NCBI GenBank assembly: GCA_017608505.1 | Contig: JAFCFT010000004.1 | Span: 1 to 61,958, forward strand | Source of the DNA: Candidatus Parvarchaeota archaeon | GTDB lineage: Archaea; Nanobdellota; Nanobdellia; WJKC01 | Reading direction: 5' to 3' | DNA: 61,958 nt | Shown: piece after piece, positions 1 through 61,958 of the stretch | How positions within the stretch are numbered: the stretch's first letter is position 1 | Layout of the letters: every line of letters starts with the position of its first letter | Notes under the pieces: model-generated | The model's database searches: none | What the model was told of the DNA's origin: nothing | The model's input: only the letters and a program-made list of their open reading frames with translations | Program-made: the position numbers and the translations under genes

Positions 1-1
1 T

Positions 2-1207
2 CCAGAAGACTTGCAAATTATAAAGTATAAAAACAAATATTACATAACAGTGCCTGATAAGACTCTTTCTTCAGAAGATTACTTATTTGGCGTTGCAGTG
101 AATGTAGATGGGAAAGTCTGCTTTGACGATGACGGACAAGCTTTTGGAGGGCGAGGACACATTAATGTGTTTTATTGGGATTCAAAAGGACATGTAGAGG
201 TAATGCCTGTAGGTCATGAATGCGTAGGCATGCAGTACGACATCGATCTTAAAAATGGAGAAATCAGGAAAGTAAAAAATGTAAAGGATGTAAACATGAT
301 CATAAATATAATTAATAATTTTCAAATAAAAACATATGGAGAAGATTTGGAAATTATAGTGCCAGTAATAAGTCGGCAATACATGAGATTTATACAAGAC
401 GCGTATGACAATTTATTAATAAAAGTGTCAAGATCGCTTAAGTCGCTTAACCAAGACATTGTACAAAGCATGTATAAAGTGTTTTTTAAGAATGGCAGGA
501 TTGAAGAAGCTCGTAAATTAAAGGAGCGGTCTGAAATAGATCCTAATAAAAGGAATTTGTATTTGTATCTTAAAAGGGAAATAAACGGGCTTGAAGAGAT
601 AATAAGTAAAGATGCAAGCAAGGAAGAAATTGTGCAAGCAGGGTATGAAGCATTCTTTAAAAAAGGAAGGATTAATAAAGCTCATGAATTAAGATGGTGG
701 TCTGGAATTGAGCCTAATAAAAGGAACTTGTATTTGTATCTTAAAAATAAAATAAGTTGGCTTGAAGAGTTAATAAGCGAGGATGCAAAGGAAGAGATTG
801 TGCAGGCAGGATATAATATATTCTTCAAGACAGGCAGAATTAACGAGGCTCACAAATTGAATGAGTGGTCTAAAAAGAAAGAATATAAAACATTAACTGA
901 AATGCTTAGAGAAGTAATATGTTACTTAAGTAAGAATATAACAATAAGCATGTATGAAAATAACACATATAGAGATAAGTTAAAAAGATTCTTAAACGTG
1001 CCCGTTGAACATGTTATAGAAGGAAGCTATATCGTTTATACCTTTTTAAAATACGATCTTAAATGGTATGAGGAGCGTAAAGCAAAGAATATTTTTAAAA
1101 AAGCAGTGAAATACGCAATAGAAAAAACCAAAGAGGTATACTCTATGCTTAAAGAAGCATACGAACCAATTAAAGACTGCTACAGATTATGCCATAAAAG
1201 GAAGTAA
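2..1207 (+). CDS. Hypothetical protein with about 57-aa internal repeats (probably 5'-partial)
   Basis: Frame is open to the window edge; PNKRNLYLYLK...EEIVQAGY..FFK.GRIN repeats with a 171-bp period. Confidence 0.75.
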   Translation, partial: PEDLQIIKYKNKYYITVPDKTLSSEDYLFGVAVNVDGKVCFDDDGQAFGGRGHINVFYWDSKGHVEVMPVGHECVGMQYDIDLKNGEIRKVKNVKDVNMIINIINNFQIKTYGEDLEIIVPVISRQYMRFIQDAYDNLLIKVSRSLKSLNQDIVQSMYKVFFKNGRIEEARKLKERSEIDPNKRNLYLYLKREINGLEEIISKDASKEEIVQAGYEAFFKKGRINKAHELRWWSGIEPNKRNLYLYLKNKISWLEELISEDAKEEIVQAGYNIFFKTGRINEAHKLNEWSKKKEYKTLTEMLREVICYLSKNITISMYENNTYRDKLKRFLNVPVEHVIEGSYIVYTFLKYDLKWYEERKAKNIFKKAVKYAIEKTKEVYSMLKEAYEPIKDCYRLCHKRK

Positions 1208-1235
1208 AGAAGCTTGTGATCTGCTTGGGATAGCG

Positions 1236-1643
1236 ATGACATTTGGAGATTATAAAATTGAAGATTTAGAAAAGAGGCTAGAACAAACAAAAACAGTTAA
1301 TATAGAGTATATGAAAACAATGTTCAACAACATAATTCATAAAATTGAGTGGTGTATGGGAATATCAAAAATCAAGCAAATATTCCCAAAGCGAAAAATC
1401 AAGCAAATATTCCCAAAGCGCACAATAAGAGAATATGTTGAAAAATCCCTTTACATTGGGTGCGTCTGCTGTTATGCATTTAATGATCCAAGATTTATCG
1501 CATTGCCCATATTTATAGGTATGTGTTCATTCGGAAAGGACATGCATAAAAAGATTCTTATTTACAAAACAAAGAAAAAAAATCCTATTGCAGCCAGTAA
1601 CTTAAAGAAATTAAAAAAGAAATTAAAAGCTTTGAAAAATTAG
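1236..1643 (+). CDS. Hypothetical membrane protein
   Basis: 135-aa ORF with a hydrophobic centre and a KIKQIFPKR duplication. Confidence 0.6.
   Translation: MTFGDYKIEDLEKRLEQTKTVNIEYMKTMFNNIIHKIEWCMGISKIKQIFPKRKIKQIFPKRTIREYVEKSLYIGCVCCYAFNDPRFIALPIFIGMCSFGKDMHKKILIYKTKKKNPIAASNLKKLKKKLKALKN
1367..1420 (+). repeat. Perfect 27-bp tandem duplication
   Basis: aaaaatcaagcaaatattcccaaagcg x2, in frame. Confidence 0.95.
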
Positions 1644-1765
1644 GCATAAAATTTGACTACCCTCGCGGCGCACTTGGTCCTCGAGGCGACGCAATAAATG
1701 AGCTTCTTTTAAGGATGATTTAAGAGTAATCTTTATAAATCGCGTTTAAATCACTCTTATTCTAT

Positions 1766-2158
1766 ATGATAAGAAGATGCAAAAAAAGCAGGAAAAAGAG
1801 GGGGCAGGAAAGCCACTCTGGATTGCGAAGGCGCGGAGCAGGAAACAGGGGAGGCAGAGGAAACGCTGGAATGGGAAAGAAAAGCGGAAGCCAGAAAAAA
1901 ACAAAGCTTTTGGCAATGGGCTTAAAGCTTGGAAAGCGCGGGTTTAAAAATCCTACTAGCAAACCTCAAAAAATCATTAATGTTGGAGAATTAGAAAAGC
2001 ATGCGCAAAAAGGTGCTGTAAATACTGTTAAATTAGGATATCACAAAGTTGGCGGCAAAGGCGAGCTTAAAAGCAGCCTTAAAGTAATAGCCAAAGCCTT
2101 TACTAAAAAAGCCTTAGAAAAAATAAAGAAAGTTAAAGGAGAAGCAGTAGTGATGTAA
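1766..2158 (+). CDS. rpl15: 50S ribosomal protein uL15
   Basis: RGAGNRGGRGNAG motif; directly upstream of secY; TTTATAAA at 1732. Confidence 0.93.
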   Translation: MIRRCKKSRKKRGQESHSGLRRRGAGNRGGRGNAGMGKKSGSQKKTKLLAMGLKLGKRGFKNPTSKPQKIINVGELEKHAQKGAVNTVKLGYHKVGGKGELKSSLKVIAKAFTKKALEKIKKVKGEAVVM

Positions 2159-2160
2159 CC

Positions 2161-3546
2161 TTGAAAGTCGAAATAGACAAATTATTGGACAATCTGCCAG
2201 AAGTTGAACATCCTAAGAAAAAGCTGCCTTTTAATGAGAAGTTAATGTGGACTGGCGCAGCGCTGGTCATATATTATGTACTTTCGCTTATCCCTTTGTA
2301 CGGGCTTGACCCAAATTATCAAGCGCGTTTCGAGACTTTAAGCATACTTTTAGCAGCGCAGTTTGGCTCTGTAATTAGTCTTGGAATCGGACCTATTGTC
2401 ACTGCAAGCATAATTTTGCAGTTGCTTGTTGGAGCAGAAGTGCTAAAAATTGACACTAACACGCATGCTGGAAGAAAAACATTCCAAGGTTTGCAAAAAT
2501 TATTCAGCATACTCTTCATAGTTGGAGAAAATGCGCTATATGTATTAAGCGGGGCTCTTCCTGCATCGCCTGGCTTGGCATGGCTTATGATCATCCAGCT
2601 TGTTGCTGGCGGACTTATAGTTATGTTCTTAGATGAAGTAGTAAGTAAATGGGGCATTGGCTCTGGAATAAGTTTGTTTATTGCAGCAGGCGTGTGCAGG
2701 CAAATATTTGTAAATGCATTAAATCCCTTGCCAGACCCTGTGAATCCAATGCTAAGCAGCGGATCTTTAATTAAAAGTTTTCAGTTAATACTTCAAGGAA
2801 TTCCTCAAGCAGCACTTTGGCCTTTAATTGCGGTTGGCGCAACAATCCTTGTGTTTGCAGTAAGCATTTATGTGCAGTCAATAAAAGTTGAGATACCGCT
2901 AAGTTTTGGCAGAGTAAGAGGGTTTTCATTTAGGTGGCCTTTAAAATTTGTGTACACGTCCAACATGCCTGTTATATTTACTGCAGCATTAATTGCAAGC
3001 ATGCAGTTTTGGGGATTAAGCCTTTATAGAATGGGAATACCAATACTTGGCACATACGAAAAAGTAACTGTTGCAGGCAGACTGCAGGAAGTCCCGAAAA
3101 CAGGGCTTGTCAGATATTTAAATCCTCCATCAATCCGCGATATTTTATTGCAAGGCATGCTTCCAGAATACTCGCTAAGTATTCTCATATACTCAGCATT
3201 CATGATAATAGGGGCAGTGCTATTCAGCCTTCTTTGGATTAATGTTGGAGGGCAAGGAGCCGAAAGCGTGGCTGAGCAAATACTTTCCTCAGGACTGCGC
3301 ATACCAGGATTTAGGGCAGACAAGCGCATACTAGAGAAGCTGTTAAAGCGCTACATTATGCCGCTAACAATTCTTGGAGGAGCAACAGTAGGGGCTTTAG
3401 CAGTCATAGCAGACCTTTTTGGTGCGCTAAGCCGCGGTACAGGAATACTTTTAACAGTCATGATAATATATCAATTTTATGAAGAAGTCTATAGAAGGCA
3501 TTATAACGAACTGCCAGAAGGCGTGAAAAAGTTCTTGAAGAAATAA
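2161..3546 (+). CDS. secY: Preprotein translocase SecY
   Basis: LGIGPIVTASII, KWGIGSGISLFI, IPGFR motifs; multiple TM segments. Confidence 0.98.
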   Translation: MKVEIDKLLDNLPEVEHPKKKLPFNEKLMWTGAALVIYYVLSLIPLYGLDPNYQARFETLSILLAAQFGSVISLGIGPIVTASIILQLLVGAEVLKIDTNTHAGRKTFQGLQKLFSILFIVGENALYVLSGALPASPGLAWLMIIQLVAGGLIVMFLDEVVSKWGIGSGISLFIAAGVCRQIFVNALNPLPDPVNPMLSSGSLIKSFQLILQGIPQAALWPLIAVGATILVFAVSIYVQSIKVEIPLSFGRVRGFSFRWPLKFVYTSNMPVIFTAALIASMQFWGLSLYRMGIPILGTYEKVTVAGRLQEVPKTGLVRYLNPPSIRDILLQGMLPEYSLSILIYSAFMIIGAVLFSLLWINVGGQGAESVAEQILSSGLRIPGFRADKRILEKLLKRYIMPLTILGGATVGALAVIADLFGALSRGTGILLTVMIIYQFYEEVYRRHYNELPEGVKKFLKK

Positions 3547-3619
3547 ATGTAGTATTGATAATTATATAATTTCATAATAACAATACTTAAATATACAGAT
3601 AAAAATCAATCATTTAGCA

Positions 3620-5518
3620 ATGAGTGATACTGTAAATATACAAGAAATTTACGAAAGCACAATTAAAGATGGTCAAATAGAACAATTCATATATTTGATG
3701 AATAAAACAAACATTAAACCTAATGAATATGTTCTGCAAAATGGCTGCAAAGAGTTAATTGCAAATGGACAAGTTAAGAAGCTTGAAGATTTGATAAATG
3801 CAGTAAATATAAAAATTGATGAATCTACTGTGCAGGAAGGTTACAAAGGATTATTTGAAAATGGACGAATTTGGTGTCTTAAAGACATAATAGAAATCCT
3901 TAAAATTAAACCTAGCGAGCACATTGTACAAAATAAATACAAAACTTTGGTTAAAGAAGGCAGAATAAAGGAATTTGAGGAATTGATAGAATACACTGGT
4001 GTTTTGCCGAAAGATAATATTGCATGCATGGCTTATAAAGTGCTAGTTAATGAAGAAAATGAAGAGGGAATTAAGAGTTTAATGAGATATGTTAAGCCAG
4101 ATAAACAAATCATGCAAGAAAAGTATGGAACGCTGATTAGAGAAGGGCGATTAAAAAAGCTTAAAAAATTGATAAAAATTACTGGCGTTGGAGTTGAAGA
4201 AGGCGTTGCAAAAAGAGGGTATGAAACATACATTAGGAATGGAAAAATAAAAAAGCTTAAAAAATTAATGAAGATTTGCGGGTTTGGGATTGAAGAAAAT
4301 GTTGTGCAAAAAAGTTATGAAAAATTAATTAATGAAGGAAAGATAAGGGAATTTAAGAAACTAAAAAAGATTGCTAAAATTAAGCCTAAAGAGAATATAG
4401 TCCAGAAAGGATACGAAGCAATGGTTTGGAAAGAGGATGCAAAGAACCTTAAAAGATTAAAAAGAATCACTAAAATTGAGCTTGACGTGCCTGAGGACAT
4501 TGTGCAGAAAAAATATGAAGTATTGATTAAAAAAATGGATAAGAGCAAGCTTAAAGGCATAATGAAAATAACCAATACAAAACCTAATGAAGAAACTGTG
4601 CAAAAGGGTTGTGAAGAACTAATTGCAAAATGTCAAATAAAAGAACTTAAAAAAATAATGAAGAAATATAAAATCAAACCAAATAGAGATTTCTTGCAAA
4701 AAAAGTACAAATCATTAATTGAATCGTATTGGGGAAATGGCATAATTTCTCTGGAAAAATTAGTAAAAGCAACCAAAATTATGCCAGAACTGCCTGAAAA
4801 TGTAGTGCAAGACGCATACAAAAGAGTAATTGACAATGGATGGGTGCGCGATGTCTGGCACTTGAAAAAAGGCACTGGAATCGAACCTAAAGAAGAGATT
4901 GTGCAAGAAGGGTATAAAAAATATATGCAAGAAGGAGACATGTGGCATCTTGAAGAATTAATTAGAATCACTGGTGTTGAACTTAAAGTGCCTGAAGAAG
5001 ACATAGTGCAAGAAGGTTGTGAAAAATTAATTGGCAAAGGAGAGATAAGAAATCTTAAAAAATTAATGAAGATTTCAGGCGTGAAACTTAAAGAAGATAC
5101 CATTAAAAGAGGGTATAAAGGATTAATAAAACTCGTCAAAAAAGGAAGTTTGTATGAAAACAGAAGTTCTTTAATAAGAAAACTCAAGCGTTTAATAAAT
5201 AGAACTCAAATTACGCCAGAAAGAGACGATGCGCTTGAGGGATGCTATGATTTAATTCTAGAAGGCATGATAAAAGAATTCAAAAAATTAAAAAAAGTTA
5301 CTAAAGTCGAGCTTGAAAAAGACAATACGCAATACATATATAAAACGCTAATTAAAGAAGGGCGATTAAAAAAGCTTAAAAAACTGGCAAAAATTTCTGG
5401 CATTGAACTTGACAGTGAAATCATGTGGGAGGCGTACAAAGACTACTTAAGGAAAGAAAAAAAGAGAAAAGCTAACAAATTGTTTAAGATATATTTAAAA
5501 TCGTGCAACAGGAAATAA
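3620..5518 (+). CDS. Lys-rich helical tandem-repeat protein
   Basis: About 19 repeats of 32-34 aa, consensus near E.IVQ.GY..LI.EG.IK.LKKL.KITGI.P. Confidence 0.85.
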   Translation: MSDTVNIQEIYESTIKDGQIEQFIYLMNKTNIKPNEYVLQNGCKELIANGQVKKLEDLINAVNIKIDESTVQEGYKGLFENGRIWCLKDIIEILKIKPSEHIVQNKYKTLVKEGRIKEFEELIEYTGVLPKDNIACMAYKVLVNEENEEGIKSLMRYVKPDKQIMQEKYGTLIREGRLKKLKKLIKITGVGVEEGVAKRGYETYIRNGKIKKLKKLMKICGFGIEENVVQKSYEKLINEGKIREFKKLKKIAKIKPKENIVQKGYEAMVWKEDAKNLKRLKRITKIELDVPEDIVQKKYEVLIKKMDKSKLKGIMKITNTKPNEETVQKGCEELIAKCQIKELKKIMKKYKIKPNRDFLQKKYKSLIESYWGNGIISLEKLVKATKIMPELPENVVQDAYKRVIDNGWVRDVWHLKKGTGIEPKEEIVQEGYKKYMQEGDMWHLEELIRITGVELKVPEEDIVQEGCEKLIGKGEIRNLKKLMKISGVKLKEDTIKRGYKGLIKLVKKGSLYENRSSLIRKLKRLINRTQITPERDDALEGCYDLILEGMIKEFKKLKKVTKVELEKDNTQYIYKTLIKEGRLKKLKKLAKISGIELDSEIMWEAYKDYLRKEKKRKANKLFKIYLKSCNRK

Positions 5519-5560
5519 GAGCAGAAACATTTAAAAACACACTTTATATATTCTTTTCGT

Positions 5561-6013
5561 ATGGCAGATCCATGGGTTTTAGGGTCGTTAATCCTGATAA
5601 CATTCGGGGTAAGCTTAGCAACGCAGCTTGTAAACTACAAGTTAATAGATCAAAAAGTAATGAGGCAGTACAAAAAAAGACTAAAAGAAATTCAAGTTGA
5701 AATAAGAAAAATAAAAGACCGCAAAAAAATTGTAAAACTGCAAGAAGAATTAATGGATATTAACTCAAAAATGATGAAGCTAAGCTTTAAGCCGTTAATG
5801 ATAACAATGGCTCCGTTATGGATTATGTTTTTTCTTCTGCAAAGCATATATCAGCCTTATGGCGACTTAATACAACTTCCAATTAATTTGCCTTTGTTTG
5901 GCACAGCAATAAGCTGGCTTGGCACATACATAATATTCAGCTTGTTATTTTCAGCAATATTAAGACCTTTAATAACAAAAGTTGGTGAAAAATATGCTAG
6001 AAAAAAAGAATAA
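5561..6013 (+). CDS. DUF106 / EMC3-TMCO1 (Oxa1 superfamily) membrane protein
   Basis: TM, coiled coil, SFKPLMIT, WLGTYI; usual position between secY and eL34. Confidence 0.88.
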   Translation: MADPWVLGSLILITFGVSLATQLVNYKLIDQKVMRQYKKRLKEIQVEIRKIKDRKKIVKLQEELMDINSKMMKLSFKPLMITMAPLWIMFFLLQSIYQPYGDLIQLPINLPLFGTAISWLGTYIIFSLLFSAILRPLITKVGEKYARKKE

Positions 6014-6074
6014 AAAAGGGGGAGTCGAGAGGGGTAAAACCCCTTCGAATAACAAAAGTTGGTGAAAAATATGC
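5971..6074. repeat. 27-bp direct repeat flanking a 50-bp insert with a GC hairpin
   Basis: aataacaaaagttggtgaaaaatatgc at 5971-5997 and 6048-6074; aggggt-aaa-acccct hairpin between. Confidence 0.9.
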
Positions 6075-6379
6075 CAAAACCAAGCGATAGGACTACAAAA
6101 AGGAGAAGAACGTTTAAGCGCCTTCCAGGGGGAAAGACTGTAAAAAGAGTAAAGGGAAAAATGAAAGGCAAGGCGAGATGCGGCAAGTGCGGAGCAGAGT
6201 TGCACGGCATTCCAAGAGATACAAGAAAACTTTCAAAAAGCGAGAAAACAGTAAATAGGCCGTATGGAGGCCACTACTGCAGCAGATGTCTAAGAGAAAA
6301 AATAAAAGAAAAGATTAAAAGCTTAGGCGAGAGGCTAGCACAAGTCGCTCAGGAGTCCCAACATCCACCCACTTCTTAA
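6071..6379 (+). CDS. rpl34e: 50S ribosomal protein eL34
   Basis: RLPGGK, CGKCG, SEKTVNRPYGG, CSRC; GGTGA SD before ATG 6071. Confidence 0.95.
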   Translation: MPKPSDRTTKRRRTFKRLPGGKTVKRVKGKMKGKARCGKCGAELHGIPRDTRKLSKSEKTVNRPYGGHYCSRCLREKIKEKIKSLGERLAQVAQESQHPPTS

Positions 6380-6998
6380 CTTTAATTATTCCAAAATAAT
6401 ATCCTTTGTCGATTAGATGTTGGATGCTCTCTGTCAGCTCGTACTCGCCTCTGGAGGAAGGACGGGTTTTTTCTATGGCATCAAATATTTCTACAGGAAG
6501 CAAGTATATGCCAGCATTAATGAGATTTGACGGTGGATTGCTGACTTTTTCATGAATTTTCTTTACTCTTCCATCAATTAGTTCAATAACGCCGTAATCG
6601 CGCGGATTTTGTTCTTCTTTCACTACAATAACGCCTGCACATGGATTGGTTAAAACTTTGTCAATTATTTTAGGGTCATAGTGCAAATCCCCATATATGA
6701 GCAAAAAGCGGCTGCTAATTAAGTTCTTAACAAGACCCAACGCATGCGCAGTGCCTAACTGCTCTTTTTGAACAACATATCTAATTTTTAAGCCTTTGTA
6801 CTTGTCTTTGAAATAGTTCATGATTGCTTCTTTTTTGTATCCGACAACAATGATGGCTTCTGAGACTTTGCCAACAAGACTGTCTAGGATCCATTCAAGA
6901 ATTGGTTTCCCTTTTAATTCAATCATAACTTTTGGAACATTCTTAGACAACTCCCCCATCCTTCTTCCATTACCTCCAGCAAGGATAACAGCTTTCAT
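6315..6998 (-). CDS. Sugar-phosphate nucleotidyltransferase
   Basis: AVILAGG.G.R, PK, QLGTAHA, EK, GEYELTE, W.DVG. Confidence 0.92.
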   Translation of the reverse strand: MKAVILAGGNGRRMGELSKNVPKVMIELKGKPILEWILDSLVGKVSEAIIVVGYKKEAIMNYFKDKYKGLKIRYVVQKEQLGTAHALGLVKNLISSRFLLIYGDLHYDPKIIDKVLTNPCAGVIVVKEEQNPRDYGVIELIDGRVKKIHEKVSNPPSNLINAGIYLLPVEIFDAIEKTRPSSRGEYELTESIQHLIDKGYYFGIIKVKKWVDVGTPERLVLASRLSF

Positions 6999-8262
6999 AT
7001 TTCACCTCCTCAATTATTGATTCCTCCAAGCCACTGACAGACTCAACATGAAATCTAATTATATCTTCAGTATTTGAAGGCCTAATAGTAAAGTAGTGGT
7101 CTCTGTATTCGAACTTTACCCCGTCAATATCAGATATTAATTTAGCAAGTTCGTTGGTCTTTACAAAGTTGCAAACATAGTTCATAAATGCATCTTTGTT
7201 TGGAACGTCCAATTTTTCTTTGCGCACATGGATTTTTGGCAGACTGTTAACTAGTTCGCTTAAATTTTTATTAAGAGCCAAACCAGCAATTATTGCTGAA
7301 AATAAAGTTCCGCTACTGCACCATGCATGATGCGGGTCTGTGTAGTGACCTGAAGACTCTGAGCCAAAAGGGTTGCATTCTTTGCATTTGCAAAGAACGC
7401 TTTTAAGGCACTCTTGAATATACGGGTCGCCAACTTTAGAGTAAATAACATTGCCGCATGTCTCAAGCACTAATGAGGAATCTATGCTGGCTATCACTGG
7501 GCCGCCATAAACTCTTGCAATAAGGCATGATATGTGATTTGGGTCCACATAATTGCCATTTTCATCAACAACTAAAACCCTGTCAGCATCGTAGTCAAAA
7601 GCCATGCCAAGGCAGGCGCCTAATTCAATGACTTTATTAGATAATTCCAAAAGATTTTCAGGATTTGGCTCAGAACCATTGGAGTTTATTTTATAGACGC
7701 TTGCATTAAGTTCTTTAAGTAAATAAGGAGCCATTGAAACCCCTCCTTTTAAGTCAAGAACGATTTTTTGCCCTTTAAGGTCTTTTTTAAAAAAATTAAA
7801 ATATCTTGCTTTAAGAGAATCAATGTAGTCTTTTTTTAGTCTTAATCGCTTGCGCTTTCCTTTAGAATTTAATGATTGCTCGCAATCGTCTGAAAAAAAC
7901 TTGTCTCGCAAATAATACAAGTCAGATGTCTTAAAACTTGACCCATCATCATAATTAAATTTAAATCCATCGTATTCATCGCTTAAGTGAGATGCTGTAA
8001 TCATGCAAGACGGTCTAACAAGCTTTTTAGAAGCAAAGGATACAAAATCAGTCGGCACAACTCCAAGATAATATGCTTTCATGCCTTGTGATTTTACTCC
8101 TTCAATAAACGCTTTGCATAATTTTCTAGAACTGCCTTTCTTGTCTCTTCCAACAATAACGTCGCCGTGTTTTCTTGCAAATATCTTTCCAAGCTTGCAA
8201 GCGTCTTCTTCAGATATTCCGGTTCCCCTTATGTCATACTTTTTAAATGACTCTTTTAGCAT
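6970..8262 (-). CDS. Phosphomannomutase/phosphoglucomutase
   Basis: YDIRG, ITASH, DYDADR, RPSNTE. Confidence 0.93.
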   Translation of the reverse strand: MLKESFKKYDIRGTGISEEDACKLGKIFARKHGDVIVGRDKKGSSRKLCKAFIEGVKSQGMKAYYLGVVPTDFVSFASKKLVRPSCMITASHLSDEYDGFKFNYDDGSSFKTSDLYYLRDKFFSDDCEQSLNSKGKRKRLRLKKDYIDSLKARYFNFFKKDLKGQKIVLDLKGGVSMAPYLLKELNASVYKINSNGSEPNPENLLELSNKVIELGACLGMAFDYDADRVLVVDENGNYVDPNHISCLIARVYGGPVIASIDSSLVLETCGNVIYSKVGDPYIQECLKSVLCKCKECNPFGSESSGHYTDPHHAWCSSGTLFSAIIAGLALNKNLSELVNSLPKIHVRKEKLDVPNKDAFMNYVCNFVKTNELAKLISDIDGVKFEYRDHYFTIRPSNTEDIIRFHVESVSGLEESIIEEVKYESCYPCWR

Positions 8263-8407
8263 TTCAATACTAAATAGAAAGTGTATATTAAAAACGATTT
8301 TTGAGAAAAAGGCAAGACCTTTAAAAATTTTCTTTTAGTGGTTTTAAATGTAAAATCAAAAACCAATAAAAAGTTTTTTATAATGGTATCTTTATAATAT
8401 AAATGAT

Positions 8408-9334
8408 ATGAAATACCTTATTGAGAAAACGCCAAAAGGAGTCTATGGAAAAGAAGTAAAAATTTTAGAATCAAAAGGATTTAAAGCAATATCACACCCA
8501 ATTAGACTTAAAATTTTAAAATTAATTAGTAAAGAACCAAGTTACCCAAACTTAATTGCTAAAAAATTAGGCGTCCATGAGCAAAAGATATACTATCATA
8601 TTGACAAATTAAGAGAAGCAGGGGTAATAAAAGTAGTAAAAGAAGAAGAAATAAAGGGCGCGTTGGCGCGTTATTACGGGCTCTCAAGCCACGCATTTGC
8701 ACTAGAATTTGATACAAAGCCAATTAAAATAAGCGGATTTGAAAAATTAAAAGAAAATCCAAAAATAGAGTCTTTTTTTAAAGAGTTCTTAGGCGAACAG
8801 TTCAATGGCCTAATTGTTGTTGGAAACCCATTGCCGCACGGTCCGAATAAAACTACATCAAGAGATGGGCATTATTCAGCGTATCTTGCAATGTTTTTAG
8901 GGCACTTTGCTGAATTAAGCGAAGAATTTAATGTTAGGCTTGACACAGATGTCATTAATGAAAAGAGGCTAAATGAAAACTTGATACTTATTGGCGGGCC
9001 TGGAACAAATTTAATAACTGAAAGAATAAATGATAAACTGCCTATTAAATTTAACAAGGAAAATTACTGGTCAAGTCTTGACGTGGATGGGATGAAGTTC
9101 ACAGATGACTCTTGCGGCCTGATTGCCAAGATTAAAAACCCATACAATACAAAAAAAGTAATAATTGTGCTTGCAGGACTAAGGGTTGTTGGCACAAAAG
9201 CATGCATAATAGGGTTAACAAAACAATTTGACGAAGTGCTTGACGCAAATACTCAGATACCGTTTGCAAGAGTTATCAAAGGATTTGACTTTGACGGTGA
9301 TGGAAAAATAGACGGCATAGAGGTACTCAAATGA
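8408..9334 (+). CDS. ArsR-type HTH regulator with a C-terminal domain
   Basis: AISHPIRLKIL...YYHIDKLREAG; C-terminal NLILIGGP. Confidence 0.8.
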   Translation: MKYLIEKTPKGVYGKEVKILESKGFKAISHPIRLKILKLISKEPSYPNLIAKKLGVHEQKIYYHIDKLREAGVIKVVKEEEIKGALARYYGLSSHAFALEFDTKPIKISGFEKLKENPKIESFFKEFLGEQFNGLIVVGNPLPHGPNKTTSRDGHYSAYLAMFLGHFAELSEEFNVRLDTDVINEKRLNENLILIGGPGTNLITERINDKLPIKFNKENYWSSLDVDGMKFTDDSCGLIAKIKNPYNTKKVIIVLAGLRVVGTKACIIGLTKQFDEVLDANTQIPFARVIKGFDFDGDGKIDGIEVLK

Positions 9335-10383
9335 AAATAATAAGTAGCGACTACAAAAAGGGATTTGTTAAATTGCTTATTACTAGCAATGAAGATTTGT
9401 GGGAGCTTTACAAAATAATTAATCCAAAAGACTTGGTAGTTTCAAAAACAACAAGACTTGTAAAAAAAGAGGATTCAAAAGAAGGCAAAAGAAAGCCAAT
9501 GACTTTAAAAATAATGGTTGAAAAAACTGCATGGACAGGCAATGAGTTAAGAGTGCTTGGAGTGATAGTCGAAGGCCCAGAAGATGTCCCAAAAGGAGCG
9601 CATCACTCAATAACACTAACTCTTGGCAGCCAACTTAAGTTAATTAAAGAGAGGTGGAACCCTTATGAACGCTCTGTAATAAACAGAAGCACTAAAACAG
9701 AAGAAAAAGCAATCATAATTACGCTGCTGGACTCAAAAGACAATCATCATGCAGTACTTAAAGGATTAAAAATAAAGCACATAAGTAGCGAATCCAGCAG
9801 GCTTCCAAGAAAAGATATGCCAAATTACGATTTAGAGCTTCGCAAGTTCTATGACAAAACAATAAATCAGTCAATAAATTTAATGAATGCTTACAAAGCA
9901 GAAGCAATAATATTTGCAGGTCCTGGATTTGCCCCAGAAGAAATTAAAAAAAGAATGGAAGAAACGCATCCCGAACTGCTTAAAAAATGCTACTTTACAA
10001 AAGCAAGCAGCGTATCAAAACCAGGCGTAAATGAGCTAATAAAGGGCGGTTTTATTAAAAAAATTAGAAAAGAATCAAGAATTGCCAAAGAAACAGAGCT
10101 GCTAAAAGAATTTTTCTTGCGCTTGAGAAAAGAAAAGCTTATAAGCTATGGGTTTAAAGATGTTAAATACGCATTAGAAAATGGAGCAGGAAACGTGCTC
10201 CTATTGAGTGAAGAACTGATAAGAGAATACAAATTAAGGAAAGAATTTAAAAAAATTGAAGACCTATTATATATTGCAGAGCAAAACAAGACAAAGATCG
10301 AATTCATAAGCAATAGTCACGAATTAGGCAAGCAATTTCATAAAATAGGAGGAATAGCTCTCTTATTAAGATATGAGGTATAA
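9331..10383 (+). CDS. pelA: Pelota ribosome rescue factor
   Basis: EDLWEL, LRVLG.I, G.HHS, AGPGF, GGIALLLRY. Confidence 0.93.
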   Translation: MKIISSDYKKGFVKLLITSNEDLWELYKIINPKDLVVSKTTRLVKKEDSKEGKRKPMTLKIMVEKTAWTGNELRVLGVIVEGPEDVPKGAHHSITLTLGSQLKLIKERWNPYERSVINRSTKTEEKAIIITLLDSKDNHHAVLKGLKIKHISSESSRLPRKDMPNYDLELRKFYDKTINQSINLMNAYKAEAIIFAGPGFAPEEIKKRMEETHPELLKKCYFTKASSVSKPGVNELIKGGFIKKIRKESRIAKETELLKEFFLRLRKEKLISYGFKDVKYALENGAGNVLLLSEELIREYKLRKEFKKIEDLLYIAEQNKTKIEFISNSHELGKQFHKIGGIALLLRYEV

Positions 10384-10386
10384 AAT

Positions 10387-11016
10387 ATGAGGCGCGTATT
10401 ATTAGCAACAGGGAATAAGTTTAAACTTAATCAGATGCAGTTTGTTGCTGATTATTATAAGATACCTGTAAGGGTAGTGTCAGCAAGAGACATTTTTGGC
10501 GCTTTAGCAAAATATGAAAAAATAGGAGAAACGCCAGAACAAGTTGCGCTTCGCGGCGCAAAAATAATTTATGGCAAGATAAAAAGACCAATAGTAACTG
10601 AAGAAACTTTTCTTAAAGTCAAGGCATTAAATGGATTCCCAGGATTAAAAAGCATTGAATTTGTCAAGAAAAAAGGAAGAAAAGCCCTTCTTGCAATGAT
10701 GGAAGGCGAAAAAAACAGAAAAGCAACATTAGAAAGCGTGTGCGTATTCATTAATGAAAAAGGCAAAGTTAAAAAATTCAAGCACAAAATCAATGGAGTG
10801 ATAACTGAAAAAGAACGCTGGATTAAGGGGCCTTTATGGGTAAGCCCTGAAGAAGAGGAATGGGGCGGTTGGTACAACGCAGTATTCCAACCAGAAGGTT
10901 CTAAAAAAACGCTTGCTGAAATGACTGCTGAAGAGCTAATAAAATGGGGCTACAGAGAAGGTTCTTTTGCAAAAGCATTAAAGCATATACATAAGGAGCC
11001 TGACCCTGAGTTATAG
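10387..11016 (+). CDS. Ham1/ITPase-family NTP pyrophosphatase (divergent)
   Basis: ATGN..K, ALNGFPG, KTLAEM. Confidence 0.8.
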   Translation: MRRVLLATGNKFKLNQMQFVADYYKIPVRVVSARDIFGALAKYEKIGETPEQVALRGAKIIYGKIKRPIVTEETFLKVKALNGFPGLKSIEFVKKKGRKALLAMMEGEKNRKATLESVCVFINEKGKVKKFKHKINGVITEKERWIKGPLWVSPEEEEWGGWYNAVFQPEGSKKTLAEMTAEELIKWGYREGSFAKALKHIHKEPDPEL

Positions 11017-12438
11017 TTGCTTAAGTAATTTCTTTTTGATTATTTCCCTAACCTTGTTTGGCTCTGCTTGGCCTTTTGTTTCTTTCATCACTTGGCCTAC
11101 AAGGAAGTGAAGCGCTTTTTCTTGGCCGCTCTTGTAGTCCTTAACAGCTTCTGCATTTTCTTTAATGACCTTTTTCACAACACCTAATAACTCTTCAGTC
11201 TTGCTGATGCGCCGAAGGCCTTGCTCAGCAACAAGAGTTTTAGGGCTTTTTGAAGTGTCAACATAGGCTTTTACAAGCTCTTTGGCCATTCTAGCTGTTA
11301 TTATTTTTTCATCCATTAATTTGAAAAGCTCAAGAAATTCGCTGACTTTAACATTTGACTCTCTTAAAGTAATGCCATGGTAATTAAATGACTTTAAAAG
11401 CTCTGTGACAATCCATTTAGCTATAGTGACAGGCTCTCCATATTCTTTAACGCATTCTTCATAAAAGTCAGCCAAAGCTTTATCATTTATTAATGCATTT
11501 GCCTGCTCTTGATTTAACCCGTAGTCTTTGACAAAACGTTTGGCGCGTTCATCTGGCAGCTCTGGCAAAGATGCTTTAATTTGTTTTATTAATTCAGAAG
11601 ATATGCTAATCCATGACAAGTCAGGGTCAACAATATAACCATAATCTTCCTCAGTTTCTTTGGTTCGCAATGCATGAGTTAAGCCTGTCTTTGGATTATA
11701 GTGTCTTGTTTCCCGCATTGGCTTAACGCCCCTTCTTAACATATTTTTGTGGCGCGTGACTTCGTATGACAATGCTTTAACAACAGCCTTGATGCCAGAT
11801 ATGTTTTTAACTTCTGTGCGTTCAGTCCCTGTAATGTTCACATTGGCATCGCTTTTTAATACATAATTAGTTATGTCATAAACGCCCAAGTGTTCTAAGA
11901 TGCTTACCAACTTGCTTAGATATGCTCTTGCTTCTTGCGGGCTTTCAATATCTGGCTCTGTCACAATTTCAATTAATGGCACTCCGCTGCGATTGTAATC
12001 TACAAGAACGTACTCTGCTTTTGTAATGTCGCCTCCAACATGGATAAGCTTTGCAGGGTCTTCTTCAATGTGAATTCGTCTGATGCGTATTTTTTTCTTT
12101 TTTCCTTCAAAGTCAAGCATTAAGTAGCCATCATATGCTAAAGGCATGTCATATTGCGTAATTTGATAGTTCTTGCACATGTCTGGATAAAAGTAAGACT
12201 TCCTGTTCCAAGGCACTAGCTTGTTAATTTTGCAGTTTAGGGCCAGCGCAACAGCTATTGCTTTTTCAAGCACTGCTTTATTTAAGCGCGGCTTTGTGCC
12301 AGGCAGTCCTAAACAAACATCGCATACTCTTGTGTTTGGCTTTTCAAGACCTATGGTTGGACATCCGCAAAATAACTTTGATTTTGTGTTTAATTGGACG
12401 TGAGTTTCAAGCCCTATAATCACTTTTGGTTCAGCCAT
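11011..12438 (-). CDS. gatB: Asp/Glu-tRNA amidotransferase subunit B
   Basis: IGLE.HVQL, YFYPD, IHIEED, DYNRSGVPLIEIVTEPD. Confidence 0.97.
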   Translation of the reverse strand: MAEPKVIIGLETHVQLNTKSKLFCGCPTIGLEKPNTRVCDVCLGLPGTKPRLNKAVLEKAIAVALALNCKINKLVPWNRKSYFYPDMCKNYQITQYDMPLAYDGYLMLDFEGKKKKIRIRRIHIEEDPAKLIHVGGDITKAEYVLVDYNRSGVPLIEIVTEPDIESPQEARAYLSKLVSILEHLGVYDITNYVLKSDANVNITGTERTEVKNISGIKAVVKALSYEVTRHKNMLRRGVKPMRETRHYNPKTGLTHALRTKETEEDYGYIVDPDLSWISISSELIKQIKASLPELPDERAKRFVKDYGLNQEQANALINDKALADFYEECVKEYGEPVTIAKWIVTELLKSFNYHGITLRESNVKVSEFLELFKLMDEKIITARMAKELVKAYVDTSKSPKTLVAEQGLRRISKTEELLGVVKKVIKENAEAVKDYKSGQEKALHFLVGQVMKETKGQAEPNKVREIIKKKLLKQL

Positions 12439-13813
12439 GAAGCGCCACCCCCGCATTAATTAACTTTTGCTCTTGCAAGTGGTCTGCCATCAAGTGCAGG
12501 CCTGCTGGCAGGCCGTCAATACTGCCGCAAGGGATTGAAAGCATTGGTATGCCTGCAAGATTTGGAGCAACTGTTAATACATCCATCATATAATTTTCAA
12601 TTGGTGAAAGCTTTTCTAATTCGTCAAAACGAGGGGCAAGCACAGGCATTGTAGGCGCTGCAAGCAAGTCGCACGTCTTAAATGCCTTCTTAAAATCATT
12701 GATTACTAAAGTCCTTACTTTTAATGCCTGCAGATAATATTTGCTTCTGTAACCGCTCATTCTCGCATAAGTTCCAAGAATGATTCTTCTTTTTGCTTCT
12801 TCTCCAAAGCCTTGCGCCCTGACTTTGCTGAAATATTCGTTAAAATTGCCTTCTAAAGGCAGCTCTAACCCATATCTCATGCCGCAAAATTTTGCAAGGT
12901 TTGTTGAAGCCTCGCTTGTTGCAGTAACGTAATAAGCAGGAAGGGCATATTTTGTCATTTTTAATGAGAGTTCTTTAATTTTGCACCCTTTATCTTCAAG
13001 TTTTTTTATTGCATCCCAAACCTTTTCAGCAATAACGTCTGACACGCCGTCAAAATACTCTTTTGGCACGCCAATAACAAAGCCCTTAATATTATCTATT
13101 TTTTCGTAGTTTGGAACATTTTCATTTAATGTTGTCTGGTCTTTTTCATCAAATCCTGCTATTACATTAAGCATCAAGGCAATCTCGCGAACAGTCTTTG
13201 CCATAGGCCCTATTTTATCAAGACTGTTGGCATAATCAATTAAGCCGTATCTAGAGACTCTGCCATACGTAGGAGTCAAACCGCATACACCGCAAAAACT
13301 TGCTGGAGAACTAATTGAACCGCCAGTTGATTCACCAATTGCGATGTGAGGCTCATCCAATACAGCAGTGATGCACCCAGCACCACCAGAAGAACCTCCA
13401 CATGAGCGTTCTATATCGTGCGGATTCTTTGGCACTTTAAAAGCGCAATTTGTTGAGAAACCGCCAAAGCCGAATTCATCCATGCATGTTTTGCCAATAA
13501 TAACGCCGCCTTCTGCCTTAATTCTAGCAACTACTGTGCTGTCAAAAGGTGGCTTGTAGTCACTTAGTATCCTAGAACCTGCAGTAGTCCTTACGTCCTT
13601 TGTGCACAAGGCATCTTTAACACTTACTGGCAAACCGTAAAGCCTGCCATTTGGCAGATTTTTTAATTGATTAAAAGCTTCTTCTTCGCAAATTGTTATA
13701 AAGCATTCGTATTTTTTGTCAATATCATAAAGTTTCTTAAATAGTTTTGAATAAAAGTCTTCTAAGTTAATTTCTCCTTTCTTTGCCTTTTTTATGAAAT
13801 CAAGCGCATTCAT
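12431..13813 (-). CDS. gatA: Asp/Glu-tRNA amidotransferase subunit A
   Basis: Amidase signature GGSSGG, TGGS, GFGEEAKRRIILG. Confidence 0.96.
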   Translation of the reverse strand: MNALDFIKKAKKGEINLEDFYSKLFKKLYDIDKKYECFITICEEEAFNQLKNLPNGRLYGLPVSVKDALCTKDVRTTAGSRILSDYKPPFDSTVVARIKAEGGVIIGKTCMDEFGFGGFSTNCAFKVPKNPHDIERSCGGSSGGAGCITAVLDEPHIAIGESTGGSISSPASFCGVCGLTPTYGRVSRYGLIDYANSLDKIGPMAKTVREIALMLNVIAGFDEKDQTTLNENVPNYEKIDNIKGFVIGVPKEYFDGVSDVIAEKVWDAIKKLEDKGCKIKELSLKMTKYALPAYYVTATSEASTNLAKFCGMRYGLELPLEGNFNEYFSKVRAQGFGEEAKRRIILGTYARMSGYRSKYYLQALKVRTLVINDFKKAFKTCDLLAAPTMPVLAPRFDELEKLSPIENYMMDVLTVAPNLAGIPMLSIPCGSIDGLPAGLHLMADHLQEQKLINAGVALHG

Positions 13814-14103
13814 ACTATCCTTGGCCCCTTAAAAAATCCTTTCTCTTTATGATTTGTATTTGCAAACACATCTTTAGTATCAAGGCATTCTTCTACTGAA
13901 TCTTCTCGCGCAACATTCACATTTTCTAAAGGATGCATGCTTGGCTTTACATTTTTAGTGTCAACTTCAGAAAGCTTATCAAACCAAGCAATAACATCGC
14001 CAATTTGTTTTGAGAACAACTTTATTTCTTCGTCACTTAATTTTAAGCGTGCAATCTCAGCAACATGCAGCAATTCATTCTCATTAACACCTTTCTTAGG
14101 CAT
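13810..14103 (-). CDS. gatC: Amidotransferase subunit C
   Basis: HVA.IARL, REDSV, FFKGPRI; coupled to gatA. Confidence 0.93.
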   Translation of the reverse strand: MPKKGVNENELLHVAEIARLKLSDEEIKLFSKQIGDVIAWFDKLSEVDTKNVKPSMHPLENVNVAREDSVEECLDTKDVFANTNHKEKGFFKGPRIV

Positions 14104-14136
14104 AGATGAAAGAATCAAGTATTCATTTAAAAAAGT

Positions 14137-14700
14137 TTATGCTTTAACAATTTCCCCATGCCCAGGAAGCAGCATCCTTGGTTTTAGGTCTTTAAGCCTT
14201 TGTATGCTTTGCTCCATACTTTGAGGGTCGCTGTATGGAAAATCAATCCTGCCAATTATGCCGTGGGCAAACAAAGTGTCGCCTGTAAATAAAATTTTAG
14301 CATTTTCTTCCCACAATGCTATTGAGCCTATGGTGTGGCCTGGAACTTCAAGCACCCTAAAATTTAGAAGGCCTGTGTTAATCATGTCTCCTTCTTTTAA
14401 AAATCTGTCTGGCGCTATTTTTTTGATTCTTATGCCTTCCCACGAAGGCCACACTCTCCAAAGAATGCTTAAAGGCTCAGCATCTGCCCAACCTATTAAA
14501 ACCTCGCAATTGCATCTTTCTTTTATCCTGCCAGCATGGAGTACATGGTCTGGATGAAAATGGGTAAGCACAAGCAAATCCACATCCCCTTGAAAATCAA
14601 CACCAGCATCAATTAGTGTTTTCTTTTTGTCATTAATATAATATGTATTGCAAGAGCCTTTATACAGAGTTATCTTATCTGTTATTTTTTGAACATCCAT
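14137..14700 (-). CDS. MBL-fold metallo-hydrolase
   Basis: THFHPDH, PGHT, FTGD, PGHG. Confidence 0.93.
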   Translation of the reverse strand: MDVQKITDKITLYKGSCNTYYINDKKKTLIDAGVDFQGDVDLLVLTHFHPDHVLHAGRIKERCNCEVLIGWADAEPLSILWRVWPSWEGIRIKKIAPDRFLKEGDMINTGLLNFRVLEVPGHTIGSIALWEENAKILFTGDTLFAHGIIGRIDFPYSDPQSMEQSIQRLKDLKPRMLLPGHGEIVKA

Positions 14701-15287
14701 AAGCCCACTCTAAAGTGCACAATTTCTTTCTTATGAAAAGCATAACTGTATTTTAATGGAAACTTGTAGCTGTCAATTATCATTGAAACAAATCCTTTTT
14801 TGCGAGCATAATTATTAATGAATTCGTGAGTCTCTAGATTATGTATCGAATACACACAATCGCATAATTCAAAAGCCTTATCTAAAAAGAATTTGTCGCT
14901 TACACCCCCTCTGACCATGAAAGGAGGATTCATAACAACAGTGTCGCAAGAGCCTGTAATTTCACGAACATCTTTTTTTATGAATTCTACATTGCTTAGC
15001 TTAAGTCTTGATGCGTTTTTCTCAGCAATTATTAAGGCGTCATCGTCAACATCAAATCCTCTGACTTTTTTTGCTCCAAGAAGCGATGCGCCAATACTTA
15101 AAATGCCTGTGCCGCATCCAAGATCATAAACAACTTTGCCTTTTATATCGCCATTCATGTGCGCAGTCCACAAAAGGGCTGCAGCAATGTTTGGAGGCGT
15201 CAAGTACTGGCGCAATTTTAATTTTGGCATTGGAAAACCAGCTACTTCTGAAAGCTTTCTTGACAATTCCCTTTGAGACTTAATCAT
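14682..15287 (-). CDS. METTL5-family N6-adenine RNA methyltransferase
   Basis: QYLTP, DLGCGTG, MNPPF, VYSIH. Confidence 0.88.
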   Translation of the reverse strand: MIKSQRELSRKLSEVAGFPMPKLKLRQYLTPPNIAAALLWTAHMNGDIKGKVVYDLGCGTGILSIGASLLGAKKVRGFDVDDDALIIAEKNASRLKLSNVEFIKKDVREITGSCDTVVMNPPFMVRGGVSDKFFLDKAFELCDCVYSIHNLETHEFINNYARKKGFVSMIIDSYKFPLKYSYAFHKKEIVHFRVGLWMFKK

Positions 15288-17092
15288 TTCCCCTCTTTTA
15301 GCAGTTTATTTAATATTTCTGAAACTGTTTTTCCATCAGCCCGTCCGCTGACTTCTTTCATTATTAGACCCATAAGCACCTTAGGGCTTAAGCCCTTGTT
15401 TTCACTAACAATTTTTTCAATGATTTTTTTCAATTCTTTGCGGCTCAATGCCTTGTACTCTCCGGAAACATCGTCCACACGCAATTCTGGTGCTTTGCAC
15501 AACTTAACAAGAATTGGAATCACTGCCTGCTTGGCAATCGCTCCTTTATCCAAAAGTGTAAGCAGATCTTTAAAGTGAGAATCGCTTAGCACTGCTGTGT
15601 CACATTTAAAGCGTTTTTTCACTTCTTTAGGAGCTTCTATCAATATGTGCGCTATAAACCTTGGCTCTAGATTTTTTAAAGCATTTACTAAAGAATAAAA
15701 CAATTCTAATCGAGGGCTTAAGATTAATGCGTCAATTAAAGCTTTTGGAAGGCCTAGTTTCTTTAATTTCTTTACTCGCTCTTGTTTCTTTTCTATCTTA
15801 AAAACTTTCTTAATATATTTTGAAGTTTTAATTAAAGGCACATCAGTTTCTGGATACATCCTTGCGCCTCCTGGAAGAGGCCTTGCATAAACTGAAGTGG
15901 CATCAGGCATTGCAATCCTCGTTTCTTCTGGCACTAAATCATTTAATAAATAAATGCGGTCCATTACAGCATCCAATGCTTTCTCAACTTCATCGCCGTC
16001 ACCTGCAATTATTAAAATTAAATCATCATCGTCTAGCTTTAGCTCGTTGCGTATGAGAACAAACTCTTCAACTAAATCATATTTTTCTAAGTTTTCGTCG
16101 CTGTGAATTATTCCTTTAACACCATATGCCCTTGCATAATCAGCAATTTCTGAACCTAATGTCTTTAATTCATTTAATCTTCTTTTAAACAAGCCTTTAA
16201 AACCAGGACATACTAATCCTAGTATTAGTTTTTTGTCTTTAACAATCTTTGACTTAGAATTTTCAAAAAACCCAGTTACATTTACTTTTCTTAACTTATA
16301 TCCTGTTAATTCATTTTTTAATGCAATAAGAGACTCTTGTCTTTCAACTTCTAACTCTATGAGTTTTTTGATATTTTTTATATCTTGAAAGCCTTTGATT
16401 TCGACGCGCGCGCCTCCTTTAACACTTATATTAATGTCTTGTCTTATTGTGCCAATGCCTCTTTGAGCATAGCCTGTAAGGCGCAACAACTCTCCTAAGG
16501 CAATTGCAACTTCATAAGCCTGCTCTGGACTCTTTATGTCTGGATGCGTTCCAATTTCTATTAAAGGGATGCCTAACCCGCTTAAATCGTAGCGCGTCCC
16601 GTATTTTTCTCTTTCAACAATCCGCGCTGATTCTTCTTCTAACTCCAAATCTTTTATGCGAACAGGTCCCTCGCTTGTATTAATTATAGATTTTTCAGTC
16701 CCAAGCCCAATCACCATTGTGCGCTGAAAGCCTGTGGTGTTGCTACCATCAATTACAGTTTTTCGCATCACATGCAATTCGTCTGGAATGCGCATCTTTA
16801 AGTGCTTTGCTATGCTTAAAGCAACCACTAGCGCTTCCTCATTGATCTTTAATGGCGGCTCGCTGTCTGTTTCAACTAAACAAACTGTGTCTTCATATAT
16901 GTCGTACTTGAATTTTTTTGAACGCGATGCCTCAAATTTCACTGCCTTGTCAATCTCGCCAGACTCGCCAGCAACAGCATGCATGTAGCGCGTAATAGTG
17001 CCTACTTTTTCCCCTTTATTTCCAGTCGCATCGCAATTGCAGAATAACTTGCGACTGCAAATCCTTTGATGAATTTCTAGACCGCACTTCAT
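15284..17092 (-). CDS. gatE: Glu-tRNA(Gln) amidotransferase subunit E
   Basis: CGLEIHQ, MRKTVIDGSNTTGFQRT, RGIGTIRQD, RMYPETD. Confidence 0.97.
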   Translation of the reverse strand: MKCGLEIHQRICSRKLFCNCDATGNKGEKVGTITRYMHAVAGESGEIDKAVKFEASRSKKFKYDIYEDTVCLVETDSEPPLKINEEALVVALSIAKHLKMRIPDELHVMRKTVIDGSNTTGFQRTMVIGLGTEKSIINTSEGPVRIKDLELEEESARIVEREKYGTRYDLSGLGIPLIEIGTHPDIKSPEQAYEVAIALGELLRLTGYAQRGIGTIRQDINISVKGGARVEIKGFQDIKNIKKLIELEVERQESLIALKNELTGYKLRKVNVTGFFENSKSKIVKDKKLILGLVCPGFKGLFKRRLNELKTLGSEIADYARAYGVKGIIHSDENLEKYDLVEEFVLIRNELKLDDDDLILIIAGDGDEVEKALDAVMDRIYLLNDLVPEETRIAMPDATSVYARPLPGGARMYPETDVPLIKTSKYIKKVFKIEKKQERVKKLKKLGLPKALIDALILSPRLELFYSLVNALKNLEPRFIAHILIEAPKEVKKRFKCDTAVLSDSHFKDLLTLLDKGAIAKQAVIPILVKLCKAPELRVDDVSGEYKALSRKELKKIIEKIVSENKGLSPKVLMGLIMKEVSGRADGKTVSEILNKLLKEGK

Positions 17093-17143
17093 ATCTTATA
17101 AACTTTTAAATGAAATCAAACTTAAAAATATTGATGCTGAAAT

Positions 17144-17608
17144 TTAAAGAGCTTTAGAAACAATATCTTTTTCCATTTCGTAATGTTTTATTTTAAATCC
17201 TAATTTTTTGTATAAACTAATCGCTGGTTTGTTATTTATTCTTACACCTAACTGAACTTTTGTTATCCCTTTATTCTTCATTAGTTCAATAAATCTATTC
17301 ATTAATTTTTGTGCGTACCCTCTCCTTCTGTATTCTTTTTTAATGTACAAATCATCAATATATGCACGCTTATGTTGATAATTAGCTTTTAAGATGGAGC
17401 CTATTAAGTATCCTACAATACTCTCGTTATCGATAGCGAACAATAGATATCTTCTATTTGTTTTTAAAATATTATAAAATTCCTCTTTAATTCTTTTAGG
17501 AGTTACTTCTAGCTTTTCTCCAGCTAATTGAGAGTAATCATTTAAGCCTTCAAGCCTTAGAATTTTATAATAATCAAAATCTGTTTTTTTAGCCATTCGT
17601 ATGTCCAT
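17144..17608 (-). CDS. GNAT acetyltransferase
   Basis: YRRRGYA motif A; N.PAISLYKKLGF. Confidence 0.9.
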   Translation of the reverse strand: MDIRMAKKTDFDYYKILRLEGLNDYSQLAGEKLEVTPKRIKEEFYNILKTNRRYLLFAIDNESIVGYLIGSILKANYQHKRAYIDDLYIKKEYRRRGYAQKLMNRFIELMKNKGITKVQLGVRINNKPAISLYKKLGFKIKHYEMEKDIVSKAL

Positions 17609-17682
17609 AGTAATTAAAGTATCACTGACATTGATATAATTTTTGTAAAAGTTTATAAATAACAATCGCAAAACAACGTAAC

Positions 17683-18273
17683 ATGAAAATACTTGAAAAA
17701 GGAACTTACAGAATAAATAATGAAGACGAATTAATAATAACTGAAGGGTGCTATTTTAAAGAAGGCTCGTTATATAATTCTAAAAACTTAGTGATAATAG
17801 GAGGCTACTTTGAAAGCCACTGTCTTGCTAATTCAAGAAGAATAACTGTTTATGGAGGCATATTTGAGCCGCTGTGCTTTACTAGTGCAACAGACGTGCA
17901 AGTAATAAATGGCAACTTTAAAGATTCATGTTTTTTGAATGCCAAAAACATACAATTGTTAGGAGGAAAGTTCGGCGAGCATTCTTTTTATAATGGAAAG
18001 CATATTAAAGGGTATTCTGATGGATCAATTAAGTCGTTGGCTAATATCAAGAAGACAAAATTAATAATCAAGACTCTAGACAACTTAATTTTTGAAAAGG
18101 GTTTTGAATCCAATATCCAAAGCGTAAAGATTTATGCTGTTAATACTAAAAATGAAATTAAAAATCACTTAATTAAAATTAGTGAAGATGATTTTAACAG
18201 GCTTTATGCGCCTGATATTGAAACGCTTGATGACAGAATTGAAGAGATTCTTAAAACAGGCTCCGCTCAGTGA
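17683..18273 (+). CDS. Hypothetical protein with five 18-aa repeats
   Basis: GGxF...F.N...I repeats; TTTATAAA at 17652. Confidence 0.75.
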   Translation: MKILEKGTYRINNEDELIITEGCYFKEGSLYNSKNLVIIGGYFESHCLANSRRITVYGGIFEPLCFTSATDVQVINGNFKDSCFLNAKNIQLLGGKFGEHSFYNGKHIKGYSDGSIKSLANIKKTKLIIKTLDNLIFEKGFESNIQSVKIYAVNTKNEIKNHLIKISEDDFNRLYAPDIETLDDRIEEILKTGSAQ

Positions 18274-19573
18274 ATTCGCCGGCAATGTTTGTGCTCATTA
18301 ATTTTTTGGCGTCTTCAAGGGTTTTTGAGTTGCCTAAGGCCCATACGAGCTTGACATAAGCTGTCTCAGGAATCATGTCAAGCAAGTTGCCCAGGACGCC
18401 TATGTTAACTAAGTCCCTGCCAGTTTCGTAAACATTCATGTTAATCCTGCCCCAAATGGTTTGAGAAGCCATGAATATGATGCCGCGTTTTGCAAAGCGC
18501 TTTAGCGCCATGAAATTTTCTTCATTCTCTTTTGAGAATTTGTCGTAACTCTTAATTGGGAAATGGCCAAGCCCAGTGCCTTCAATAACAAGGCCTTGGT
18601 ATTTGTTTTTAATAAGGGATTTTATGATGTCGCTTTTAAGACCTGGAAATGTTTTAATTATTGCCACTTTGTCGCAGACTTTGTTTTTAAAAATTAATTT
18701 GCGGGTCTTATCAACGCGCGCATAATCATTGCGCAAGATTTCTAATTCTAAAGAAGGGTATTTAACGCGTGCAAAAGGCTTGACTCCTATGCTTTTGAAA
18801 GCGTCGCGTCTGCTTGTGTGGCATTTCCTCACCCTGTTTCCTTGATGCAGTGCGCAAGAATTATCATTTAAGTCTTCATGCATGCAAACCATGACTTCTG
18901 CTATGTCGCTTGTTGCTGCTTTCACAGCGCACAATATATTCATGTGAGCGTCGCAAGATGCTCTATCAGGACTGCGCTGAGCGCCTACAAAGACAACAGG
19001 GATAGGTAAGTTTTGAAGAGCAAATGAGAGATACGCAGCAGAATAGCCAAGAGTATCTGTGCCATGAAGAACTACAACGCCGTCAGCACCTTCATTTATT
19101 GCGTCGCGGACTCCTTTTGCAATAAGAGCCCAATGGTGAGGAGTCATGCATTCGCTAAGCATTTGAAAAAGAATTTTTATACTAATGTTTGCAACATCAT
19201 TTATTCTTGGTGTGAAACTTAAGATTTCTTCAGGAGTTATTGCTGGTTTAACAGCGCCTGTCCTATAGTCGATTCTTGAAGCAATTGTTCCTCCAGCAGC
19301 TAAAAGGACTACATTTTTTTTCTTAGGGTCTTTTGCAAATTTGATTTTTGGAAGTTTTTCGCGTTTCATGGAGCCTAATCTTTTGACACTATCTGGCTTA
19401 ATTCCAATATTATAACCGTTTTCTAATTTAAGAACAAGGGTGTTTGGGTCGCCTTCAGTTCTTGGCATCAAGTAGCCCTTAACTTTAAAATTCTTAGAAG
19501 ATACTTCAATTAAATCATAAAGTTTGATTTTTTCGCGTTTAAGCAAGGACTGAATTTTCTTTGAGTAAGTCAT
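18251..19573 (-). CDS. gatD: Glu-tRNA(Gln) amidotransferase subunit D
   Basis: KLENGYNIG, GGTIASRIDY, HGTDT, RKCHTSRRDAF. Confidence 0.97.
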   Translation of the reverse strand: MTYSKKIQSLLKREKIKLYDLIEVSSKNFKVKGYLMPRTEGDPNTLVLKLENGYNIGIKPDSVKRLGSMKREKLPKIKFAKDPKKKNVVLLAAGGTIASRIDYRTGAVKPAITPEEILSFTPRINDVANISIKILFQMLSECMTPHHWALIAKGVRDAINEGADGVVVLHGTDTLGYSAAYLSFALQNLPIPVVFVGAQRSPDRASCDAHMNILCAVKAATSDIAEVMVCMHEDLNDNSCALHQGNRVRKCHTSRRDAFKSIGVKPFARVKYPSLELEILRNDYARVDKTRKLIFKNKVCDKVAIIKTFPGLKSDIIKSLIKNKYQGLVIEGTGLGHFPIKSYDKFSKENEENFMALKRFAKRGIIFMASQTIWGRINMNVYETGRDLVNIGVLGNLLDMIPETAYVKLVWALGNSKTLEDAKKLMSTNIAGEFTERSLF

Positions 19574-19613
19574 TAAAAAAGAAGAGATAAAATAATAATA
19601 AAAAAGTTTCTTT

Positions 19614-20363
19614 CTAGTCAAACCACCCGATGATGCGCTCTATAATGCCTCTGTTAGGGAATGTTTGTCCTGTTATTTTCTCTAATAGTTTCTTGTAAGC
19701 CCTAGCAGGCCTGCTTCTGCCGTACAAGTGAATTACTGGAACTCTCTTGTCTGTGCTTTTTTGCACATTATCATCAGGAGGGATTACTGCCAAAATGTCA
19801 ACTTTTAATGCTTTCTTAACTTTTTCAACATCTTCAGGCTCTAATTCTGCGTTGTTAAGAACAAGGCCTAAGATTTTCTTTTTCTTGCTTTTCACGTATT
19901 CAATAGTTCTTTTTGCTTCTAACAAGCTAGCCCATGTTGGATTGGCAACAATTATCACTTCGTCAACAGAATCTATTCCTGCTTTGGTCTCTTCGCCAAG
20001 AGTTGGCGGACAGTCCAAAAGTATGAAGTCTGTGTATTCTTTTAAGAACTTTATGATTTCTTTCATTTTTTTTGAATTCACTGCAACACCGTTTGAATTG
20101 TGGCTCGATGGGATCACTTTAAGACCAGAAGGATGAGCGTACACTGCATCAGCAACAGAAGCCTTGCCTACAAGTATATCGTTCAAGGTTGCAGGGAATC
20201 TGTAATTCCCCAAGTATAAACCAAGACTTGAACTAGTAACATTAGCATCTATCGCAACTACATTGTTGCCATAGTCAAATGCAAGGCTAGCCCCTATGTT
20301 TGCTGTTACAGTCGTTTTGCCAACCCCTCCTTTCCCGCTTACAATCCCTATAACCCTTGTCAT
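19614..20363 (-). CDS. minD: MinD-family ATPase
   Basis: SGKGGVGKTT deviant Walker A; DCPP. Confidence 0.9.
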   Translation of the reverse strand: MTRVIGIVSGKGGVGKTTVTANIGASLAFDYGNNVVAIDANVTSSSLGLYLGNYRFPATLNDILVGKASVADAVYAHPSGLKVIPSSHNSNGVAVNSKKMKEIIKFLKEYTDFILLDCPPTLGEETKAGIDSVDEVIIVANPTWASLLEAKRTIEYVKSKKKKILGLVLNNAELEPEDVEKVKKALKVDILAVIPPDDNVQKSTDKRVPVIHLYGRSRPARAYKKLLEKITGQTFPNRGIIERIIGWFD

Positions 20364-20527
20364 TTGTAAGCCCTCCTTCCATCGTTCGTTTGCGGAATTT
20401 CAGTGCAACTGTCATCAAGAATCGCACTTTCAAGTTTTTCCATTACTTTTTTCCCTGAAGTCTTTCTGAATTTTTTTGTTTTCGGGGCTCTTTTCCTCAT
20501 TTCCTCTAAAAATAAGTCAAAATCCAT
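20360..20527 (-). CDS. Small 55-aa ORF coupled to minD (not in ORF track)
   Basis: MDFDLFLEEMRKR...RRAYK*; ATGA overlap with the minD start. Confidence 0.55.
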   Translation of the reverse strand: MDFDLFLEEMRKRAPKTKKFRKTSGKKVMEKLESAILDDSCTEIPQTNDGRRAYK

Positions 20528-20588
20528 AAAATACTTCAGGAATGAAGGATTATTTAAGTATTATTAAAACGTAGAGTATATAATTTTT

Positions 20589-20615
20589 AAGGCCCCTGCA
20601 ATATGCAGGGGCTTT
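20589..20615. terminator. GC hairpin, possible terminator
   Basis: gcccctgca-ata-tgcaggggc just downstream of the minus-strand Cys-rich ORF. Confidence 0.4.
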
Positions 20616-20631
20616 AAAGGAAAGAAGGGGT

Positions 20632-20949
20632 TTAATATATTACTGAATCAAAGTCGTATGCGTCTAAAAACAAAGTTTTGAATTTGGATAGGGTGTTCTC
20701 ATTTTCTATTTGGAGCGAAATAAGCTCCATTAAGCAATGTCTGCATATTGAATATTTGTCAGATAAATCGCAATGCAGGTCTTTAAAGCTTTTAATATTC
20801 TTGCGAATAGCGGTTTTAAGCGCATTAGTATCAAGCGCGTTTTCATAGTTAAGCCATTGCAGAGCGCAGTTAATTAGCTCATTAATTCTGCGCCTACTTA
20901 AAGGGGAATTCAGGATCCAACTGCATCGTAAACACCTTATTGACTGCAT
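20632..20949 (-). CDS. Cys-rich hypothetical protein (possible Zn binder)
   Basis: CLRC, CRHC and further Cys; GAGGTG SD. Confidence 0.7.
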   Translation of the reverse strand: MQSIRCLRCSWILNSPLSRRRINELINCALQWLNYENALDTNALKTAIRKNIKSFKDLHCDLSDKYSICRHCLMELISLQIENENTLSKFKTLFLDAYDFDSVIY

Positions 20950-21145
20950 GGCAAACACCTCAAAAAGAAAAAGAAAAAAGCAGCCAATTAATAGTGTGTG
21001 TTAGTTACACACCACAAGGTAGGTCTAAAGGATACAATATACCTATCCATAATTGACTGCATGGTATTTATTATGTAGCGCTTATTTATATATATTAGTT
21101 TAAACTTTAAAGGGACGAAAAATAAGTAAAAAGATATTTTCAGCA

Positions 21146-21245
21146 TCATTTCATGTGGAAAACTGCAAAAAGTGTGAAAAATAAAGGATTTAAGTAATAA
21201 AAATTCCACATGAAATGAGGATTTTAGGGTTTATTTCTTGTGGAA
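21146..21245. other. Candidate replication origin or regulatory site with three ORB-like boxes
   Basis: TTCCACATGAAATGA inverted pair plus TTCCACAAGAAAT in an AT-rich intergenic region. Confidence 0.45.
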
Positions 21246-21441
21246 AAGGGGTTGTGAAGGGAAAATTTCTAAAGAAAGTATTTAAATGAGTAATGACTTT
21301 AGAAAAAATTGTTGAGCGTAAAATTATACGGGCACTGTAAAGTTTCGTTCTTGGGTTAACATTCTGCTAACACATTTGTTATGTAAAAAATGTGTAAACA
21401 ATCAAATAATATAAAGGTTTCGGTGAGAGGTGATATAAAAG

Positions 21442-22530
21442 ATGGACTTTATTGTTGAAAGCACAATGAAAACGTTGAAAGAAAATGGGATGAGTATTGA
21501 GGAAGGCTTGGCAAGCCAAGCAAGAATAAAAGTAATAGGCGCTGGGGGCGGAGGAAGCAACTCTGTTGACTGGTTATATAAGAAGGGGATAAAGGGCGCG
21601 GAGATAATAGCAGTCAACACTGATGATCAACACTTACGCATCACCCAGGCTGATAAGAAATTATTAATAGGGAGGGAATTAACAAAAGGGCTTGGAGCAG
21701 GCGGAGACCCTAAGATAGGGGAACAAGCAGCAGAAGAGTCGCGCCAGGAATTAAAAGAGTTGCTAAAAGATACAGACATGCTTTTTGCCCTAACAGGCCT
21801 TGGAGGAGGAACAGGCACTGGAGCCCTTCCAGTAATTGCTCAAATGGCAAAAGACATGGGAGCTATAGTTGTAGGAGTAGTAACAATGCCTTTTAAAATT
21901 GAGAGAGCAAGAGTGGACAAGGCTGAAATGGGCTTGCAAAAACTAAGAAAGTCATGCAATTCAGTAATAGTAATTGACAACAACAGATTAGTTGAAATTG
22001 CAGGAAATCTTCCAGTAAATCAAGCATTTGCTGTGGCTAACGAGTTAGTCGCTACAATGATTAAGTCAATAGTTGAAACAATAGCGCTCCCAAGCTTAGT
22101 GAATCTTGACTTTGCTGATGTCAAAGCAATAATGACTCACGGCAGCTTATGCAGCATGGGAGTTGGTGAAAGCGACAGTGAGAACAGAGTAGAAGAAGCA
22201 GTAAGAAGAGCTATGAACAACCCACTATTAGAAGTTGATTACAAAGGGGCTACAGGCGCATTAATACACATAACAGGAGGACCTGACATGACCCTTGAAG
22301 AAGTAAACAGGGTTGGCGAATTAATAACAGAATCACTTGACAGCGACGCAATGGTGATGTGGGGCTCAAGAATCCAAGAAGACATGAAAGGAAGGATTCG
22401 AGTAATGCTTATATCCACTGGCGTCAAATCGCCATGGATTATCGGCCCAGAAGAGGTCGAGCACAAAGTAAGCGCCCAAGAAGGACTAAATGAAGTATCG
22501 CAAGAATTAGGAATCAGCATAATTAGGTGA
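21442..22530 (+). CDS. ftsZ: Cell division protein FtsZ
   Basis: GLGAGG, GGGTGTG, NLDFADV. Confidence 0.98.
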   Translation: MDFIVESTMKTLKENGMSIEEGLASQARIKVIGAGGGGSNSVDWLYKKGIKGAEIIAVNTDDQHLRITQADKKLLIGRELTKGLGAGGDPKIGEQAAEESRQELKELLKDTDMLFALTGLGGGTGTGALPVIAQMAKDMGAIVVGVVTMPFKIERARVDKAEMGLQKLRKSCNSVIVIDNNRLVEIAGNLPVNQAFAVANELVATMIKSIVETIALPSLVNLDFADVKAIMTHGSLCSMGVGESDSENRVEEAVRRAMNNPLLEVDYKGATGALIHITGGPDMTLEEVNRVGELITESLDSDAMVMWGSRIQEDMKGRIRVMLISTGVKSPWIIGPEEVEHKVSAQEGLNEVSQELGISIIR

Positions 22531-22624
22531 GGACCGTTAAAGGGCCCCCCAACTTTAACGGCCCTCCCAATCCCCCATCCCCTTATTTCTCAGGCCCTAA
22601 GACGGTTGGTCTTAGGGCATTTTT
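22529..22624. terminator. Two GC hairpins between convergent genes
   Basis: 22529-22566 and 22594-22618, the second followed by a T tract. Confidence 0.55.
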
Positions 22625-23180
22625 AATAAGTTTTTTTAGGTACTTGTTTAACCCATTTTTCGCCGTATTTGTCAAAAAAAGTAATTGACTTTAAGTCGAT
22701 CCTTTTTGGAACAATAGTCTCTTCTCTAGGATATCCAAGAGCTATAACGCTGTATACTTTCTTGTCTTCAGGTATTTTTAGGATTCTTTTGACTTCTTCC
22801 TCATCATATAAGCCAACATGAGTTCCTTGCAAGCCGTATGCTGTAAGAGAAAGCAACATGTTTTGAATTGCCATGCCTGCTGAAAGAGAAGCGTACAATT
22901 CAGCCCTATCGCCAAACTTCATTCTTAAAAGATTGATTTTTGATAAAAGAACTATTATTACAGGCGCTTTTGCAACCCAAACCTGCTCATAGCACGCATC
23001 AGCAAATTTGCGTATTTTTTCTTTGTCCTTTACTATGACAAACTCTTTGTCTTGAACATTTCCAGCAGAAGGCGCCCACAAAGCAGACTCTAAAACATTA
23101 AAAAGAATATCATCATCAATTTTTTGGTCTTTAAATGCCCTGACACTTCTTCTTTTTTTAATAGCTTCTAATACATCCAT
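22623..23180 (-). CDS. Nitroreductase-family protein
   Basis: AIKKRRSVR.F, APSAGNVQ, QNMLL, ALGYP. Confidence 0.92.
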   Translation of the reverse strand: MDVLEAIKKRRSVRAFKDQKIDDDILFNVLESALWAPSAGNVQDKEFVIVKDKEKIRKFADACYEQVWVAKAPVIIVLLSKINLLRMKFGDRAELYASLSAGMAIQNMLLSLTAYGLQGTHVGLYDEEEVKRILKIPEDKKVYSVIALGYPREETIVPKRIDLKSITFFDKYGEKWVKQVPKKTY

Positions 23181-23220
23181 AAAAGAATTTAAGGAAGAGT
23201 CTGTTATAAATTTATTGATA

Positions 23221-24882
23221 ATGAAATATTTAGAACTTGCAAAACTGATAGAAGCCTTGGAAAGCACTACTAAGCGTCTTGAAATGACAAGCATGCTTAC
23301 AGAATTCTTAAAAAACACAAAAGCAGACGAGCTAAAAGAAGTAATACTGCTTCTTCAAGGAAGGGCGTTTCCAGAATACAGTGAAGAAGTGATAGGTGTT
23401 GCAAGCAAATTAATGGTAAAAGCAATAAGTAAAGCATCTGGGATAAAAGAAGAAGAAATAATTAGGCTGTGGAAAGAGACAGGAGATTTAGGCATTACAG
23501 CAGAAAATGTATTGAAAAAGAAAAAACAAATGACTTTAAGAAGCGAAGTGTTGACAACAAGCAAAGTCCTATCTAACTTACAGGCGCTAAGTAAGCTCAC
23601 TGGCAAAGGAACTGTGAGTAAAAAATTAGGGTTAATAAGCGAATTGTTAATGCAGGCAAGCCCTAAGGAAGCAAAATACATAGTTAGAACAATTCTCGGC
23701 ATATTAAGAGTTGGAGTTGGAGGAGGCATAATAAGAGACGCGCTTGCAGAAGCATTTAATTGTGACAAAGAATTGATTGAAAGAGCATACAATCTGCTGG
23801 CAGATTACTCAGAAGTTGCAGTTATCTGCGCCACCAAAGGAGACAGCGGGCTTAAGAAAGTTAGCTTATCTTACGGTTCCCCTGTTAAAGTAATGCTTTA
23901 TCAAAAAGAAGAAGACATAAAAGAGGGTTTTAAGAGAGTTGGCAAACCCTGTTCAATACAATACAAGTATGACGGCCTAAGACTTCAAGTCCACAAAAAA
24001 GGAGACGAAGTGATTTTATTTACAAGAAGGCTTGATAATGTAACAAAAATGTTTCCAGAAGTTGTTGAAGCTGTAAAAAAAAGTATTTCTGTTGACTGCA
24101 TCATTGAAGGAGAAGGCGTTGGCTATCATCCAAAATTAAAGTCTTACAAACCTTTTCAAGAGATAAGCAAACGCATAAAGCGCAAATATAAAATTCATGA
24201 ATTAATGAGCGAAACGCCTGTGGTGCTTTATGTATTTGATATTTTAAAGTACAAAGAAGAAAGCTGTTTGGAAAAACCATACAAAGAAAGGCTTGCGCTC
24301 CTAAAAAAAGTTGTTAAAGAAATTCATTGGAGAATAGAATTAGTGAAGCAAATAATAACAAGTGATGAAGCTGAAGCTTTAAAATTCTACAAAGAAGCTC
24401 TTTCAAAAGACCAAGAAGGAGTAATGATGAAAAATTTAAACGCGCCTTACCAGCCAGGCTCAAGAGTAGGTTATGGCGTAAAAATCAAGCCAATAATGGA
24501 ACCTCTAGACTTAGTCATAACAGGCGCAGAGTGGGGCCAAGGCAGGCGCGCTCACTGGCTATCAAGCTTTGTGCTTGCTTGCAAAAGCAATGGCAAATTA
24601 TTAGAGATAGGCAAAATGGGGACTGGACTAAGTGATGAACAGTTCTCTGAAATCACAAAAAAGCTAAAGCCTTTAATAATAAGTGAAGAAGGAAAACAAG
24701 TAAAAGTAAAGCCAGTAATAATAGTTGAAGTTGGGTATGAAGAGATTCAAAAGAGCCCTACATACTCGTCTGGTTATGCTTTGCGCTTCCCAAGACTGAT
24801 GCGCTTTAGACCTGACAAGGAAGAGCCAGACAGCATTGAAAGAATAATTGAGATATATAAGAGCCAAGGCAAGTCAAAGTAA
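23221..24882 (+). CDS. lig: ATP-dependent DNA ligase
   Basis: KYDG, EGVMMK, LDLV, ALRFPR. Confidence 0.97.
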   Translation: MKYLELAKLIEALESTTKRLEMTSMLTEFLKNTKADELKEVILLLQGRAFPEYSEEVIGVASKLMVKAISKASGIKEEEIIRLWKETGDLGITAENVLKKKKQMTLRSEVLTTSKVLSNLQALSKLTGKGTVSKKLGLISELLMQASPKEAKYIVRTILGILRVGVGGGIIRDALAEAFNCDKELIERAYNLLADYSEVAVICATKGDSGLKKVSLSYGSPVKVMLYQKEEDIKEGFKRVGKPCSIQYKYDGLRLQVHKKGDEVILFTRRLDNVTKMFPEVVEAVKKSISVDCIIEGEGVGYHPKLKSYKPFQEISKRIKRKYKIHELMSETPVVLYVFDILKYKEESCLEKPYKERLALLKKVVKEIHWRIELVKQIITSDEAEALKFYKEALSKDQEGVMMKNLNAPYQPGSRVGYGVKIKPIMEPLDLVITGAEWGQGRRAHWLSSFVLACKSNGKLLEIGKMGTGLSDEQFSEITKKLKPLIISEEGKQVKVKPVIIVEVGYEEIQKSPTYSSGYALRFPRLMRFRPDKEEPDSIERIIEIYKSQGKSK

Positions 24883-25003
24883 TTCTGATGAATTGTATAC
24901 TGCAGAATATAAATGTTTATAAAAGAATGTTATCACTTCCAAGTCATTAAAATCGATAAATATAAAAGTGAGGAAAATATTTTTCCAAATGTTGGGGGTA
25001 AAA

Positions 25004-25789
25004 ATGGTCTTGGATAAAAAAATAATAGGGGAATTAAGAAGACTGTTTGACCTTAATTTATATGAGGTTAATATTTGGATACACTTGTTAAGCAGAGGAG
25101 TATCCACTGCCGGAGAACTTAGCGACTTAAGCAATGTCCCGCGTTCTAGGGCTTATGACGTTTTAGAGAGTTTAGAGAAAAAAGGTTTCGTAGTTATGAA
25201 GCTTGGCAAGCCAATACAATACATAGCAGTTCCTCCTGAAGAAGTTATTTCAAGATACAATGACCTGGTCATGAAAAAAGCAAAAGAAAAATCAGAAATG
25301 CTTGAAAAGCTAAAGCAAACTGAAATGCTTAAAGAATTAAACGCATTGTATGAAAAAGGCATAGAATTTTATGACCCAACAGAGCTTTCTGGAGCTTTTA
25401 GAGGAAGGCAAAGTGCGTACAATCAAATGGAATTAATGATTAAAAAGGCGCAATCTTCAATAAAAATTGTGACAACTGAAAAAGGGGTAATAAGAAAACT
25501 TTCAGCATTAAAGACAGCGCTAAAAAAGGCTAAAAAAAGAGGTGTTGCAATCAGAGTTATGTCTCCTATGAATGAAGAAGTCAAACAAATAATTAATGAA
25601 TTTGCAGGCATAATAGAGCATAAAGAATTAAAAGACTTAAAAGCGCGATTCATACTTGTTGATGACGAAAAAATTTTGTTAATGCTTCTGGATGACGAAA
25701 AGACGCACCCTAATTATGACGTAGGCGTCTGGTTTAACAGCAAATTGTTTGGGCAGGCATTAAGCAAAATGTTTGACAAGCACTGGTAA
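25004..25789 (+). CDS. TrmB-family regulator
   Basis: LNLYE, VPRSRAYDVLESLEKKGF. Confidence 0.9.
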   Translation: MVLDKKIIGELRRLFDLNLYEVNIWIHLLSRGVSTAGELSDLSNVPRSRAYDVLESLEKKGFVVMKLGKPIQYIAVPPEEVISRYNDLVMKKAKEKSEMLEKLKQTEMLKELNALYEKGIEFYDPTELSGAFRGRQSAYNQMELMIKKAQSSIKIVTTEKGVIRKLSALKTALKKAKKRGVAIRVMSPMNEEVKQIINEFAGIIEHKELKDLKARFILVDDEKILLMLLDDEKTHPNYDVGVWFNSKLFGQALSKMFDKHW

Positions 25790-25821
25790 GATTTATAAGT
25801 AAATTCAATAAACAAAATTTC

Positions 25822-26448
25822 ATGAGTAAAAATGTGCTGCTTGTCGGAAGCCCTCCTTCTGACTTAATTGATTTGCTTTATAATAAAGATGTTGATATTT
25901 TTCTTGTAGGCGACAGACGGAAGCTTGAAAATCTATTTTCAATTCCAATATATAAAGAATACCTTAAGTACATAGACAACGGAGGGAGCATGAATTGGAT
26001 GCCTTTTTTAAAAGAAAAACTAAGCAAAATTAAAATTGCAAAAGCTAAAAATTTTGAAAAAGAGAGTATTGATTTTATATCCTTTTATTATTTAAATTGC
26101 ACTCATGAAACATTATACAAATTTCTTGAAGCGCATTATGATTTGCTTAAGGAGAAAGGAAAAACCAGGCTGTATTTAAGTGCGTCTGCGCCTTTTGAAA
26201 TGCTGCACTGCGGATTAAAAGATGGCGGAAGATTGCATTACAATTCTAAGACATATAATTTTTATTATCCTGACGAAGTATTGGAACATGCAAACAACAT
26301 AGGATATGAATATGTTGGTGTTGAAAGAATGTATCATAATATTAAGACAGTTGGCGAACTGCCATTAAATCTGTTCTATAAAATGGGTATCAAGCCAAAG
26401 GATTTATGTGACACCATAAGAGCATACATAATTACAGTTAAGAAATAG
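25822..26448 (+). CDS. Hypothetical protein
   Basis: 208-aa ORF with TTTATAAG upstream; no recognised motif. Confidence 0.65.
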   Translation: MSKNVLLVGSPPSDLIDLLYNKDVDIFLVGDRRKLENLFSIPIYKEYLKYIDNGGSMNWMPFLKEKLSKIKIAKAKNFEKESIDFISFYYLNCTHETLYKFLEAHYDLLKEKGKTRLYLSASAPFEMLHCGLKDGGRLHYNSKTYNFYYPDEVLEHANNIGYEYVGVERMYHNIKTVGELPLNLFYKMGIKPKDLCDTIRAYIITVKK

Positions 26449-28078
26449 ATGCAAAAAGTTTTGCAATTTTTTTAGGGCCTACAGCCATTATAAAAGGAGC
26501 TAAGCGCGGGCCCCTGTCGCTTGATAAAATTATGTTGTAGCATGCTTTAAAAAATTCTTTGACATTTGTTTTTTTAGCAAGCTCAAATATTTTTGCATTT
26601 AATTTTTCAACATTAATTCTTTTTCCTTTTGACAAGTAATTGCCAAGCACGGATATGGCATCTTTTATTTCAGGAGACAACTTTATTTTTGGAGGCACTT
26701 CATTAACAACAATTCTATATTCTGAAGGCGCGTATTTGCGGGCCCAGTAAGCAGCATACTTGATTCTTTCAAGCACTTGCGTAAAATCCCATTTTGGAAT
26801 CCTTCCTTTTATGTGGCCTGTTCTCTTTAGTATTTCAAGTATCCTTTGCTCATCCAGCGTAATTTGACCAATCATGGAAGCAAAGCCAAAAGGCACTTGC
26901 GTTGGGAGTCTGCTGGGGATTTTTCCAACCCTGGATAACTCGTAAATTCTTTTTAGCTTTGCAAGCTCTTTTTTGTTAGCTACCTTCTCAGCACCAAAAT
27001 ACACGCGTTCAGTGTAATCGTATGACTCGTAAAGAAGAGGTATTTTGTTTGTGCCTTCCACTTCCAAGTCAACAGCAGACTTTGGCTTAGTCTTTACAAG
27101 CAAGTAACGCAGCATGTATGCAGGCGCAAAATTTGTTGCTTCAACAAAACTAATGCCTATGCCTTTGCTTGTGCTCATTTTTCTGCCACTTATGATAAAC
27201 CACTCGTATCCTTGGCCAATATTCTCTCCCTTGCTTGGGTAAGGAGAAGGATAATTTATTATCCTTTCTGCAACTTTGACTGCAAAACTTCTTGAACCAC
27301 CAAGTGCAAAATGATCTTTTCCTCCTGTCTCGTAAGTGACGCCTAAAACTTTCCACCTGCAGGCCCATTCAACTTTCCAAGGAAGCTTGCCAGCACCATT
27401 GTAAGGACTCATTTCTCCTTCATAGCCGCATCCGCGAGCCCATTTGACAAGGTCTTCGCTGCACTTGTATTTTACAACTTCATTTTTTTTGTCCCATTCG
27501 TAGGCTACTGTTGTTGCTATTTTGCCACACTTTGGACATAAAGGATTAAATGGTAATTTGCCAGCGCCAACGCTTTCTCCATATAATTCCCGATATATGC
27601 TTTGCACTTTTTTGTGATTGTCAAGCATTAATTTAATCATTTCATTCATTTTCCCAGACTTGTACAGGTCATACAAGCTGTATATTTCACATTCTATGCC
27701 AAACTCAGGAAACTTTTCAGCACATTCCATAAAAAAATAATGGGCATAATTAGTCCCTTTGTAAGGAATGTTTCGTAAAGGAACCCCCAAATATTTCTTG
27801 AACTCTTTTTCGTCAAGATAAGCAGGCACTTTTGTAAAAGGGTCAAAGTCGTCATATCCAAGCAAAAACTTTGCTTTAAAGCCTGCGTCACGCAACGCTT
27901 TTGCAACTATGTCGTGGATTATCCATCCCCTGCCAGAACCAATGTGTATTCTGCCTGAAGGGGTTTTTGAGTCATTAACTATGAATCCGTGCTTTTTTAC
28001 AATTTCTGCAACCCTCTTGTCTTGCTTAAGCCTCGCCTTTAGGTCGCATACAACCTTGTCAGCCCAGAATTCTTCCAT
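26438..28078 (-). CDS. lysS: Lysine-tRNA ligase, class I
   Basis: PSGRIHIG, KLPWKVEW, GKDH, KMSTSKG, GPRL. Confidence 0.97.
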   Translation of the reverse strand: MEEFWADKVVCDLKARLKQDKRVAEIVKKHGFIVNDSKTPSGRIHIGSGRGWIIHDIVAKALRDAGFKAKFLLGYDDFDPFTKVPAYLDEKEFKKYLGVPLRNIPYKGTNYAHYFFMECAEKFPEFGIECEIYSLYDLYKSGKMNEMIKLMLDNHKKVQSIYRELYGESVGAGKLPFNPLCPKCGKIATTVAYEWDKKNEVVKYKCSEDLVKWARGCGYEGEMSPYNGAGKLPWKVEWACRWKVLGVTYETGGKDHFALGGSRSFAVKVAERIINYPSPYPSKGENIGQGYEWFIISGRKMSTSKGIGISFVEATNFAPAYMLRYLLVKTKPKSAVDLEVEGTNKIPLLYESYDYTERVYFGAEKVANKKELAKLKRIYELSRVGKIPSRLPTQVPFGFASMIGQITLDEQRILEILKRTGHIKGRIPKWDFTQVLERIKYAAYWARKYAPSEYRIVVNEVPPKIKLSPEIKDAISVLGNYLSKGKRINVEKLNAKIFELAKKTNVKEFFKACYNIILSSDRGPRLAPFIMAVGPKKIAKLFASIS

Positions 28079-28162
28079 GACTTTTTAAAAAGGAATTTAG
28101 ATTATTAACTTTTTCCAATTTAAGAGAAGAATTTATAATACATTATTAATTCAGTTGTAGTA

Positions 28163-29323
28163 ATGGATGGAGAACTAATTGCCACAATAATTTTTTATGC
28201 AGTAATGGGGATTTTAATTTACATAAATAGAAAAAAATTTACAATAATAGGCAAAATAGTTCTTGCTTACAAAACAAAAGCGCCAATAAAATGGATGGAC
28301 AAACTTGCAAAGTACAAGCACTTTTGGAAAATATATGGCACGCTATGCATTCCAATAGGGTTCTTATTTATGTTCATTTTAATGCAATCACTGATACAAA
28401 ATTCCATAGATATCGTGCTTGTGCCAAGTCCTGTTCCAGGAGTTGCCCCTTTAATACCTGGCGTAAGAATCCCTGGAAGCCCTTTATATGTGCCGCTATT
28501 TTATGGGATAATAAGCATATTGGTGCTTGCGTTTGTGCATGAATTTGCTCACGGCATACTTGCGCGCACAGAAGGGTTAAAACTTAAAAGCACTGGATTC
28601 GGACTGCTTTTCGTATTTCCTTTATTTTTTGTTGAGCCAGACCAAAAAGATATGATGCGCGCTGGAAGACTTAGCAGACTAAGAATTGCAAGTGTAGGCC
28701 CTGGAACCAACATATTGCTAAGCGCCCTAATAACTATAATATTGGCATCAACATTTATACCTTTTTTTGAAAACACCCTTGAATTTACTGGCATAAAAAT
28801 AACAAGCATAGTGCCAGATTATCCCGCAGAAAAAGCAGGGCTTGCTCCAGGCGATGTAATAATTGGAATAAATAACATAAGCACGCTTAACATGACTGGC
28901 TTTTCACAAAAGCTAGATAAAATAAAAGTAGGCGACAAAATAACATTAAATTTAAAAGACGGGAGAAATCTTGCAATAACTACTGTTGCAAATCCAAAAA
29001 ATGAATCAAAAGCATACATAGGATTTTATATTGAACAAGAAACAGATTTTACAAGCGAAGCCAAAAGCAGATATAGCCAAGGTTTTCTTGACGCAATCAT
29101 TGTGATTTTTAATCTTTTAAAGTGGATTTCATTTATCAATCTCATGGTTGGAATTATGAATTTGCTGCCTGTGTGGGGTCTTGATGGGGGCTTAATGATT
29201 AAAGATTTTATTTCGTATCTAATTAAAGGCAGAAATTTAATTAAAATAGTAACAGCAATTTACACATTCAGCTTAACAATACTTTTGTGGAACATCATAG
29301 GCCCTTATTTAGTAGCTTTTTAA
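28163..29323 (+). CDS. Site-2 (M50) membrane protease with PDZ domain
   Basis: HEFAH, GPGTN, NLLP..GLDGG. Confidence 0.95.
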   Translation: MDGELIATIIFYAVMGILIYINRKKFTIIGKIVLAYKTKAPIKWMDKLAKYKHFWKIYGTLCIPIGFLFMFILMQSLIQNSIDIVLVPSPVPGVAPLIPGVRIPGSPLYVPLFYGIISILVLAFVHEFAHGILARTEGLKLKSTGFGLLFVFPLFFVEPDQKDMMRAGRLSRLRIASVGPGTNILLSALITIILASTFIPFFENTLEFTGIKITSIVPDYPAEKAGLAPGDVIIGINNISTLNMTGFSQKLDKIKVGDKITLNLKDGRNLAITTVANPKNESKAYIGFYIEQETDFTSEAKSRYSQGFLDAIIVIFNLLKWISFINLMVGIMNLLPVWGLDGGLMIKDFISYLIKGRNLIKIVTAIYTFSLTILLWNIIGPYLVAF

Positions 29324-29372
29324 ATCCTAATAAAGTTTTTATTATAGTAAATACTATAAATGTAGTACCTTT

Positions 29373-29957
29373 ATGACTGCTGTCTTTGAAAAATTCATAA
29401 AAAATCCAGCAATTCGAGAGTTCCTCATTCAAAAAATCGGCGAAGAGGGACTTGAACTAGTTGAAATACTTTTTAAAAGCAAGAAGTATGTTTCAGAATT
29501 TGTCCTAGCAGAGCATACGGGCATATACGTAAATACTGTAAGAAGCCTGCTTTATAAACTATATGAAAACAAAATTGTCAGTTATACTAGAAAACGTGAA
29601 AAAAGCAGAGGTTGGTACATATACTCGTGGATGCTTCATCCTGAAAAATTGCTTGACCTTTTAATTAATAAAAGAAAATCCATGATTAAAGAAATTAAAT
29701 TAAAACTTGAGGCGCCTGCTGGAGAGCAAAAATTTTACTGTAAAAAATGCGATGTTAAACTTCCTTTCTCCAGCGCAATGGAATACAATTTCTTGTGTCC
29801 AAGCTGTTATAAACCAATGACAGTCTTTTCAGAAAAAACAATAAACAGACAAAACAAAAAGTTAATCACAAAGTTAGAAAAAGAAATTGAAGAGTTATCT
29901 GAGATTAAAGAGTTGCTTAAAACTGAAGAAAAGAAACCAAAACGCTCAAAAAAATAA
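29373..29957 (+). CDS. tfe: Transcription factor E
   Basis: VRSLLYKL, GWYIYSW, CKKC...F.CPSC. Confidence 0.92.
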   Translation: MTAVFEKFIKNPAIREFLIQKIGEEGLELVEILFKSKKYVSEFVLAEHTGIYVNTVRSLLYKLYENKIVSYTRKREKSRGWYIYSWMLHPEKLLDLLINKRKSMIKEIKLKLEAPAGEQKFYCKKCDVKLPFSSAMEYNFLCPSCYKPMTVFSEKTINRQNKKLITKLEKEIEELSEIKELLKTEEKKPKRSKK

Positions 29958-30110
29958 AAAGCTTCACCAAAAGAAAATTTTTAAAAGAGAATGCAATTTC
30001 TTTTTTAGTGAGAGGCCCGTAGTCGAACCTTTTCTTAAAAAGAAAAGCTTCACCAAAAGAAAATTTTTAAAAGAGAATGCAATTTCTTTTTTAGTGAGAG
30101 GCCCGTAGTC
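29957..30110 (+). repeat. 68-bp direct repeat including the first 12 nt of tRNA-Gln
   Basis: 29957-30024 equals 30043-30110 with an 18-bp spacer. Confidence 0.92.
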
Positions 30111-30171
30111 TAGCGGTCAAGGATGCTCGGCTTTGGACCGAGCGACCCAGGTTCGAATCCTGGCGGGCCTA
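30099..30171 (+). tRNA. tRNA-Gln(TTG)
   Basis: Full cloverleaf, A1-U72 pair, CTCGG-CTTTGGA-CCGAG anticodon arm. Confidence 0.97.
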
Positions 30172-30212
30172 TTAGCGCAACTCTTAAAAATGATGGAAAT
30201 AATCTTAAAGTT

Positions 30213-31226
30213 ATGAAAAAAATAGTGCGCGACTCGTTCTTGCTTCAACTTCCTAAAAATGCGTTGCAATACTTGATAGGGTTTTCTTTTTATCTGACTA
30301 TTTTTGGAGAACTAAACATTCTCAAATTAATAGTGGGACTTGCCTCATTTCTGCTTACATATTCTTCAATATACTATTATAACGACATAATGGACCTTAA
30401 AGAAGACAAAAGAAATAAAGTGAAAAGGATATACAAAGCGCTTGCAAGAGGAGACATAAGTTTTGATAAAGCAGTATCAAGAATGCAAATAATGATATTC
30501 TTGGGCCTTGCATTAGGCGCGCTGATAAGCGGCTGGTACACCCTCTTGCTGTTAGGATTGTTAGTGACAAATTTTCTTCACAGCAACCCTCATACTAAGA
30601 AAAAATTTAAGAAAAATCCAAAATATTTAATCCCAAATATGTTTGTAATGCAATTTTTAAAGTTTTCAAGCGGATGGTTTACGTTTACTACAAACATTAA
30701 CCAATTGCCTTTTTGGATAATTGCGTGCCTGTGTCTTTCGTATATATTTGGATACATTATTTACAAAGAGGATATAAAAAACATAAACAAAGCCATAAAA
30801 AGAAAGAAAAAAATCGTTGTAGTGCTTTCTGTTACTGTGCTAGGCACATTTTTTCTTTCTCTGCTTATATATCCTTTTAAGATACCTCTTTTAATTATAA
30901 TTCCGACTTCATTTTTATTTTTTGCAATGAGAAAAGAAAAAAACCATATAAAAAGAATATTTGGCTTTTCGAAAATAATATTTGTAGTTATAAGTGTGTT
31001 AATATTTTCAATACTATTATTAAATGTTCCTGTTGTTAACGAGATCAATGAAGACGCAGGAAAAGTATTGTCAATAGATAAAGTAAATAACATCTCATTA
31101 AGCGTGCTAATTAAAATTAATGACACAATATATAATTACACAATTAAAGACCTAAAAGAGCTGGATGTGCTCCTTAATTTATCAAAGGGATCAATCAGAA
31201 TTAAAAATTCTACTTTTAAAGAGTAA
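30213..31226 (+). CDS. UbiA-superfamily prenyltransferase-like membrane protein
   Basis: YYYNDIMDLKED motif; multiple TM segments. Confidence 0.75.
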   Translation: MKKIVRDSFLLQLPKNALQYLIGFSFYLTIFGELNILKLIVGLASFLLTYSSIYYYNDIMDLKEDKRNKVKRIYKALARGDISFDKAVSRMQIMIFLGLALGALISGWYTLLLLGLLVTNFLHSNPHTKKKFKKNPKYLIPNMFVMQFLKFSSGWFTFTTNINQLPFWIIACLCLSYIFGYIIYKEDIKNINKAIKRKKKIVVVLSVTVLGTFFLSLLIYPFKIPLLIIIPTSFLFFAMRKEKNHIKRIFGFSKIIFVVISVLIFSILLLNVPVVNEINEDAGKVLSIDKVNNISLSVLIKINDTIYNYTIKDLKELDVLLNLSKGSIRIKNSTFKE

Positions 31227-31228
31227 TA

Positions 31229-31236
31229 TTTATAAA
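31229..31236 (+). promoter_or_regulatory. TATA box of the 16S rRNA gene
   Basis: TTTATAAA ahead of a leader complementary to the 16S trailer. Confidence 0.7.
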
Positions 31237-31521
31237 CCCTATAATACATCTTTATTTATTGCCGGAATCGGGTTAGATGTGTAAGTAATCTAAGGATTCC
31301 TTACGAAACAGGCGTTAATGGTTACGTGAGAGTGAAGTCCAAGGAATACATTTGTGTTCCCCAACGTACTCTATCCAATAAACAATTCCAGTTGATCCTG
31401 CTGGAGGCCACTGCTATTGGAGTTCGTTAGGCATGCAAGTCGAGGAGTGACTTTTCACTCCTGGCGGACGGTCCAGTAACACGTAGGTAACCTGCCCATG
31501 AGAGGGGGATAACCTCGGGAA

Positions 31522-31966
31522 TGACACCACAGCAACAATTTTAAGATCTTAAAATCTTAAATAAAAAAATGGCAACTATAGATTACATTGCGGGTTTCTT
31601 TGATGGAGAAGGTTCATTGATTATCAGATTTAAAAAAGACAAAAGATATAAAACAGGGATGTTTGTTGAACCAGTGATCAATATTACCCAAAAAGATAAA
31701 CATATTTTGGAGATAATACAACAAAAATACGGAGGAAAAATATATTACCACAAGACAAGTTATGGTACTACAATATTTGGAAATTAAATGATGTTAAAAG
31801 ATTTGCTTTGATGTTGAAGAACAAGTTGGTTATTAAAGCAGACCAATTAAATTGTTTCTTAAAATGCATAGATTATATCTCAATGAAAAAGCATCTTTCT
31901 AAAAGAGGCTTAAGAGAAATAATGTTGCTGTGGAAATCAAACCACATAGGTTTGAATGTCCCCGAA
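31522..31966 (+). mobile_element. 16S intron 1 (about E. coli 160), 445 nt
   Basis: BHB: CGGG/CCCG helix, AA|T and AA|A bulges; removal restores CCTCGGGAAACTGAGG. Confidence 0.92.
31569..31966 (+). pseudogene. Single-motif LAGLIDADG endonuclease, frameshifted near 31754
   Basis: YIAGFFDGEGS; the -1 frame continues DKLWYYNIW...KHLSKRGL. Confidence 0.85.
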
Positions 31967-32565
31967 ACTGAGGACAATACCCCATAGGCGATGGATTCTG
32001 GAATGACCCATCGCTGAAAGGGGCATGGGGAATAGCCCATGTCTGCTCATGGATGGGCCTGCGGCGGATTAGGCTGTTGGTGGTGTAACGGACCACCAAA
32101 CCTAAGATCCGTAGGGGCATTGAAAGATGATGCCTCGGGAAGGGCACTGAGACAAGGGCCCTAGTCCTAAGGGGTGCAGCAGTCACGAAGTCTCCGCAAT
32201 GCGCGAAAGCGTGACGGGGGAACTCCAAGTGCGCTATCACTGATGGTGCTGTGGCGAAGTGTAAACAGCTTCGCAAGAAAGGGGTGGGCAAGACTGGTGC
32301 CAGCAGCCGCGGTAATCCCAGCGCCTCAAGTGGTGGCCATGTTTATTGGGCCTAAAGCATCCGTAGCCGGACTAGTAAGTCCTCTGTGAAATCGACCAGC
32401 TTAACTGTTCGGCGTGCAGAGGATACTGCTAGTCTAGGGACCGGGAGGGGTCAGGGGTATTCCTGGGGTAAGGGTTAAATCTTATAATCCCAGGAGGACC
32501 ATCGGTGGCGAAGGCGCCTGACTAGAACGGGTCCGACGGTGATAGGATGAAAGCTGGGGGAGCGA

Positions 32566-33372
32566 ATTGCAATTAGAGGAAAGTAATAAATACTTGGACT
32601 TCCTTAGGGTATCAATGCGGATTAGAAAAATAATAGAACTAGGCAGTTTCTTACTTTCCGATGGTGGTGTAAGTCCCAGAGGCAAAAAAAGTTGGACAAT
32701 ATACTTGAGAAACAAAGACAGAAAAATAATTGAAGAATTTCAAAATTTACTTAAGCAACTTTCAGGAAGAACAGGGTACATAATACACAAACCAGATGGA
32801 ACACATATTGTGAAGATACATAACAAAGAATTAGGGGATGAATTATTAAATGTGTTTAACACATTAAGAACGACTCGATGTGAAACGTATCCTTCATGCA
32901 GAAAAAGAAATGTATGTAAGAGATGCAATGAAAAACGAGATTATCCACATATTACAATACCTAAAATATTATACGAAAGTAGAAAGCTAAGTATAAAGTT
33001 TATTAGAAATTACATATCTTGTGATGGAGGTGTTGGATTAAGTATAGGATTAAAAAACAAGTCTTACTTTTTAGTAAGAAAAGTATTCATCGAATGCAAA
33101 AACCCAGGGTTAAAAGAGAATTTGATAACCCTTTTAGAAAATTTAGGATACACTCCAAAAACATATGGCAACCAAATTAGATTAACAACAAAGAAAGACA
33201 TTATTAAATTTAAAAAAGAAATAGGATTCATAAAAGGCTGTAAGATAACCAAACATTCTCAAAGGTTTAAGGGTAAAGAAAAAAATTGGTTGTTGAGTCA
33301 AATGATAAAATCTTATCAAAACCCTAAGGAATTCATCCAAGTATTATTATGAGTACTCTATTGCAAGCTTAA
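32566..33372 (+). mobile_element. 16S intron 2 (about 781), 807 nt
   Basis: GAGC/GCTT helix, GA|A and AA|A bulges, long terminal stem. Confidence 0.92.
32615..33352 (+). CDS. Double-motif LAGLIDADG homing endonuclease
   Basis: ELGSFLLSDGGV and FIRNYISCDGGV; F.KEIGF. Confidence 0.85.
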   Translation: MRIRKIIELGSFLLSDGGVSPRGKKSWTIYLRNKDRKIIEEFQNLLKQLSGRTGYIIHKPDGTHIVKIHNKELGDELLNVFNTLRTTRCETYPSCRKRNVCKRCNEKRDYPHITIPKILYESRKLSIKFIRNYISCDGGVGLSIGLKNKSYFLVRKVFIECKNPGLKENLITLLENLGYTPKTYGNQIRLTTKKDIIKFKKEIGFIKGCKITKHSQRFKGKEKNWLLSQMIKSYQNPKEFIQVLL

Positions 33373-33384
33373 AACGGATTAGAT

Positions 33385-33420
33385 TCCGACCTCAGCATAC
33401 ACAGGTTGGGTTGGCTAAAA
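33385..33420 (+). other. 16S mini-intron 3 (about 793), 36 nt
   Basis: TTAG/CTAA helix; removal restores GGATTAGATACCC. Confidence 0.92.
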
Positions 33421-33508
33421 ACCCGTGTAGTCCCAGCCGTAAACGCTGCCCGTTAGGTGTTGCACGTCTCTTGAGGGCGTGCAGTGCCGAAGCGAAGGCA
33501 TTAAACGG

Positions 33509-33542
<34 letters not shown>

Positions 33543-33578
33543 TAAAGGAATTGGCGGGGGAACACAACAAGGGGTGCC

Positions 33579-34374
33579 AAGAGGATAGGATGAAACAAAT
33601 TAAGTAGTAAGTAAATCTTATTAATTACAACAACCTACTTTAACCGCATGCCACGCTTGTCGTACAGCAAGCAAGAATTAATAAGTGCCTTTAACAGACT
33701 AAGTAAACTAACAAATAATTTTTCTGACATTAAAGAAGAAATACTATCAGAAAATCCAAAATTTATGAGGGTCTTTAGAATGCTAATTAAAAAAAGCTTA
33801 CATGAAATGAGTACATTGACAGGCAAAAACTATATAACAATATCGCAATATGAGAGAGGTAAAATTAAGAAAATTCCATATTCAACGTCCAGAAACATAC
33901 TGAAAAAAATAATACCGTTGTTGCCTAAAAAAATCAGTAAAAAAATATTGATCAACAATTATAAATATTTTAAAGAATTATCAGCGGGCGGAGTTAAACA
34001 AGCAATTCTTAGAGCCGAGAAAATGGAATTAACAAAACAGGAAAAACTAGTCAAAGAATTTTTAATAAAAAATAAAATTAAGCACAAAGAACATGTAAGC
34101 TTTAAAACTAATGTAGGTTTACTAAATTTTGATTTTATAATAAAAGACAGATATGTTGTTGAATGTACTAAAGTAACTAATAAAATGAAAGCAGAATCAC
34201 TTGGTTTTAGAGCGATTAAATTAAAAGAAGCTCATCCAAATTTAAAATTAGTTGCTTTTATACCATCAAATGTCAATAAAGGTTATATCAATAGACTAAT
34301 AGACTACGATTTTATAATTAAAGAAAATAAGATTTACGAACTACTTAATTTAAAGTAATCCTTCTTCTCACCAA
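33579..34374 (+). mobile_element. 16S intron 4 (about 946), 796 nt
   Basis: GGTG/CACC helix, CC|A and AA|T bulges. Confidence 0.9.
33648..34358 (+). CDS. XRE-HTH plus PD-(D/E)xK-like putative homing nuclease
   Basis: ITISQYERG HTH; T.QE...NFDF...VVECTK. Confidence 0.7.
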   Translation: MPRLSYSKQELISAFNRLSKLTNNFSDIKEEILSENPKFMRVFRMLIKKSLHEMSTLTGKNYITISQYERGKIKKIPYSTSRNILKKIIPLLPKKISKKILINNYKYFKELSAGGVKQAILRAEKMELTKQEKLVKEFLIKNKIKHKEHVSFKTNVGLLNFDFIIKDRYVVECTKVTNKMKAESLGFRAIKLKEAHPNLKLVAFIPSNVNKGYINRLIDYDFIIKENKIYELLNLK

Positions 34375-34626
34375 TCGTGCGGTTTAATTGGACCTAACAC
34401 CGTAAATCTCACCAGGGGCGACAGCAGGATGAAGGTCAGTCTGAAGGGCTTACCTAACGCGCTGAGAAGAGGTGCATGGCCGTCGTCAGCTCGTGCTGTG
34501 AAGTGTCCTGTCAAGTCAGGTAACGAGCGAGACCCACGTCTCTAGTTGCTATCATGAGTCTTCGGATTCGTGAGCACACTAGAGAGACTGCCCTCGAAAG
34601 AGGGAGGAAGGCGTGGACCACGGTAG

Positions 34627-35442
34627 ACGGTTGAAGCAACCTTTATAAGCCTTTATTGCTTGGTCAGTATCATGCCACCTACGTCAGTAACAACTAATAA
34701 ATTAATAAATGACTACAAAGAGTTAAAAGAACTAACAGAGAATTTCACTAATTTGCAAAGTAACGTACTTGAAAACAAACCAAGTTATTTATTAGTATTT
34801 AGACTCATGTTAGGATTATCTCAAAATGAACTAGAAAAAGCTATAGGACTAAATTCAAAAAATATTTCTAAATACGAACTTGGGAAAATTAAGAAGATGA
34901 GGAAAAAAACCGCAGAACGGTTTTTAAGGATAATCAGAAAAAAATTAAGCAATACTAGTAAGAGCAATCTCATTAACAATGCAATAAGGATGCAAAATGA
35001 ATCTTCTGGGTGGTTTAAAGCAAACAATGACACAAGCAAAGCATTAGAAGCCAGAAGAAAATCTGCAATAAAAACACTTTCTAAAAGTAAAACACAACAA
35101 GAAAATGTTCTCGAAACACTATTAATAAAGCACAATATTAAATACAAAAGAAACTACCCAATTAGGAATAACATAATTGTAGATTTTTATATACCAGAAA
35201 TACCATTAATCATTGAATGCAAAAAACTAACCACTGCAAAGCCACAAGGACAAAGAAGAAAGATAATGGAATTGGCATACCAAGCGTACAGAATAAGATA
35301 TTTATATCCAAAATATAAAATAATCGCGCTAATTGAAACAAAACTGCCTTTAAGAAAAAGAGATATTGATGAATTAGTTCCTTTTGATAAAATATTCAAA
35401 TCAACAGATTCGTTAATTATGTGGTTGCTTCAATCGACCGAA
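34627..35442 (+). mobile_element. 16S intron 5 (about 1197), 816 nt
   Basis: CGGT/ACCG helix, AG|A and AA|G bulges, 14-bp terminal stem. Confidence 0.92.
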
Positions 35443-35457
35443 GTCAGTATGCCCTGA
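34672..35457 (+). CDS. XRE-HTH plus PD-(D/E)xK-like putative homing nuclease (stop codon lies in the exon)
   Basis: GLSQNEL...ISKYELG; TQQE...IVDFY...IIECKK. Confidence 0.7.
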   Translation: MPPTSVTTNKLINDYKELKELTENFTNLQSNVLENKPSYLLVFRLMLGLSQNELEKAIGLNSKNISKYELGKIKKMRKKTAERFLRIIRKKLSNTSKSNLINNAIRMQNESSGWFKANNDTSKALEARRKSAIKTLSKSKTQQENVLETLLIKHNIKYKRNYPIRNNIIVDFYIPEIPLIIECKKLTTAKPQGQRRKIMELAYQAYRIRYLYPKYKIIALIETKLPLRKRDIDELVPFDKIFKSTDSLIMWLLQSTEVSMP

Positions 35458-35877
35458 ATCCCCTGGGCTACACGCGCGAAGCAATGGCCGGGACAATTGG
35501 ACGCTACACCGAAAGGTGACGCAAATCCCCTAAACCCGGTCGCAGTATGAATCGAGGATTGGAACCCATCCTCGTGAAATCGAAATCCCTAGTAATCGCG
35601 TCTCAGAAAGTCGCGATGAACCTGTCCCTGTTCCTTGCACACACTGCCCATCAAACCACTCGAGTTGAGTATGGGTGAGGCATCATCGTCAGATGGTGTC
35701 GAACCTGTGCTCGATGAGAAGGGTTAAGTTGACACAAGGTATCCGTAGGGGAACCTGCGGATGGATCACCTCCTATTATTTTATCTAATAAGAGGTTAGG
35801 ACTCGCCTCACAATTATTAACGCCTGACCCGATTCCTGTTTATTTTTTCTTAATAGTTTTCTTTCTTATCTTCTTTA

Positions 35878-36274
35878 TTATCTTCTGCCTATGCGGAACT
35901 TCTTAATTTTTTTAAGCAATAAGTACTCATCTATAGGTTTTTTAATATAACCCTTAACAGGAGGCTTAATCACTGGTTTCCAACCCATCCTTTCCTGTTT
36001 AGGAGTTAATGCAAAAGTCTCAACAGCAGTCAAGCATATAACCATGGCTTTAGGGCTTTTAATTTTTACTTCTTCAACAATTTCATCAGGCCTTGGACCA
36101 GGCATCATAACATCAAGGAGAAATATGTCTATGTTTTTGTTTAACTTATTAATGCAATCTAAACGTCTGTTGCAGTAATTACATAATATCCAGCATTAAT
36201 AAACCAAATTTTTACTAGCTCGCGAAATCCTTATTGTCGTACACAACTATTACAAGCAACTTTTTCTTTTTCAT
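35878..36274 (-). pseudogene. Receiver-domain (CheY-like) pseudogene
   Basis: IFLLDVMMPG and YIKKP; two frameshifts in the 5' half. Confidence 0.75.
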
Positions 36275-36289
36275 TAATAAAAAATAAGA

Positions 36290-36703
36290 TGCGCAAATTT
36301 ACAATCTTTTTCTGTTTGATTTTTTGAATACTTTCTTGGCAGGTTTAAGTGCGCCATTTACAGTTTTTAATAAATCATCAGGCACAAAGTTTAAGCAACA
36401 CTCTAACTATAAGATTAAGGTATTTTTCTTTTAATTCTTTTTCAACACTAGCTGGGCTTGCAGTTGTAGGAAATACTTTATTTCAATACTTAAGGCATTT
36501 AGTTTGTCTAAAAAGTCTTTGGCCTTGCATTTCGCCGGCCAACTTCAAATCAAGCAAAACAACATCAATATTATCATTCTTAATAAGTACTAATCTTCTT
36601 CAGCACTGTCAACGTATATGTACTCATAACCAGTATTTTTAAAGATGTCTTTGCCTAAAATCCTAATAACTTCATCATCTTCTATGTGCAATATTTTAGT
36701 CAT
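36290..36703 (-). pseudogene. Second receiver-domain pseudogene (3' end approximate)
   Basis: MTKILHIEDD..., then VVLLDLKLAG and PDDLLKTV in shifted frames. Confidence 0.7.
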
Positions 36704-37298
36704 AAATAATCTCCTTTAGCGTTTTTTTAATTATCAATTCTGAGCTCATGCTGTGGATTACTATTGGGACTTCAATAACTTTTAAAAATGCTTCTGTATT
36801 GTCATCTTCTGTTTCGAATAATTCTCTTTTCATGAAAAAATAGTCAAACTGACTTATAAGGCCATAAATAATTCTTATAATAAGATTTTTGCAATAACGC
36901 TCCCAAAACCTAACTCGCTCAACATCATCAGAAAATTGATCATAAAAACTGTGAACAAGCGTATTATCAAAATCTGAGAAAACTAAATCTGGATTGAATT
37001 TTTTAAGACGTTTATAAGCATCTTTTAGATTATGAACATAATAATCGCAGTTATCTACGCCAATTCCTTTGTCTCCATCGCGCAAAATCAAACATTTTTT
37101 GTATTTAAAACCTAATTTTTTTGCTAAAGAGTCTGCAAGTTCCATATCAACTAACCTGTCTCCAAGAAAGAAAACTCTTTTAGGGTTAAGTTTGTGTGTT
37201 TTAAAATATTTAACAAAGGCGTCTGTGCAAGGCTTAAAACCGCCATTAAATGCCATATACCAAGAACCTATTATATGCACTTGCGAAGGCAAAACCAT
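36696..37298 (-). CDS. HAD-superfamily-like protein with permuted motif order
   Basis: KP and GDRLVD precede DFDNTL and HSMS. Confidence 0.65.
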   Translation of the reverse strand: MVLPSQVHIIGSWYMAFNGGFKPCTDAFVKYFKTHKLNPKRVFFLGDRLVDMELADSLAKKLGFKYKKCLILRDGDKGIGVDNCDYYVHNLKDAYKRLKKFNPDLVFSDFDNTLVHSFYDQFSDDVERVRFWERYCKNLIIRIIYGLISQFDYFFMKRELFETEDDNTEAFLKVIEVPIVIHSMSSELIIKKTLKEIIYD

Positions 37299-37346
37299 GA
37301 ATATAATTATTTACCGCAATTTTTTATAATTTTGTATGCGCCAAAA

Positions 37347-37445
37347 AATGGACCGGCCGGGAAGCCAGAGAGGGGGAAGCTTCCCCCTCCCTAAGCCTAC
37401 CCACCCCCTCTAAGTCTTTTTTAGAAAATAATGGACCGGCCGGGA
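37347..37445. repeat. 16-bp duplication of the tRNA-Ala 3' end flanking a 67-bp hairpin element
   Basis: aatggaccggccggga at 37347 and 37430; agggggaa-gc-ttccccct. Confidence 0.85.
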
Positions 37446-37504
37446 CTTGAACCCGGGACCTCCCCGTTGCAAGCGAGGTGATCTACCAACTGATCTACCG
37501 GCCC
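37432..37504 (-). tRNA. tRNA-Ala(TGC)
   Basis: Cloverleaf with G3:U70. Confidence 0.97.
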
Positions 37505-37623
37505 GCGTAGTAAAAATATTATTGAAAGATTTTTAAAGTTTTACTTTAATAAATAACATAATATCATGCTCACCATTCACCGCTGTGGTGAGAGAGGGTT
37601 CTGCAAACCGCGGCGCAGGACCC

Positions 37624-38163
37624 TCATATTATTATTGGTCCTTGTCTTATCACCTTTTTATTAATAGTATCATATATTGTCGAAGGAGGTGTTTCTTTTA
37701 ATTTTCCGACACAAATTTTATAATCAACACCTTTTAAGTCAGGACAATCGTAAGGGTTTGGACCTCCAGAAATATTCGCACTGGTTGCAGTTATTGGCTT
37801 CCCAAAACTACACACTAATTTGCGCGCCACTGGATGAGAACTAATTCTAAAGGCGACCATATCGCCGCAAAGAATGTCTGGAAACACCTTGTTTTTTACT
37901 ATTAATGTAAGCGGTCCTGGCATGTAACGGTCCATTAATTCCTCAGCATGCGGATTTAGGCAAGCATAATCTTTTATCATTTCTTTAGAAGACACAATAA
38001 CAGATATTGACTTGTCAAAGGGCCTTTTCTTTATTTTGTATACTTTACGTATTGCAAAAGGATTTGTCGCGTCAGCACCAAGACCATAACAGGTTTCAGT
38101 AGGATAAATAACAACACCTCCTTGCTTTAATACATCCACTGCTTTTGATATCGAGTATTTCAT
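37624..38163 (-). CDS. sua5: Threonylcarbamoyl-AMP synthase (Sua5/TsaC)
   Basis: PTETCYGL, K.R, PGPLT, TSANISG. Confidence 0.95.
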   Translation of the reverse strand: MKYSISKAVDVLKQGGVVIYPTETCYGLGADATNPFAIRKVYKIKKRPFDKSISVIVSSKEMIKDYACLNPHAEELMDRYMPGPLTLIVKNKVFPDILCGDMVAFRISSHPVARKLVCSFGKPITATSANISGGPNPYDCPDLKGVDYKICVGKLKETPPSTIYDTINKKVIRQGPIII

Positions 38164-38219
38164 ATGTTTTCAATTCATTAACCATTTGTTAATCATTAAT
38201 AAAATTTAGAACAGTAACC

Positions 38220-38227
38220 TTTATAAA
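38220..38227 (+). promoter_or_regulatory. TATA box of the 23S rRNA gene
   Basis: TTTATAAA ahead of a leader complementary to the 23S trailer. Confidence 0.7.
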
Positions 38228-38917
38228 CCAGTCTCTTCTATTTTTGTTTTAGTGGTCGAAATGAGTGCGTAAAATAACACGAAACTTTCTGACAACCCTT
38301 AGAGGTTGTAGACCACGTGTTAAAAAACATATGAGCTCCTTGAGTGAAGGCTCCTGGAGTGATGGCGGATAATATTTATGACGCCGTTGCATAGGCCGGA
38401 ATTAAGTAGTTCACAGGGGACTACTTAGAAACTCTCACTCTTTTGGATGTGAAAGACGCTGTTAGGTGGATGACTTGGCTTGAGTGTCGATGAAGAGCCT
38501 GGCAAGCTGGGATAAGCCCCGGGGAACCGCTATGCAGGTCTCGATCCGGGGATGCTTGAATGGGACTTCCCGCCACTAAGTGATTAGTGGCACTCCGTTA
38601 AGGAGGGAGAACTCGGGGAATCGAAACATCCTAGTACCCGTAGGAAAAGAAACCAATAGGGATGCCGTGAGTAAGGGCGACTGAAAGCGGCACAGGGCAA
38701 ACCGAACCCTGTTAGGCGACTAGCAGGGGATGTGGGGTTTTGGACCTCCTATTGAGCACTCGCAAGCGAATCCAAAGTCCGCTGGAACGCGGCGCCATAG
38801 AGGGTGATAGCCCCTTAGGAGTAAGCAAGCGAGTGTGTGGAGGTATCCAGAGTACTTGGCATTGGAAATTGTCAAGGAATATGGGTGACAACGACATCCA
38901 ACCCTAAATACACCTCA

Positions 38918-38948
<31 letters not shown>

Positions 38949-40190
38949 CGTTGAAAAGAATCCTAAATAGGGAAGTGAAAAGAGCCTGAAACCTAACAGC
39001 CACGGTTGATTGCGGCCTAAAAGAGCTCGCGAGAGAAGAGAAGCTGAGTAATCAGTGGATCTATCACGCGAGTAGTCGAGGTTGCAACATCATTTTGGGA
39101 TAAATGGCCAGGGAGTTTACGTCAGTGGCGAGACAAACGGCGAAAAACCGTGTGTCGCAGCGAAAGCAACAAGCCCGCAGGCAACGAGGGGCGGGGTGTG
39201 AAAGCGCCCGGAGTCACTGGCGTAAGACCCGAAGCCGGTCGATCTAGCCCTGGGCAAGGTGAAGTCCCTCGAAAGAGGGGTGGAGGCCTGAAGCAGTTCT
39301 GTGTACAGGCGTTTGTCTGACCTGGGGCTAGGAGTGAAAAACTAATCGTGATCGGCGATAGCTGGTTCCTCCCGAAGTAGGCTACAGTCTAGCCTCGCCT
39401 GAGATAGTATGAGGGGTAGAGCTACCAATCGGGTGTTTAGGGTTCGAAAGAGCTCGGCATCCGGTTGAACTCCGAATCCTCATACATCGTAGACGGCGGG
39501 AGTCGGGGGCTCGGGTTAAGCTCGGGTTCCGAGAGAGGAACAACTCAGACAGGGGTTAAGGCCCTTAAATCCTGACTAAGTGAGGAAAGGCATTCATGCC
39601 CTAAAACAATGGGGAGGTAGGCTTAGAAGTAGCCATCCTATAATGAGTGTGTAACAACTCACCCATCTAGGGCATGGGTCCTGAAAATGGACGGGACTAA
39701 GTCAGGTGCCGATACCCCTGGCCCCAAGACGAAAGTCTTGGTGACGCGGTAGGGAGGCGTCCTGCGTGCGTAGAAGCAAGGCCGTGAGGTCTTGTGGAGC
39801 GCGTCGGATTGAGAATCCTGGCAGTAGTAGCATCTGAGAAGGGTGAGAACCCCTTCCGGCGAAAGGGCAAGGGTTCCTCAGCTCTGCATGGTCAACTGAG
39901 GGTTAGTCGGTCCTAAGGGTTACCTTAATCGGGAAGCCCGAAAGGGAAACGGGTTTATATTCCCGTACCACTCCTGTACGTGCGGCGACGCAAGGCAGGT
40001 GGTCGTGACGCTTCCGGGTAGGCTCTGCAAAGCTATCGCTTTGTCTAAAAGGGATAGGCCTGGGGAGTAACGTAATGTTGAGAACCAGGTTAAACCTTGA
40101 ATGGACTGCCGCAAGGCGGTTAGAGCCGATCCCTGGAGCCCGTGAAAAACGAGCCTGCAAGGATCAGGAGTGACCGTACCCAGAACCGGC

Positions 40191-41096
40191 AGGATGTCAC
40201 CGGAGGGTTTATATACTTATGCGTACTTAGAACCAACACGTGAAATTTGATATAACAAGATTAGACTACGAAAAGGACAAAGATTACAGAGAATTAATAA
40301 GAGTTGACGGACACACTTTCAGGGATTTATTTGTGAATAAAAGCACTAAAGAATGGAGTACATTACTAGGTGTGTCTAAAAAACAGATTAGACTATGGAA
40401 ATCAGGAAAAATAAGGATTCCATTAAGAGTTTTGTTAAAGTTAGGAAAGAAAAATAGAATAGTAGGAAATGTTAAAAAATTATATCTATACAGTGGGAAA
40501 TCAGTGATTATCCCAGAAGGCCTGAACGAATTGCTATGTGAATTTGTAGGAAGGCACTGTGGTGATGGTTCAATAACAATAAAAAACAATGACTATAGGA
40601 TTGTATTAACAGAGAGTCCAGAGTTCCTGAAAATGCATGCAAAAGACATTGAAAATCTATTTGGAATAAAACCAAAGATTAGAATAATTAGCAAAAAGTA
40701 TGGACGAGTGATTTTCAGTTCGAAAATAATTGTAAGATTCTTAGAACAGTTTTTTGATATTAAGCATGGACCTAAAACACATACAATAACCGAACCAAAG
40801 ATTATCAGAAATTCAAAGATTAATCACCGAATTGCTTTTGTTAAAGGCCTAATCAATACTGAAGGAAGCGTATATAAATCCAATAGAGCATATTATTTTG
40901 AAATTAAACTAGTGAATAAAAATTTATTAAATTCTGTAAAGGAAATATTTGATTTATTAAGAATAAAGTATTATTATATGATTAAAGGAAATTACTACAC
41001 AATCAGAGTCCTCGGTTTGAAAGAGATTGATAAAATTAATAGATTAATAGGATTTAATAACCCACGTATAAAAATCCCTCCGATGCGTCCCGGTAA
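40191..41096 (+). mobile_element. 23S intron (about 1615), 906 nt
   Basis: ACCG/CGGT helix, GC|A and AA|A bulges; removal restores AACCGGCACAGGTG. Confidence 0.92.
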
Positions 41097-41151
41097 ACAG
41101 GTGCCCCTAGCTGAGAAGGCTAAGCCGTGTAGGGAGAACCATGGTCAGTGA
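40240..41151 (+). CDS. Double-motif LAGLIDADG endonuclease with N-terminal HTH-like segment
   Basis: EFVGRHCGDGS, FVKGLINTEGS; ORF runs into the downstream exon. Confidence 0.88.
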   Translation: MKFDITRLDYEKDKDYRELIRVDGHTFRDLFVNKSTKEWSTLLGVSKKQIRLWKSGKIRIPLRVLLKLGKKNRIVGNVKKLYLYSGKSVIIPEGLNELLCEFVGRHCGDGSITIKNNDYRIVLTESPEFLKMHAKDIENLFGIKPKIRIISKKYGRVIFSSKIIVRFLEQFFDIKHGPKTHTITEPKIIRNSKINHRIAFVKGLINTEGSVYKSNRAYYFEIKLVNKNLLNSVKEIFDLLRIKYYYMIKGNYYTIRVLGLKEIDKINRLIGFNNPRIKIPPMRPGKQVPLAEKAKPCRENHGQ

Positions 41152-41160
41152 AATCGGCAA

Positions 41161-41197
41161 ATGACGCAGAGATGTTGTAACTTCTGTGTCAGCCGAG
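41161..41197 (+). other. 23S mini-intron (about 1677), 37 nt
   Basis: CGGC/GCCG helix; removal restores CGGCAAATTGGCCCCG. Confidence 0.92.
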
Positions 41198-42216
41198 ATT
41201 GGCCCCGTAACTTCGGGAGAAGGGGTCTCAGCGGTCGTGCTCTTAAGGGTGCGATTGCTGGGGTCACTGACTAGGGGGGTCCGACTGTTTAATAAAAACA
41301 TAACTGGCTGCAAAACCGAAAGGTTTAGTATAGCCGGTGACGCCTGCCCAGTGCGAGTATCCGAAACCTGGGTTCAACCGGGCCAAGGACTCGTAAACGG
41401 CGGGCCTAACCTTGAGGCTCTTAAGGTAGCGTGATGCCTTGCCATTTAAATGATGGCGTGTCTGAGTGGCGTAACGAGATCCCCACTGTACCGACCATGG
41501 ACCCTGTGAACATATCGTCCTGGTGTAGAGACCAGGGACCCCCAGTGGGTTGATAAGACCCTTGGATCTTTACTGCAGCCTGACGCTGCTCTATGGGGTG
41601 TGTTGTATAGGGTAGTCGGGAGACGTAGAAGCGATGACGTCAGTTGTCGTGGAGTCAACGATGTAACACCGACCTTCACATCTTGTAGGGCTAACCCGAA
41701 AGGGGACACCGTTTGGTGGGCAGTTTGGCTGGGGCGGCACGCCGGCGAAAAGATATCACCGGCGCCCAAAGGTCAGCTCAGGGAGGTCAGAACTCTCCCG
41801 TTGAGTGCAAGAGCAAAAGCTGGCCTGACTGGAATCCGCAATGCGAGGATTCCAGGGGCGAAAGCCTGGTCTAGCGAACCGCTGTGTGCCTCTCGTTGAG
41901 GCCCAGTGACGACAGAGAAGTTACCCAAGGGATAATGGAGCTGTCTCGCCCGAGAGTCCATATTGACGGCGAGGCTTGCTACGTCGATGTCGGCTCTTCC
42001 TATCCTGGCCGTGCAGCAGCGGCCAAGGGTGCGGGTGTTCACCGATTAAAAGGGATCGTGAGCTGGGTTTAGAACGCGGTGACGCAGTTCGGCTTATAAC
42101 TACTGGGGGTGCGCAGTGCCTGAGCGGAAGGTCCTCTTAGTACGAAAGGAACGGAGGGTCGGCGCCTCTAGTCTACCAGTTGTCCGACAGGGCAGGCTGG
42201 GCAGCCACGCGCTAGT

Positions 42217-42249
<33 letters not shown>

Positions 42250-42433
42250 ATCCGCGAAAAGAGGCACTGATAGGGCTGTCATAGAAGATGACGTTGATAG
42301 GAACGGGGTGTAAGCACCGAGGCAACGAGGTGTTCAGCCCGCGTTCACTAATCGCCCTGACACATCACAAAATAAGTGAGGGTTTAAGTCCCCTGTTTTC
42401 CGGCCTTGCAACGGTTGTTCATTTTTTATAATC

Positions 42434-43057
42434 ATGAAGTTTTTTGCGTTCGTAGATTTGCACGGAAACAGAATGGTCTTAGAACAAGCTATGTTAAACG
42501 CAATTAATAATGAATGCAAATTCATAATATGCGCAGGCGACTTGACTAACTTTGGAGCTGGATTAAGCGAAATGATGAGTGCGCTTTCAAAATCAAAAAT
42601 CCCTGTGTTTATTATACCTGGCAATCACGAGACAAATGAAGAAATAGATAAAGAGTGCAAAAAATACAAATTTGTGAATTTGCATGCGCAGGCAGTAAGC
42701 TACAGAGGGTTAACGCTTGCAGGCATAGGAGGAAGCAACATAACGCCATTTAACACTCCAAATGAACACACTGAAGATGAAATAAAAGAAGTGCTTGAAA
42801 AATTCAAAGGCAGAGAAAATTTATTGCTAGTAAGCCATGCTCCTCCGTACGGCTATCTTGATGAAGTGGGATATGGACAACACGCAGGAAGCAAAGCATT
42901 GCTTGAGTTCATAAAGGCTGAGCAACCTTTGATGGTTATTTGCGGACACATACATGAGCACGCTGGCAAAGAGACAATAATAGGAAATACTAAAGTAATC
43001 AATCCTGGCAAAGGAAGCATTATTTCTTTGCAAAATTTTTTAAAAAATCTTCAATAG
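42434..43057 (+). CDS. Metallophosphoesterase
   Basis: DLHG, GDLT, GNHE, HAPP, GHIHE. Confidence 0.94.
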   Translation: MKFFAFVDLHGNRMVLEQAMLNAINNECKFIICAGDLTNFGAGLSEMMSALSKSKIPVFIIPGNHETNEEIDKECKKYKFVNLHAQAVSYRGLTLAGIGGSNITPFNTPNEHTEDEIKEVLEKFKGRENLLLVSHAPPYGYLDEVGYGQHAGSKALLEFIKAEQPLMVICGHIHEHAGKETIIGNTKVINPGKGSIISLQNFLKNLQ

Positions 43058-43364
43058 CATCCGGAACATACAAGCCAAGACGTTTTGCTTTCATAATTAT
43101 ATAATCTTTTAAAGATGCTTCCATAAACCTGATTTTTTCAATCATTTCTTCGTTATTACTATACATGTCACAAACATCCCTATACAGATCTCTAAAAGCA
43201 AATCCTGCATTAAATGCGTATCTAATAAGCCCTCCACCTCTAGTGCCAATAACTGCAAAATCTACTTTTTGATATAATTTGTTAAGAACTCTATTATATT
43301 CATTTTCGTCATTTAAAAAAGCATCCAGGTCCTTAACACATAAGTATAAACTGTAAGATTTCAT
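43020..43364 (-). CDS. Hypothetical protein
   Basis: 114-aa ORF. Confidence 0.55.
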   Translation of the reverse strand: MKSYSLYLCVKDLDAFLNDENEYNRVLNKLYQKVDFAVIGTRGGGLIRYAFNAGFAFRDLYRDVCDMYSNNEEMIEKIRFMEASLKDYIIMKAKRLGLYVPDAIEDFLKNFAKK

Positions 43365-43390
43365 AATTCAAGAAAAAAGAATATCGCATA

Positions 43391-43957
43391 TTAAATTAAT
43401 TGTTTTTTAATATATATTACAAGCTGAATTATTGCAGTAGCAGAAAGAGCCACGTATGCTGTAAATAACATTGGAATTGCGCTAGGCAAAAAGGGAAGTA
43501 TTAACATCATAACTACAGTGTATATCAAGCGTTCTGCTCTGTCAAATATAGAGTGTTTTGCGCATGCTCCAAGGCACTCTGCTCTGTGCTTCACATAAGA
43601 AATCATAATAGAAAAGCCCACAGCAAATAATGCAATTGTCTGCATGCCAGAGCTTACAGCAATGAATGCTATAAACAAAGTTTCAACAATTTTGTCGCTT
43701 ACAGAATCTAAGAATGCGCCAAACTTAGATACTTTCTTAGTCTCGCGTGCAAGAGCTCCATCAAATAAATCAATAAGAAAAGACAAAGAGAACAAAGCAA
43801 CGCCAAGCCAGTAATTTATAAAAGATATAAAGAAGGCTACAAAACCTAAACACAAGCCAGCAATTGTCAAATGATTCGGATGAAGCCCTGCCTTTGCTAA
43901 AAGATCCACTAAAGGAGCCATAAAATTATTCACTTCTTTTTTCTTTTTTGCAAGCAT
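43391..43957 (-). CDS. CDP-alcohol phosphatidyltransferase
   Basis: PNHLT, D..DGALAR...GAFLDSVSD. Confidence 0.94.
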   Translation of the reverse strand: MLAKKKKEVNNFMAPLVDLLAKAGLHPNHLTIAGLCLGFVAFFISFINYWLGVALFSLSFLIDLFDGALARETKKVSKFGAFLDSVSDKIVETLFIAFIAVSSGMQTIALFAVGFSIMISYVKHRAECLGACAKHSIFDRAERLIYTVVMMLILPFLPSAIPMLFTAYVALSATAIIQLVIYIKKQLI

Positions 43958-44448
43958 TACCAAGGCACCTTCTTAAGACCAAGATAATATGCGATGATGT
44001 TCGAAGCCCTATGAATTAAAATTGTAGCACCAAACATCACAACAACAGATAAAAAATCCATTGAAATGTAAAATGACAAGTAAATATAAGACGCTATCAT
44101 AAAATCCAGTTGATCTGCCAAAAACCATCGCTCGCCCTGCTTTATGCCAAGCCTGCGTTTTATGAATGAGTGAATAACATCGCCAAGCAGTGCAAATAAA
44201 ATGGATGCGAGACTAATAGAAAGCATAAGACCTGGCCACAAATAAAAAATAATTGCAGAGGCGAGACTCCCAAGTGAAAAGCCTATAAGCAACCCTTCAA
44301 TAGTTTTTCCGTTTCCAAGCAACCTGTGTTTGCCAAGTTTTAATCCAAAGTCAAGAGGATGTCTTTTTTTAATTAATGCTGCAAGAGTGCATGAAGCATT
44401 AGCCACATAAAGAGGTATTGTATACATTATAAGTGGAAGAATATTCAT
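43957..44448 (-). CDS. carS: CDP-archaeol synthase (DUF46)
   Basis: YVAN, PLDFG, GNGKT.EG, GD...SFIKRR, DQLDF, KKVPW. Confidence 0.92.
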   Translation of the reverse strand: MNILPLIMYTIPLYVANASCTLAALIKKRHPLDFGLKLGKHRLLGNGKTIEGLLIGFSLGSLASAIIFYLWPGLMLSISLASILFALLGDVIHSFIKRRLGIKQGERWFLADQLDFMIASYIYLSFYISMDFLSVVVMFGATILIHRASNIIAYYLGLKKVPW

Positions 44449-44523
44449 GAAGGAAACTAACAGTTTCTCACTTAAAAGATTTTTTCAAAATAATTAAAAA
44501 AGATAAAAAGTTTAAAAGCAAAT

Positions 44524-44730
44524 ATGAAGAAGTCAAAAATTAAAACAAACTTGCTGACATTCTTGATAATATTTGCTGTTGCATTTGTGTCAAGCGTGCT
44601 TACGCAGGTTTTAATGAACGTGTGGATTGACTGGATAACTTCTGCAATCATTAGTCTGGGAATAACTGCTGCGTTAATCATTTTTGACGTACTAAATATT
44701 ACTAAAAAGTTTAAGAAAAAGAAAAAATAA
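44524..44730 (+). CDS. Small two-TM membrane protein
   Basis: Two hydrophobic helices with basic termini. Confidence 0.6.
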   Translation: MKKSKIKTNLLTFLIIFAVAFVSSVLTQVLMNVWIDWITSAIISLGITAALIIFDVLNITKKFKKKKK

Positions 44731-44762
44731 GTTTATAAATGCGTTTATTTATTATTCTTTTT

Positions 44763-45084
44763 AGTGATTGGGTGAGTGGTTTCACGCTTCGAAAAGCGAA
44801 GTGAGGAAGTCCGTTCACTGCTCATTAACGGTTCGACTCCGTTAACTTGCGACCCGCAAGGGTAATGCTTGGAAGGGCTTTGCAGCTTGAACAGCGACGA
44901 TGACCGCATCGAGACGCAAACCAATGATTAATGATGAGGGTTTCGGTGCGGTGTGAAACGGCTTGCTGCACGCAAGAGCAGTGCAAGTCAAAAGGACGCT
45001 TAGTAGAATAACCACAAAGCCTTCGATGAGGAAGCGCATCGCTTCTTTAGGGCTTAACAAAAAACGGGCTATCACCCAATCACT
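44763..45084 (+). ncRNA. rnpB: RNase P RNA
   Basis: P1 AGTGATTGGGTGA/TCACCCAATCACT, GAGGAAGTCCG, AACAAAAAACGGGCT; TATA at 44732. Confidence 0.95.
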
Positions 45085-45089
45085 GCCTT

Positions 45090-45260
45090 TTACTTTAAGA
45101 ATCCAATTCTTTCCATGGTGAACCAAAAGCTAAAACCAAGAATTATTAATCCAAAAGATACTGTTTCATTAATGCTTAATGGAAACACTGGACTTAACAT
45201 AATTCTAAATCCAATGAAAATGCCAAGAATGTCCCTTATTGCGCCTCTAAAACCCATCAT
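45090..45260 (-). CDS. Small 56-aa membrane protein (not in ORF track)
   Basis: MMGFRGAIRDILGIFIG...WFTMERIGFLK*. Confidence 0.6.
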   Translation of the reverse strand: MMGFRGAIRDILGIFIGFRIMLSPVFPLSINETVSFGLIILGFSFWFTMERIGFLK

Positions 45261-45296
45261 AAAGATTTATAAAAGCAAATTTAATAATCTTTTTCC

Positions 45297-45455
45297 ATGG
45301 CAAAAAAGATGACAATGCTTCCTCAAAGCACTGGAGGAATAATGCGCTACTTTAGCGACTACAAGAGCAAAATCCTAATTAAGCCAGGATATGTCATATT
45401 TGCTGCAATAATAACAATCATAGGGATTCTAATTCTTCACGCCACGCTTCCATAG
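45297..45455 (+). CDS. secG: Preprotein translocase Sec61beta (not in ORF track)
   Basis: LPQSTGGIMRYF...IKP followed by a TM helix. Confidence 0.9.
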   Translation: MAKKMTMLPQSTGGIMRYFSDYKSKILIKPGYVIFAAIITIIGILILHATLP

Positions 45456-45754
45456 CGGCTTAGAAGCATGATTAAAAGTATTATCACAACTACTAGGCCT
45501 GCGCTGATAAAGATAAGATATGCCCAGTATTCTCTTACAAAATCCATTACACGGGTTTTAAAATTGTATTCTGGCACTTTTAGTTCTTGTTTTTGTGGCG
45601 CGCCTGCAAGCTCTTCTTTTGGAAGTGCTGTCATTAATTGCGCATAAAAGTCAGGATATTTTTCTTGATAAAGCTTCATTGTCTCAGCATATTTTGCAGG
45701 GTTTTTGCGTTTAAGCTCGAGCAACCGTGAAACATACTCTTGAATATCTGGCAT
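45437..45754 (-). CDS. C-terminally anchored hypothetical protein
   Basis: 105-aa ORF with a C-terminal TM helix. Confidence 0.65.
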   Translation of the reverse strand: MPDIQEYVSRLLELKRKNPAKYAETMKLYQEKYPDFYAQLMTALPKEELAGAPQKQELKVPEYNFKTRVMDFVREYWAYLIFISAGLVVVIILLIMLLSRYGSVA

Positions 45755-45792
45755 AAAATAATATAAGGTGCAAACATATTTAATAGTTTATT

Positions 45793-46518
45793 ATGCTTAA
45801 TAAAAGAGAATTAGAAAGATATAACAGCCAGATAATTTTTAAAAAGTTTGGAAAAGAAAGCCAAGAAAAATTAAAAAAAGCAAAAGCGCTTCTTGTTGGT
45901 GTTGGAGGCCTGGGGTCTGTAATATCAACACTTCTTGTGAGGGCAGGCATAGGAGAATTAAAAATTGTTGACAGGGATGTTGTTGAATTAAGCAATCTTC
46001 AAAGACAGATACTGTATGATGAAACAGACATTGGAAAATCAAAAGCAAAGCTTGCAAAAGAAAAATTAAGAAAAGTTAATAAAAATGTAAAAATAAAGGC
46101 TTTTAAAGATGAAATAACAAAAGACAATGTATTAAAATACGCGAGAAATGTTGACATAATTCTTGACGGCACAGACAATATGAAAGCGCGCTTTGCGCTG
46201 AATCATGCAAGCGTCAAATTAAAAATTCCGTTTGTGCACGCAGGATGCGAAGGATTTAGCGGGGTTTGCGCTGTGTTTGTTCCAAAAAAAGCTTGTTTTG
46301 CCTGCCTTTACAAAGAATGTGAAGTAAAAAAGCCGATAAGTGTTCTTGGGCCAACGCCTGTGCTAGCAGGCAGCATGTCTTCTGGCTACGCGATTCAGAT
46401 GCTGTCCAGCACAATGAAATTAAAGACTTCATTCATGACTGTGTTTTCGCTTATTGACAATGAATTTGACACATACATTATTAAAAAAGATACAAAATGC
46501 GCTGAGTGTGGAAAATGA
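45793..46518 (+). CDS. ThiF/MoeB E1-like enzyme (UbaA-like)
   Basis: GVGGLG, SNLQRQ, DGTDN, CFAC, CAEC. Confidence 0.93.
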   Translation: MLNKRELERYNSQIIFKKFGKESQEKLKKAKALLVGVGGLGSVISTLLVRAGIGELKIVDRDVVELSNLQRQILYDETDIGKSKAKLAKEKLRKVNKNVKIKAFKDEITKDNVLKYARNVDIILDGTDNMKARFALNHASVKLKIPFVHAGCEGFSGVCAVFVPKKACFACLYKECEVKKPISVLGPTPVLAGSMSSGYAIQMLSSTMKLKTSFMTVFSLIDNEFDTYIIKKDTKCAECGK

Positions 46519-46730
46519 AAGTAATATTAAAAACATACGTGCCAAAAGAAAAAGAAATTGAAATTAAAGTAAAAGCAAATGCAAAATTAAAAGACGTTAT
46601 TAAAAACGTAAAAATGAAATCGCCTGACGACTATATTATTCTAGTTAATAGCATAAGTGTGAAAAATCTAGAGAAAAGACTAAAAGAAAATTCAAAAATA
46701 GTGATACTTCCAAGGTTGCTGGGTGGGTAA
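46515..46730 (+). CDS. SAMP/MoaD/ThiS ubiquitin-like protein
   Basis: About 70 aa, ILVN, C-terminal P..GG. Confidence 0.88.
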   Translation: MKVILKTYVPKEKEIEIKVKANAKLKDVIKNVKMKSPDDYIILVNSISVKNLEKRLKENSKIVILPRLLGG

Positions 46731-48045
46731 TGTGCTAAAAATCTTATCGCCTCAAAGCATTGCAGTAATAGGTGCTTCAAGAAATCCAAAAAAGGTTGGG
46801 CACGTAGTATTTAAGAATCTAAAAGAGTCAAAAATAAAGACATATCCAGTAAATCCAAACGCAAAAAGGCTGCTTGGTGTTAAATGCTATCAAAGCATAA
46901 CAGAATTAAAAGACAAAGTTCAAGTTGCAATTATTGCAATACCTGCAAAATTTGTTCCTAAAGTTATTGAAGAATGCGGTGCTTGCGGAGTAAAAGAAGT
47001 CATAATAATAAGTGCTGGATTTAAAGAAGCAGGCAATGAAAAACTTGAGCAAGAACTAAAAAACAAGGCTAAAAAGTTTGGCATTAAAATGCTTGGGCCA
47101 AATGTCTTAGGAGTAATTAAGCCAGGAGAATTTAACGCATCTTTTTTTAAAGAAAAATTGATAAAAGGAGGCATTAGTTTCATAAGCCAGTCAGGAGCGC
47201 TTGGCGTCGCAGTCCTTGACTGGGCTACTAGCAAAAACATAGGTTTCAGATACTTTATAAGCGTAGGAAATATGGCAGATATTAATTTTAGCGAATTAAT
47301 AGAAGAGCTAAGCAATGATCCTGAAACAAAAGTTATAGCATTGTATGTTGAGTCTCTAAATGATGGCAAAGCATTTATGGAAGCTGTTAAAAATGCAGGC
47401 AAGCCAGTCTTGGTATTAAAAGCTGGCAAAAGCGAAGAAGGAGGAAGAGCTGCAAGCAGCCATACAGGCTCATTAGCAGGAGGCTATAAGATCTACGAGG
47501 CTGCATTTAAGCAATGCGGTGCTATTAGCGTCTCATCCTTTAATGAGTTAATAAAGACTGCTGAACTAATTAATAGATTTGGAAAAATTAAGAAAAAAGT
47601 CTTAATAATAAGCAATGCTGGAGGGCCTGGCATCTTAATAACTGATGCGTGCGTTAAGAACGAACTAAAAATCCCGAGACTTCCTTTGCGCGTAAAGAAA
47701 AAACTTGACAAAGAGCTTCCAAAAGCATGGAGCCGTAACAATCCAATAGATGTGTTAGGCGATGCATTGGCTGAAAGATACAAGAAAGTCTTTAATGTCA
47801 TTGAAAAAGATGACTTTTATGACTGCGTGATTGTACTTTTAACACCGCAAGCAATGACTGAAGTTAAAAAGACAGCCAAAGCAGTGATTGAATTCTCAAG
47901 ACGCACTAAGAAGCCTGTAATCCCTTGCTTTTTAGGAGGTAAAAAAGTAAAAGAAGCATTTGAATTGTTCAAGAAAGCAGGTATTTTTGCTTTTGACGAA
48001 ATCGATGAAGTTGCTGAAGCTCTTGGCAAAGCAGTCAAAGCCTAA
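46723..48045 (+). CDS. acdA: ADP-forming acyl-CoA synthetase alpha subunit
   Basis: AVIGAS, GPN.LG, SQSGALG, SHTGSLAG, NPID.LGDA. Confidence 0.93.
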   Translation: MGNVLKILSPQSIAVIGASRNPKKVGHVVFKNLKESKIKTYPVNPNAKRLLGVKCYQSITELKDKVQVAIIAIPAKFVPKVIEECGACGVKEVIIISAGFKEAGNEKLEQELKNKAKKFGIKMLGPNVLGVIKPGEFNASFFKEKLIKGGISFISQSGALGVAVLDWATSKNIGFRYFISVGNMADINFSELIEELSNDPETKVIALYVESLNDGKAFMEAVKNAGKPVLVLKAGKSEEGGRAASSHTGSLAGGYKIYEAAFKQCGAISVSSFNELIKTAELINRFGKIKKKVLIISNAGGPGILITDACVKNELKIPRLPLRVKKKLDKELPKAWSRNNPIDVLGDALAERYKKVFNVIEKDDFYDCVIVLLTPQAMTEVKKTAKAVIEFSRRTKKPVIPCFLGGKKVKEAFELFKKAGIFAFDEIDEVAEALGKAVKA

Positions 48046-48664
48046 CTCGCGCATCAATCACTAAAGCTTTGTTGCCTTTCATAGTTAGCGGGTTAATATC
48101 CATTTCTTTTATGTCTTTTTGCACAGCAATTTTTGAAATTTTGCTGATAAGTTCAGAAAGCTTATCAATATTAACGCCCTTAACGCCCCTGTAACCTTGC
48201 AACAGCTTGCCGGCTTTAAGTTCGCAAATCATAGACTTTGCTTCTTTTTTATTGACTGGACAGACGCGAAATGAAACGTCTCGAAGAAGTTCTACAAAGA
48301 TGCCTCCAATGCCGAACATTAAGACCTGACTAAATACTGGGTCTTTTTTAATGCCTATTATTAATTCAATGCCTGAAAATTGCTCCTGAATTAAAATGCC
48401 TTTTAAAGGCAATTTTAGATGCTGAGCAGAAAGCAGGAGTTCATCATACGCTCGTCTAGCTCTTATTTCATCATAAATTCCTGTAACTACTCCGCCCACA
48501 TCAGTTTTGTGAATTGCTTTAGAGCTAACTAACTTCATAACTACAGGGTACCCAATTGTTTTGGAAGCAAAAACAGCTTCGTGCCTGCTGGTAGCAAGAT
48601 AGGACTTTGCAACTGGCAAGCCTTGTTTTTTTAAAAACTTAAGACTCTCAAATACGTCAAGCAT
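48035..48664 (-). CDS. acdB: ADP-forming acyl-CoA synthetase beta subunit
   Basis: GYPVVMK, HKTDVGGV, FG.GGIFVE, EMDINP. Confidence 0.93.
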   Translation of the reverse strand: MLDVFESLKFLKKQGLPVAKSYLATSRHEAVFASKTIGYPVVMKLVSSKAIHKTDVGGVVTGIYDEIRARRAYDELLLSAQHLKLPLKGILIQEQFSGIELIIGIKKDPVFSQVLMFGIGGIFVELLRDVSFRVCPVNKKEAKSMICELKAGKLLQGYRGVKGVNIDKLSELISKISKIAVQKDIKEMDINPLTMKGNKALVIDARVRL

Positions 48665-48721
48665 TGTTTAAATAATAAAAACTTGGTTTTTAATTAATTA
48701 TCGAAAAAAGTTCTTTTGTTA

Positions 48722-49486
48722 TTAAACTGACTCGCTTTTTTCAAAGAAATATGCTCCAAGGAATACCATGATGCTAGAAAAGCCAACTAGTATTGCGAAA
48801 TTTAAAAGAACCGGAAACGAGGATACGCCAATCAACACGCCTCTCAAACCATCTACACCATATGTTAATGGGTCGAGATACGAAATGTATCGTATCCAGA
48901 CAGGCAAGTTCTCTAATGGATATAAAGCGCCAGATAAGAAAAAAAGAGGGAATATTACAAAATTAGTTATCATACCAAAACCTTGAATATCCTTCATTTT
49001 TGAGGCAAATATTAGACCTAAACCAATAAAGGTAGACGATATAAGCAACATAAAAACAATAGATGAAAAGAATGCAGGTATGCTAACTATCTTAAAACCC
49101 ATTAAAATAGAAATGCCTAATATTAAAATGCCTTGAAATATTGAAGTCGTTGCTCCTCCAATTATTCTTCCAATTACTATTGAAACCCTGTTGACAGGCG
49201 CAACCATAATTTCTTTTAAAAATCCAAACTCCTTATCCCATAAAACAGACATTCCTGCAAACATCGAAGTAAAAAGCATAGTCATGCCAACAATACCTGG
49301 AACTAAAAAATGAATATATTCTACATCTTTTGCCATACTTGGTATATTTATATTGCCTAAACCCATGCCTAAAAAGGCTAAGAAAAAAATTGGCATTGCC
49401 AGAGTCCCAATAACTCTAGATTTTGCTCTTACGAATCTCTTCATTTCTCTAAGCCATAAAACATATATTGCAATAGCATTAATCAT
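48722..49486 (-). CDS. ABC-2 exporter permease
   Basis: DKEFGFLKEIMVAP, FLSGALYP, PLTYGVD. Confidence 0.93.
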   Translation of the reverse strand: MINAIAIYVLWLREMKRFVRAKSRVIGTLAMPIFFLAFLGMGLGNINIPSMAKDVEYIHFLVPGIVGMTMLFTSMFAGMSVLWDKEFGFLKEIMVAPVNRVSIVIGRIIGGATTSIFQGILILGISILMGFKIVSIPAFFSSIVFMLLISSTFIGLGLIFASKMKDIQGFGMITNFVIFPLFFLSGALYPLENLPVWIRYISYLDPLTYGVDGLRGVLIGVSSFPVLLNFAILVGFSSIMVFLGAYFFEKSESV

Positions 49487-50475
49487 CTTCTAAACCTCCT
49501 TTTTGCAAACTCCATAAATTTTTCTTTCTGGCTGGCTTCCTTTTCCCTGATGGTTTTTCCAGTAAAATGTAAAAATACATTTTCTAAACTTGGTTTATGC
49601 AGAGTCGCAGATATGATGCCAACACCTTTTTTCTGGGCAATACTAATTATTTCTGGCAGTCTTTTTTCGCCTTTTTTTACCATTAATGTTAACTTACTGT
49701 CGTGCTTTTTAAAAGAGTTCACAAATTTTAGTTTGTTAATTGCATTCATGAATTTATCGGCATTTCCCTCCAGTTCGAGGATTATAATATCCCCTCCAAG
49801 CTTATCTTTTAATCTATTTGGAGTGTCCATTGCAATAATCTTGCCATGATCAATTATACCTATCCTATCACAAAGATAATCAGCTTCTTCCATATAATGA
49901 GTAGTTAAAATAATTGTAATCTTGTTTTCTTTGTTTAGTTTTCTAATATAGTCCCAAATATGCCTTCTTGTTTGGGCATCCAAACCAAGAGTAGGCTCAT
50001 CCAAAAATAAAACTTTTGGTCTATGAATGAAGCCTCTGGCAATTTCTAATCTTCTTTTCATGCCACCAGAATAATTTCCTACCAATACATTTGCTTTATC
50101 GCTCAATCCAACAAGTTCTAAAACCTCTTTTATCCTTCTATTTCTTTCTTTTTTATTCATTCCATACAACATCGCATGGAATTCTAGATTTTCCTTTCCA
50201 GTTAATCTATTGTCCAAAGCAGGCTCTTGGAAAACTATCCCAATGCTTCTTCTTACTTTTTCTCTTTCTTTTATTATATCATAACCAGACACCTTCGCAT
50301 GGCCAGAAGAAGGATTAAGCAGTGTAGAAAGCATATTTATTGTCGTGGTTTTGCCAGCGCCATTCGGCCCTAATAAGCCAAAAAGTTCTCCTTTTTTTAC
50401 CTTAAAACTTATATTGTCTACTGCTGTAAAACCATTAAACATTTTTGTTAAATTTTTGACTTCTATTGCTACCAC
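49483..50475 (-). CDS. ABC exporter ATPase (DrrA-like)
   Basis: GPNGAGKT, YSGGM, LDEPT. Confidence 0.96.
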   Translation of the reverse strand: MVAIEVKNLTKMFNGFTAVDNISFKVKKGELFGLLGPNGAGKTTTINMLSTLLNPSSGHAKVSGYDIIKEREKVRRSIGIVFQEPALDNRLTGKENLEFHAMLYGMNKKERNRRIKEVLELVGLSDKANVLVGNYSGGMKRRLEIARGFIHRPKVLFLDEPTLGLDAQTRRHIWDYIRKLNKENKITIILTTHYMEEADYLCDRIGIIDHGKIIAMDTPNRLKDKLGGDIIILELEGNADKFMNAINKLKFVNSFKKHDSKLTLMVKKGEKRLPEIISIAQKKGVGIISATLHKPSLENVFLHFTGKTIREKEASQKEKFMEFAKRRFRR

Positions 50476-50476
50476 G

Positions 50477-50971
50477 TTAATCAGCCTCGTTTAGTTCAGA
50501 AAGACATTTTTCAAGTATCTTTTTAATTTTTTCTTTATTTTTATTAGATTTTTTATAAACAACATCTCTTATTTCAAAAAGAACTTTTTCAATTTCTGAT
50601 TTATCTTTACCCAAAATATCTATGAATAAACCTTTAAATAATAGAAATTTTTTCCTGGAATCTTCCTTAAATTTTTGTATCTGTTTTAACGTGTTAATGC
50701 CATTATTTGTAAGTTCAAATATGTGTTTTGAACGTTTATCAACCTTGCTTATTTTTATTAGTCCCTCTTGTTCAAGTTGCTTTAAAAGAGGGTATAAGGT
50801 TCCTTTGCTAGGCACCCATTTCCCACAGGTTTTCTCTTCAATTTCTTTTAATAATTCATAGCCAGATTTTGGTTTACTATTTAAAGAGTGTAAAATATAG
50901 AGCACAAGAATACCTCTTTCTTTTCCATCATTACAGTGAAATTTCCATAGGCCCATCATTAAATGGAGCAA
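50477..50971 (-). CDS. PadR-family regulator (start uncertain)
   Basis: SGYEL, PSKGTLYPLL..LE.EGLI. Confidence 0.9.
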   Translation of the reverse strand: MLHLMMGLWKFHCNDGKERGILVLYILHSLNSKPKSGYELLKEIEEKTCGKWVPSKGTLYPLLKQLEQEGLIKISKVDKRSKHIFELTNNGINTLKQIQKFKEDSRKKFLLFKGLFIDILGKDKSEIEKVLFEIRDVVYKKSNKNKEKIKKILEKCLSELNEAD

Positions 50972-51102
50972 TAAGAATAGGTTATTTAAATATATTTCGG
51001 TTTCGAACGGTTTGGATTCGTAATATAATAAAATTCTCTTTAAGTCAACACAAAACTTCGTAACCCTTATAAACTCATTTTTTTATTTATAAATTTAAAG
51101 GC

Positions 51103-51339
51103 GGACCCGTAGCCTAGCCAGGATAGGGCGACAGCCTCCTAATAGCGATGATGATTGACGACGAATCTCCAAAAAAAATGGAGTGACTGACCTACTCTGA
51201 GCATAGGGGAGAGCTGTAGATCGGGGGTTCAAAACCTAGGCGAAGGGGGACTTTCCCTCCCCCTTCTCCTAAGGCTCACCAACTTCCCCCTCCCTCGAAG
51301 AGGGGGCAGAGCTTAAGGTTGGAAATCCCTCCGGGTCCG
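51103..51339 (+). tRNA. tRNA-Arg(CCT) with introns at 37/38 (51142-51211) and 59/60 (51234-51325)
   Basis: Exons rebuild a cloverleaf; CTCC/GGGG and TTCA/TGGA central helices. Confidence 0.9.
51142..51211 (+). ncRNA. Intronic box C/D guide RNA
   Basis: GC-G-ATGATGA (51148) ... CTGA-GC (51197) K-turn geometry; guides complementary to 16S h34. Confidence 0.8.
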
Positions 51340-51382
51340 CTACTCCGCTTTCTTTATTAATAACAAAGTAGTAAAATTATGT

Positions 51383-51874
51383 ATGACAAGAATCAGCAAA
51401 TTATTGCAACCAAGAATGGTGCTCTTAATAACATCGTACGCAGACAATACACATGACGTTGCAACTTTTAGCTTTGTAACACCAATAAGCTTTAATCCGC
51501 CGTTGCTAGCATTTAGCGTTGCGCATACAAGATACACAAAAGAATTAATAGAAAAGAATCCTGAATGCGTTGTTAATGTTGCGACAACAGAAATGCTTGA
51601 TGACGCATTATACTGCGGCACAAGAAGCGGAAGAGATGTTGACAAGTTTGAAAAAATAGAATGGGAAGAATGCGAAACAGTAAAGCCAAGAAGAGTTAAA
51701 AAAAGCCCAGTCCAGCTGGAATGCAAAGTATTAAAAATAATACCTGCAGGAGATCATAACATAGTGTTGTGCGAAGTGTTGACAGAGCATGTAAAGACTC
51801 TTGAATACAAGCCGTTAATGCATGTGTCAGGAAGCGACTTTGCAACATCCACTAAAATTGGGCCCGTGGCGTAG
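51383..51874 (+). CDS. Flavin reductase (DIM6/NTAB) family protein
   Basis: SFNPP, CGTRSGRDVDKF, LECK, GDH. Confidence 0.92.
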   Translation: MTRISKLLQPRMVLLITSYADNTHDVATFSFVTPISFNPPLLAFSVAHTRYTKELIEKNPECVVNVATTEMLDDALYCGTRSGRDVDKFEKIEWEECETVKPRRVKKSPVQLECKVLKIIPAGDHNIVLCEVLTEHVKTLEYKPLMHVSGSDFATSTKIGPVA

Positions 51875-51949
51875 CCTGGACAGCGCGGCTATGTTTCAAC
51901 CGTAAGGCTTCGGACCAGCAGATCGGGGGTTCGAATCCCTCCGGGCCCA
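51860..51949 (+). tRNA. tRNA-Arg(TCG) with a 15-nt intron at 29/30 (51891-51905)
   Basis: GCGG/CCGT helix, CT|A and AA|G bulges; spliced arm GCTGG-CTTCGGA-CCAGC. Confidence 0.9.
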
Positions 51950-51955
51950 CACAAT

Positions 51956-52477
51956 TTAAGAAAAAGATGCAGCCTCTTTGTATAATATAGTTCTTGCAAC
52001 ATGATAAGTTCTCTTATCCAACTCGTTGTAAAAAAAGCACTCTTCAAGAGGCAAATCAACTATTTCGAATGCAACAACATCTGTTAAATCTTCTTTTGCT
52101 ATTTGGGCTAACACTTCAGCAATAGTTGGCCTAAAGATTGCAGGGGCTAAAAATTCATGGTATGTTATAACCTCCTTATAAGGGACTAAACCTTCAGCTT
52201 TTTTTATTGGATCAGGATTCCACAGAAAAGCACTTCTTAAATCAACATTTTTAATGTAATATAAGTCTCCTTTTTTAAAGTATTCTGGCGTCTTAGCAGG
52301 AGGCAATTGCATATAATTTTCAATTTTATAAATTTTTGATTCAATACCCCCATCTGTTTTTGTTATATAACCTTTTTTAGTTTCAGTAAATTTGACAAAT
52401 CTTACAACAGGTTTAATTTTTTTAGCAAGATTCTCAAGCAATTCGTCTGAAATTTTTAGGAGTTTAGATATACTCAT
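51956..52477 (-). CDS. Hypothetical protein
   Basis: 173-aa ORF with GGTG SD. Confidence 0.7.
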   Translation of the reverse strand: MSISKLLKISDELLENLAKKIKPVVRFVKFTETKKGYITKTDGGIESKIYKIENYMQLPPAKTPEYFKKGDLYYIKNVDLRSAFLWNPDPIKKAEGLVPYKEVITYHEFLAPAIFRPTIAEVLAQIAKEDLTDVVAFEIVDLPLEECFFYNELDKRTYHVARTILYKEAASFS

Positions 52478-52566
52478 ACACCATTTTTCTAAAAACTACT
52501 TTATTATAAATATTATTGTAGAATCTATATAGAAACCTTTTTAAAACCCTATCTCAAAGAAAAATT

Positions 52567-52968
52567 ATGAACTTTGAAAGCATTAAAAAATCACTTAAAG
52601 AACTAATTAGCAACAAGACTAACGACGAATTAAACAGCGAATTAGTATACATGACTGCTGTTGCAGATTATATTATTAAAATGCATTCTGAATGCAGGCA
52701 ATGTTATAATTTCTCTAAAAGAAAAAAGAAAAGAATGCTTTTTAGTGAAACGTTCAACAAAGTGCTTATTAGCTCATTAGCAGCTTGCATAAATAAAGAC
52801 TATAAGCAAGTATATATGTATCTAAAAGAAATTGAAAATAAACACTACAACCCAAACAAAGAAAATTGCAGAAAAGCTTGCGAATTGATAAGCAACTTAA
52901 GAAGTGTTTTTGAAGATATTTTGCTTGAACAGAATTTTTATAATTTAGATAACGGAAGCTATATCTGA
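52567..52968 (+). CDS. Hypothetical protein
   Basis: 133-aa ORF with CRQC and CRKAC. Confidence 0.6.
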   Translation: MNFESIKKSLKELISNKTNDELNSELVYMTAVADYIIKMHSECRQCYNFSKRKKKRMLFSETFNKVLISSLAACINKDYKQVYMYLKEIENKHYNPNKENCRKACELISNLRSVFEDILLEQNFYNLDNGSYI

Positions 52969-53847
52969 TGGTGTTGGGAAAACTTGCTCATTCTTTGAAA
53001 TATAAAGACATGCGTTAGCTAGCGCGTACTTTAAGCAGGCCTGCAGAGACATTTTGTTTAAATAAGCATAAAGAAATCCTGCATTAAATGTGTCGCCTGC
53101 GCCTGTAGGGTTAATAACCTTTACATTGTATGACGGCAGTCTAACGCGCTTATCCGCAGTGCATGCGAGAGCGCCTTTAGGACCTAAATGAAGCGCTAAT
53201 ATTTGCACAAATGGAAGCACTTTTTTAATCCCCTTAAGTAACGACGAAGTTCCTGCAAGAAGCTTTAATTCGTAGTCATTAAGAAACAAGATATCAACGT
53301 GCCTTAAAAGTGGAAAAATTTGCTTCCAATCCCTGTCTTCAATAGTTGCACCAATATCAAGACTTGTTGAAATATTGTGTTTTTTTGCACGGGAAAATAA
53401 AATGTTAAGCTTTGGACGTAAAGACTCTAAATGCCAGTATCCGCTCACATGCAAGTGCTTAGAAAACTTAAGGATTTGCATCTTTACATCTTTAATATTT
53501 AGTTCTGCATTTGCGCCATGGGATGTAATAAAGCTTCTGCTTCCATCCTCAAAAGTAATTGCAAATGTTGTGTCAGTGGGTTTTTTTGAAATCTTAAGAT
53601 AAGCCTTTACTTTATAGCATTTTAATTTTTCTTTAAGGCTTTTACCATAAAAGTCATTACCTATTGAGCCGACAAAACAAACTCGCAAGCCAAGTGTTGA
53701 AAGAGCTGAAGCGCAGATTGCAGAAGAGCCCCCAAGATAATACTTGAACTTTGGAATAATGACTTGTTCATTTTTCTTTGGATAGCGCTTTAGCGGAGTT
53801 GTTATCACATCTTGATTAATGTCACCCACGCAAAGCACGTCAAACAT
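52945..53847 (-). CDS. PfkB-family carbohydrate kinase
   Basis: GGS...A..LS.LG, N..E, PTGAGDTFNAG. Confidence 0.93.
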   Translation of the reverse strand: MFDVLCVGDINQDVITTPLKRYPKKNEQVIIPKFKYYLGGSSAICASALSTLGLRVCFVGSIGNDFYGKSLKEKLKCYKVKAYLKISKKPTDTTFAITFEDGSRSFITSHGANAELNIKDVKMQILKFSKHLHVSGYWHLESLRPKLNILFSRAKKHNISTSLDIGATIEDRDWKQIFPLLRHVDILFLNDYELKLLAGTSSLLKGIKKVLPFVQILALHLGPKGALACTADKRVRLPSYNVKVINPTGAGDTFNAGFLYAYLNKMSLQACLKYALANACLYISKNEQVFPTPSDIASVI

Positions 53848-53883
53848 AAATGATAAATAAGCAGGGGGATTATTATTAATTTA

Positions 53884-54402
53884 ATGGCAAATGCGTTTAA
53901 GGGAGTTTATGATCATTTCCTGTGGTCAAGCAAAAGAAAAGCGTATGTTAGGAATGTTGAAAAAGCAAAAAAATACAAATGCATACTTTGCGCAATCCGC
54001 AACAATAAATTAGAGTCAAGAGTATTATACAAAGGGCGCGATTATTTTGTTTTGATGAACATATTTCCTTACAATCTTGGCCACTTAATGGTTGTGCCAA
54101 ACAAGCACGTCACAGATTTCATGAAGCTTGATAAAAGGCTTCTTTGCAGTTTAATGGTTGGTGTTCAAAAAGCAATGAAATTAATTAAATATACATACAA
54201 GCCAGACGGCTTTAACATTGGATTAAACATTGGAGAATATGGAGGAGCAAGCATTAAGCATTTGCACTGGCAAGTAGTCCCAAGATACAAAAGAGAAGCA
54301 GGATTTATGGAAGCAACTGCTGATACAAGAGTTGTGCCTGAAACCCTTGATCAAATAGAAAAGGATTTGTTAAAAAATGTGAGCAAAGTATGGAAGAAAT
54401 GA
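53884..54402 (+). CDS. HIT-family nucleotide hydrolase/phosphorylase
   Basis: CILC, N.FPYN.GH, HLHWQVVPR. Confidence 0.92.
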   Translation: MANAFKGVYDHFLWSSKRKAYVRNVEKAKKYKCILCAIRNNKLESRVLYKGRDYFVLMNIFPYNLGHLMVVPNKHVTDFMKLDKRLLCSLMVGVQKAMKLIKYTYKPDGFNIGLNIGEYGGASIKHLHWQVVPRYKREAGFMEATADTRVVPETLDQIEKDLLKNVSKVWKK

Positions 54403-56231
54403 ATAAAATCGGCGCTGTTTTTGAAGTAAGTTTTGAAGCAGGGCATAAAGTAGGTGGCATATTCACAGTATTAAAAAGCAAAAGCAATGAAGTAAAGAAT
54501 ATTTATGGTGACAAATACACTGCAATTGGATTTTATGACTCAAAAAGTGCCTTAGAACATTTTGAAGGAGAAAAAGCCCCTAAAGAGTTGCAAAGAATTT
54601 TTGAAGAACTAAAAAATGAAGGTATTAATGCATATTATGGAAAATGGATCACTGCCAACGATGTAAGACTTATATTATTAGAAACAAGAGAATTTAGGGA
54701 AAAAGGCGTCTGGTTTAAAGAAAAGGAAATGACAATTGACAGAAATGTCAATTTAATAAAAAAAAGATTGTGGGAATACTATGGAATAGACTCGCTTAAT
54801 ACAGGAATCGAATATGACGTGCCATTGGCATGGTCTTGGGCTGCTGGCAAATTAATTGAAAAAATCTGCAAGCAAGGAAAATGCGAACCTGTTGTCGCGC
54901 ATTTTCATGAGTGGCTCTCAGGGGCAGGACTGCTTTATTTGAAAAAAAATTATCCAAAATTAGGTCTTGTATTTACAACGCATGCAACAAGGCTTGGCAG
55001 AGCATTAAGTTCAGCAAACATAGATGTGCACAAATTAAAGAGTTGTGAAAATGACTTAAAGCAAGCAGAAAAACTTCACGTAAAGGCGCAACACATGCTT
55101 GAAAAAGCATGCGCAAGAGAAGCCCACGTGTTCACAACAGTAAGTGAGGTAGTGGCAAATGAAGCTAAATGCGTTCTTGGGATAGAACCGCACATAATAA
55201 CACCTAATGCATTAGATTTTAGCGAGTACCCAACAATGGAAAAAGTAATTGCAAGAAGAAGGGCGTTAAGGCTTAAAATGAAAAAGTTTCTTTTATCATA
55301 TTTTTCAAGCTATTATCCAATAAAAATAACAGACTGCGTGATATTCTATACGCTAGGCAGATACGAATTCCACAACAAAGGGATAGACCTATACATTGAT
55401 GCTCTTGGAAAACTAAATGAAAAGCTTAAAAATTTAGAGGGAAAACATAACCCAGTGTACGCTTTCATATGGGTTCCAAGAAAAAATAACGGCGTAAAAG
55501 AAGAGGTTGAAGAAAACCTTCTTGCATTTGACAGGATCAATGATTTAATAAATGAAGAAATGAGAAATATTAAAGAAAACATACTAATAAACACCTTAAA
55601 AGACAAACCAATGACTTTTAAAATCATGTGTGGAGAAGAATTCAGCAATGAATTAAAAGCGGCAAGCAGAGCATTCACAACTTTAAGAAAAGGCAAAATC
55701 CCTCCATTATGCGCTTTTGAAATCAATGAAAAACAAGACACAATAATGAGATGGTTGAAAAAAAACAAACTGCTCAATAGACCAGAAGACCCTGTTAAAG
55801 TCATATTTTACCCTGAATATTTAAGTGCAAAAGACCCCATACTTGGCATGGACGTAAATGATGCAGTCATGAGTTGCACAATGGGCGTTTTTCCTTCAAG
55901 ATACGAGCCATGGGGCATGACTATAATGGAGGCAGGAGCGTTGCTTGCATTAGGAGTCACTACCAATGCAAGCGGTGCAGGAGCATTTATAAAAAAATTA
56001 GGAGAAGGGAACACAGGACTTAAAGTCTTAGAATTAGAAAATAAATCAGACTCGCAGATTAGTGAAGAATTAAGCGAAATCATGAAAGAAGTCGTACTTA
56101 TGGACAAGGACCTTCTTTTAGAATCAAGCATAAAGGCAAGGAATATTGCAGAACAATCAGACTGGAGAATCCAAATTAAAAATTACGTTGCAGCTTATAA
56201 TATGGCATTAAAAAAATTATTTAAGGACTAA
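54390..56231 (+). CDS. Glycogen synthase (GT3 type)
   Basis: KVGGIFTV, HFHEW, GRYEFHNKG, PSRYEPWG. Confidence 0.92.
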   Translation: MEEMNKIGAVFEVSFEAGHKVGGIFTVLKSKSNEVKNIYGDKYTAIGFYDSKSALEHFEGEKAPKELQRIFEELKNEGINAYYGKWITANDVRLILLETREFREKGVWFKEKEMTIDRNVNLIKKRLWEYYGIDSLNTGIEYDVPLAWSWAAGKLIEKICKQGKCEPVVAHFHEWLSGAGLLYLKKNYPKLGLVFTTHATRLGRALSSANIDVHKLKSCENDLKQAEKLHVKAQHMLEKACAREAHVFTTVSEVVANEAKCVLGIEPHIITPNALDFSEYPTMEKVIARRRALRLKMKKFLLSYFSSYYPIKITDCVIFYTLGRYEFHNKGIDLYIDALGKLNEKLKNLEGKHNPVYAFIWVPRKNNGVKEEVEENLLAFDRINDLINEEMRNIKENILINTLKDKPMTFKIMCGEEFSNELKAASRAFTTLRKGKIPPLCAFEINEKQDTIMRWLKKNKLLNRPEDPVKVIFYPEYLSAKDPILGMDVNDAVMSCTMGVFPSRYEPWGMTIMEAGALLALGVTTNASGAGAFIKKLGEGNTGLKVLELENKSDSQISEELSEIMKEVVLMDKDLLLESSIKARNIAEQSDWRIQIKNYVAAYNMALKKLFKD

Positions 56232-56249
56232 AAGCCTATTTATTAAAAA

Positions 56250-56564
56250 ATGAGCGAGCCTTTTTACTTGAAAGAAAATGATGAAAGAACGCTTGCAGTT
56301 ATAAACAATCTTAAAGAGCTAAGAGATGCCTTAAAAATAGCTCCAAAACAAGCAATTAAACACCACACAAGCAATGGAAAAAACGACTTTGCAATATGGA
56401 TACATGAGTCACTTGGCATGGGAAATCTTGCATTTAAAATTGCATGTGTAAATGGAGATGAAGAAAAAATTAAGCAAAAAATAATAAAAATTTTAAATAA
56501 AGAGTTAATGAAAAATGACTTAAAAGATCTTATGAGAAAATTTCTTAAGATGAAGTCTTTTTAA
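56250..56564 (+). CDS. DUF5752-like small protein
   Basis: F.L, NLKEL..AL, HH....NDFA.WI. Confidence 0.7.
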   Translation: MSEPFYLKENDERTLAVINNLKELRDALKIAPKQAIKHHTSNGKNDFAIWIHESLGMGNLAFKIACVNGDEEKIKQKIIKILNKELMKNDLKDLMRKFLKMKSF

Positions 56565-57729
56565 TTCTTTCATTTATTAATTGCTTTAAATCCTGAAGAA
56601 CATTCATGTAATTAATGTATGCATCATAAGGGCTGTCATAAGCATTAAAATACTTGTGAACATCTCCGTCAGCAAACCATTTTGTGCACATATAATAAAA
56701 ATGGTCGCTTGTCTGAAGCCTTCTCCATATATCTATTAATTGCTGGTCACCTAAAGCATAAACAAGACTTGCAAGCTCTTTTAACATATTAAAAGCATTT
56801 GTCTGCATCTCGTTGCCAAGCCAGGCGCTTGCGTCTCTGTCAACATCTGCCCATGAAAGCATGTCAGGAACATCAATTACGCCCACTGGCTCCTCATTTG
56901 CTAACTCATTAATTTTAACAAAATTTAAATGAGGATAACGCAAAACTTCTTTTGGAAGGTGCTTTAAAAATTCGAAAATGCCTGTTTCTCTCCATTGATG
57001 TTCTCCAAAGGTTTCGTAATCAATGAAAATATTTACATTTGTCCCCTCTGCCTTGCTAAGCCATAACGCATACTTGTCAGCTGTCAAAGGGAATTCGCTC
57101 CAGTCGCGCAATGAGAATCTAAACCCAATGTCATCGCTAAGTCTGTAATTTCGCAAAAGCAGGCGAATATTAGAATTAACAGGCTTATAAATGAAGTTAG
57201 GACTTCTCCATCCCAAATACTTGTGCCATCCTTCAGCAACAACACCTTTAAAACCCATTTTTTCCACAGCGCATGCCAATTTATTGTTGTACATTGCTTC
57301 AGTGTTTCTAAAAACAACAGGCTCATAATCAAATATCTCTTTAATTTTCTTTTTGTGGAGCTTGACTTGTTCTTCAAATTCTTTGTCTCCAACTAAAAAT
57401 GCAAGCGAATGATAATATGTCTCTGAAAGCAAATCAACACACCCAGTATCCATCAATTTTTTAAATGACTCAATAACTTTTGGGCAATATCTTTGCGCTT
57501 GGTCAATGAAAACGCCAGTCATTGAGTAAGAAACTTTGAAAGCGCCATTAGTTTCTTTTATAAGCCTTAAAATAAGTTCATTTGTTTCTAAATAGCATTT
57601 TTTTGCAACCTTTAAAAAGATTTTCTTGTTTTTCTCGTCATCAAAATATTTGTGATCCCGCCTAAAAACATTGTATTTTGCAAGTCTCTCAGGCTGATGC
57701 ACTTGAAAATAAAGACATATCTTAGCCAT
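56545..57729 (-). CDS. GH57 alpha-amylase-like glycoside hydrolase
   Basis: FQVHQP, FRNTE, DYETFGEHQW, QTSDHFYYM. Confidence 0.94.
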   Translation of the reverse strand: MAKICLYFQVHQPERLAKYNVFRRDHKYFDDEKNKKIFLKVAKKCYLETNELILRLIKETNGAFKVSYSMTGVFIDQAQRYCPKVIESFKKLMDTGCVDLLSETYYHSLAFLVGDKEFEEQVKLHKKKIKEIFDYEPVVFRNTEAMYNNKLACAVEKMGFKGVVAEGWHKYLGWRSPNFIYKPVNSNIRLLLRNYRLSDDIGFRFSLRDWSEFPLTADKYALWLSKAEGTNVNIFIDYETFGEHQWRETGIFEFLKHLPKEVLRYPHLNFVKINELANEEPVGVIDVPDMLSWADVDRDASAWLGNEMQTNAFNMLKELASLVYALGDQQLIDIWRRLQTSDHFYYMCTKWFADGDVHKYFNAYDSPYDAYINYMNVLQDLKQLINERIKKTSS

Positions 57730-57755
57730 ATATGAATCTAGTATTTTTTAAAGAT

Positions 57756-58883
57756 TTAAGGGTTTCTAATTAATGAAGAATACACATCAAAAGTCTTGTC
57801 TGCCACTTCACTCCAAGAAATCTTTTTACACTCGCATAAACCATTTCTTTTTAAGTTTTCAGCAAGACCATTATACCTTAAAACCCCTATTATTTTATTG
57901 GCAATTTCATCAACATCCCAAAAGTCAACTTTTAAGCAGTGCTTTAAAAGCTCTGAAGCGCCTGCTGCCCTGCTTACTATGAGAGGGGTGCCTGAAGCAA
58001 CAGCCTCAAGAGCCGTGATCCCAAAAGGCTCTGCAACACTTGGCATAACATAAACGTCTGAAAGCGCATATAGCTTTGGCAAGTCTTCGTCAGGAACATA
58101 CCCTAAAAATCTTACTTTATCGCTAATCCCCAGTTCTATAGAAAGCTTAATTAAATTCTTAAGCTCAGGCCCCTTGCCGCCTACTAAAAAAACAGTGTCA
58201 GGCTCTAATTCAAGCACTTTTTTTGCAGCCCTAATAAAGTAATCAACGCCTTTTTGAACACTTAATCTCCCTAAAAACAAAACAACCTTATTATTTAATT
58301 TTTTAACAGAAGTTCTAAATTTTGAAGCACTAATCCCGTTGTATATCACTTTAATTTTTGAAGGTTCAACGCCGTAGCGCTTAATCAACTGGTTTTTCAT
58401 CCACCTGCTTACAGTTATCACTTTGTCAGCCATATGAAGACCTAAATTTTCTATGTCAACTATGAACTGCCAAGGGTGGCCAGCAGTCCTGTCCCACTCT
58501 GTGCTGTGCACAGTAAACACTAAAGGCTTTTTAGTCTTTTCTTTTAATTTAATTCCCCCAAGTATAGTCATCCAGTCATGGCAATGTATTAAATCAAAAT
58601 CATAGTTCAAAGCAGTTTCAACAACACATTCATTATAATTCTTTACCTTGGAAAAAAATTCATTAGTAATTACGCCTTTGAACTCTTTTAAATATGGCCC
58701 AGTAAATCCGCCAGGCACTTGAATAATCTTAACGTGAGATGCCTTAACTTTGCCTTTTGTTCTTGGCATGAAGAAAAGAATTTCACACTTGTCTTTAAGC
58801 TCTTTAGTCAGCTCGTAACAATGCGTGCCAAGGCCTCCCGAAATAAACGGTGGAAACTCCCACCCAAGCATTGCCACTTTCAT
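57756..58883 (-). CDS. GT4 glycosyltransferase
   Basis: WEFPP..SGGLG, HCHDW, EPFGITALEA. Confidence 0.94.
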   Translation of the reverse strand: MKVAMLGWEFPPFISGGLGTHCYELTKELKDKCEILFFMPRTKGKVKASHVKIIQVPGGFTGPYLKEFKGVITNEFFSKVKNYNECVVETALNYDFDLIHCHDWMTILGGIKLKEKTKKPLVFTVHSTEWDRTAGHPWQFIVDIENLGLHMADKVITVSRWMKNQLIKRYGVEPSKIKVIYNGISASKFRTSVKKLNNKVVLFLGRLSVQKGVDYFIRAAKKVLELEPDTVFLVGGKGPELKNLIKLSIELGISDKVRFLGYVPDEDLPKLYALSDVYVMPSVAEPFGITALEAVASGTPLIVSRAAGASELLKHCLKVDFWDVDEIANKIIGVLRYNGLAENLKRNGLCECKKISWSEVADKTFDVYSSLIRNP

Positions 58884-58949
58884 TATAATTTTTATAAAAA
58901 CACCTTAAATATTAATACTTATCTTAAAGTAAGCTTAAAATACTTGAAA

Positions 58950-59621
58950 ATGCATAAAATAACTATGAAAGGCCTTGGGCTGACCCTTATAGTATGTCTT
59001 GCAACATATCTCCTCGTACTAACTCAGGCGCTTAATCAAAATCCAAACGCCATAATTATAAATGCGCTAAACAAGCAGTCTTTAATCACTAACTACAAAA
59101 TCACAGGCTTAATGACAACCACAATTGCAGGCAACAACTACACAATTAGAAACAGCGTGCCCGTGTCTATAAAACTTAACAATTCAAAAGAAACATACAC
59201 TTTTGACATCCCTATGAACGGAAAAAATTACTCCATAGCACTAATCATTGAAAACAAATCATACCTGTACTGCGAAAACAACAAGTGCAGCTCTGCAAAT
59301 CTTTCAAAACTAACTGCCCAAAGATTTGCAGGCATCTCTGCAACAAACAGAATAAGCCAGCTATTAAATGAGCATTTAATAAGCCTTAAATACAAAGGAA
59401 TCAAATCAATAAACGGCATACTCTGCGACTTAATAAATGCAAAAATAGCAGTTTCATCTGAAAGCTTTATTAATTTCATAATTGACGGAAAAGTGCTTAA
59501 CTTAAGCGTTGATTTCTGCTTAGACAGAAACACAGGCCTTCCTGTCTCAAGCACAATTAATGCTGTAGTCCCAAACAACACAGTAACAATAGAATTTAAA
59601 GCAAGCGAACTAAAAACATAA
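58950..59621 (+). CDS. Secreted or membrane-anchored hypothetical protein
   Basis: N-terminal hydrophobic helix, NxS/T sequons, C.D..TGLP. Confidence 0.7.
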   Translation: MHKITMKGLGLTLIVCLATYLLVLTQALNQNPNAIIINALNKQSLITNYKITGLMTTTIAGNNYTIRNSVPVSIKLNNSKETYTFDIPMNGKNYSIALIIENKSYLYCENNKCSSANLSKLTAQRFAGISATNRISQLLNEHLISLKYKGIKSINGILCDLINAKIAVSSESFINFIIDGKVLNLSVDFCLDRNTGLPVSSTINAVVPNNTVTIEFKASELKT

Positions 59622-59689
59622 TATTATTTTACTACTAAACAAAGACAAAAAGAAAAGTTTATAAATACTTTTTAATCTTCTATTCGCAT

Positions 59690-61228
59690 ATGAATAAAAA
59701 ATTGCGTAAAGCATTCATTGAAAGTTTATATGAAACTTTAGATAAAGTTATATCCCCTACGCCATACCTCTTGTTAATTGAAGGAGATAACTTTGATATA
59801 AAATTTCTAAATGGGAAAAGTATTTTGCCAAAAGAGAAATCTACTGAAATTACAATTTTGGACTTGATTACTGCTTCTCTATTCTTTGATGATTTCCATT
59901 TATTGTTTGAGGGAATGACTGGCGTTGGCAAAACATACACAGCAGAAGCGGTTTTTAATGCCATTTTCGGAAATGACTATTACACCATTAGACTAAGCGG
60001 AGGTATTATTGGGAACTCTGCAATTCACCCTTTTACTACAACAGAATTAATCAACGGCTTGCCTGTGACACGCGTAGATCAGGAAAAATGCTCAAAATAT
60101 GGCGGATTATTTATTGACGAGATTAATAGAGGAGATCCACAAGAAGTTTTCCAGGTAATCGATGGGGTCATTAATATTAATGGTGAAAAAGGGTATCTAA
60201 GAATTCCTATTCCAGGCACAAACAGATACAAGAAACTTACGATAGTGGCAGCAATGAATCCACCTGATGCCTACCATAATGCAGCCATAGAATTAGACAT
60301 TGCTGGTGAAAACAGATTTATTAAACTTAAATTTCCAAACGGCGTAATCGAAGCCCCATCATCTCAATTAAATAAACACTTGCCAGAAGATTTGCATGAA
60401 AATTTTTGGACTAAATTTAAAAATAAAACAAAACTAGAAGGCGTATGGAGAGACACATACCCTATTATTACAGATCCAGAACATCTAAAATATCTTGTTT
60501 TGGATGACACATGCAAAGAATTTATTGATGTTTCACTTGGTTACATAGCTGTAAACCCAAAAGAAACATATGAAAGAAACAATGAAATAATAAAAAATTG
60601 CGGACTTAATCTATCTTTTTCTGTGCCAGAAGGCAATGAACTTGAAAAGATTTTAGAGCTACAAAGCAACCTTAAATATGACTTAGTCAGAAGGGACCTC
60701 AAAAAAATATACAACCTATCAAAAATAATCAGTTTTATCAAATCCGTTAAAAACAATACTTATGATCCGCACATTTCATTAAACGATGTGGCAGCAAGCA
60801 TAGGGATAACTCTTAAAAGTAAAACTATGGAAAATGACGGCATCATGGCGCTAGTAAGAGAAGCAAAAAATACCTACGAAACATTAAGAAAAAATCTTAA
60901 CACTCCTGAACCATACGGCATTAGAAACGCAATCTTCAGCGCTGCAGTATATAGAGGTATTGATAACGGCTTCGACGAGTACATTGAGACTATAGATTAT
61001 AACATTAAAAATCTCAGCAAAAGTGCTAGCAACATATCTGATGCAGTCATCAAATCTCGTCTTATTGCAGACCTTTGCATTTTAAAAGCATTTAGCAACA
61101 ACTACAAAACAAAGCTAGAAAAAGCCCTCACGCGTAAAGATCCTTTCAAAAGTTTTGCCAACTTGTATAAAAAAGAAAAAAACAAAGCAAGCATATACAC
61201 TAGACTAGAATTCTTATTTGAAGGGTGA
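59690..61228 (+). CDS. MoxR-like AAA+ ATPase
   Basis: GMTGVGKT, LFIDEINR, AAMNP, NRF. Confidence 0.85.
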   Translation: MNKKLRKAFIESLYETLDKVISPTPYLLLIEGDNFDIKFLNGKSILPKEKSTEITILDLITASLFFDDFHLLFEGMTGVGKTYTAEAVFNAIFGNDYYTIRLSGGIIGNSAIHPFTTTELINGLPVTRVDQEKCSKYGGLFIDEINRGDPQEVFQVIDGVININGEKGYLRIPIPGTNRYKKLTIVAAMNPPDAYHNAAIELDIAGENRFIKLKFPNGVIEAPSSQLNKHLPEDLHENFWTKFKNKTKLEGVWRDTYPIITDPEHLKYLVLDDTCKEFIDVSLGYIAVNPKETYERNNEIIKNCGLNLSFSVPEGNELEKILELQSNLKYDLVRRDLKKIYNLSKIISFIKSVKNNTYDPHISLNDVAASIGITLKSKTMENDGIMALVREAKNTYETLRKNLNTPEPYGIRNAIFSAAVYRGIDNGFDEYIETIDYNIKNLSKSASNISDAVIKSRLIADLCILKAFSNNYKTKLEKALTRKDPFKSFANLYKKEKNKASIYTRLEFLFEG

Positions 61229-61233
61229 TTTTT

Positions 61234-61958
61234 TTGAAGCCCGTGCCTAGAGAGTTAGTGGAGCATTTGATACCTAAGAACTCAGATACAGGATTAAAGC
61301 CTAGAAAAGTGGATGAAGAAGCAAACATGGGTGGCGGGCTTGTCTACGCTGCAAAAGAAGAAGTCTACTTGTATGTGGAAGACGGAGAAGACATTCAATT
61401 AGCCAAGAGGGATGATTCGGTATACGCTTTGTGCTCGCATAATGGGAAACTATACGACGGAGGAAGTTATGATAAAGTGTATGAGACACTAGAGAATAAA
61501 GTAGTAGCCAAGAGGAGTAGTTGGGTAGAGGCTTTGTGCTCGCATAATGGGAAACTATACGACGGAGGAGGTTATGATAAAGTGTATGAGACACTAGAGA
61601 ATAAAATAGTTGCTGAGAGGAGTGGTTCGGTATGCGCTTTATGCTCGCATAATGGGAAACTATACGACGGAGGAAGTAATGATAAAGTGTATGAGACACT
61701 AGAGAATAAAGCAGTGGCTGAGAGGAGTGGTTGGGTACGGGCTTTGTGCTCGCATAATGGGAAACTATACGACGGAGGAAGTTATGATAAAGTGTATGAG
61801 ACACTAGAGAATAAAATAGTTGCTGAGAGGAGTGGTTGGGTACGGGCTTTGTGCTCGCATAATGGGAAATTATACGACGGAGGATTTTATAATAAAGTGT
61901 ATGAGACACTAGAGAATAAAGCAGTGGCTGAGAGGGGTGATTCGGTATACGCTTTATG
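61234..61958 (+). CDS. WD40-like beta-propeller repeat protein, 3'-partial (not in ORF track)
   Basis: GGGTGA SD, TTG start, open to the window end; 35-aa repeats. Confidence 0.8.
   Translation, partial: MKPVPRELVEHLIPKNSDTGLKPRKVDEEANMGGGLVYAAKEEVYLYVEDGEDIQLAKRDDSVYALCSHNGKLYDGGSYDKVYETLENKVVAKRSSWVEALCSHNGKLYDGGGYDKVYETLENKIVAERSGSVCALCSHNGKLYDGGSNDKVYETLENKAVAERSGWVRALCSHNGKLYDGGSYDKVYETLENKIVAERSGWVRALCSHNGKLYDGGFYNKVYETLENKAVAERGDSVYAL
61402..61958 (+). repeat. 105-bp coding tandem repeat, more than 5 copies
   Basis: gcttt(g/a)tg unit at 61426, 61531, 61636, 61741, 61846, 61951. Confidence 0.95.

Follow-up and report, generated by a model that had tools for sequence, protein, structure and literature searches.

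How the endonuclease genes that lie within archaeal rRNA introns are expressed and restrained is poorly understood. The rRNA operon of a Candidatus Parvarchaeota archaeon (assembly GCA_017608505.1, contig JAFCFT010000004.1) raises the question of whether such a gene may be controlled by a copy of the site on which its own product is presumed to act, as suggested by the original prediction, in which sequences resembling the intron insertion sites were proposed to serve as autorepression operators at the start of intron reading frames. The analysis was performed on a stretch of 61,958 nt, read on the + strand and hereafter referred to as the window.

Introns of the rRNA operon and their predicted endonucleases

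Intron ends were set by aligning the rRNA genes with their intron-less counterparts from a same-genus genome (L052, L007) and by the canonical 3-4-3 bulge-helix-bulge (BHB) at each junction. The expected boundaries were the best or joint best in all five large introns and likewise in a mini-intron; a de novo BHB scan, which returned false matches and missed known introns, was set aside. The introns and reading frames are as follows.

31385-35774: 16S rRNA gene, part of the archaeal rRNA operon in the window
31522-31966, + strand: 16S intron I1; its LAGLIDADG_1 ORF (31569-31787, 72 aa) is truncated, and the intron has no junction-like element
32566-33372, + strand: 16S intron I2, 807 nt, by BHB and alignment
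32615-33352, + strand: LAGLIDADG ORF of I2 (LAGLIDADG_3, 43.6 bits)
33385-33420, + strand: 16S mini-intron of 36 nt without ORF, by BHB (intron 3 of the original prediction)
33579-34374, + strand: 16S intron I3 (its intron 4), with ORF 33648-34358, by BHB and alignment
34627-35442, + strand: 16S intron I4 (its intron 5), 816 nt, BHB score 17 and alignment
34672-35457, + strand: ORF of I4, HTH and putative PD-(D/E)XK nuclease, running into exon 2; all Pfam matches below cut-off
38441-42371: 23S rRNA gene, part of the same operon
40191-41096, + strand: 23S intron, 906 nt, by BHB
40240-41151, + strand: homing-endonuclease ORF of the 23S intron, GTG start, no stop within the intron, ending at a TGA in exon 2

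The BHB of the 23S intron has its central helix at 40185-40188 / 41091-41094 and a 3-nt bulge at both cuts; it was tied with one other candidate and the tie was settled by alignment to the intron-less 23S. Splicing was checked at the read level for this intron, which is excised from RNA at the predicted junction: the join 40190|41097 occurs in one contig of an RNA run (depth 3.7, flanks of 100 nt and 59 nt), and no direct join of 40190 to 41097 was found among the contigs of three DNA runs.

The mini-intron has a central helix of 4/4 and an inner helix of 7 pairs, and an insertion is also present at its place in the same-genus genome. As regards the sequencing runs, the one RNA run examined has zero depth within the 23S intron, and one X1 DNA contig joins 40153 to 41097 via 35 other letters.

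The 23S ORF encodes an N-terminal helical domain of ~90 aa followed by a two-domain LAGLIDADG core (Pfam LAGLIDADG_3, 34.4 bits against a cut-off of 22.5). G108, D109, G110 and G209 are invariant in the 11 sequences of the family, both LAGLIDADG motifs retain their acidic residues (GDG, TEG), and the core of the AF2 model (pLDDT 91.6) resembles I-DmoI (E ~1e-8, TM on target 0.63-0.70). Judged by Pfam, motifs and predicted fold, the product is a LAGLIDADG homing endonuclease, and the intron-less junction is its presumed target. Among the Foldseek matches listed for the N-terminal 94 aa, most are Cro/C1/XRE-type repressors and controller proteins (E 0.06-0.4, model pLDDT 62.5), and Pfam HTH_3 is matched below its cut-off in 3 of the 11 family members (best E 0.002).

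The I3 ORF is a paralogue of the I4 ORF (33% identity). HTH_3 reaches 22.0 bits in the I4 ORF against a cut-off of 23, DUF559 17.5 bits against 20.6 in one of the four members of the I3/I4 family, and HSDR_N_2 is matched in two of the four (E 0.009). D171, F172 and E182 are invariant in the four sequences, and a PDB profile search matched the HTH part only (E 0.12). Whether the 23S and I4 proteins have homologous N-terminal domains was considered, and homology was not accepted as shown (hhalign probability 0.2%).

Junction-like sequences at the start of intron reading frames

In the 23S intron, the segment in question, here termed the mimic, is flanked by a TATA-like box and the start codon, as had been predicted.

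40175-40190, + strand: final 16 nt of exon 1 of the 23S gene, forming the presumed homing site's left half (CGTACCCAGAACCGGC), by alignment to the intron-less same-genus 23S
40208-40215, + strand: TATA-like box TTTATATA, 8/8 to TTTAWATA, centre 28.5 nt upstream of GTG 40240
40222-40239, + strand: 23S mimic CGTACTTAGAACCAACAC, copy of junction positions -16 to +2, 14/18 against CGTACCCAGAACCGGC|AC
41097-41116, + strand: opening 20 nt of 23S exon 2, forming the presumed homing site's right half, of which the mimic holds no copy past +2

The intron-less 23S of the same-genus genome has the identical, unbroken sequence from -16 to +20, an intact candidate target site. The significance of the matches was assessed in two ways. 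For the whole intron, 300 dinucleotide shuffles were generated per intron. For the region near the start, the best match from -60 to +60 of the start codon was compared with the matches to ~2,200 other 40-mers of spliced rRNA serving as decoy junctions. In the 23S intron, the observed best match is reached in 63/300 shuffles and the decoy p is 0.020, which is modest taken alone.

Matches had also been predicted in the 16S introns, where the following were found.

32607-32626, + strand: I2 mimic, 15/20, junction -9 to +11, containing ATG 32615
33639-33650, + strand: inverted match TTTAACCGCATG in I3, 10/12, at chance level
34641-34648, + strand: I4 TATA-like box; the neighbouring 8-mer TTTATAAG matches at 6/8 and is centred 26.5 nt upstream of ATG 34672
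34662-34670, + strand: I4 mimic, copy 1, GGTCAGTAT, junction -1 to +8, 9/9
34680-34689, + strand: I4 mimic, copy 2, TACGTCAGTA, junction -3 to +7, 9/10, inside codons 3-6

The 9-mer foreseen in I4 is present in full and is accompanied by a second copy, so that the two flank the ATG at 34672. That foreseen in I2 (CGGATTAGA, 32618-32626, 9/9) forms part of the longer 15/20 match across the junction. The I4 and I2 matches are nominally above chance and located at the ORF start (I4: 24/300 shuffles for the whole intron, decoy p 0.023 near the start; I2: 28/300 and 0.014). The inverted match of I3 exists as described but does not exceed chance (232/300 shuffles, decoy p 0.28). The predicted lack of a match in I1 was borne out (300/300 shuffles reach its best match, decoy p 0.96) and, the ORF of this intron being truncated, was counted in favour of the self-repression proposed below. 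Of the five introns put to the shuffle and decoy tests, the 23S intron, I4 and I2 stand nominally above chance and I3 and I1 do not; the five decoy values combine to a Fisher p of 0.003, which is that of the very set which suggested the idea.

The predicted placement near the start was examined across further introns. Surveys of the rRNA of the class, covering 151 genomes each, yielded few ORF-bearing BHB introns; group I-like L168 (p 0.14) and the first insertion of L137, of unclear type, were excluded. Most 23S insertions in the class share one site, have no BHB and are group I-like, and these also were left out of the counts. In 7 of 21 BHB introns, the best + strand match to the intron's own junction, taken over the whole intron, falls between -25 and +35 relative to the start codon, against a chance of ~0.09 per intron (binomial p 0.0017). 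Among the 16 BHB introns with ORFs that lie beyond the window's set, the pattern recurs in only four, two of them relatives of the 23S intron and one a weak case. The best match is at the start in 4 of these 16 (p 0.049) and, with kin dropped, in 3/14 (p 0.14). Combined by Fisher's method, the 16 introns of this replication set give p 0.125, and the 14 left without kin give 0.31. Outside the 23S family, 2 of 10 other introns have the best match at the start, one with p 0.10; the decoy p of L078 is 0.10. These sequence counts do not establish a rule that would hold for intron endonucleases at large. Of the proposal that two unrelated nuclease families follow the same logic, the second family is represented only by I4, its paralogue I3 being at chance level and its PD-(D/E)XK assignment sub-threshold.

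The mimics, at least those of the 16S introns, could be chance matches, short and picked by eye among many comparisons, on both strands, with both exons and anywhere around the ORF start. The result for I3 favours such a reading, as do the values for I2, I4 and the 23S intron, which are only 0.014-0.023 each, with the hypothesis, the tested region and the scoring all chosen after the data were seen, and weaker still in the whole-intron shuffles (24 to 63 of 300). The scarcity of matches at the start outside the 23S family points the same way. However, the two copies in I4 are the sole + strand matches scoring at least 7 in its 816 nt and both lie within 20 nt of the ATG, and a 16S intron of G033, at a different site and with an ORF of a different family, has a 13/17 match across its own junction directly after the ATG. 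Two introns at the 23S site, located later by protein alone, have stronger matches in the same slot (decoy p 0.0005 for L070 and 0.0067 for L071, with the decoys taken from the window's own rRNA even for introns of other genomes). Chance is judged an unlikely explanation.

Relatives of the 16S endonucleases were sought in 401 genomes of the class. Matches to the I4 protein were found in 7 genomes (G000 included), and none of the five loci scanned with Rfam (L062-L065, L069; L066 and L067 were left out of the scan) lies in rRNA. Matches to the I2 protein were found in 16 genomes (G000 included), with none of 16 screened loci in rRNA. As no relatives were located in rRNA among the loci scanned, the 16S mimics could not be traced in kin.

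Conservation and possible roles of the 23S element

Among genome contigs, a single-sequence search with the window's 23S ORF and a search with an alignment (A2) returned zero relatives, and a word-based protein search returned only the protein itself. L070 and L071, which were located after the fact, are metagenome contigs with very diverged introns at the same 23S site. The L070 mimic CATACCAATAACCGAC matches its own exon 1 CGTACCAAAAACCGAC at 14/16 and the L071 mimic CGTACCAAGAATCGAT matches its own exon 1 CGTACCGAGAACCGAT at 14/16; both end one base before the ATG and occupy the same slot as in the window, downstream of a TATA-like box and ahead of the start codon. The endonuclease of the window is 34% identical to those of L070 and L071, which are 53% identical to each other, and the path in the protein tree from the window to L070 amounts to 2.4 changes per column. 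Outside the TATA box and the mimic, the 5' region of the window's intron cannot be aligned with those of L070 and L071. A neutral 16-mer would not be expected to survive such divergence of the protein, and the sequence comparisons argue for a real element under selection. Even if the reading in terms of self-repression is wrong, the conserved 23S element still needs explaining.

The mimic is missing in four of the seven distinct introns at this site (L072, L073, L075, L076), of which L072 and L075 nevertheless retain the N-terminal domain. These counts exclude L074, L077 and L095, which are near-identical to L073, L076 and L075, respectively, in the stretches compared, as well as L079 (5' part missing) and L098 (kin of L099).

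In 13 of the 21 introns, among them all seven with a mimic, a TATA-like 8-mer has its centre 24-31 nt ahead of the start codon, against ~0.05-0.4 matches expected in this slot per intron. The 23S intron probably contains a promoter, and the start codon is probably also the transcript start. In the reading that fits best, though it is somewhat short of probable, the 23S mimic is a copy of the homing site's left half, kept by selection, through which the endonuclease would repress its own gene in the manner of I-TevI. A TATA-like box some 27 nt upstream and the putative Cro-like domain of the enzyme agree with such a reading. The endonuclease, with its LAGLIDADG core and putative Cro-like N-terminal domain, would bind the mimic as it would the intron-less 23S gene, but the copy, lacking the right half of the site, would not be cut. 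Bound at -18 to -1, it would block RNA polymerase at its own promoter, and repression would keep a potentially harmful nuclease at a low level. The same mechanism may operate in I4 and I2.

As an alternative, the mimic could be a footprint without regulatory function, a piece of the target picked up as the endonuclease gene invaded the intron or changed place in it, or a sequence kept for some reason other than expression. The endonuclease-ORF invasion model reportedly proposed by Loizos, Tillier and Belfort in 1994 has a target-like sequence split by the ORF, and the present introns are like it in that intron sequence beside the endonuclease ORF resembles the exon junction. Of the eight differences that separate the three mimics of the 23S site from their own exons, seven are G/C to A/T transitions, the pattern that decay would give in an A+T-rich genome; slow change of the exon would keep each mimic nearer its own exon than the other mimics even under plain decay, and the mimic is patchy among related introns. 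Unlike in the invasion model, however, the copy is undivided, standing to one side of the ORF or inside it. No + strand match scoring at least 7 to the exon-2 half occurs near the 3' end of the 23S ORF, the joined flanks of this ORF do not resemble the junction, and in both I2 and the 16S intron of G033 the two halves of the site stand together, unsplit, inside or at the start of the ORF. Moreover, 12 to 14 of the 16 positions are kept where a neutral sequence should be scrambled. The footprint is also regarded as improbable, to much the same degree as chance.

A role at the level of RNA appears slightly less probable still. Here the element would pair with the first codons in the pre-rRNA or the excised intron and hide or present the start codon, such that only some RNA forms are translated, or would act as a signal on the circular intron, its likeness to the exon being secondary. 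L070 and L071 can form a strong hairpin with the ATG in its loop (L070: -18.8 kcal/mol, z -3.3, 2/200 shuffles as stable; L071: -17.8 kcal/mol, z -3.9, 0/200). Between them, two pairs of the arms are changed on both sides (T-A against G-C; C-G against T-A), so that the arms, one of which is the mimic, co-vary even where the mimic departs from the exon, and the variation in loop length (11 against 14 nt) fits RNA better than a fixed protein dimer. Were the 23S intron to circularise, its ORF would meet a stop at TAG 40228-40230, within the mimic, and a hairpin is described as limiting I-TevI translation in a T4 review (PMC2988022). However, the window's 23S intron keeps the element without such a hairpin (z 0.13; 105/200 shuffles fold as well), RNA pairing alone leaves the exon likeness of the arm unexplained, and if transcripts begin at the start codon the 5' arm would be absent from the mRNA.

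Two further candidates were rejected. The exon segment is mostly unpaired or long-range paired in the Rfam consensus, so that the intron hairpin is not a copy of an rRNA helix; and the mimic with the intron 3' end, as a second BHB releasing a leaderless mRNA, gives by eye 3/4 central pairs and no inner helix.

Comparison with known systems

The proposed self-repression by the 23S endonuclease has a precedent in I-TevI of the phage T4 td group I intron, and the analogy drawn in the original prediction is a real one, a homing-site-like operator at the enzyme's own promoter having been described. According to the T4 review (PMC2988022), the I-TevI operator (Edgell et al. 2004) has 15/20 positions in common with the homing site and overlaps the late promoter, and I-TevI binds it as well as the homing site and cuts it ~100-fold less. 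The two systems share a homing-site-like sequence upstream of the ORF (15/20 there, 14/18 here), placed at the ORF's own promoter, here putative, and devoid of what cutting needs. Unlike in the phage, the host is an archaeon, the intron lies in an rRNA gene and is of the BHB type, cut by the splicing endonuclease of the cell, and the gene would be served by a putative TATA-box promoter and a leaderless transcript. I-TevI is a GIY-YIG enzyme, whereas that of the 23S intron is of the LAGLIDADG type, here known from sequence alone.

If the proposal is true, intron endonuclease genes would have their own TATA promoters and leaderless transcripts, and at least one family would keep itself in check through a copy of its target that it binds and cannot cleave. 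A phage principle would thereby be extended to archaea and to the LAGLIDADG family, and a natural binding-only half-site for a LAGLIDADG enzyme would be at hand. Full-text literature searches returned no paper that deals with operators resembling the homing site in archaea or for LAGLIDADG enzymes, and by a term search the words operator, TATA and repress are all absent from a 2015 survey of Thermoproteales 16S introns (PMC4496867).

I-DmoI and I-Tsp061I resemble the 23S endonuclease in their monomeric two-domain LAGLIDADG fold (PDB matches, TM-score on target ~0.65-0.70) and their origin in archaeal rRNA introns. They differ from it in having no N-terminal domain of ~90 residues, the matched targets being 176-204 aa against 285 aa here. 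A full-text literature search found no operator or promoter account for either enzyme.

In a broader reading, which is distinctly improbable, the copying of the homing site into the promoter or start region would be a recurrent means of self-control of archaeal intron endonuclease genes, with separate origins in LAGLIDADG and HTH-plus-PD-(D/E)XK-like enzymes and with the aid of a recruited Cro-like domain; the nucleases would double as transcription factors and represent a living intermediate toward a WhiA-like regulator. WhiA (PMC3240954), a LAGLIDADG and HTH protein that binds its own promoter, is also a precedent, beside I-TevI, for the proposed self-repression by the 23S endonuclease. The 23S protein is like WhiA in that a LAGLIDADG scaffold is joined to an HTH, here a candidate one, and the WhiA chain 8dy9_I is among the fold matches of its model. 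WhiA, unlike the 23S protein, is not an endonuclease and carries its HTH at the C-terminus, whereas the 23S protein keeps the acidic residues and has its extra domain at the N-terminus.

Introns of the rRNA genes and their reading frames

The source genome measures 0.92 Mb in 22 contigs, of which C15 is the window; both rRNA genes of the window far exceed the length of their Rfam models. Comparison by alignment with intron-less rRNA genes from a same-genus genome (L052, L007) identified four large insertions in the 16S gene and one in the 23S gene, each bounded by a canonical bulge-helix-bulge (BHB) motif with two 3-nt bulges 4 bp apart and cleavage following the second base of the bulge. The 16S gene also carries an ORF-less mini-intron, making five introns in all; as this was counted too in the original prediction, introns 4 and 5 of that numbering are I3 and I4 here.

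rRNA genes and introns of the window (basis of the boundaries in brackets)
31385-35774: 16S gene
31522-31966: intron I1, 16S (alignment and BHB)
32566-33372: intron I2, 16S (alignment and BHB)
33385-33420: ORF-less BHB mini-intron of 36 nt, 16S (BHB)
33579-34374: intron I3, 16S (alignment and BHB)
34627-35442: intron I4, 16S (alignment and BHB)
38441-42371: 23S gene
40191-41096: 23S intron (alignment and BHB)

The exact join 40190/41097 was found in one metatranscriptome contig, flanked by 100 flawless bases on its left side and 59 bases on its right, and three DNA runs contain pieces of the 23S intron. The mini-intron occupies the 16S position of a 742-nt ORF-bearing intron (L058) in genome G033 and may be a leftover of ORF loss; the intron-less same-genus reference likewise has an insertion at this position. 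In a search of 151 genomes of the class, 98 of which gave a 16S match (several of these matches ending at contig ends), 16S introns of ORF size, judged by span, were seen only in G027 and G033.

The I1 ORF is a truncated LAGLIDADG_1 remnant and the I2 ORF belongs to LAGLIDADG_3, while the I3 and I4 ORFs are paralogues (33% identity) with an HTH_3 region that scores below threshold and, towards the C-terminus, a D...E-x-K motif. Relatives of the latter pair (28-34% identity) occur outside rRNA genes at L062, L063 and L064 (genomes G335, G347 and G050), and this putative HTH-plus-nuclease family is therefore also free-standing. The 23S intron encodes a LAGLIDADG protein of 285-303 aa, the confident model of which (pLDDT 91.6) has a core like I-DmoI and an additional, helical N-terminal domain; for this domain modelled alone (pLDDT 62.5), Cro/C1/XRE regulators form the majority among the fold matches listed, with weak E-values.

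The ORF frames of I4 (816 nt, 272 codons) and of the 23S intron are stop-free within the intron, and on DNA-templated transcripts end in exon 2, at TGA 35455-35457 and TGA 41149-41151, respectively. Circularised I4 would give an endless reading frame; on a circular 23S intron the frame would stop at TAG 40228-40230 within the exon-like stretch described below, the TAG arising from a CC-to-TT difference from the exon.

Junction copies at the ORF starts

The original prediction held that mimics, intron-borne copies of an intron's own exon junction (its presumed homing site), lie at intron ORF starts and may serve as autorepression operators. The matches reported for the 23S intron (40222-40239, 14/18, before GTG 40240), I4 and I2 are present as written, and each is the single best + strand match in its intron (800-900 nt) and falls at the start codon. 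The I2 match extends to 15/20 across the junction (32607-32626, ATG 32615 inside), and in I4 another copy lies at 34680-34689 (9/10), so that two copies flank ATG 34672. Whole-intron dinucleotide shuffles are unimpressive, the observed best being reached in 63 (23S), 24 (I4), 28 (I2), 232 (I3) and 300 (I1) of 300 shuffles; it is the position that stands out. When further 40-mers from the spliced rRNAs served as decoy junctions and matches were scored within 60 nt on either side of the start codon, p was 0.014 for I2, 0.023 for I4 and 0.020 for the 23S intron. The inverted match claimed for I3 exists but is at chance level, since its decoy p is 0.28, and the reported lack of a mimic in I1 was borne out (0.96).

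By eye, codons 5-7 of the I3 ORF (33660-33668) read TCGTACAG against TCGTGCGG from the beginning of exon 2 of the same intron (6/8, not significant alone), and those of the I4 ORF (34683-34690) read GTCAGTAA against GTCAGTAT (7/8); the two stretches occupy corresponding places in the paralogous ORFs.

Conservation and generality of the mimic

No relatives of the 23S ORF were found in contigs of one genome per species. A family did emerge from an exhaustive HMMER search, with 681 proteins at an E-value limit of 0.001 and 4 at a limit of 1e-30, and a metagenome contig scan gave 66 loci, 10 of them at the window's 23S position; removal of three near-duplicates and one truncated locus left seven distinct same-site introns, including that of the window. 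Two of these, L070 and L071, carry a 14/16 copy of their own exon 1 ending one base short of the ATG (decoy p 0.0005 and 0.0067), with a TATA-like box ~28 nt upstream of the ATG. The same test detected no mimic in the other four (L072, L073, L075, L076); L076 lacks the N-terminal domain, its ORF beginning just before the first LAGLIDADG motif, and L072 and L075 keep the domain. Several distant non-rRNA LAGLIDADG homologues from metagenomes (L081, L086, L087, L089, L090, L094, L096, L097, L100) have a tRNA gene within ~20-95 nt downstream on the same strand.

In L070 (160-235) and L071 (420-495) a strong hairpin has the mimic as its 5' arm and the ATG in its loop, and the arms, as read from the sequences, co-vary where the mimic deviates from the exon. 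An RNA switch would fit this arrangement, as would a palindromic operator; the window's 23S intron has no such hairpin. The L070 and L071 proteins are 34% identical to that of the window and 53% to each other, the protein tree is star-shaped, with no resolved inner order and terminal branches of ~1 change per column, and the leaders of L070 and L071 align with that of the window intron at the TATA box and the mimic only. Such deep divergence suggests that the mimic is under selection in the 23S family. A slowly decaying copy also fits, 7/8 of the mimic-to-exon differences being G/C to A/T transitions. The split target that ORF invasion would be expected to leave was not found in the introns examined.

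Generality of the mimic was assessed with all further ORF-bearing BHB introns that could be defined (four in G027, one in G010, two in G033, one in G047, and metagenome loci L078 and L099). A G033 16S intron has GATTAG....CCCGGTA right behind its ATG, matching 13/17 across its own junction (p 0.021) with the central four bases all altered; located at a different site and in a different family of the class, it is a good independent case. L078 has a weak match (9/10 over its ATG, p 0.10).

Introns with the best match at the ORF start
Window: 3/5, binomial p 0.0056, Fisher p 0.003
Replication set: 4/16, binomial p 0.049, Fisher p 0.125
Replication set minus kin: 3/14, binomial p 0.14, Fisher p 0.31
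All introns: 7/21, binomial p 0.0017

On these figures one family has a real mimic, a few others plausibly have one, and it is not a general rule.

Insertions of 265-1184 nt occur in relatives at another 23S site, spliced-window position ~2088 (L013, L025, L027, L028, L163-L166, L168-L170); they look like group I introns because they lack a BHB and share starting motifs (checked in L013, L025, L027, L028 and L168, the others being assigned by alignment position alone).

Proposed self-repression and known systems

In 13 of 21 introns, among them the window's five large ones and each of the seven with a mimic, the centre of a TATA-like 8-mer lies 24-31 nt upstream of the start codon, against only 0.05-0.4 hits expected per intron at this spacing. 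In archaeal promoters, this spacing fits leaderless transcripts, and the arrangement would fit intron-internal promoters giving such transcripts. Relative to the start codon, the mimics fall within -18 to +21, a stretch in which a bound protein would keep polymerase from being recruited. Of the junction, the 23S mimic covers positions -16 to +2 only; the right half-site is missing, so that binding without cutting would be plausible. Self-repression is tentatively put forward as the best-fitting mechanism. Overall, the observation in the original prediction is partly confirmed and its interpretation partly supported.

Full-text literature searches found no homing-site-like operator described for LAGLIDADG enzymes or archaeal BHB introns, and the survey of Thermoproteales introns (PMC4496867), searched by term, gave none either. 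WhiA is an example of a LAGLIDADG scaffold joined to an HTH that is able to bind the promoter of its own gene (PMC3240954). The analogy with phage I-TevI is sound: a T4 review (PMC2988022) describes a homing-site-like operator that overlaps its promoter and is bound as well as the homing site with ~100-fold less cutting, I-TevI being controlled by a hairpin as well. Operator and homing site share 15/20 positions in T4, mimic and junction 14/18 in the window. The I-TevI operator is the closest known system to the 23S mimic.

Follow-up and report, generated by a model that had tools for sequence, protein, structure and literature searches.

In Euryarchaeota (Haloferax volcanii, Pyrococcus sR50), the tRNA-Trp intron carries a C/D box sRNA that methylates its own host tRNA at C34 and U39, according to the available parts of two reports (PMC7994747, PMC11408192). 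In Nanoarchaeum equitans, the accessible portion of one paper describes the 66-nt tRNA-Met intron as a C/D-like RNA, a possible guide whose box C is mutated, and names no target for it (Randau 2012, PMC3491384). In eukaryotes, the intron-encoded RNAs U25, snR56 and AtsnoR19 guide a conserved Gm in helix 34 of the small-subunit rRNA (human Gm1490, yeast Gm1428), as given in the available text of PMC2794176 and PMC3511168. Helix 34 also hosts introns of its own: the available text of PMC4496867 places 16S BHB introns of Thermoproteales at 1205 and 1213, loci that share a helix strand with the site considered below.

Here we describe a C/D box RNA predicted within a tRNA-Arg(CCT) intron of a Candidatus Parvarchaeota archaeon (assembly of 0.92 Mb in 22 contigs, 86% complete), together with its predicted target in the 16S rRNA of the same genome. 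Both lie in the window, that is, the whole stretch of DNA analyzed (61,958 nucleotides). We consider it probable that guide and 16S target form an old, conserved pair, and that a mobile intron later inserted exactly at the target G. What supports this explanation directly is the anatomy of the two loci, conservation and covariation among relatives, the absence of the 16S intron in those relatives, and the presence of the required enzyme genes.

The tRNA-Arg(CCT) intron and its C/D box anatomy

The tRNA gene and the elements of its first intron are as follows.

51104..51341, + strand: tRNA-Arg(CCT) gene, read by eye, with two intervening sequences; orthologs share the same exons
51142..51211, + strand: 70-nt BHB intron at 37/38, predicted C/D box sRNA, its BHB read from the sequence
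51148..51154, + strand: box C, ATGATGA, matching RUGAUGA near the 5' end of the intron
51155..51166, + strand: D' guide region TTGACGACGAAT, read from the sequence
51167..51183, + strand: CTCC-loop-GGAG hairpin where a regular D'/C' pair would be expected, with CTCC at the D' position
51185..51196, + strand: D guide GACTGACCTACT, the 12 bases preceding box D, with position 5 at C51192
51197..51200, + strand: box D, CTGA, near the 3' end of the intron
51234..51325, + strand: second intervening sequence, in the T-loop, about 92 nt with ends ambiguous by up to three A's; a GC-rich repeated element

Read by eye, the tRNA has the acceptor stem GGACCCG/CGGGTCC, the anticodon stem ACAGC/GCTGT and the anticodon CCT at 51138-51140. 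Neither ARAGORN nor Rfam called a tRNA at 51104-51341, a warning for annotation that extends to the guide, whose target shows only with the rRNA introns taken out. The BHB of the first intron is canonical, with a 4-bp central helix (CTCC 51136-51139 and GGGG 51206-51209) flanked by 3-nt bulges (TAA 51140-51142 and AGA 51210-51212), and the cuts fall after the second bulge base. The same intron is present in contigs from two other public data sets, with a single nucleotide change in an A-run loop. The insertion in the T-loop has two further copies elsewhere in the genome and lacks a counterpart in the ortholog of G001, a genome of the same genus. We assume that the tRNA gene is transcribed and processed; its T-loop insertion is possibly, though not necessarily, removed by splicing.

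The boxes of the intron are recognizable across its orthologs. The core TGA.GA of box C is kept in all eight aligned orthologs, where variants include ATGAAGA and ATGATTA, and box D reads CTGA, CCGA, CAGA or ATGA in 13 orthologs. An initial reading of the locus, made from the sequence alone, had the boxes closed by a GC stem; GC pairs are indeed present beside boxes C and D, but there are only two of them (G51145-C51202 and C51146-G51201), with G51147 left unpaired, and they lead into the inner helix of the BHB. This 2-bp terminal stem does not form in the minimum free energy fold of the free linear intron, and a circular intron would keep its ends together. Internal D' and C' boxes, sought about 12 nt from D and C, were not found in the source genome or in G001, which have CTCC and GGAGTGA or GGAGTAA at these positions. 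Orthologs of other families carry CTGA or CCGA together with ATGATGA-like boxes there, and the family as a whole does have the internal pair. The source-genome copy would be at best a one-sided (single) guide.

No Rfam family matched the intron at its gathering score. The best sub-threshold C/D matches, to snoR21 (23.1 bits, against 45) and sR1 (14.6 bits, against 45), cover exactly 51142-51211. To our knowledge, most archaeal C/D families are not represented in Rfam, and for this reason we treat the missing match as weak evidence. The genome encodes the protein partners of a C/D RNP, namely fibrillarin (PF01269, 273 bits), Nop5 (PF01798, 166 bits; an intact 230-aa ORF directly upstream of fibrillarin) and L7Ae (PF01248, 85 bits), and it encodes both EndA and RtcB. 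A strict scan of the same genome for C/D RNAs returned one candidate (contig C5, 47217-47277, minus strand); a loose scan was uninformative, yielding 1729 candidates, with 76 guides matching rRNA compared with 54 matching a reversed decoy. Judged from its boxes, its guide and its orthologs, the tRNA-Arg(CCT) intron is in our assessment a genuine, conserved C/D guide.

The spliced 16S junction and the predicted target

The 16S rRNA gene lies upstream on the same strand. Its exons and introns were laid out by alignment to the 1528-nt, intron-less 16S of G001, and the features relevant here are the following.

31385..35774, + strand: 16S rRNA gene, 4390 nt, with five exons and four intervening sequences
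34481..34489, + strand: possible D' target in helix 34 (5' strand), 8 Watson-Crick pairs and 1 G-U pair, weak
34622..34626, + strand: GGTAG, the 5' part of the D-guide target, closing with G34626, which ends the 5' exon and is the N+5 nucleotide
34627..35442, + strand: BHB intron in 16S helix 34, 816 nt, fourth and last 16S intron
34660..35457, + strand: putative homing endonuclease ORF in this intron, 265 aa, with HTH (HTH_3) and DUF559-like (PD-(D/E)XK-type) regions
35443..35448, + strand: GTCAGT, the 3' part of the D-guide target, with which the 3' exon opens

The alignment to G001 places the break at 34626|35443, and the BHB fixes this boundary to the base. Its central helix is formed by CGGT (34621-34624) and ACCG (35437-35440), its bulges are AGA (34625-34627) and AAG (35441-35443), and it has a 14-bp inner helix (34628-34641 with 35423-35436) and a weak outer, exon-exon helix. 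The initial reading had numbered this intron as the fifth, and the alignment corrects it to the fourth of four. The HTH_3 and DUF559 matches of the intron ORF are weak, both lying below the Pfam curated cut-offs. A paralog with 29% identity occupies the third, preceding 16S intron. The ORF was matched in seven of 401 class genomes, the source genome included, and among its homologs in the six other genomes, none of the four loci checked adjoins rRNA. The ORF and its paralog fit a DNA-level homing element. Contigs from four runs were compared over 33300-51400 at a low depth of about 3-5 for the source organism, in data whose rRNA bins were dominated by other organisms, and none of the joints listed falls at 34626/35443.

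The D guide, with the core ACTGACCTAC at 51186-51195 followed by T51196, forms an 11-nt pairing with GGTAG|GTCAGT on the spliced 16S, consisting of 10 Watson-Crick pairs and 1 G-U pair. The duplex energy is -18.3 kcal/mol at the spliced junction and only about -8.4 kcal/mol on unspliced RNA (-8.3 across the 5' exon-intron boundary, -8.5 across the intron-3' exon boundary). C51192, the fifth base upstream of box D, stands opposite G34626, and the pairing on spliced 16S together with the BHB identifies this N+5 nucleotide as the last base of the 5' exon. On these points the sequence-only reading holds, both for a complement to GTAG|GTCAGT, a 16S sequence that exists only once the intron is removed, and for G34626 as the target. 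We take the target G to be about G1197 in the E. coli numbering of helix 34. Among random 12-mers, 57 of 3000 (0.019) gave at least 10 Watson-Crick pairs covering N+5 in the spliced 16S and 23S, and it is the covariation in relatives described below that places the match well beyond chance.

The position of the intron constrains the order of events in the source organism. Since it takes rRNA splicing to bring the two halves of the target together, unspliced 16S cannot form the guide duplex, and methylation must come after splicing. By established chemistry, the hydroxyl used in EndA cleavage is the 2'-OH on the nucleotide just 5' of the cut, and the one methylated by fibrillarin is the 2'-OH at N+5. 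Here a single hydroxyl, the 2'-OH of G34626, would serve both enzymes. Methylation cannot precede, and hence cannot block, splicing, because the target is split beforehand; an early methyl group would remove the 2'-OH that EndA needs.

The second guide is less clear. The initial reading also assigned it to helix 34, and TTGACGACG does pair with CGTCGTCAG at 34481-34489, on the strand opposite the D-guide target. This pairing is at chance level, however, as 948 of 3000 random guides (0.32) do equally well, and the adjoining D' box is CTCC. Read by eye, the D' guide of G001 forms only 7 bp with the same helix-34 strand. That of G015 can pair with the helix-34 5' strand through 8 Watson-Crick and 3 G-U pairs, with a compensating change present, which can keep the idea of a helix-34 D' target alive for the guide family. 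The D' guide of G018 fits the 16S 5' end better, and that of family f3 has a 23S match with 10 Watson-Crick pairs in both genomes tested. As far as these sequences indicate, the D' guide is evolving and the D guide is fixed.

Conservation in relatives and the origin of the overlap

The relatives compared belong to a small-genome archaeal class (Nanoarchaeia-type, genomes of 0.5-1.3 Mb). When the locus was compared by BLAST with 41 genomes, eight proved to carry the intron, and a covariance model (R1) built from these introns gave matches in 24 of 151 class genomes. Read by eye, the match in 17 of these genomes, from seven families (f1, f2, f3, f5, f7, f13 and f16), is a tRNA-Arg(CCT) intron that has both boxes and carries a D guide of the C[T/A]GACCT type. 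Box C at 51148 and box D at 51197, both proposed from the sequence alone, are thus bona fide conserved elements, and boxes and guide recur together in orthologous tRNA-Arg introns, whose lack of them had been named as grounds for giving up the proposal. Of the other R1 matches, one is a tRNA-Thr(CGT) intron whose guide is related (G041), two are tRNA-Arg(TCT) introns with different guides (G020, G057), two are C/D-like sequences with different guides (G027, G136) and two lack C/D boxes (G017, G044).

Among 401 class genomes, 12 contain the exact motif ACTGACCTRYNCTGA, always at the tRNA-Arg(CCT) guide intron, and a reversed control motif gave three matches. A stricter pattern run over a collection of 185,579 species returned 15 stretches, of which 11 are archaeal, from records of Nanoarchaeia, Nanoarchaeota, Parvarchaeota, Woesearchaeota or Haiyanarchaeum. 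The four bacterial stretches lie outside any tRNA context, and their number is about that expected by chance. In G001, box C, all 11 bases of the D guide and box D are identical to those of the source genome, and the loop and tails differ.

Guide and 16S vary together. The 13 genomes compared are those with both guide and 16S; no 16S was recovered for G007, G041 (the tRNA-Thr guide), G059, G067 and G075. Guide positions 2-11 form ten of ten Watson-Crick pairs in 11 of the 13, and the guide register is constant throughout. Ten genomes combine 16S GGTAG with a guide ending in CTAC, two (G015, G023) combine GATAG with CTAT, and one (G018) combines GACAG with CTGT, so that guide and 16S show compensating changes at two positions (16S about 1194-1195). 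The two of the 13 with imperfect pairing (G009 and G026) have a C at about 1201 in 16S, which produces one internal mismatch with the guide. G009 is the most contaminated bin (6%).

None of the relatives with a recovered 16S is interrupted at the target site. We recovered 16S from 14 genomes, 12 at full length (1468-1528 nt) and two as partial sequences that cover the site (G005, G049), and all 14, including that of G001, are continuous across GGTAGGTCAGT or its variants. Since all of these, even the one of the same genus, are uninterrupted there, the guide predates the 16S intron. We take the 816-nt intron to be a recent arrival in the source lineage. The sequence-only reading had allowed that the match could be older than the intron, and this turns out to be the right way to read it.

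Excision, RNP assembly and methylation, as well as the order of events, can then be reconstructed as follows. EndA would excise the intron from the pre-tRNA at its canonical BHB, RtcB would probably circularize it, and the intron RNA would join L7Ae, Nop5 and fibrillarin in an RNP. Its D guide would pair with 16S at about 1194-1203, within the decoding-site helix 34 (3' strand), and this duplex would direct 2'-O-methylation of G at about 1197. Later, and in the source genome alone, a mobile 816-nt BHB intron with an endonuclease-like ORF would have inserted just 3' of the target G. The exact overlap of intron and guide most likely reflects the fact that homing endonucleases and methylation guides both favor invariant rRNA, rather than any designed coupling. 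A rough estimate, for which we assumed about 30 guide targets, about 4550 nt of rRNA and five introns, gives a chance of about 0.3 that an intron falls within some guide duplex and, before the shared preference for conserved sequence is considered, of about 0.03 that one falls exactly after an N+5 base. An intron within some guide duplex is unsurprising given that preference and given that this strand also holds the known 16S intron loci 1205 and 1213.

The initial reading had proposed instead that the guide is aimed at the ligated junction, with tRNA splicing releasing an RNA selected to mark spliced rRNA and to shield it from re-cleavage or reinsertion. The geometry invites this idea, in that the N+5 base is exactly the last nucleotide of the 5' exon, the one that supplies the 2'-OH nucleophile for EndA, both RNAs would share one EndA and one RtcB in their processing, and the guide is intact in the genome that bears the intron. 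The comparative evidence argues strongly against it. The same guide occurs across the seven families in genomes whose 16S is uninterrupted at the site, so a coupling of the two splicing events is not what the guide exists for. A methyl group that blocks re-cleavage has no basis either, as the BHB vanishes on ligation and nothing remains to be cut. For protection against reinsertion we found no support; the intron ORF indicates homing at the DNA level, and BHB introns are not known to reinsert at the RNA level. We consider this selected coupling very unlikely. About equally doubtful, in our view, is a later co-option of the old guide after splicing, either as a splint holding the cut exon ends for RtcB or as a quality mark of correctly ligated 16S. 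The splint idea arises because the guide spans the junction, pairing with the last 5 bases of the 5' exon and the first 6 of the 3' exon, where the exon-exon helix is weak; if true, co-option would connect the release of a tRNA intron with the splicing of rRNA in a reduced genome.

It is also conceivable, though unlikely, that the RNA stopped methylating 16S once the intron split its target and is now decaying. The D'/C' boxes are degenerate in the genus, the target is split in the 16S gene, the host tRNA has acquired a second insertion in its T-loop, and the tRNA-Arg(CCT) intron of a same-family genome (G003) has no C/D boxes, showing that loss occurs. Yet box C, box D and the 11 guide bases match the G001 ortholog although the flanking intron has diverged, a perfect target is restored in spliced 16S, and the D'/C' region is degenerate in G001 too, whose 16S is intron-less, and hence the degeneration is not due to the intron. 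More improbable than any of these is that the D guide acts elsewhere, on the variable loop and T-stem of the host tRNA (GTAGATCGG) or on a second site in the same 16S (34430-34441). By eye, GTAGGTCGG in the G001 tRNA could give 8 Watson-Crick pairs and 1 G-U pair, and the pairing at 34430-34441 has 9 Watson-Crick pairs and -16.4 kcal/mol. However, the guide changes in G015, G023 and G018 follow 16S and not the tRNA, which at this site reads GTTTGTCGG, GTAGACCGG and GTCTTTCGG, respectively, and the source tRNA is mismatched beside the would-be target. We rejected the host tRNA as a target on the grounds that its variable-loop site does not follow the guide changes. The 34430 site, for its part, does not rank with the best D-guide matches in those relatives whose 16S was scanned.

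Comparison with known systems

In the literature searched, to the extent that its text was available, we found neither a C/D RNA located in an intron of tRNA-Arg nor a tRNA-intron guide directed at rRNA, and no guide that bridges a splice junction of rRNA; the supplements of PMC6009581, PMC4644070 and PMC3491384 may bear on these points. The word 'intron' has no occurrence in the available text of PMC10134863, and 'methylation' has none in that of PMC4496867. A tRNA-intron guide that acts in trans on rRNA appears to be new relative to this literature.

The 16S intron resembles those of Thermoproteales in its BHB, its length, its ORF (a putative endonuclease here) and its position at a highly conserved 16S site. 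Its locus, 1197, is not in the list in the available text of PMC4496867 (374 ... 1205, 1213, 1391), and the source ORF resembles HTH and DUF559 proteins more than LAGLIDADG ones. With an intron exactly on the target nucleotide in one genome, the source organism offers a natural experiment on the order of splicing versus methylation. That constraint on the order of events is not the reason for the guide's existence, as the intron-less relatives show.

In its host, the guide most closely recalls the tRNA-Trp RNA as described in Euryarchaeota. Both are C/D guides inside a BHB tRNA intron at 37/38; the tRNA-Trp guide is freed by tRNA splicing and has an intron helix as its terminal stem, and the same would hold for the present one. 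They differ in that the present guide sits in tRNA-Arg(CCT), belongs to a DPANN-type class and has a predicted 16S rRNA target in trans. With the tRNA-Met intron of N. equitans it shares a small-genome archaeal host and a tRNA-intron RNA with C/D features, reported as stable there and known here from sequence; the host tRNA is different, and the two are set apart by description rather than by sequence comparison. The tRNA-Arg(CCT) guide would bring the kinds of guide RNA described from tRNA introns to three, and would be the first with good support for a conserved rRNA target instead of the host tRNA.

In its target, the guide resembles the descriptions of U25, snR56 and AtsnoR19, which are likewise intron-hosted C/D guides for a helix-34 G near the A site. 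The eukaryotic Gm may be the same G as the 16S target or the adjacent one. In the Rfam search, the intron had no match to the families of these RNAs, which, unlike the tRNA-Arg intron guide, are reported from spliceosomal introns of protein or non-coding genes. The covariation of guide and 16S provides a confident predicted methylation site in the decoding-site helix 34 of organisms that are uncultivable. Overall, the arrangement parallels that of the eukaryotic intron-encoded snoRNAs, in a lineage with strongly reduced genomes.

Further guide-target matches

We found guide-target matches of the tRNA-Arg(CCT) intron, a predicted C/D box sRNA (window 51142-51211), in addition to the pairing of its D guide with the spliced 16S junction. 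In family f3, the second guide of this intron (the D' guide, GAAGAAGGTCAA) forms 10 Watson-Crick pairs with 23S rRNA (TGACCTTCTT), a match present in both genomes tested (23S loci L105 in genome G038 and L106 in genome G024). Judged from these pairings, the f3 intron RNA would serve as a guide for both 16S and 23S. The organism's own 16S also contains a second match to the D guide at window 34430-34441, with nine Watson-Crick pairs (AGGTCAGTC) and a predicted methylation position (N+5) at G34434. In the relatives scanned, the strongest 16S matches to the D guide did not include this site.

The same genome contains a candidate guide RNA of this type outside tRNA introns, detected by sequence scan:

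Contig C5, 47217-47277, minus strand: stand-alone C/D sRNA candidate with the complete set of four boxes

Its D guide pairs with 23S near window 39102 (11 Watson-Crick pairs), and its D' guide pairs with 16S near window 35712 (nine Watson-Crick pairs and one G-U).

Guide-like tRNA introns across the class

A related D guide occurs in the intron of a different tRNA from the class:

Locus L047 (genome G041), 1501-1594: tRNA-Thr(CGT) intron with the related D guide AACTGACCAGCA

The guides of tRNA-Arg(TCT) introns, and of part of the tRNA-Arg(CCT) introns in the class, are unrelated. Across the clade, tRNA introns may commonly serve as hosts for guides.

Further tRNA introns with the appearance of C/D guides were seen at L050 (G020), L051 (G057), L013 (G016), L054 (G136), and L055 (G027). 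In genome G026 (L052/L018), about 50 nt of the 5' part of the tRNA-Arg(CCT) intron is tandemly duplicated.

The tRNA-Arg(CCT) locus and the tRNA gene set

Two further public data sets also include contigs with the tRNA-Arg(CCT) locus of the window; in these contigs the A-run loop of the intron is one A shorter (window 51171) and the locus elsewhere shows zero to two differences. The gene contains a second intervening sequence:

Window 51234-51325: element in the tRNA-Arg(CCT) T-loop, GC-rich and roughly 60-90 nt long

This element has two further copies in the genome (contig C6, 35369-35417, and contig C2, 32197-32243), where direct repeats (26 and 24 nt, as judged by eye) lie on either side of it, and it is missing from the same-genus tRNA-Arg(CCT) ortholog. 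One possible reading is that the T-loop element is small and mobile and has to be removed by splicing as a relaxed BHB intron.

Only 28 tRNA genes were found by ARAGORN in the whole genome, with the intron search on, and several amino acids were unrepresented. Many tRNAs are probably hidden from ARAGORN through multiple or non-canonical introns. The gene at window 51860-51950, called tRNA-SeC(TCA) by ARAGORN, appears on visual inspection to be a tRNA-Arg(TCG) gene whose 15-nt intron falls between positions 29 and 30; about 500 nt separate it from tRNA-Arg(CCT), and both genes have introns. Additionally, tRNA-Ala(TGC) (window 37432-37504) sits in the 16S-23S spacer, on the strand opposite to both rRNA genes.

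Intervening sequences in rRNA genes and a possible intein in rtcB

Relative to the same-genus 23S, a single intervening sequence of about 905 nt (window 40191-41096) interrupts the 23S gene, which also has about 35 additional bases further on. The match to the RNA ligase RtcB (contig C3, 27088-29889) falls in two pieces, covering profile positions 1-50 and 49-426. Because these are separated by about 1.4 kb, all within a single 985-aa open frame, the pattern suggests that rtcB contains an intein.

The ORFs in the last two 16S introns (window 34660-35457 and 33648-34328) are paralogs with 29% identity. Both carry an XRE-type HTH and a DUF559-like (PD-(D/E)XK-type) region, with Pfam scores below the curated cut-offs for both ORFs. 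With these regions in place of LAGLIDADG motifs, the predicted proteins may represent a separate class of homing endonuclease of archaeal rRNA introns.
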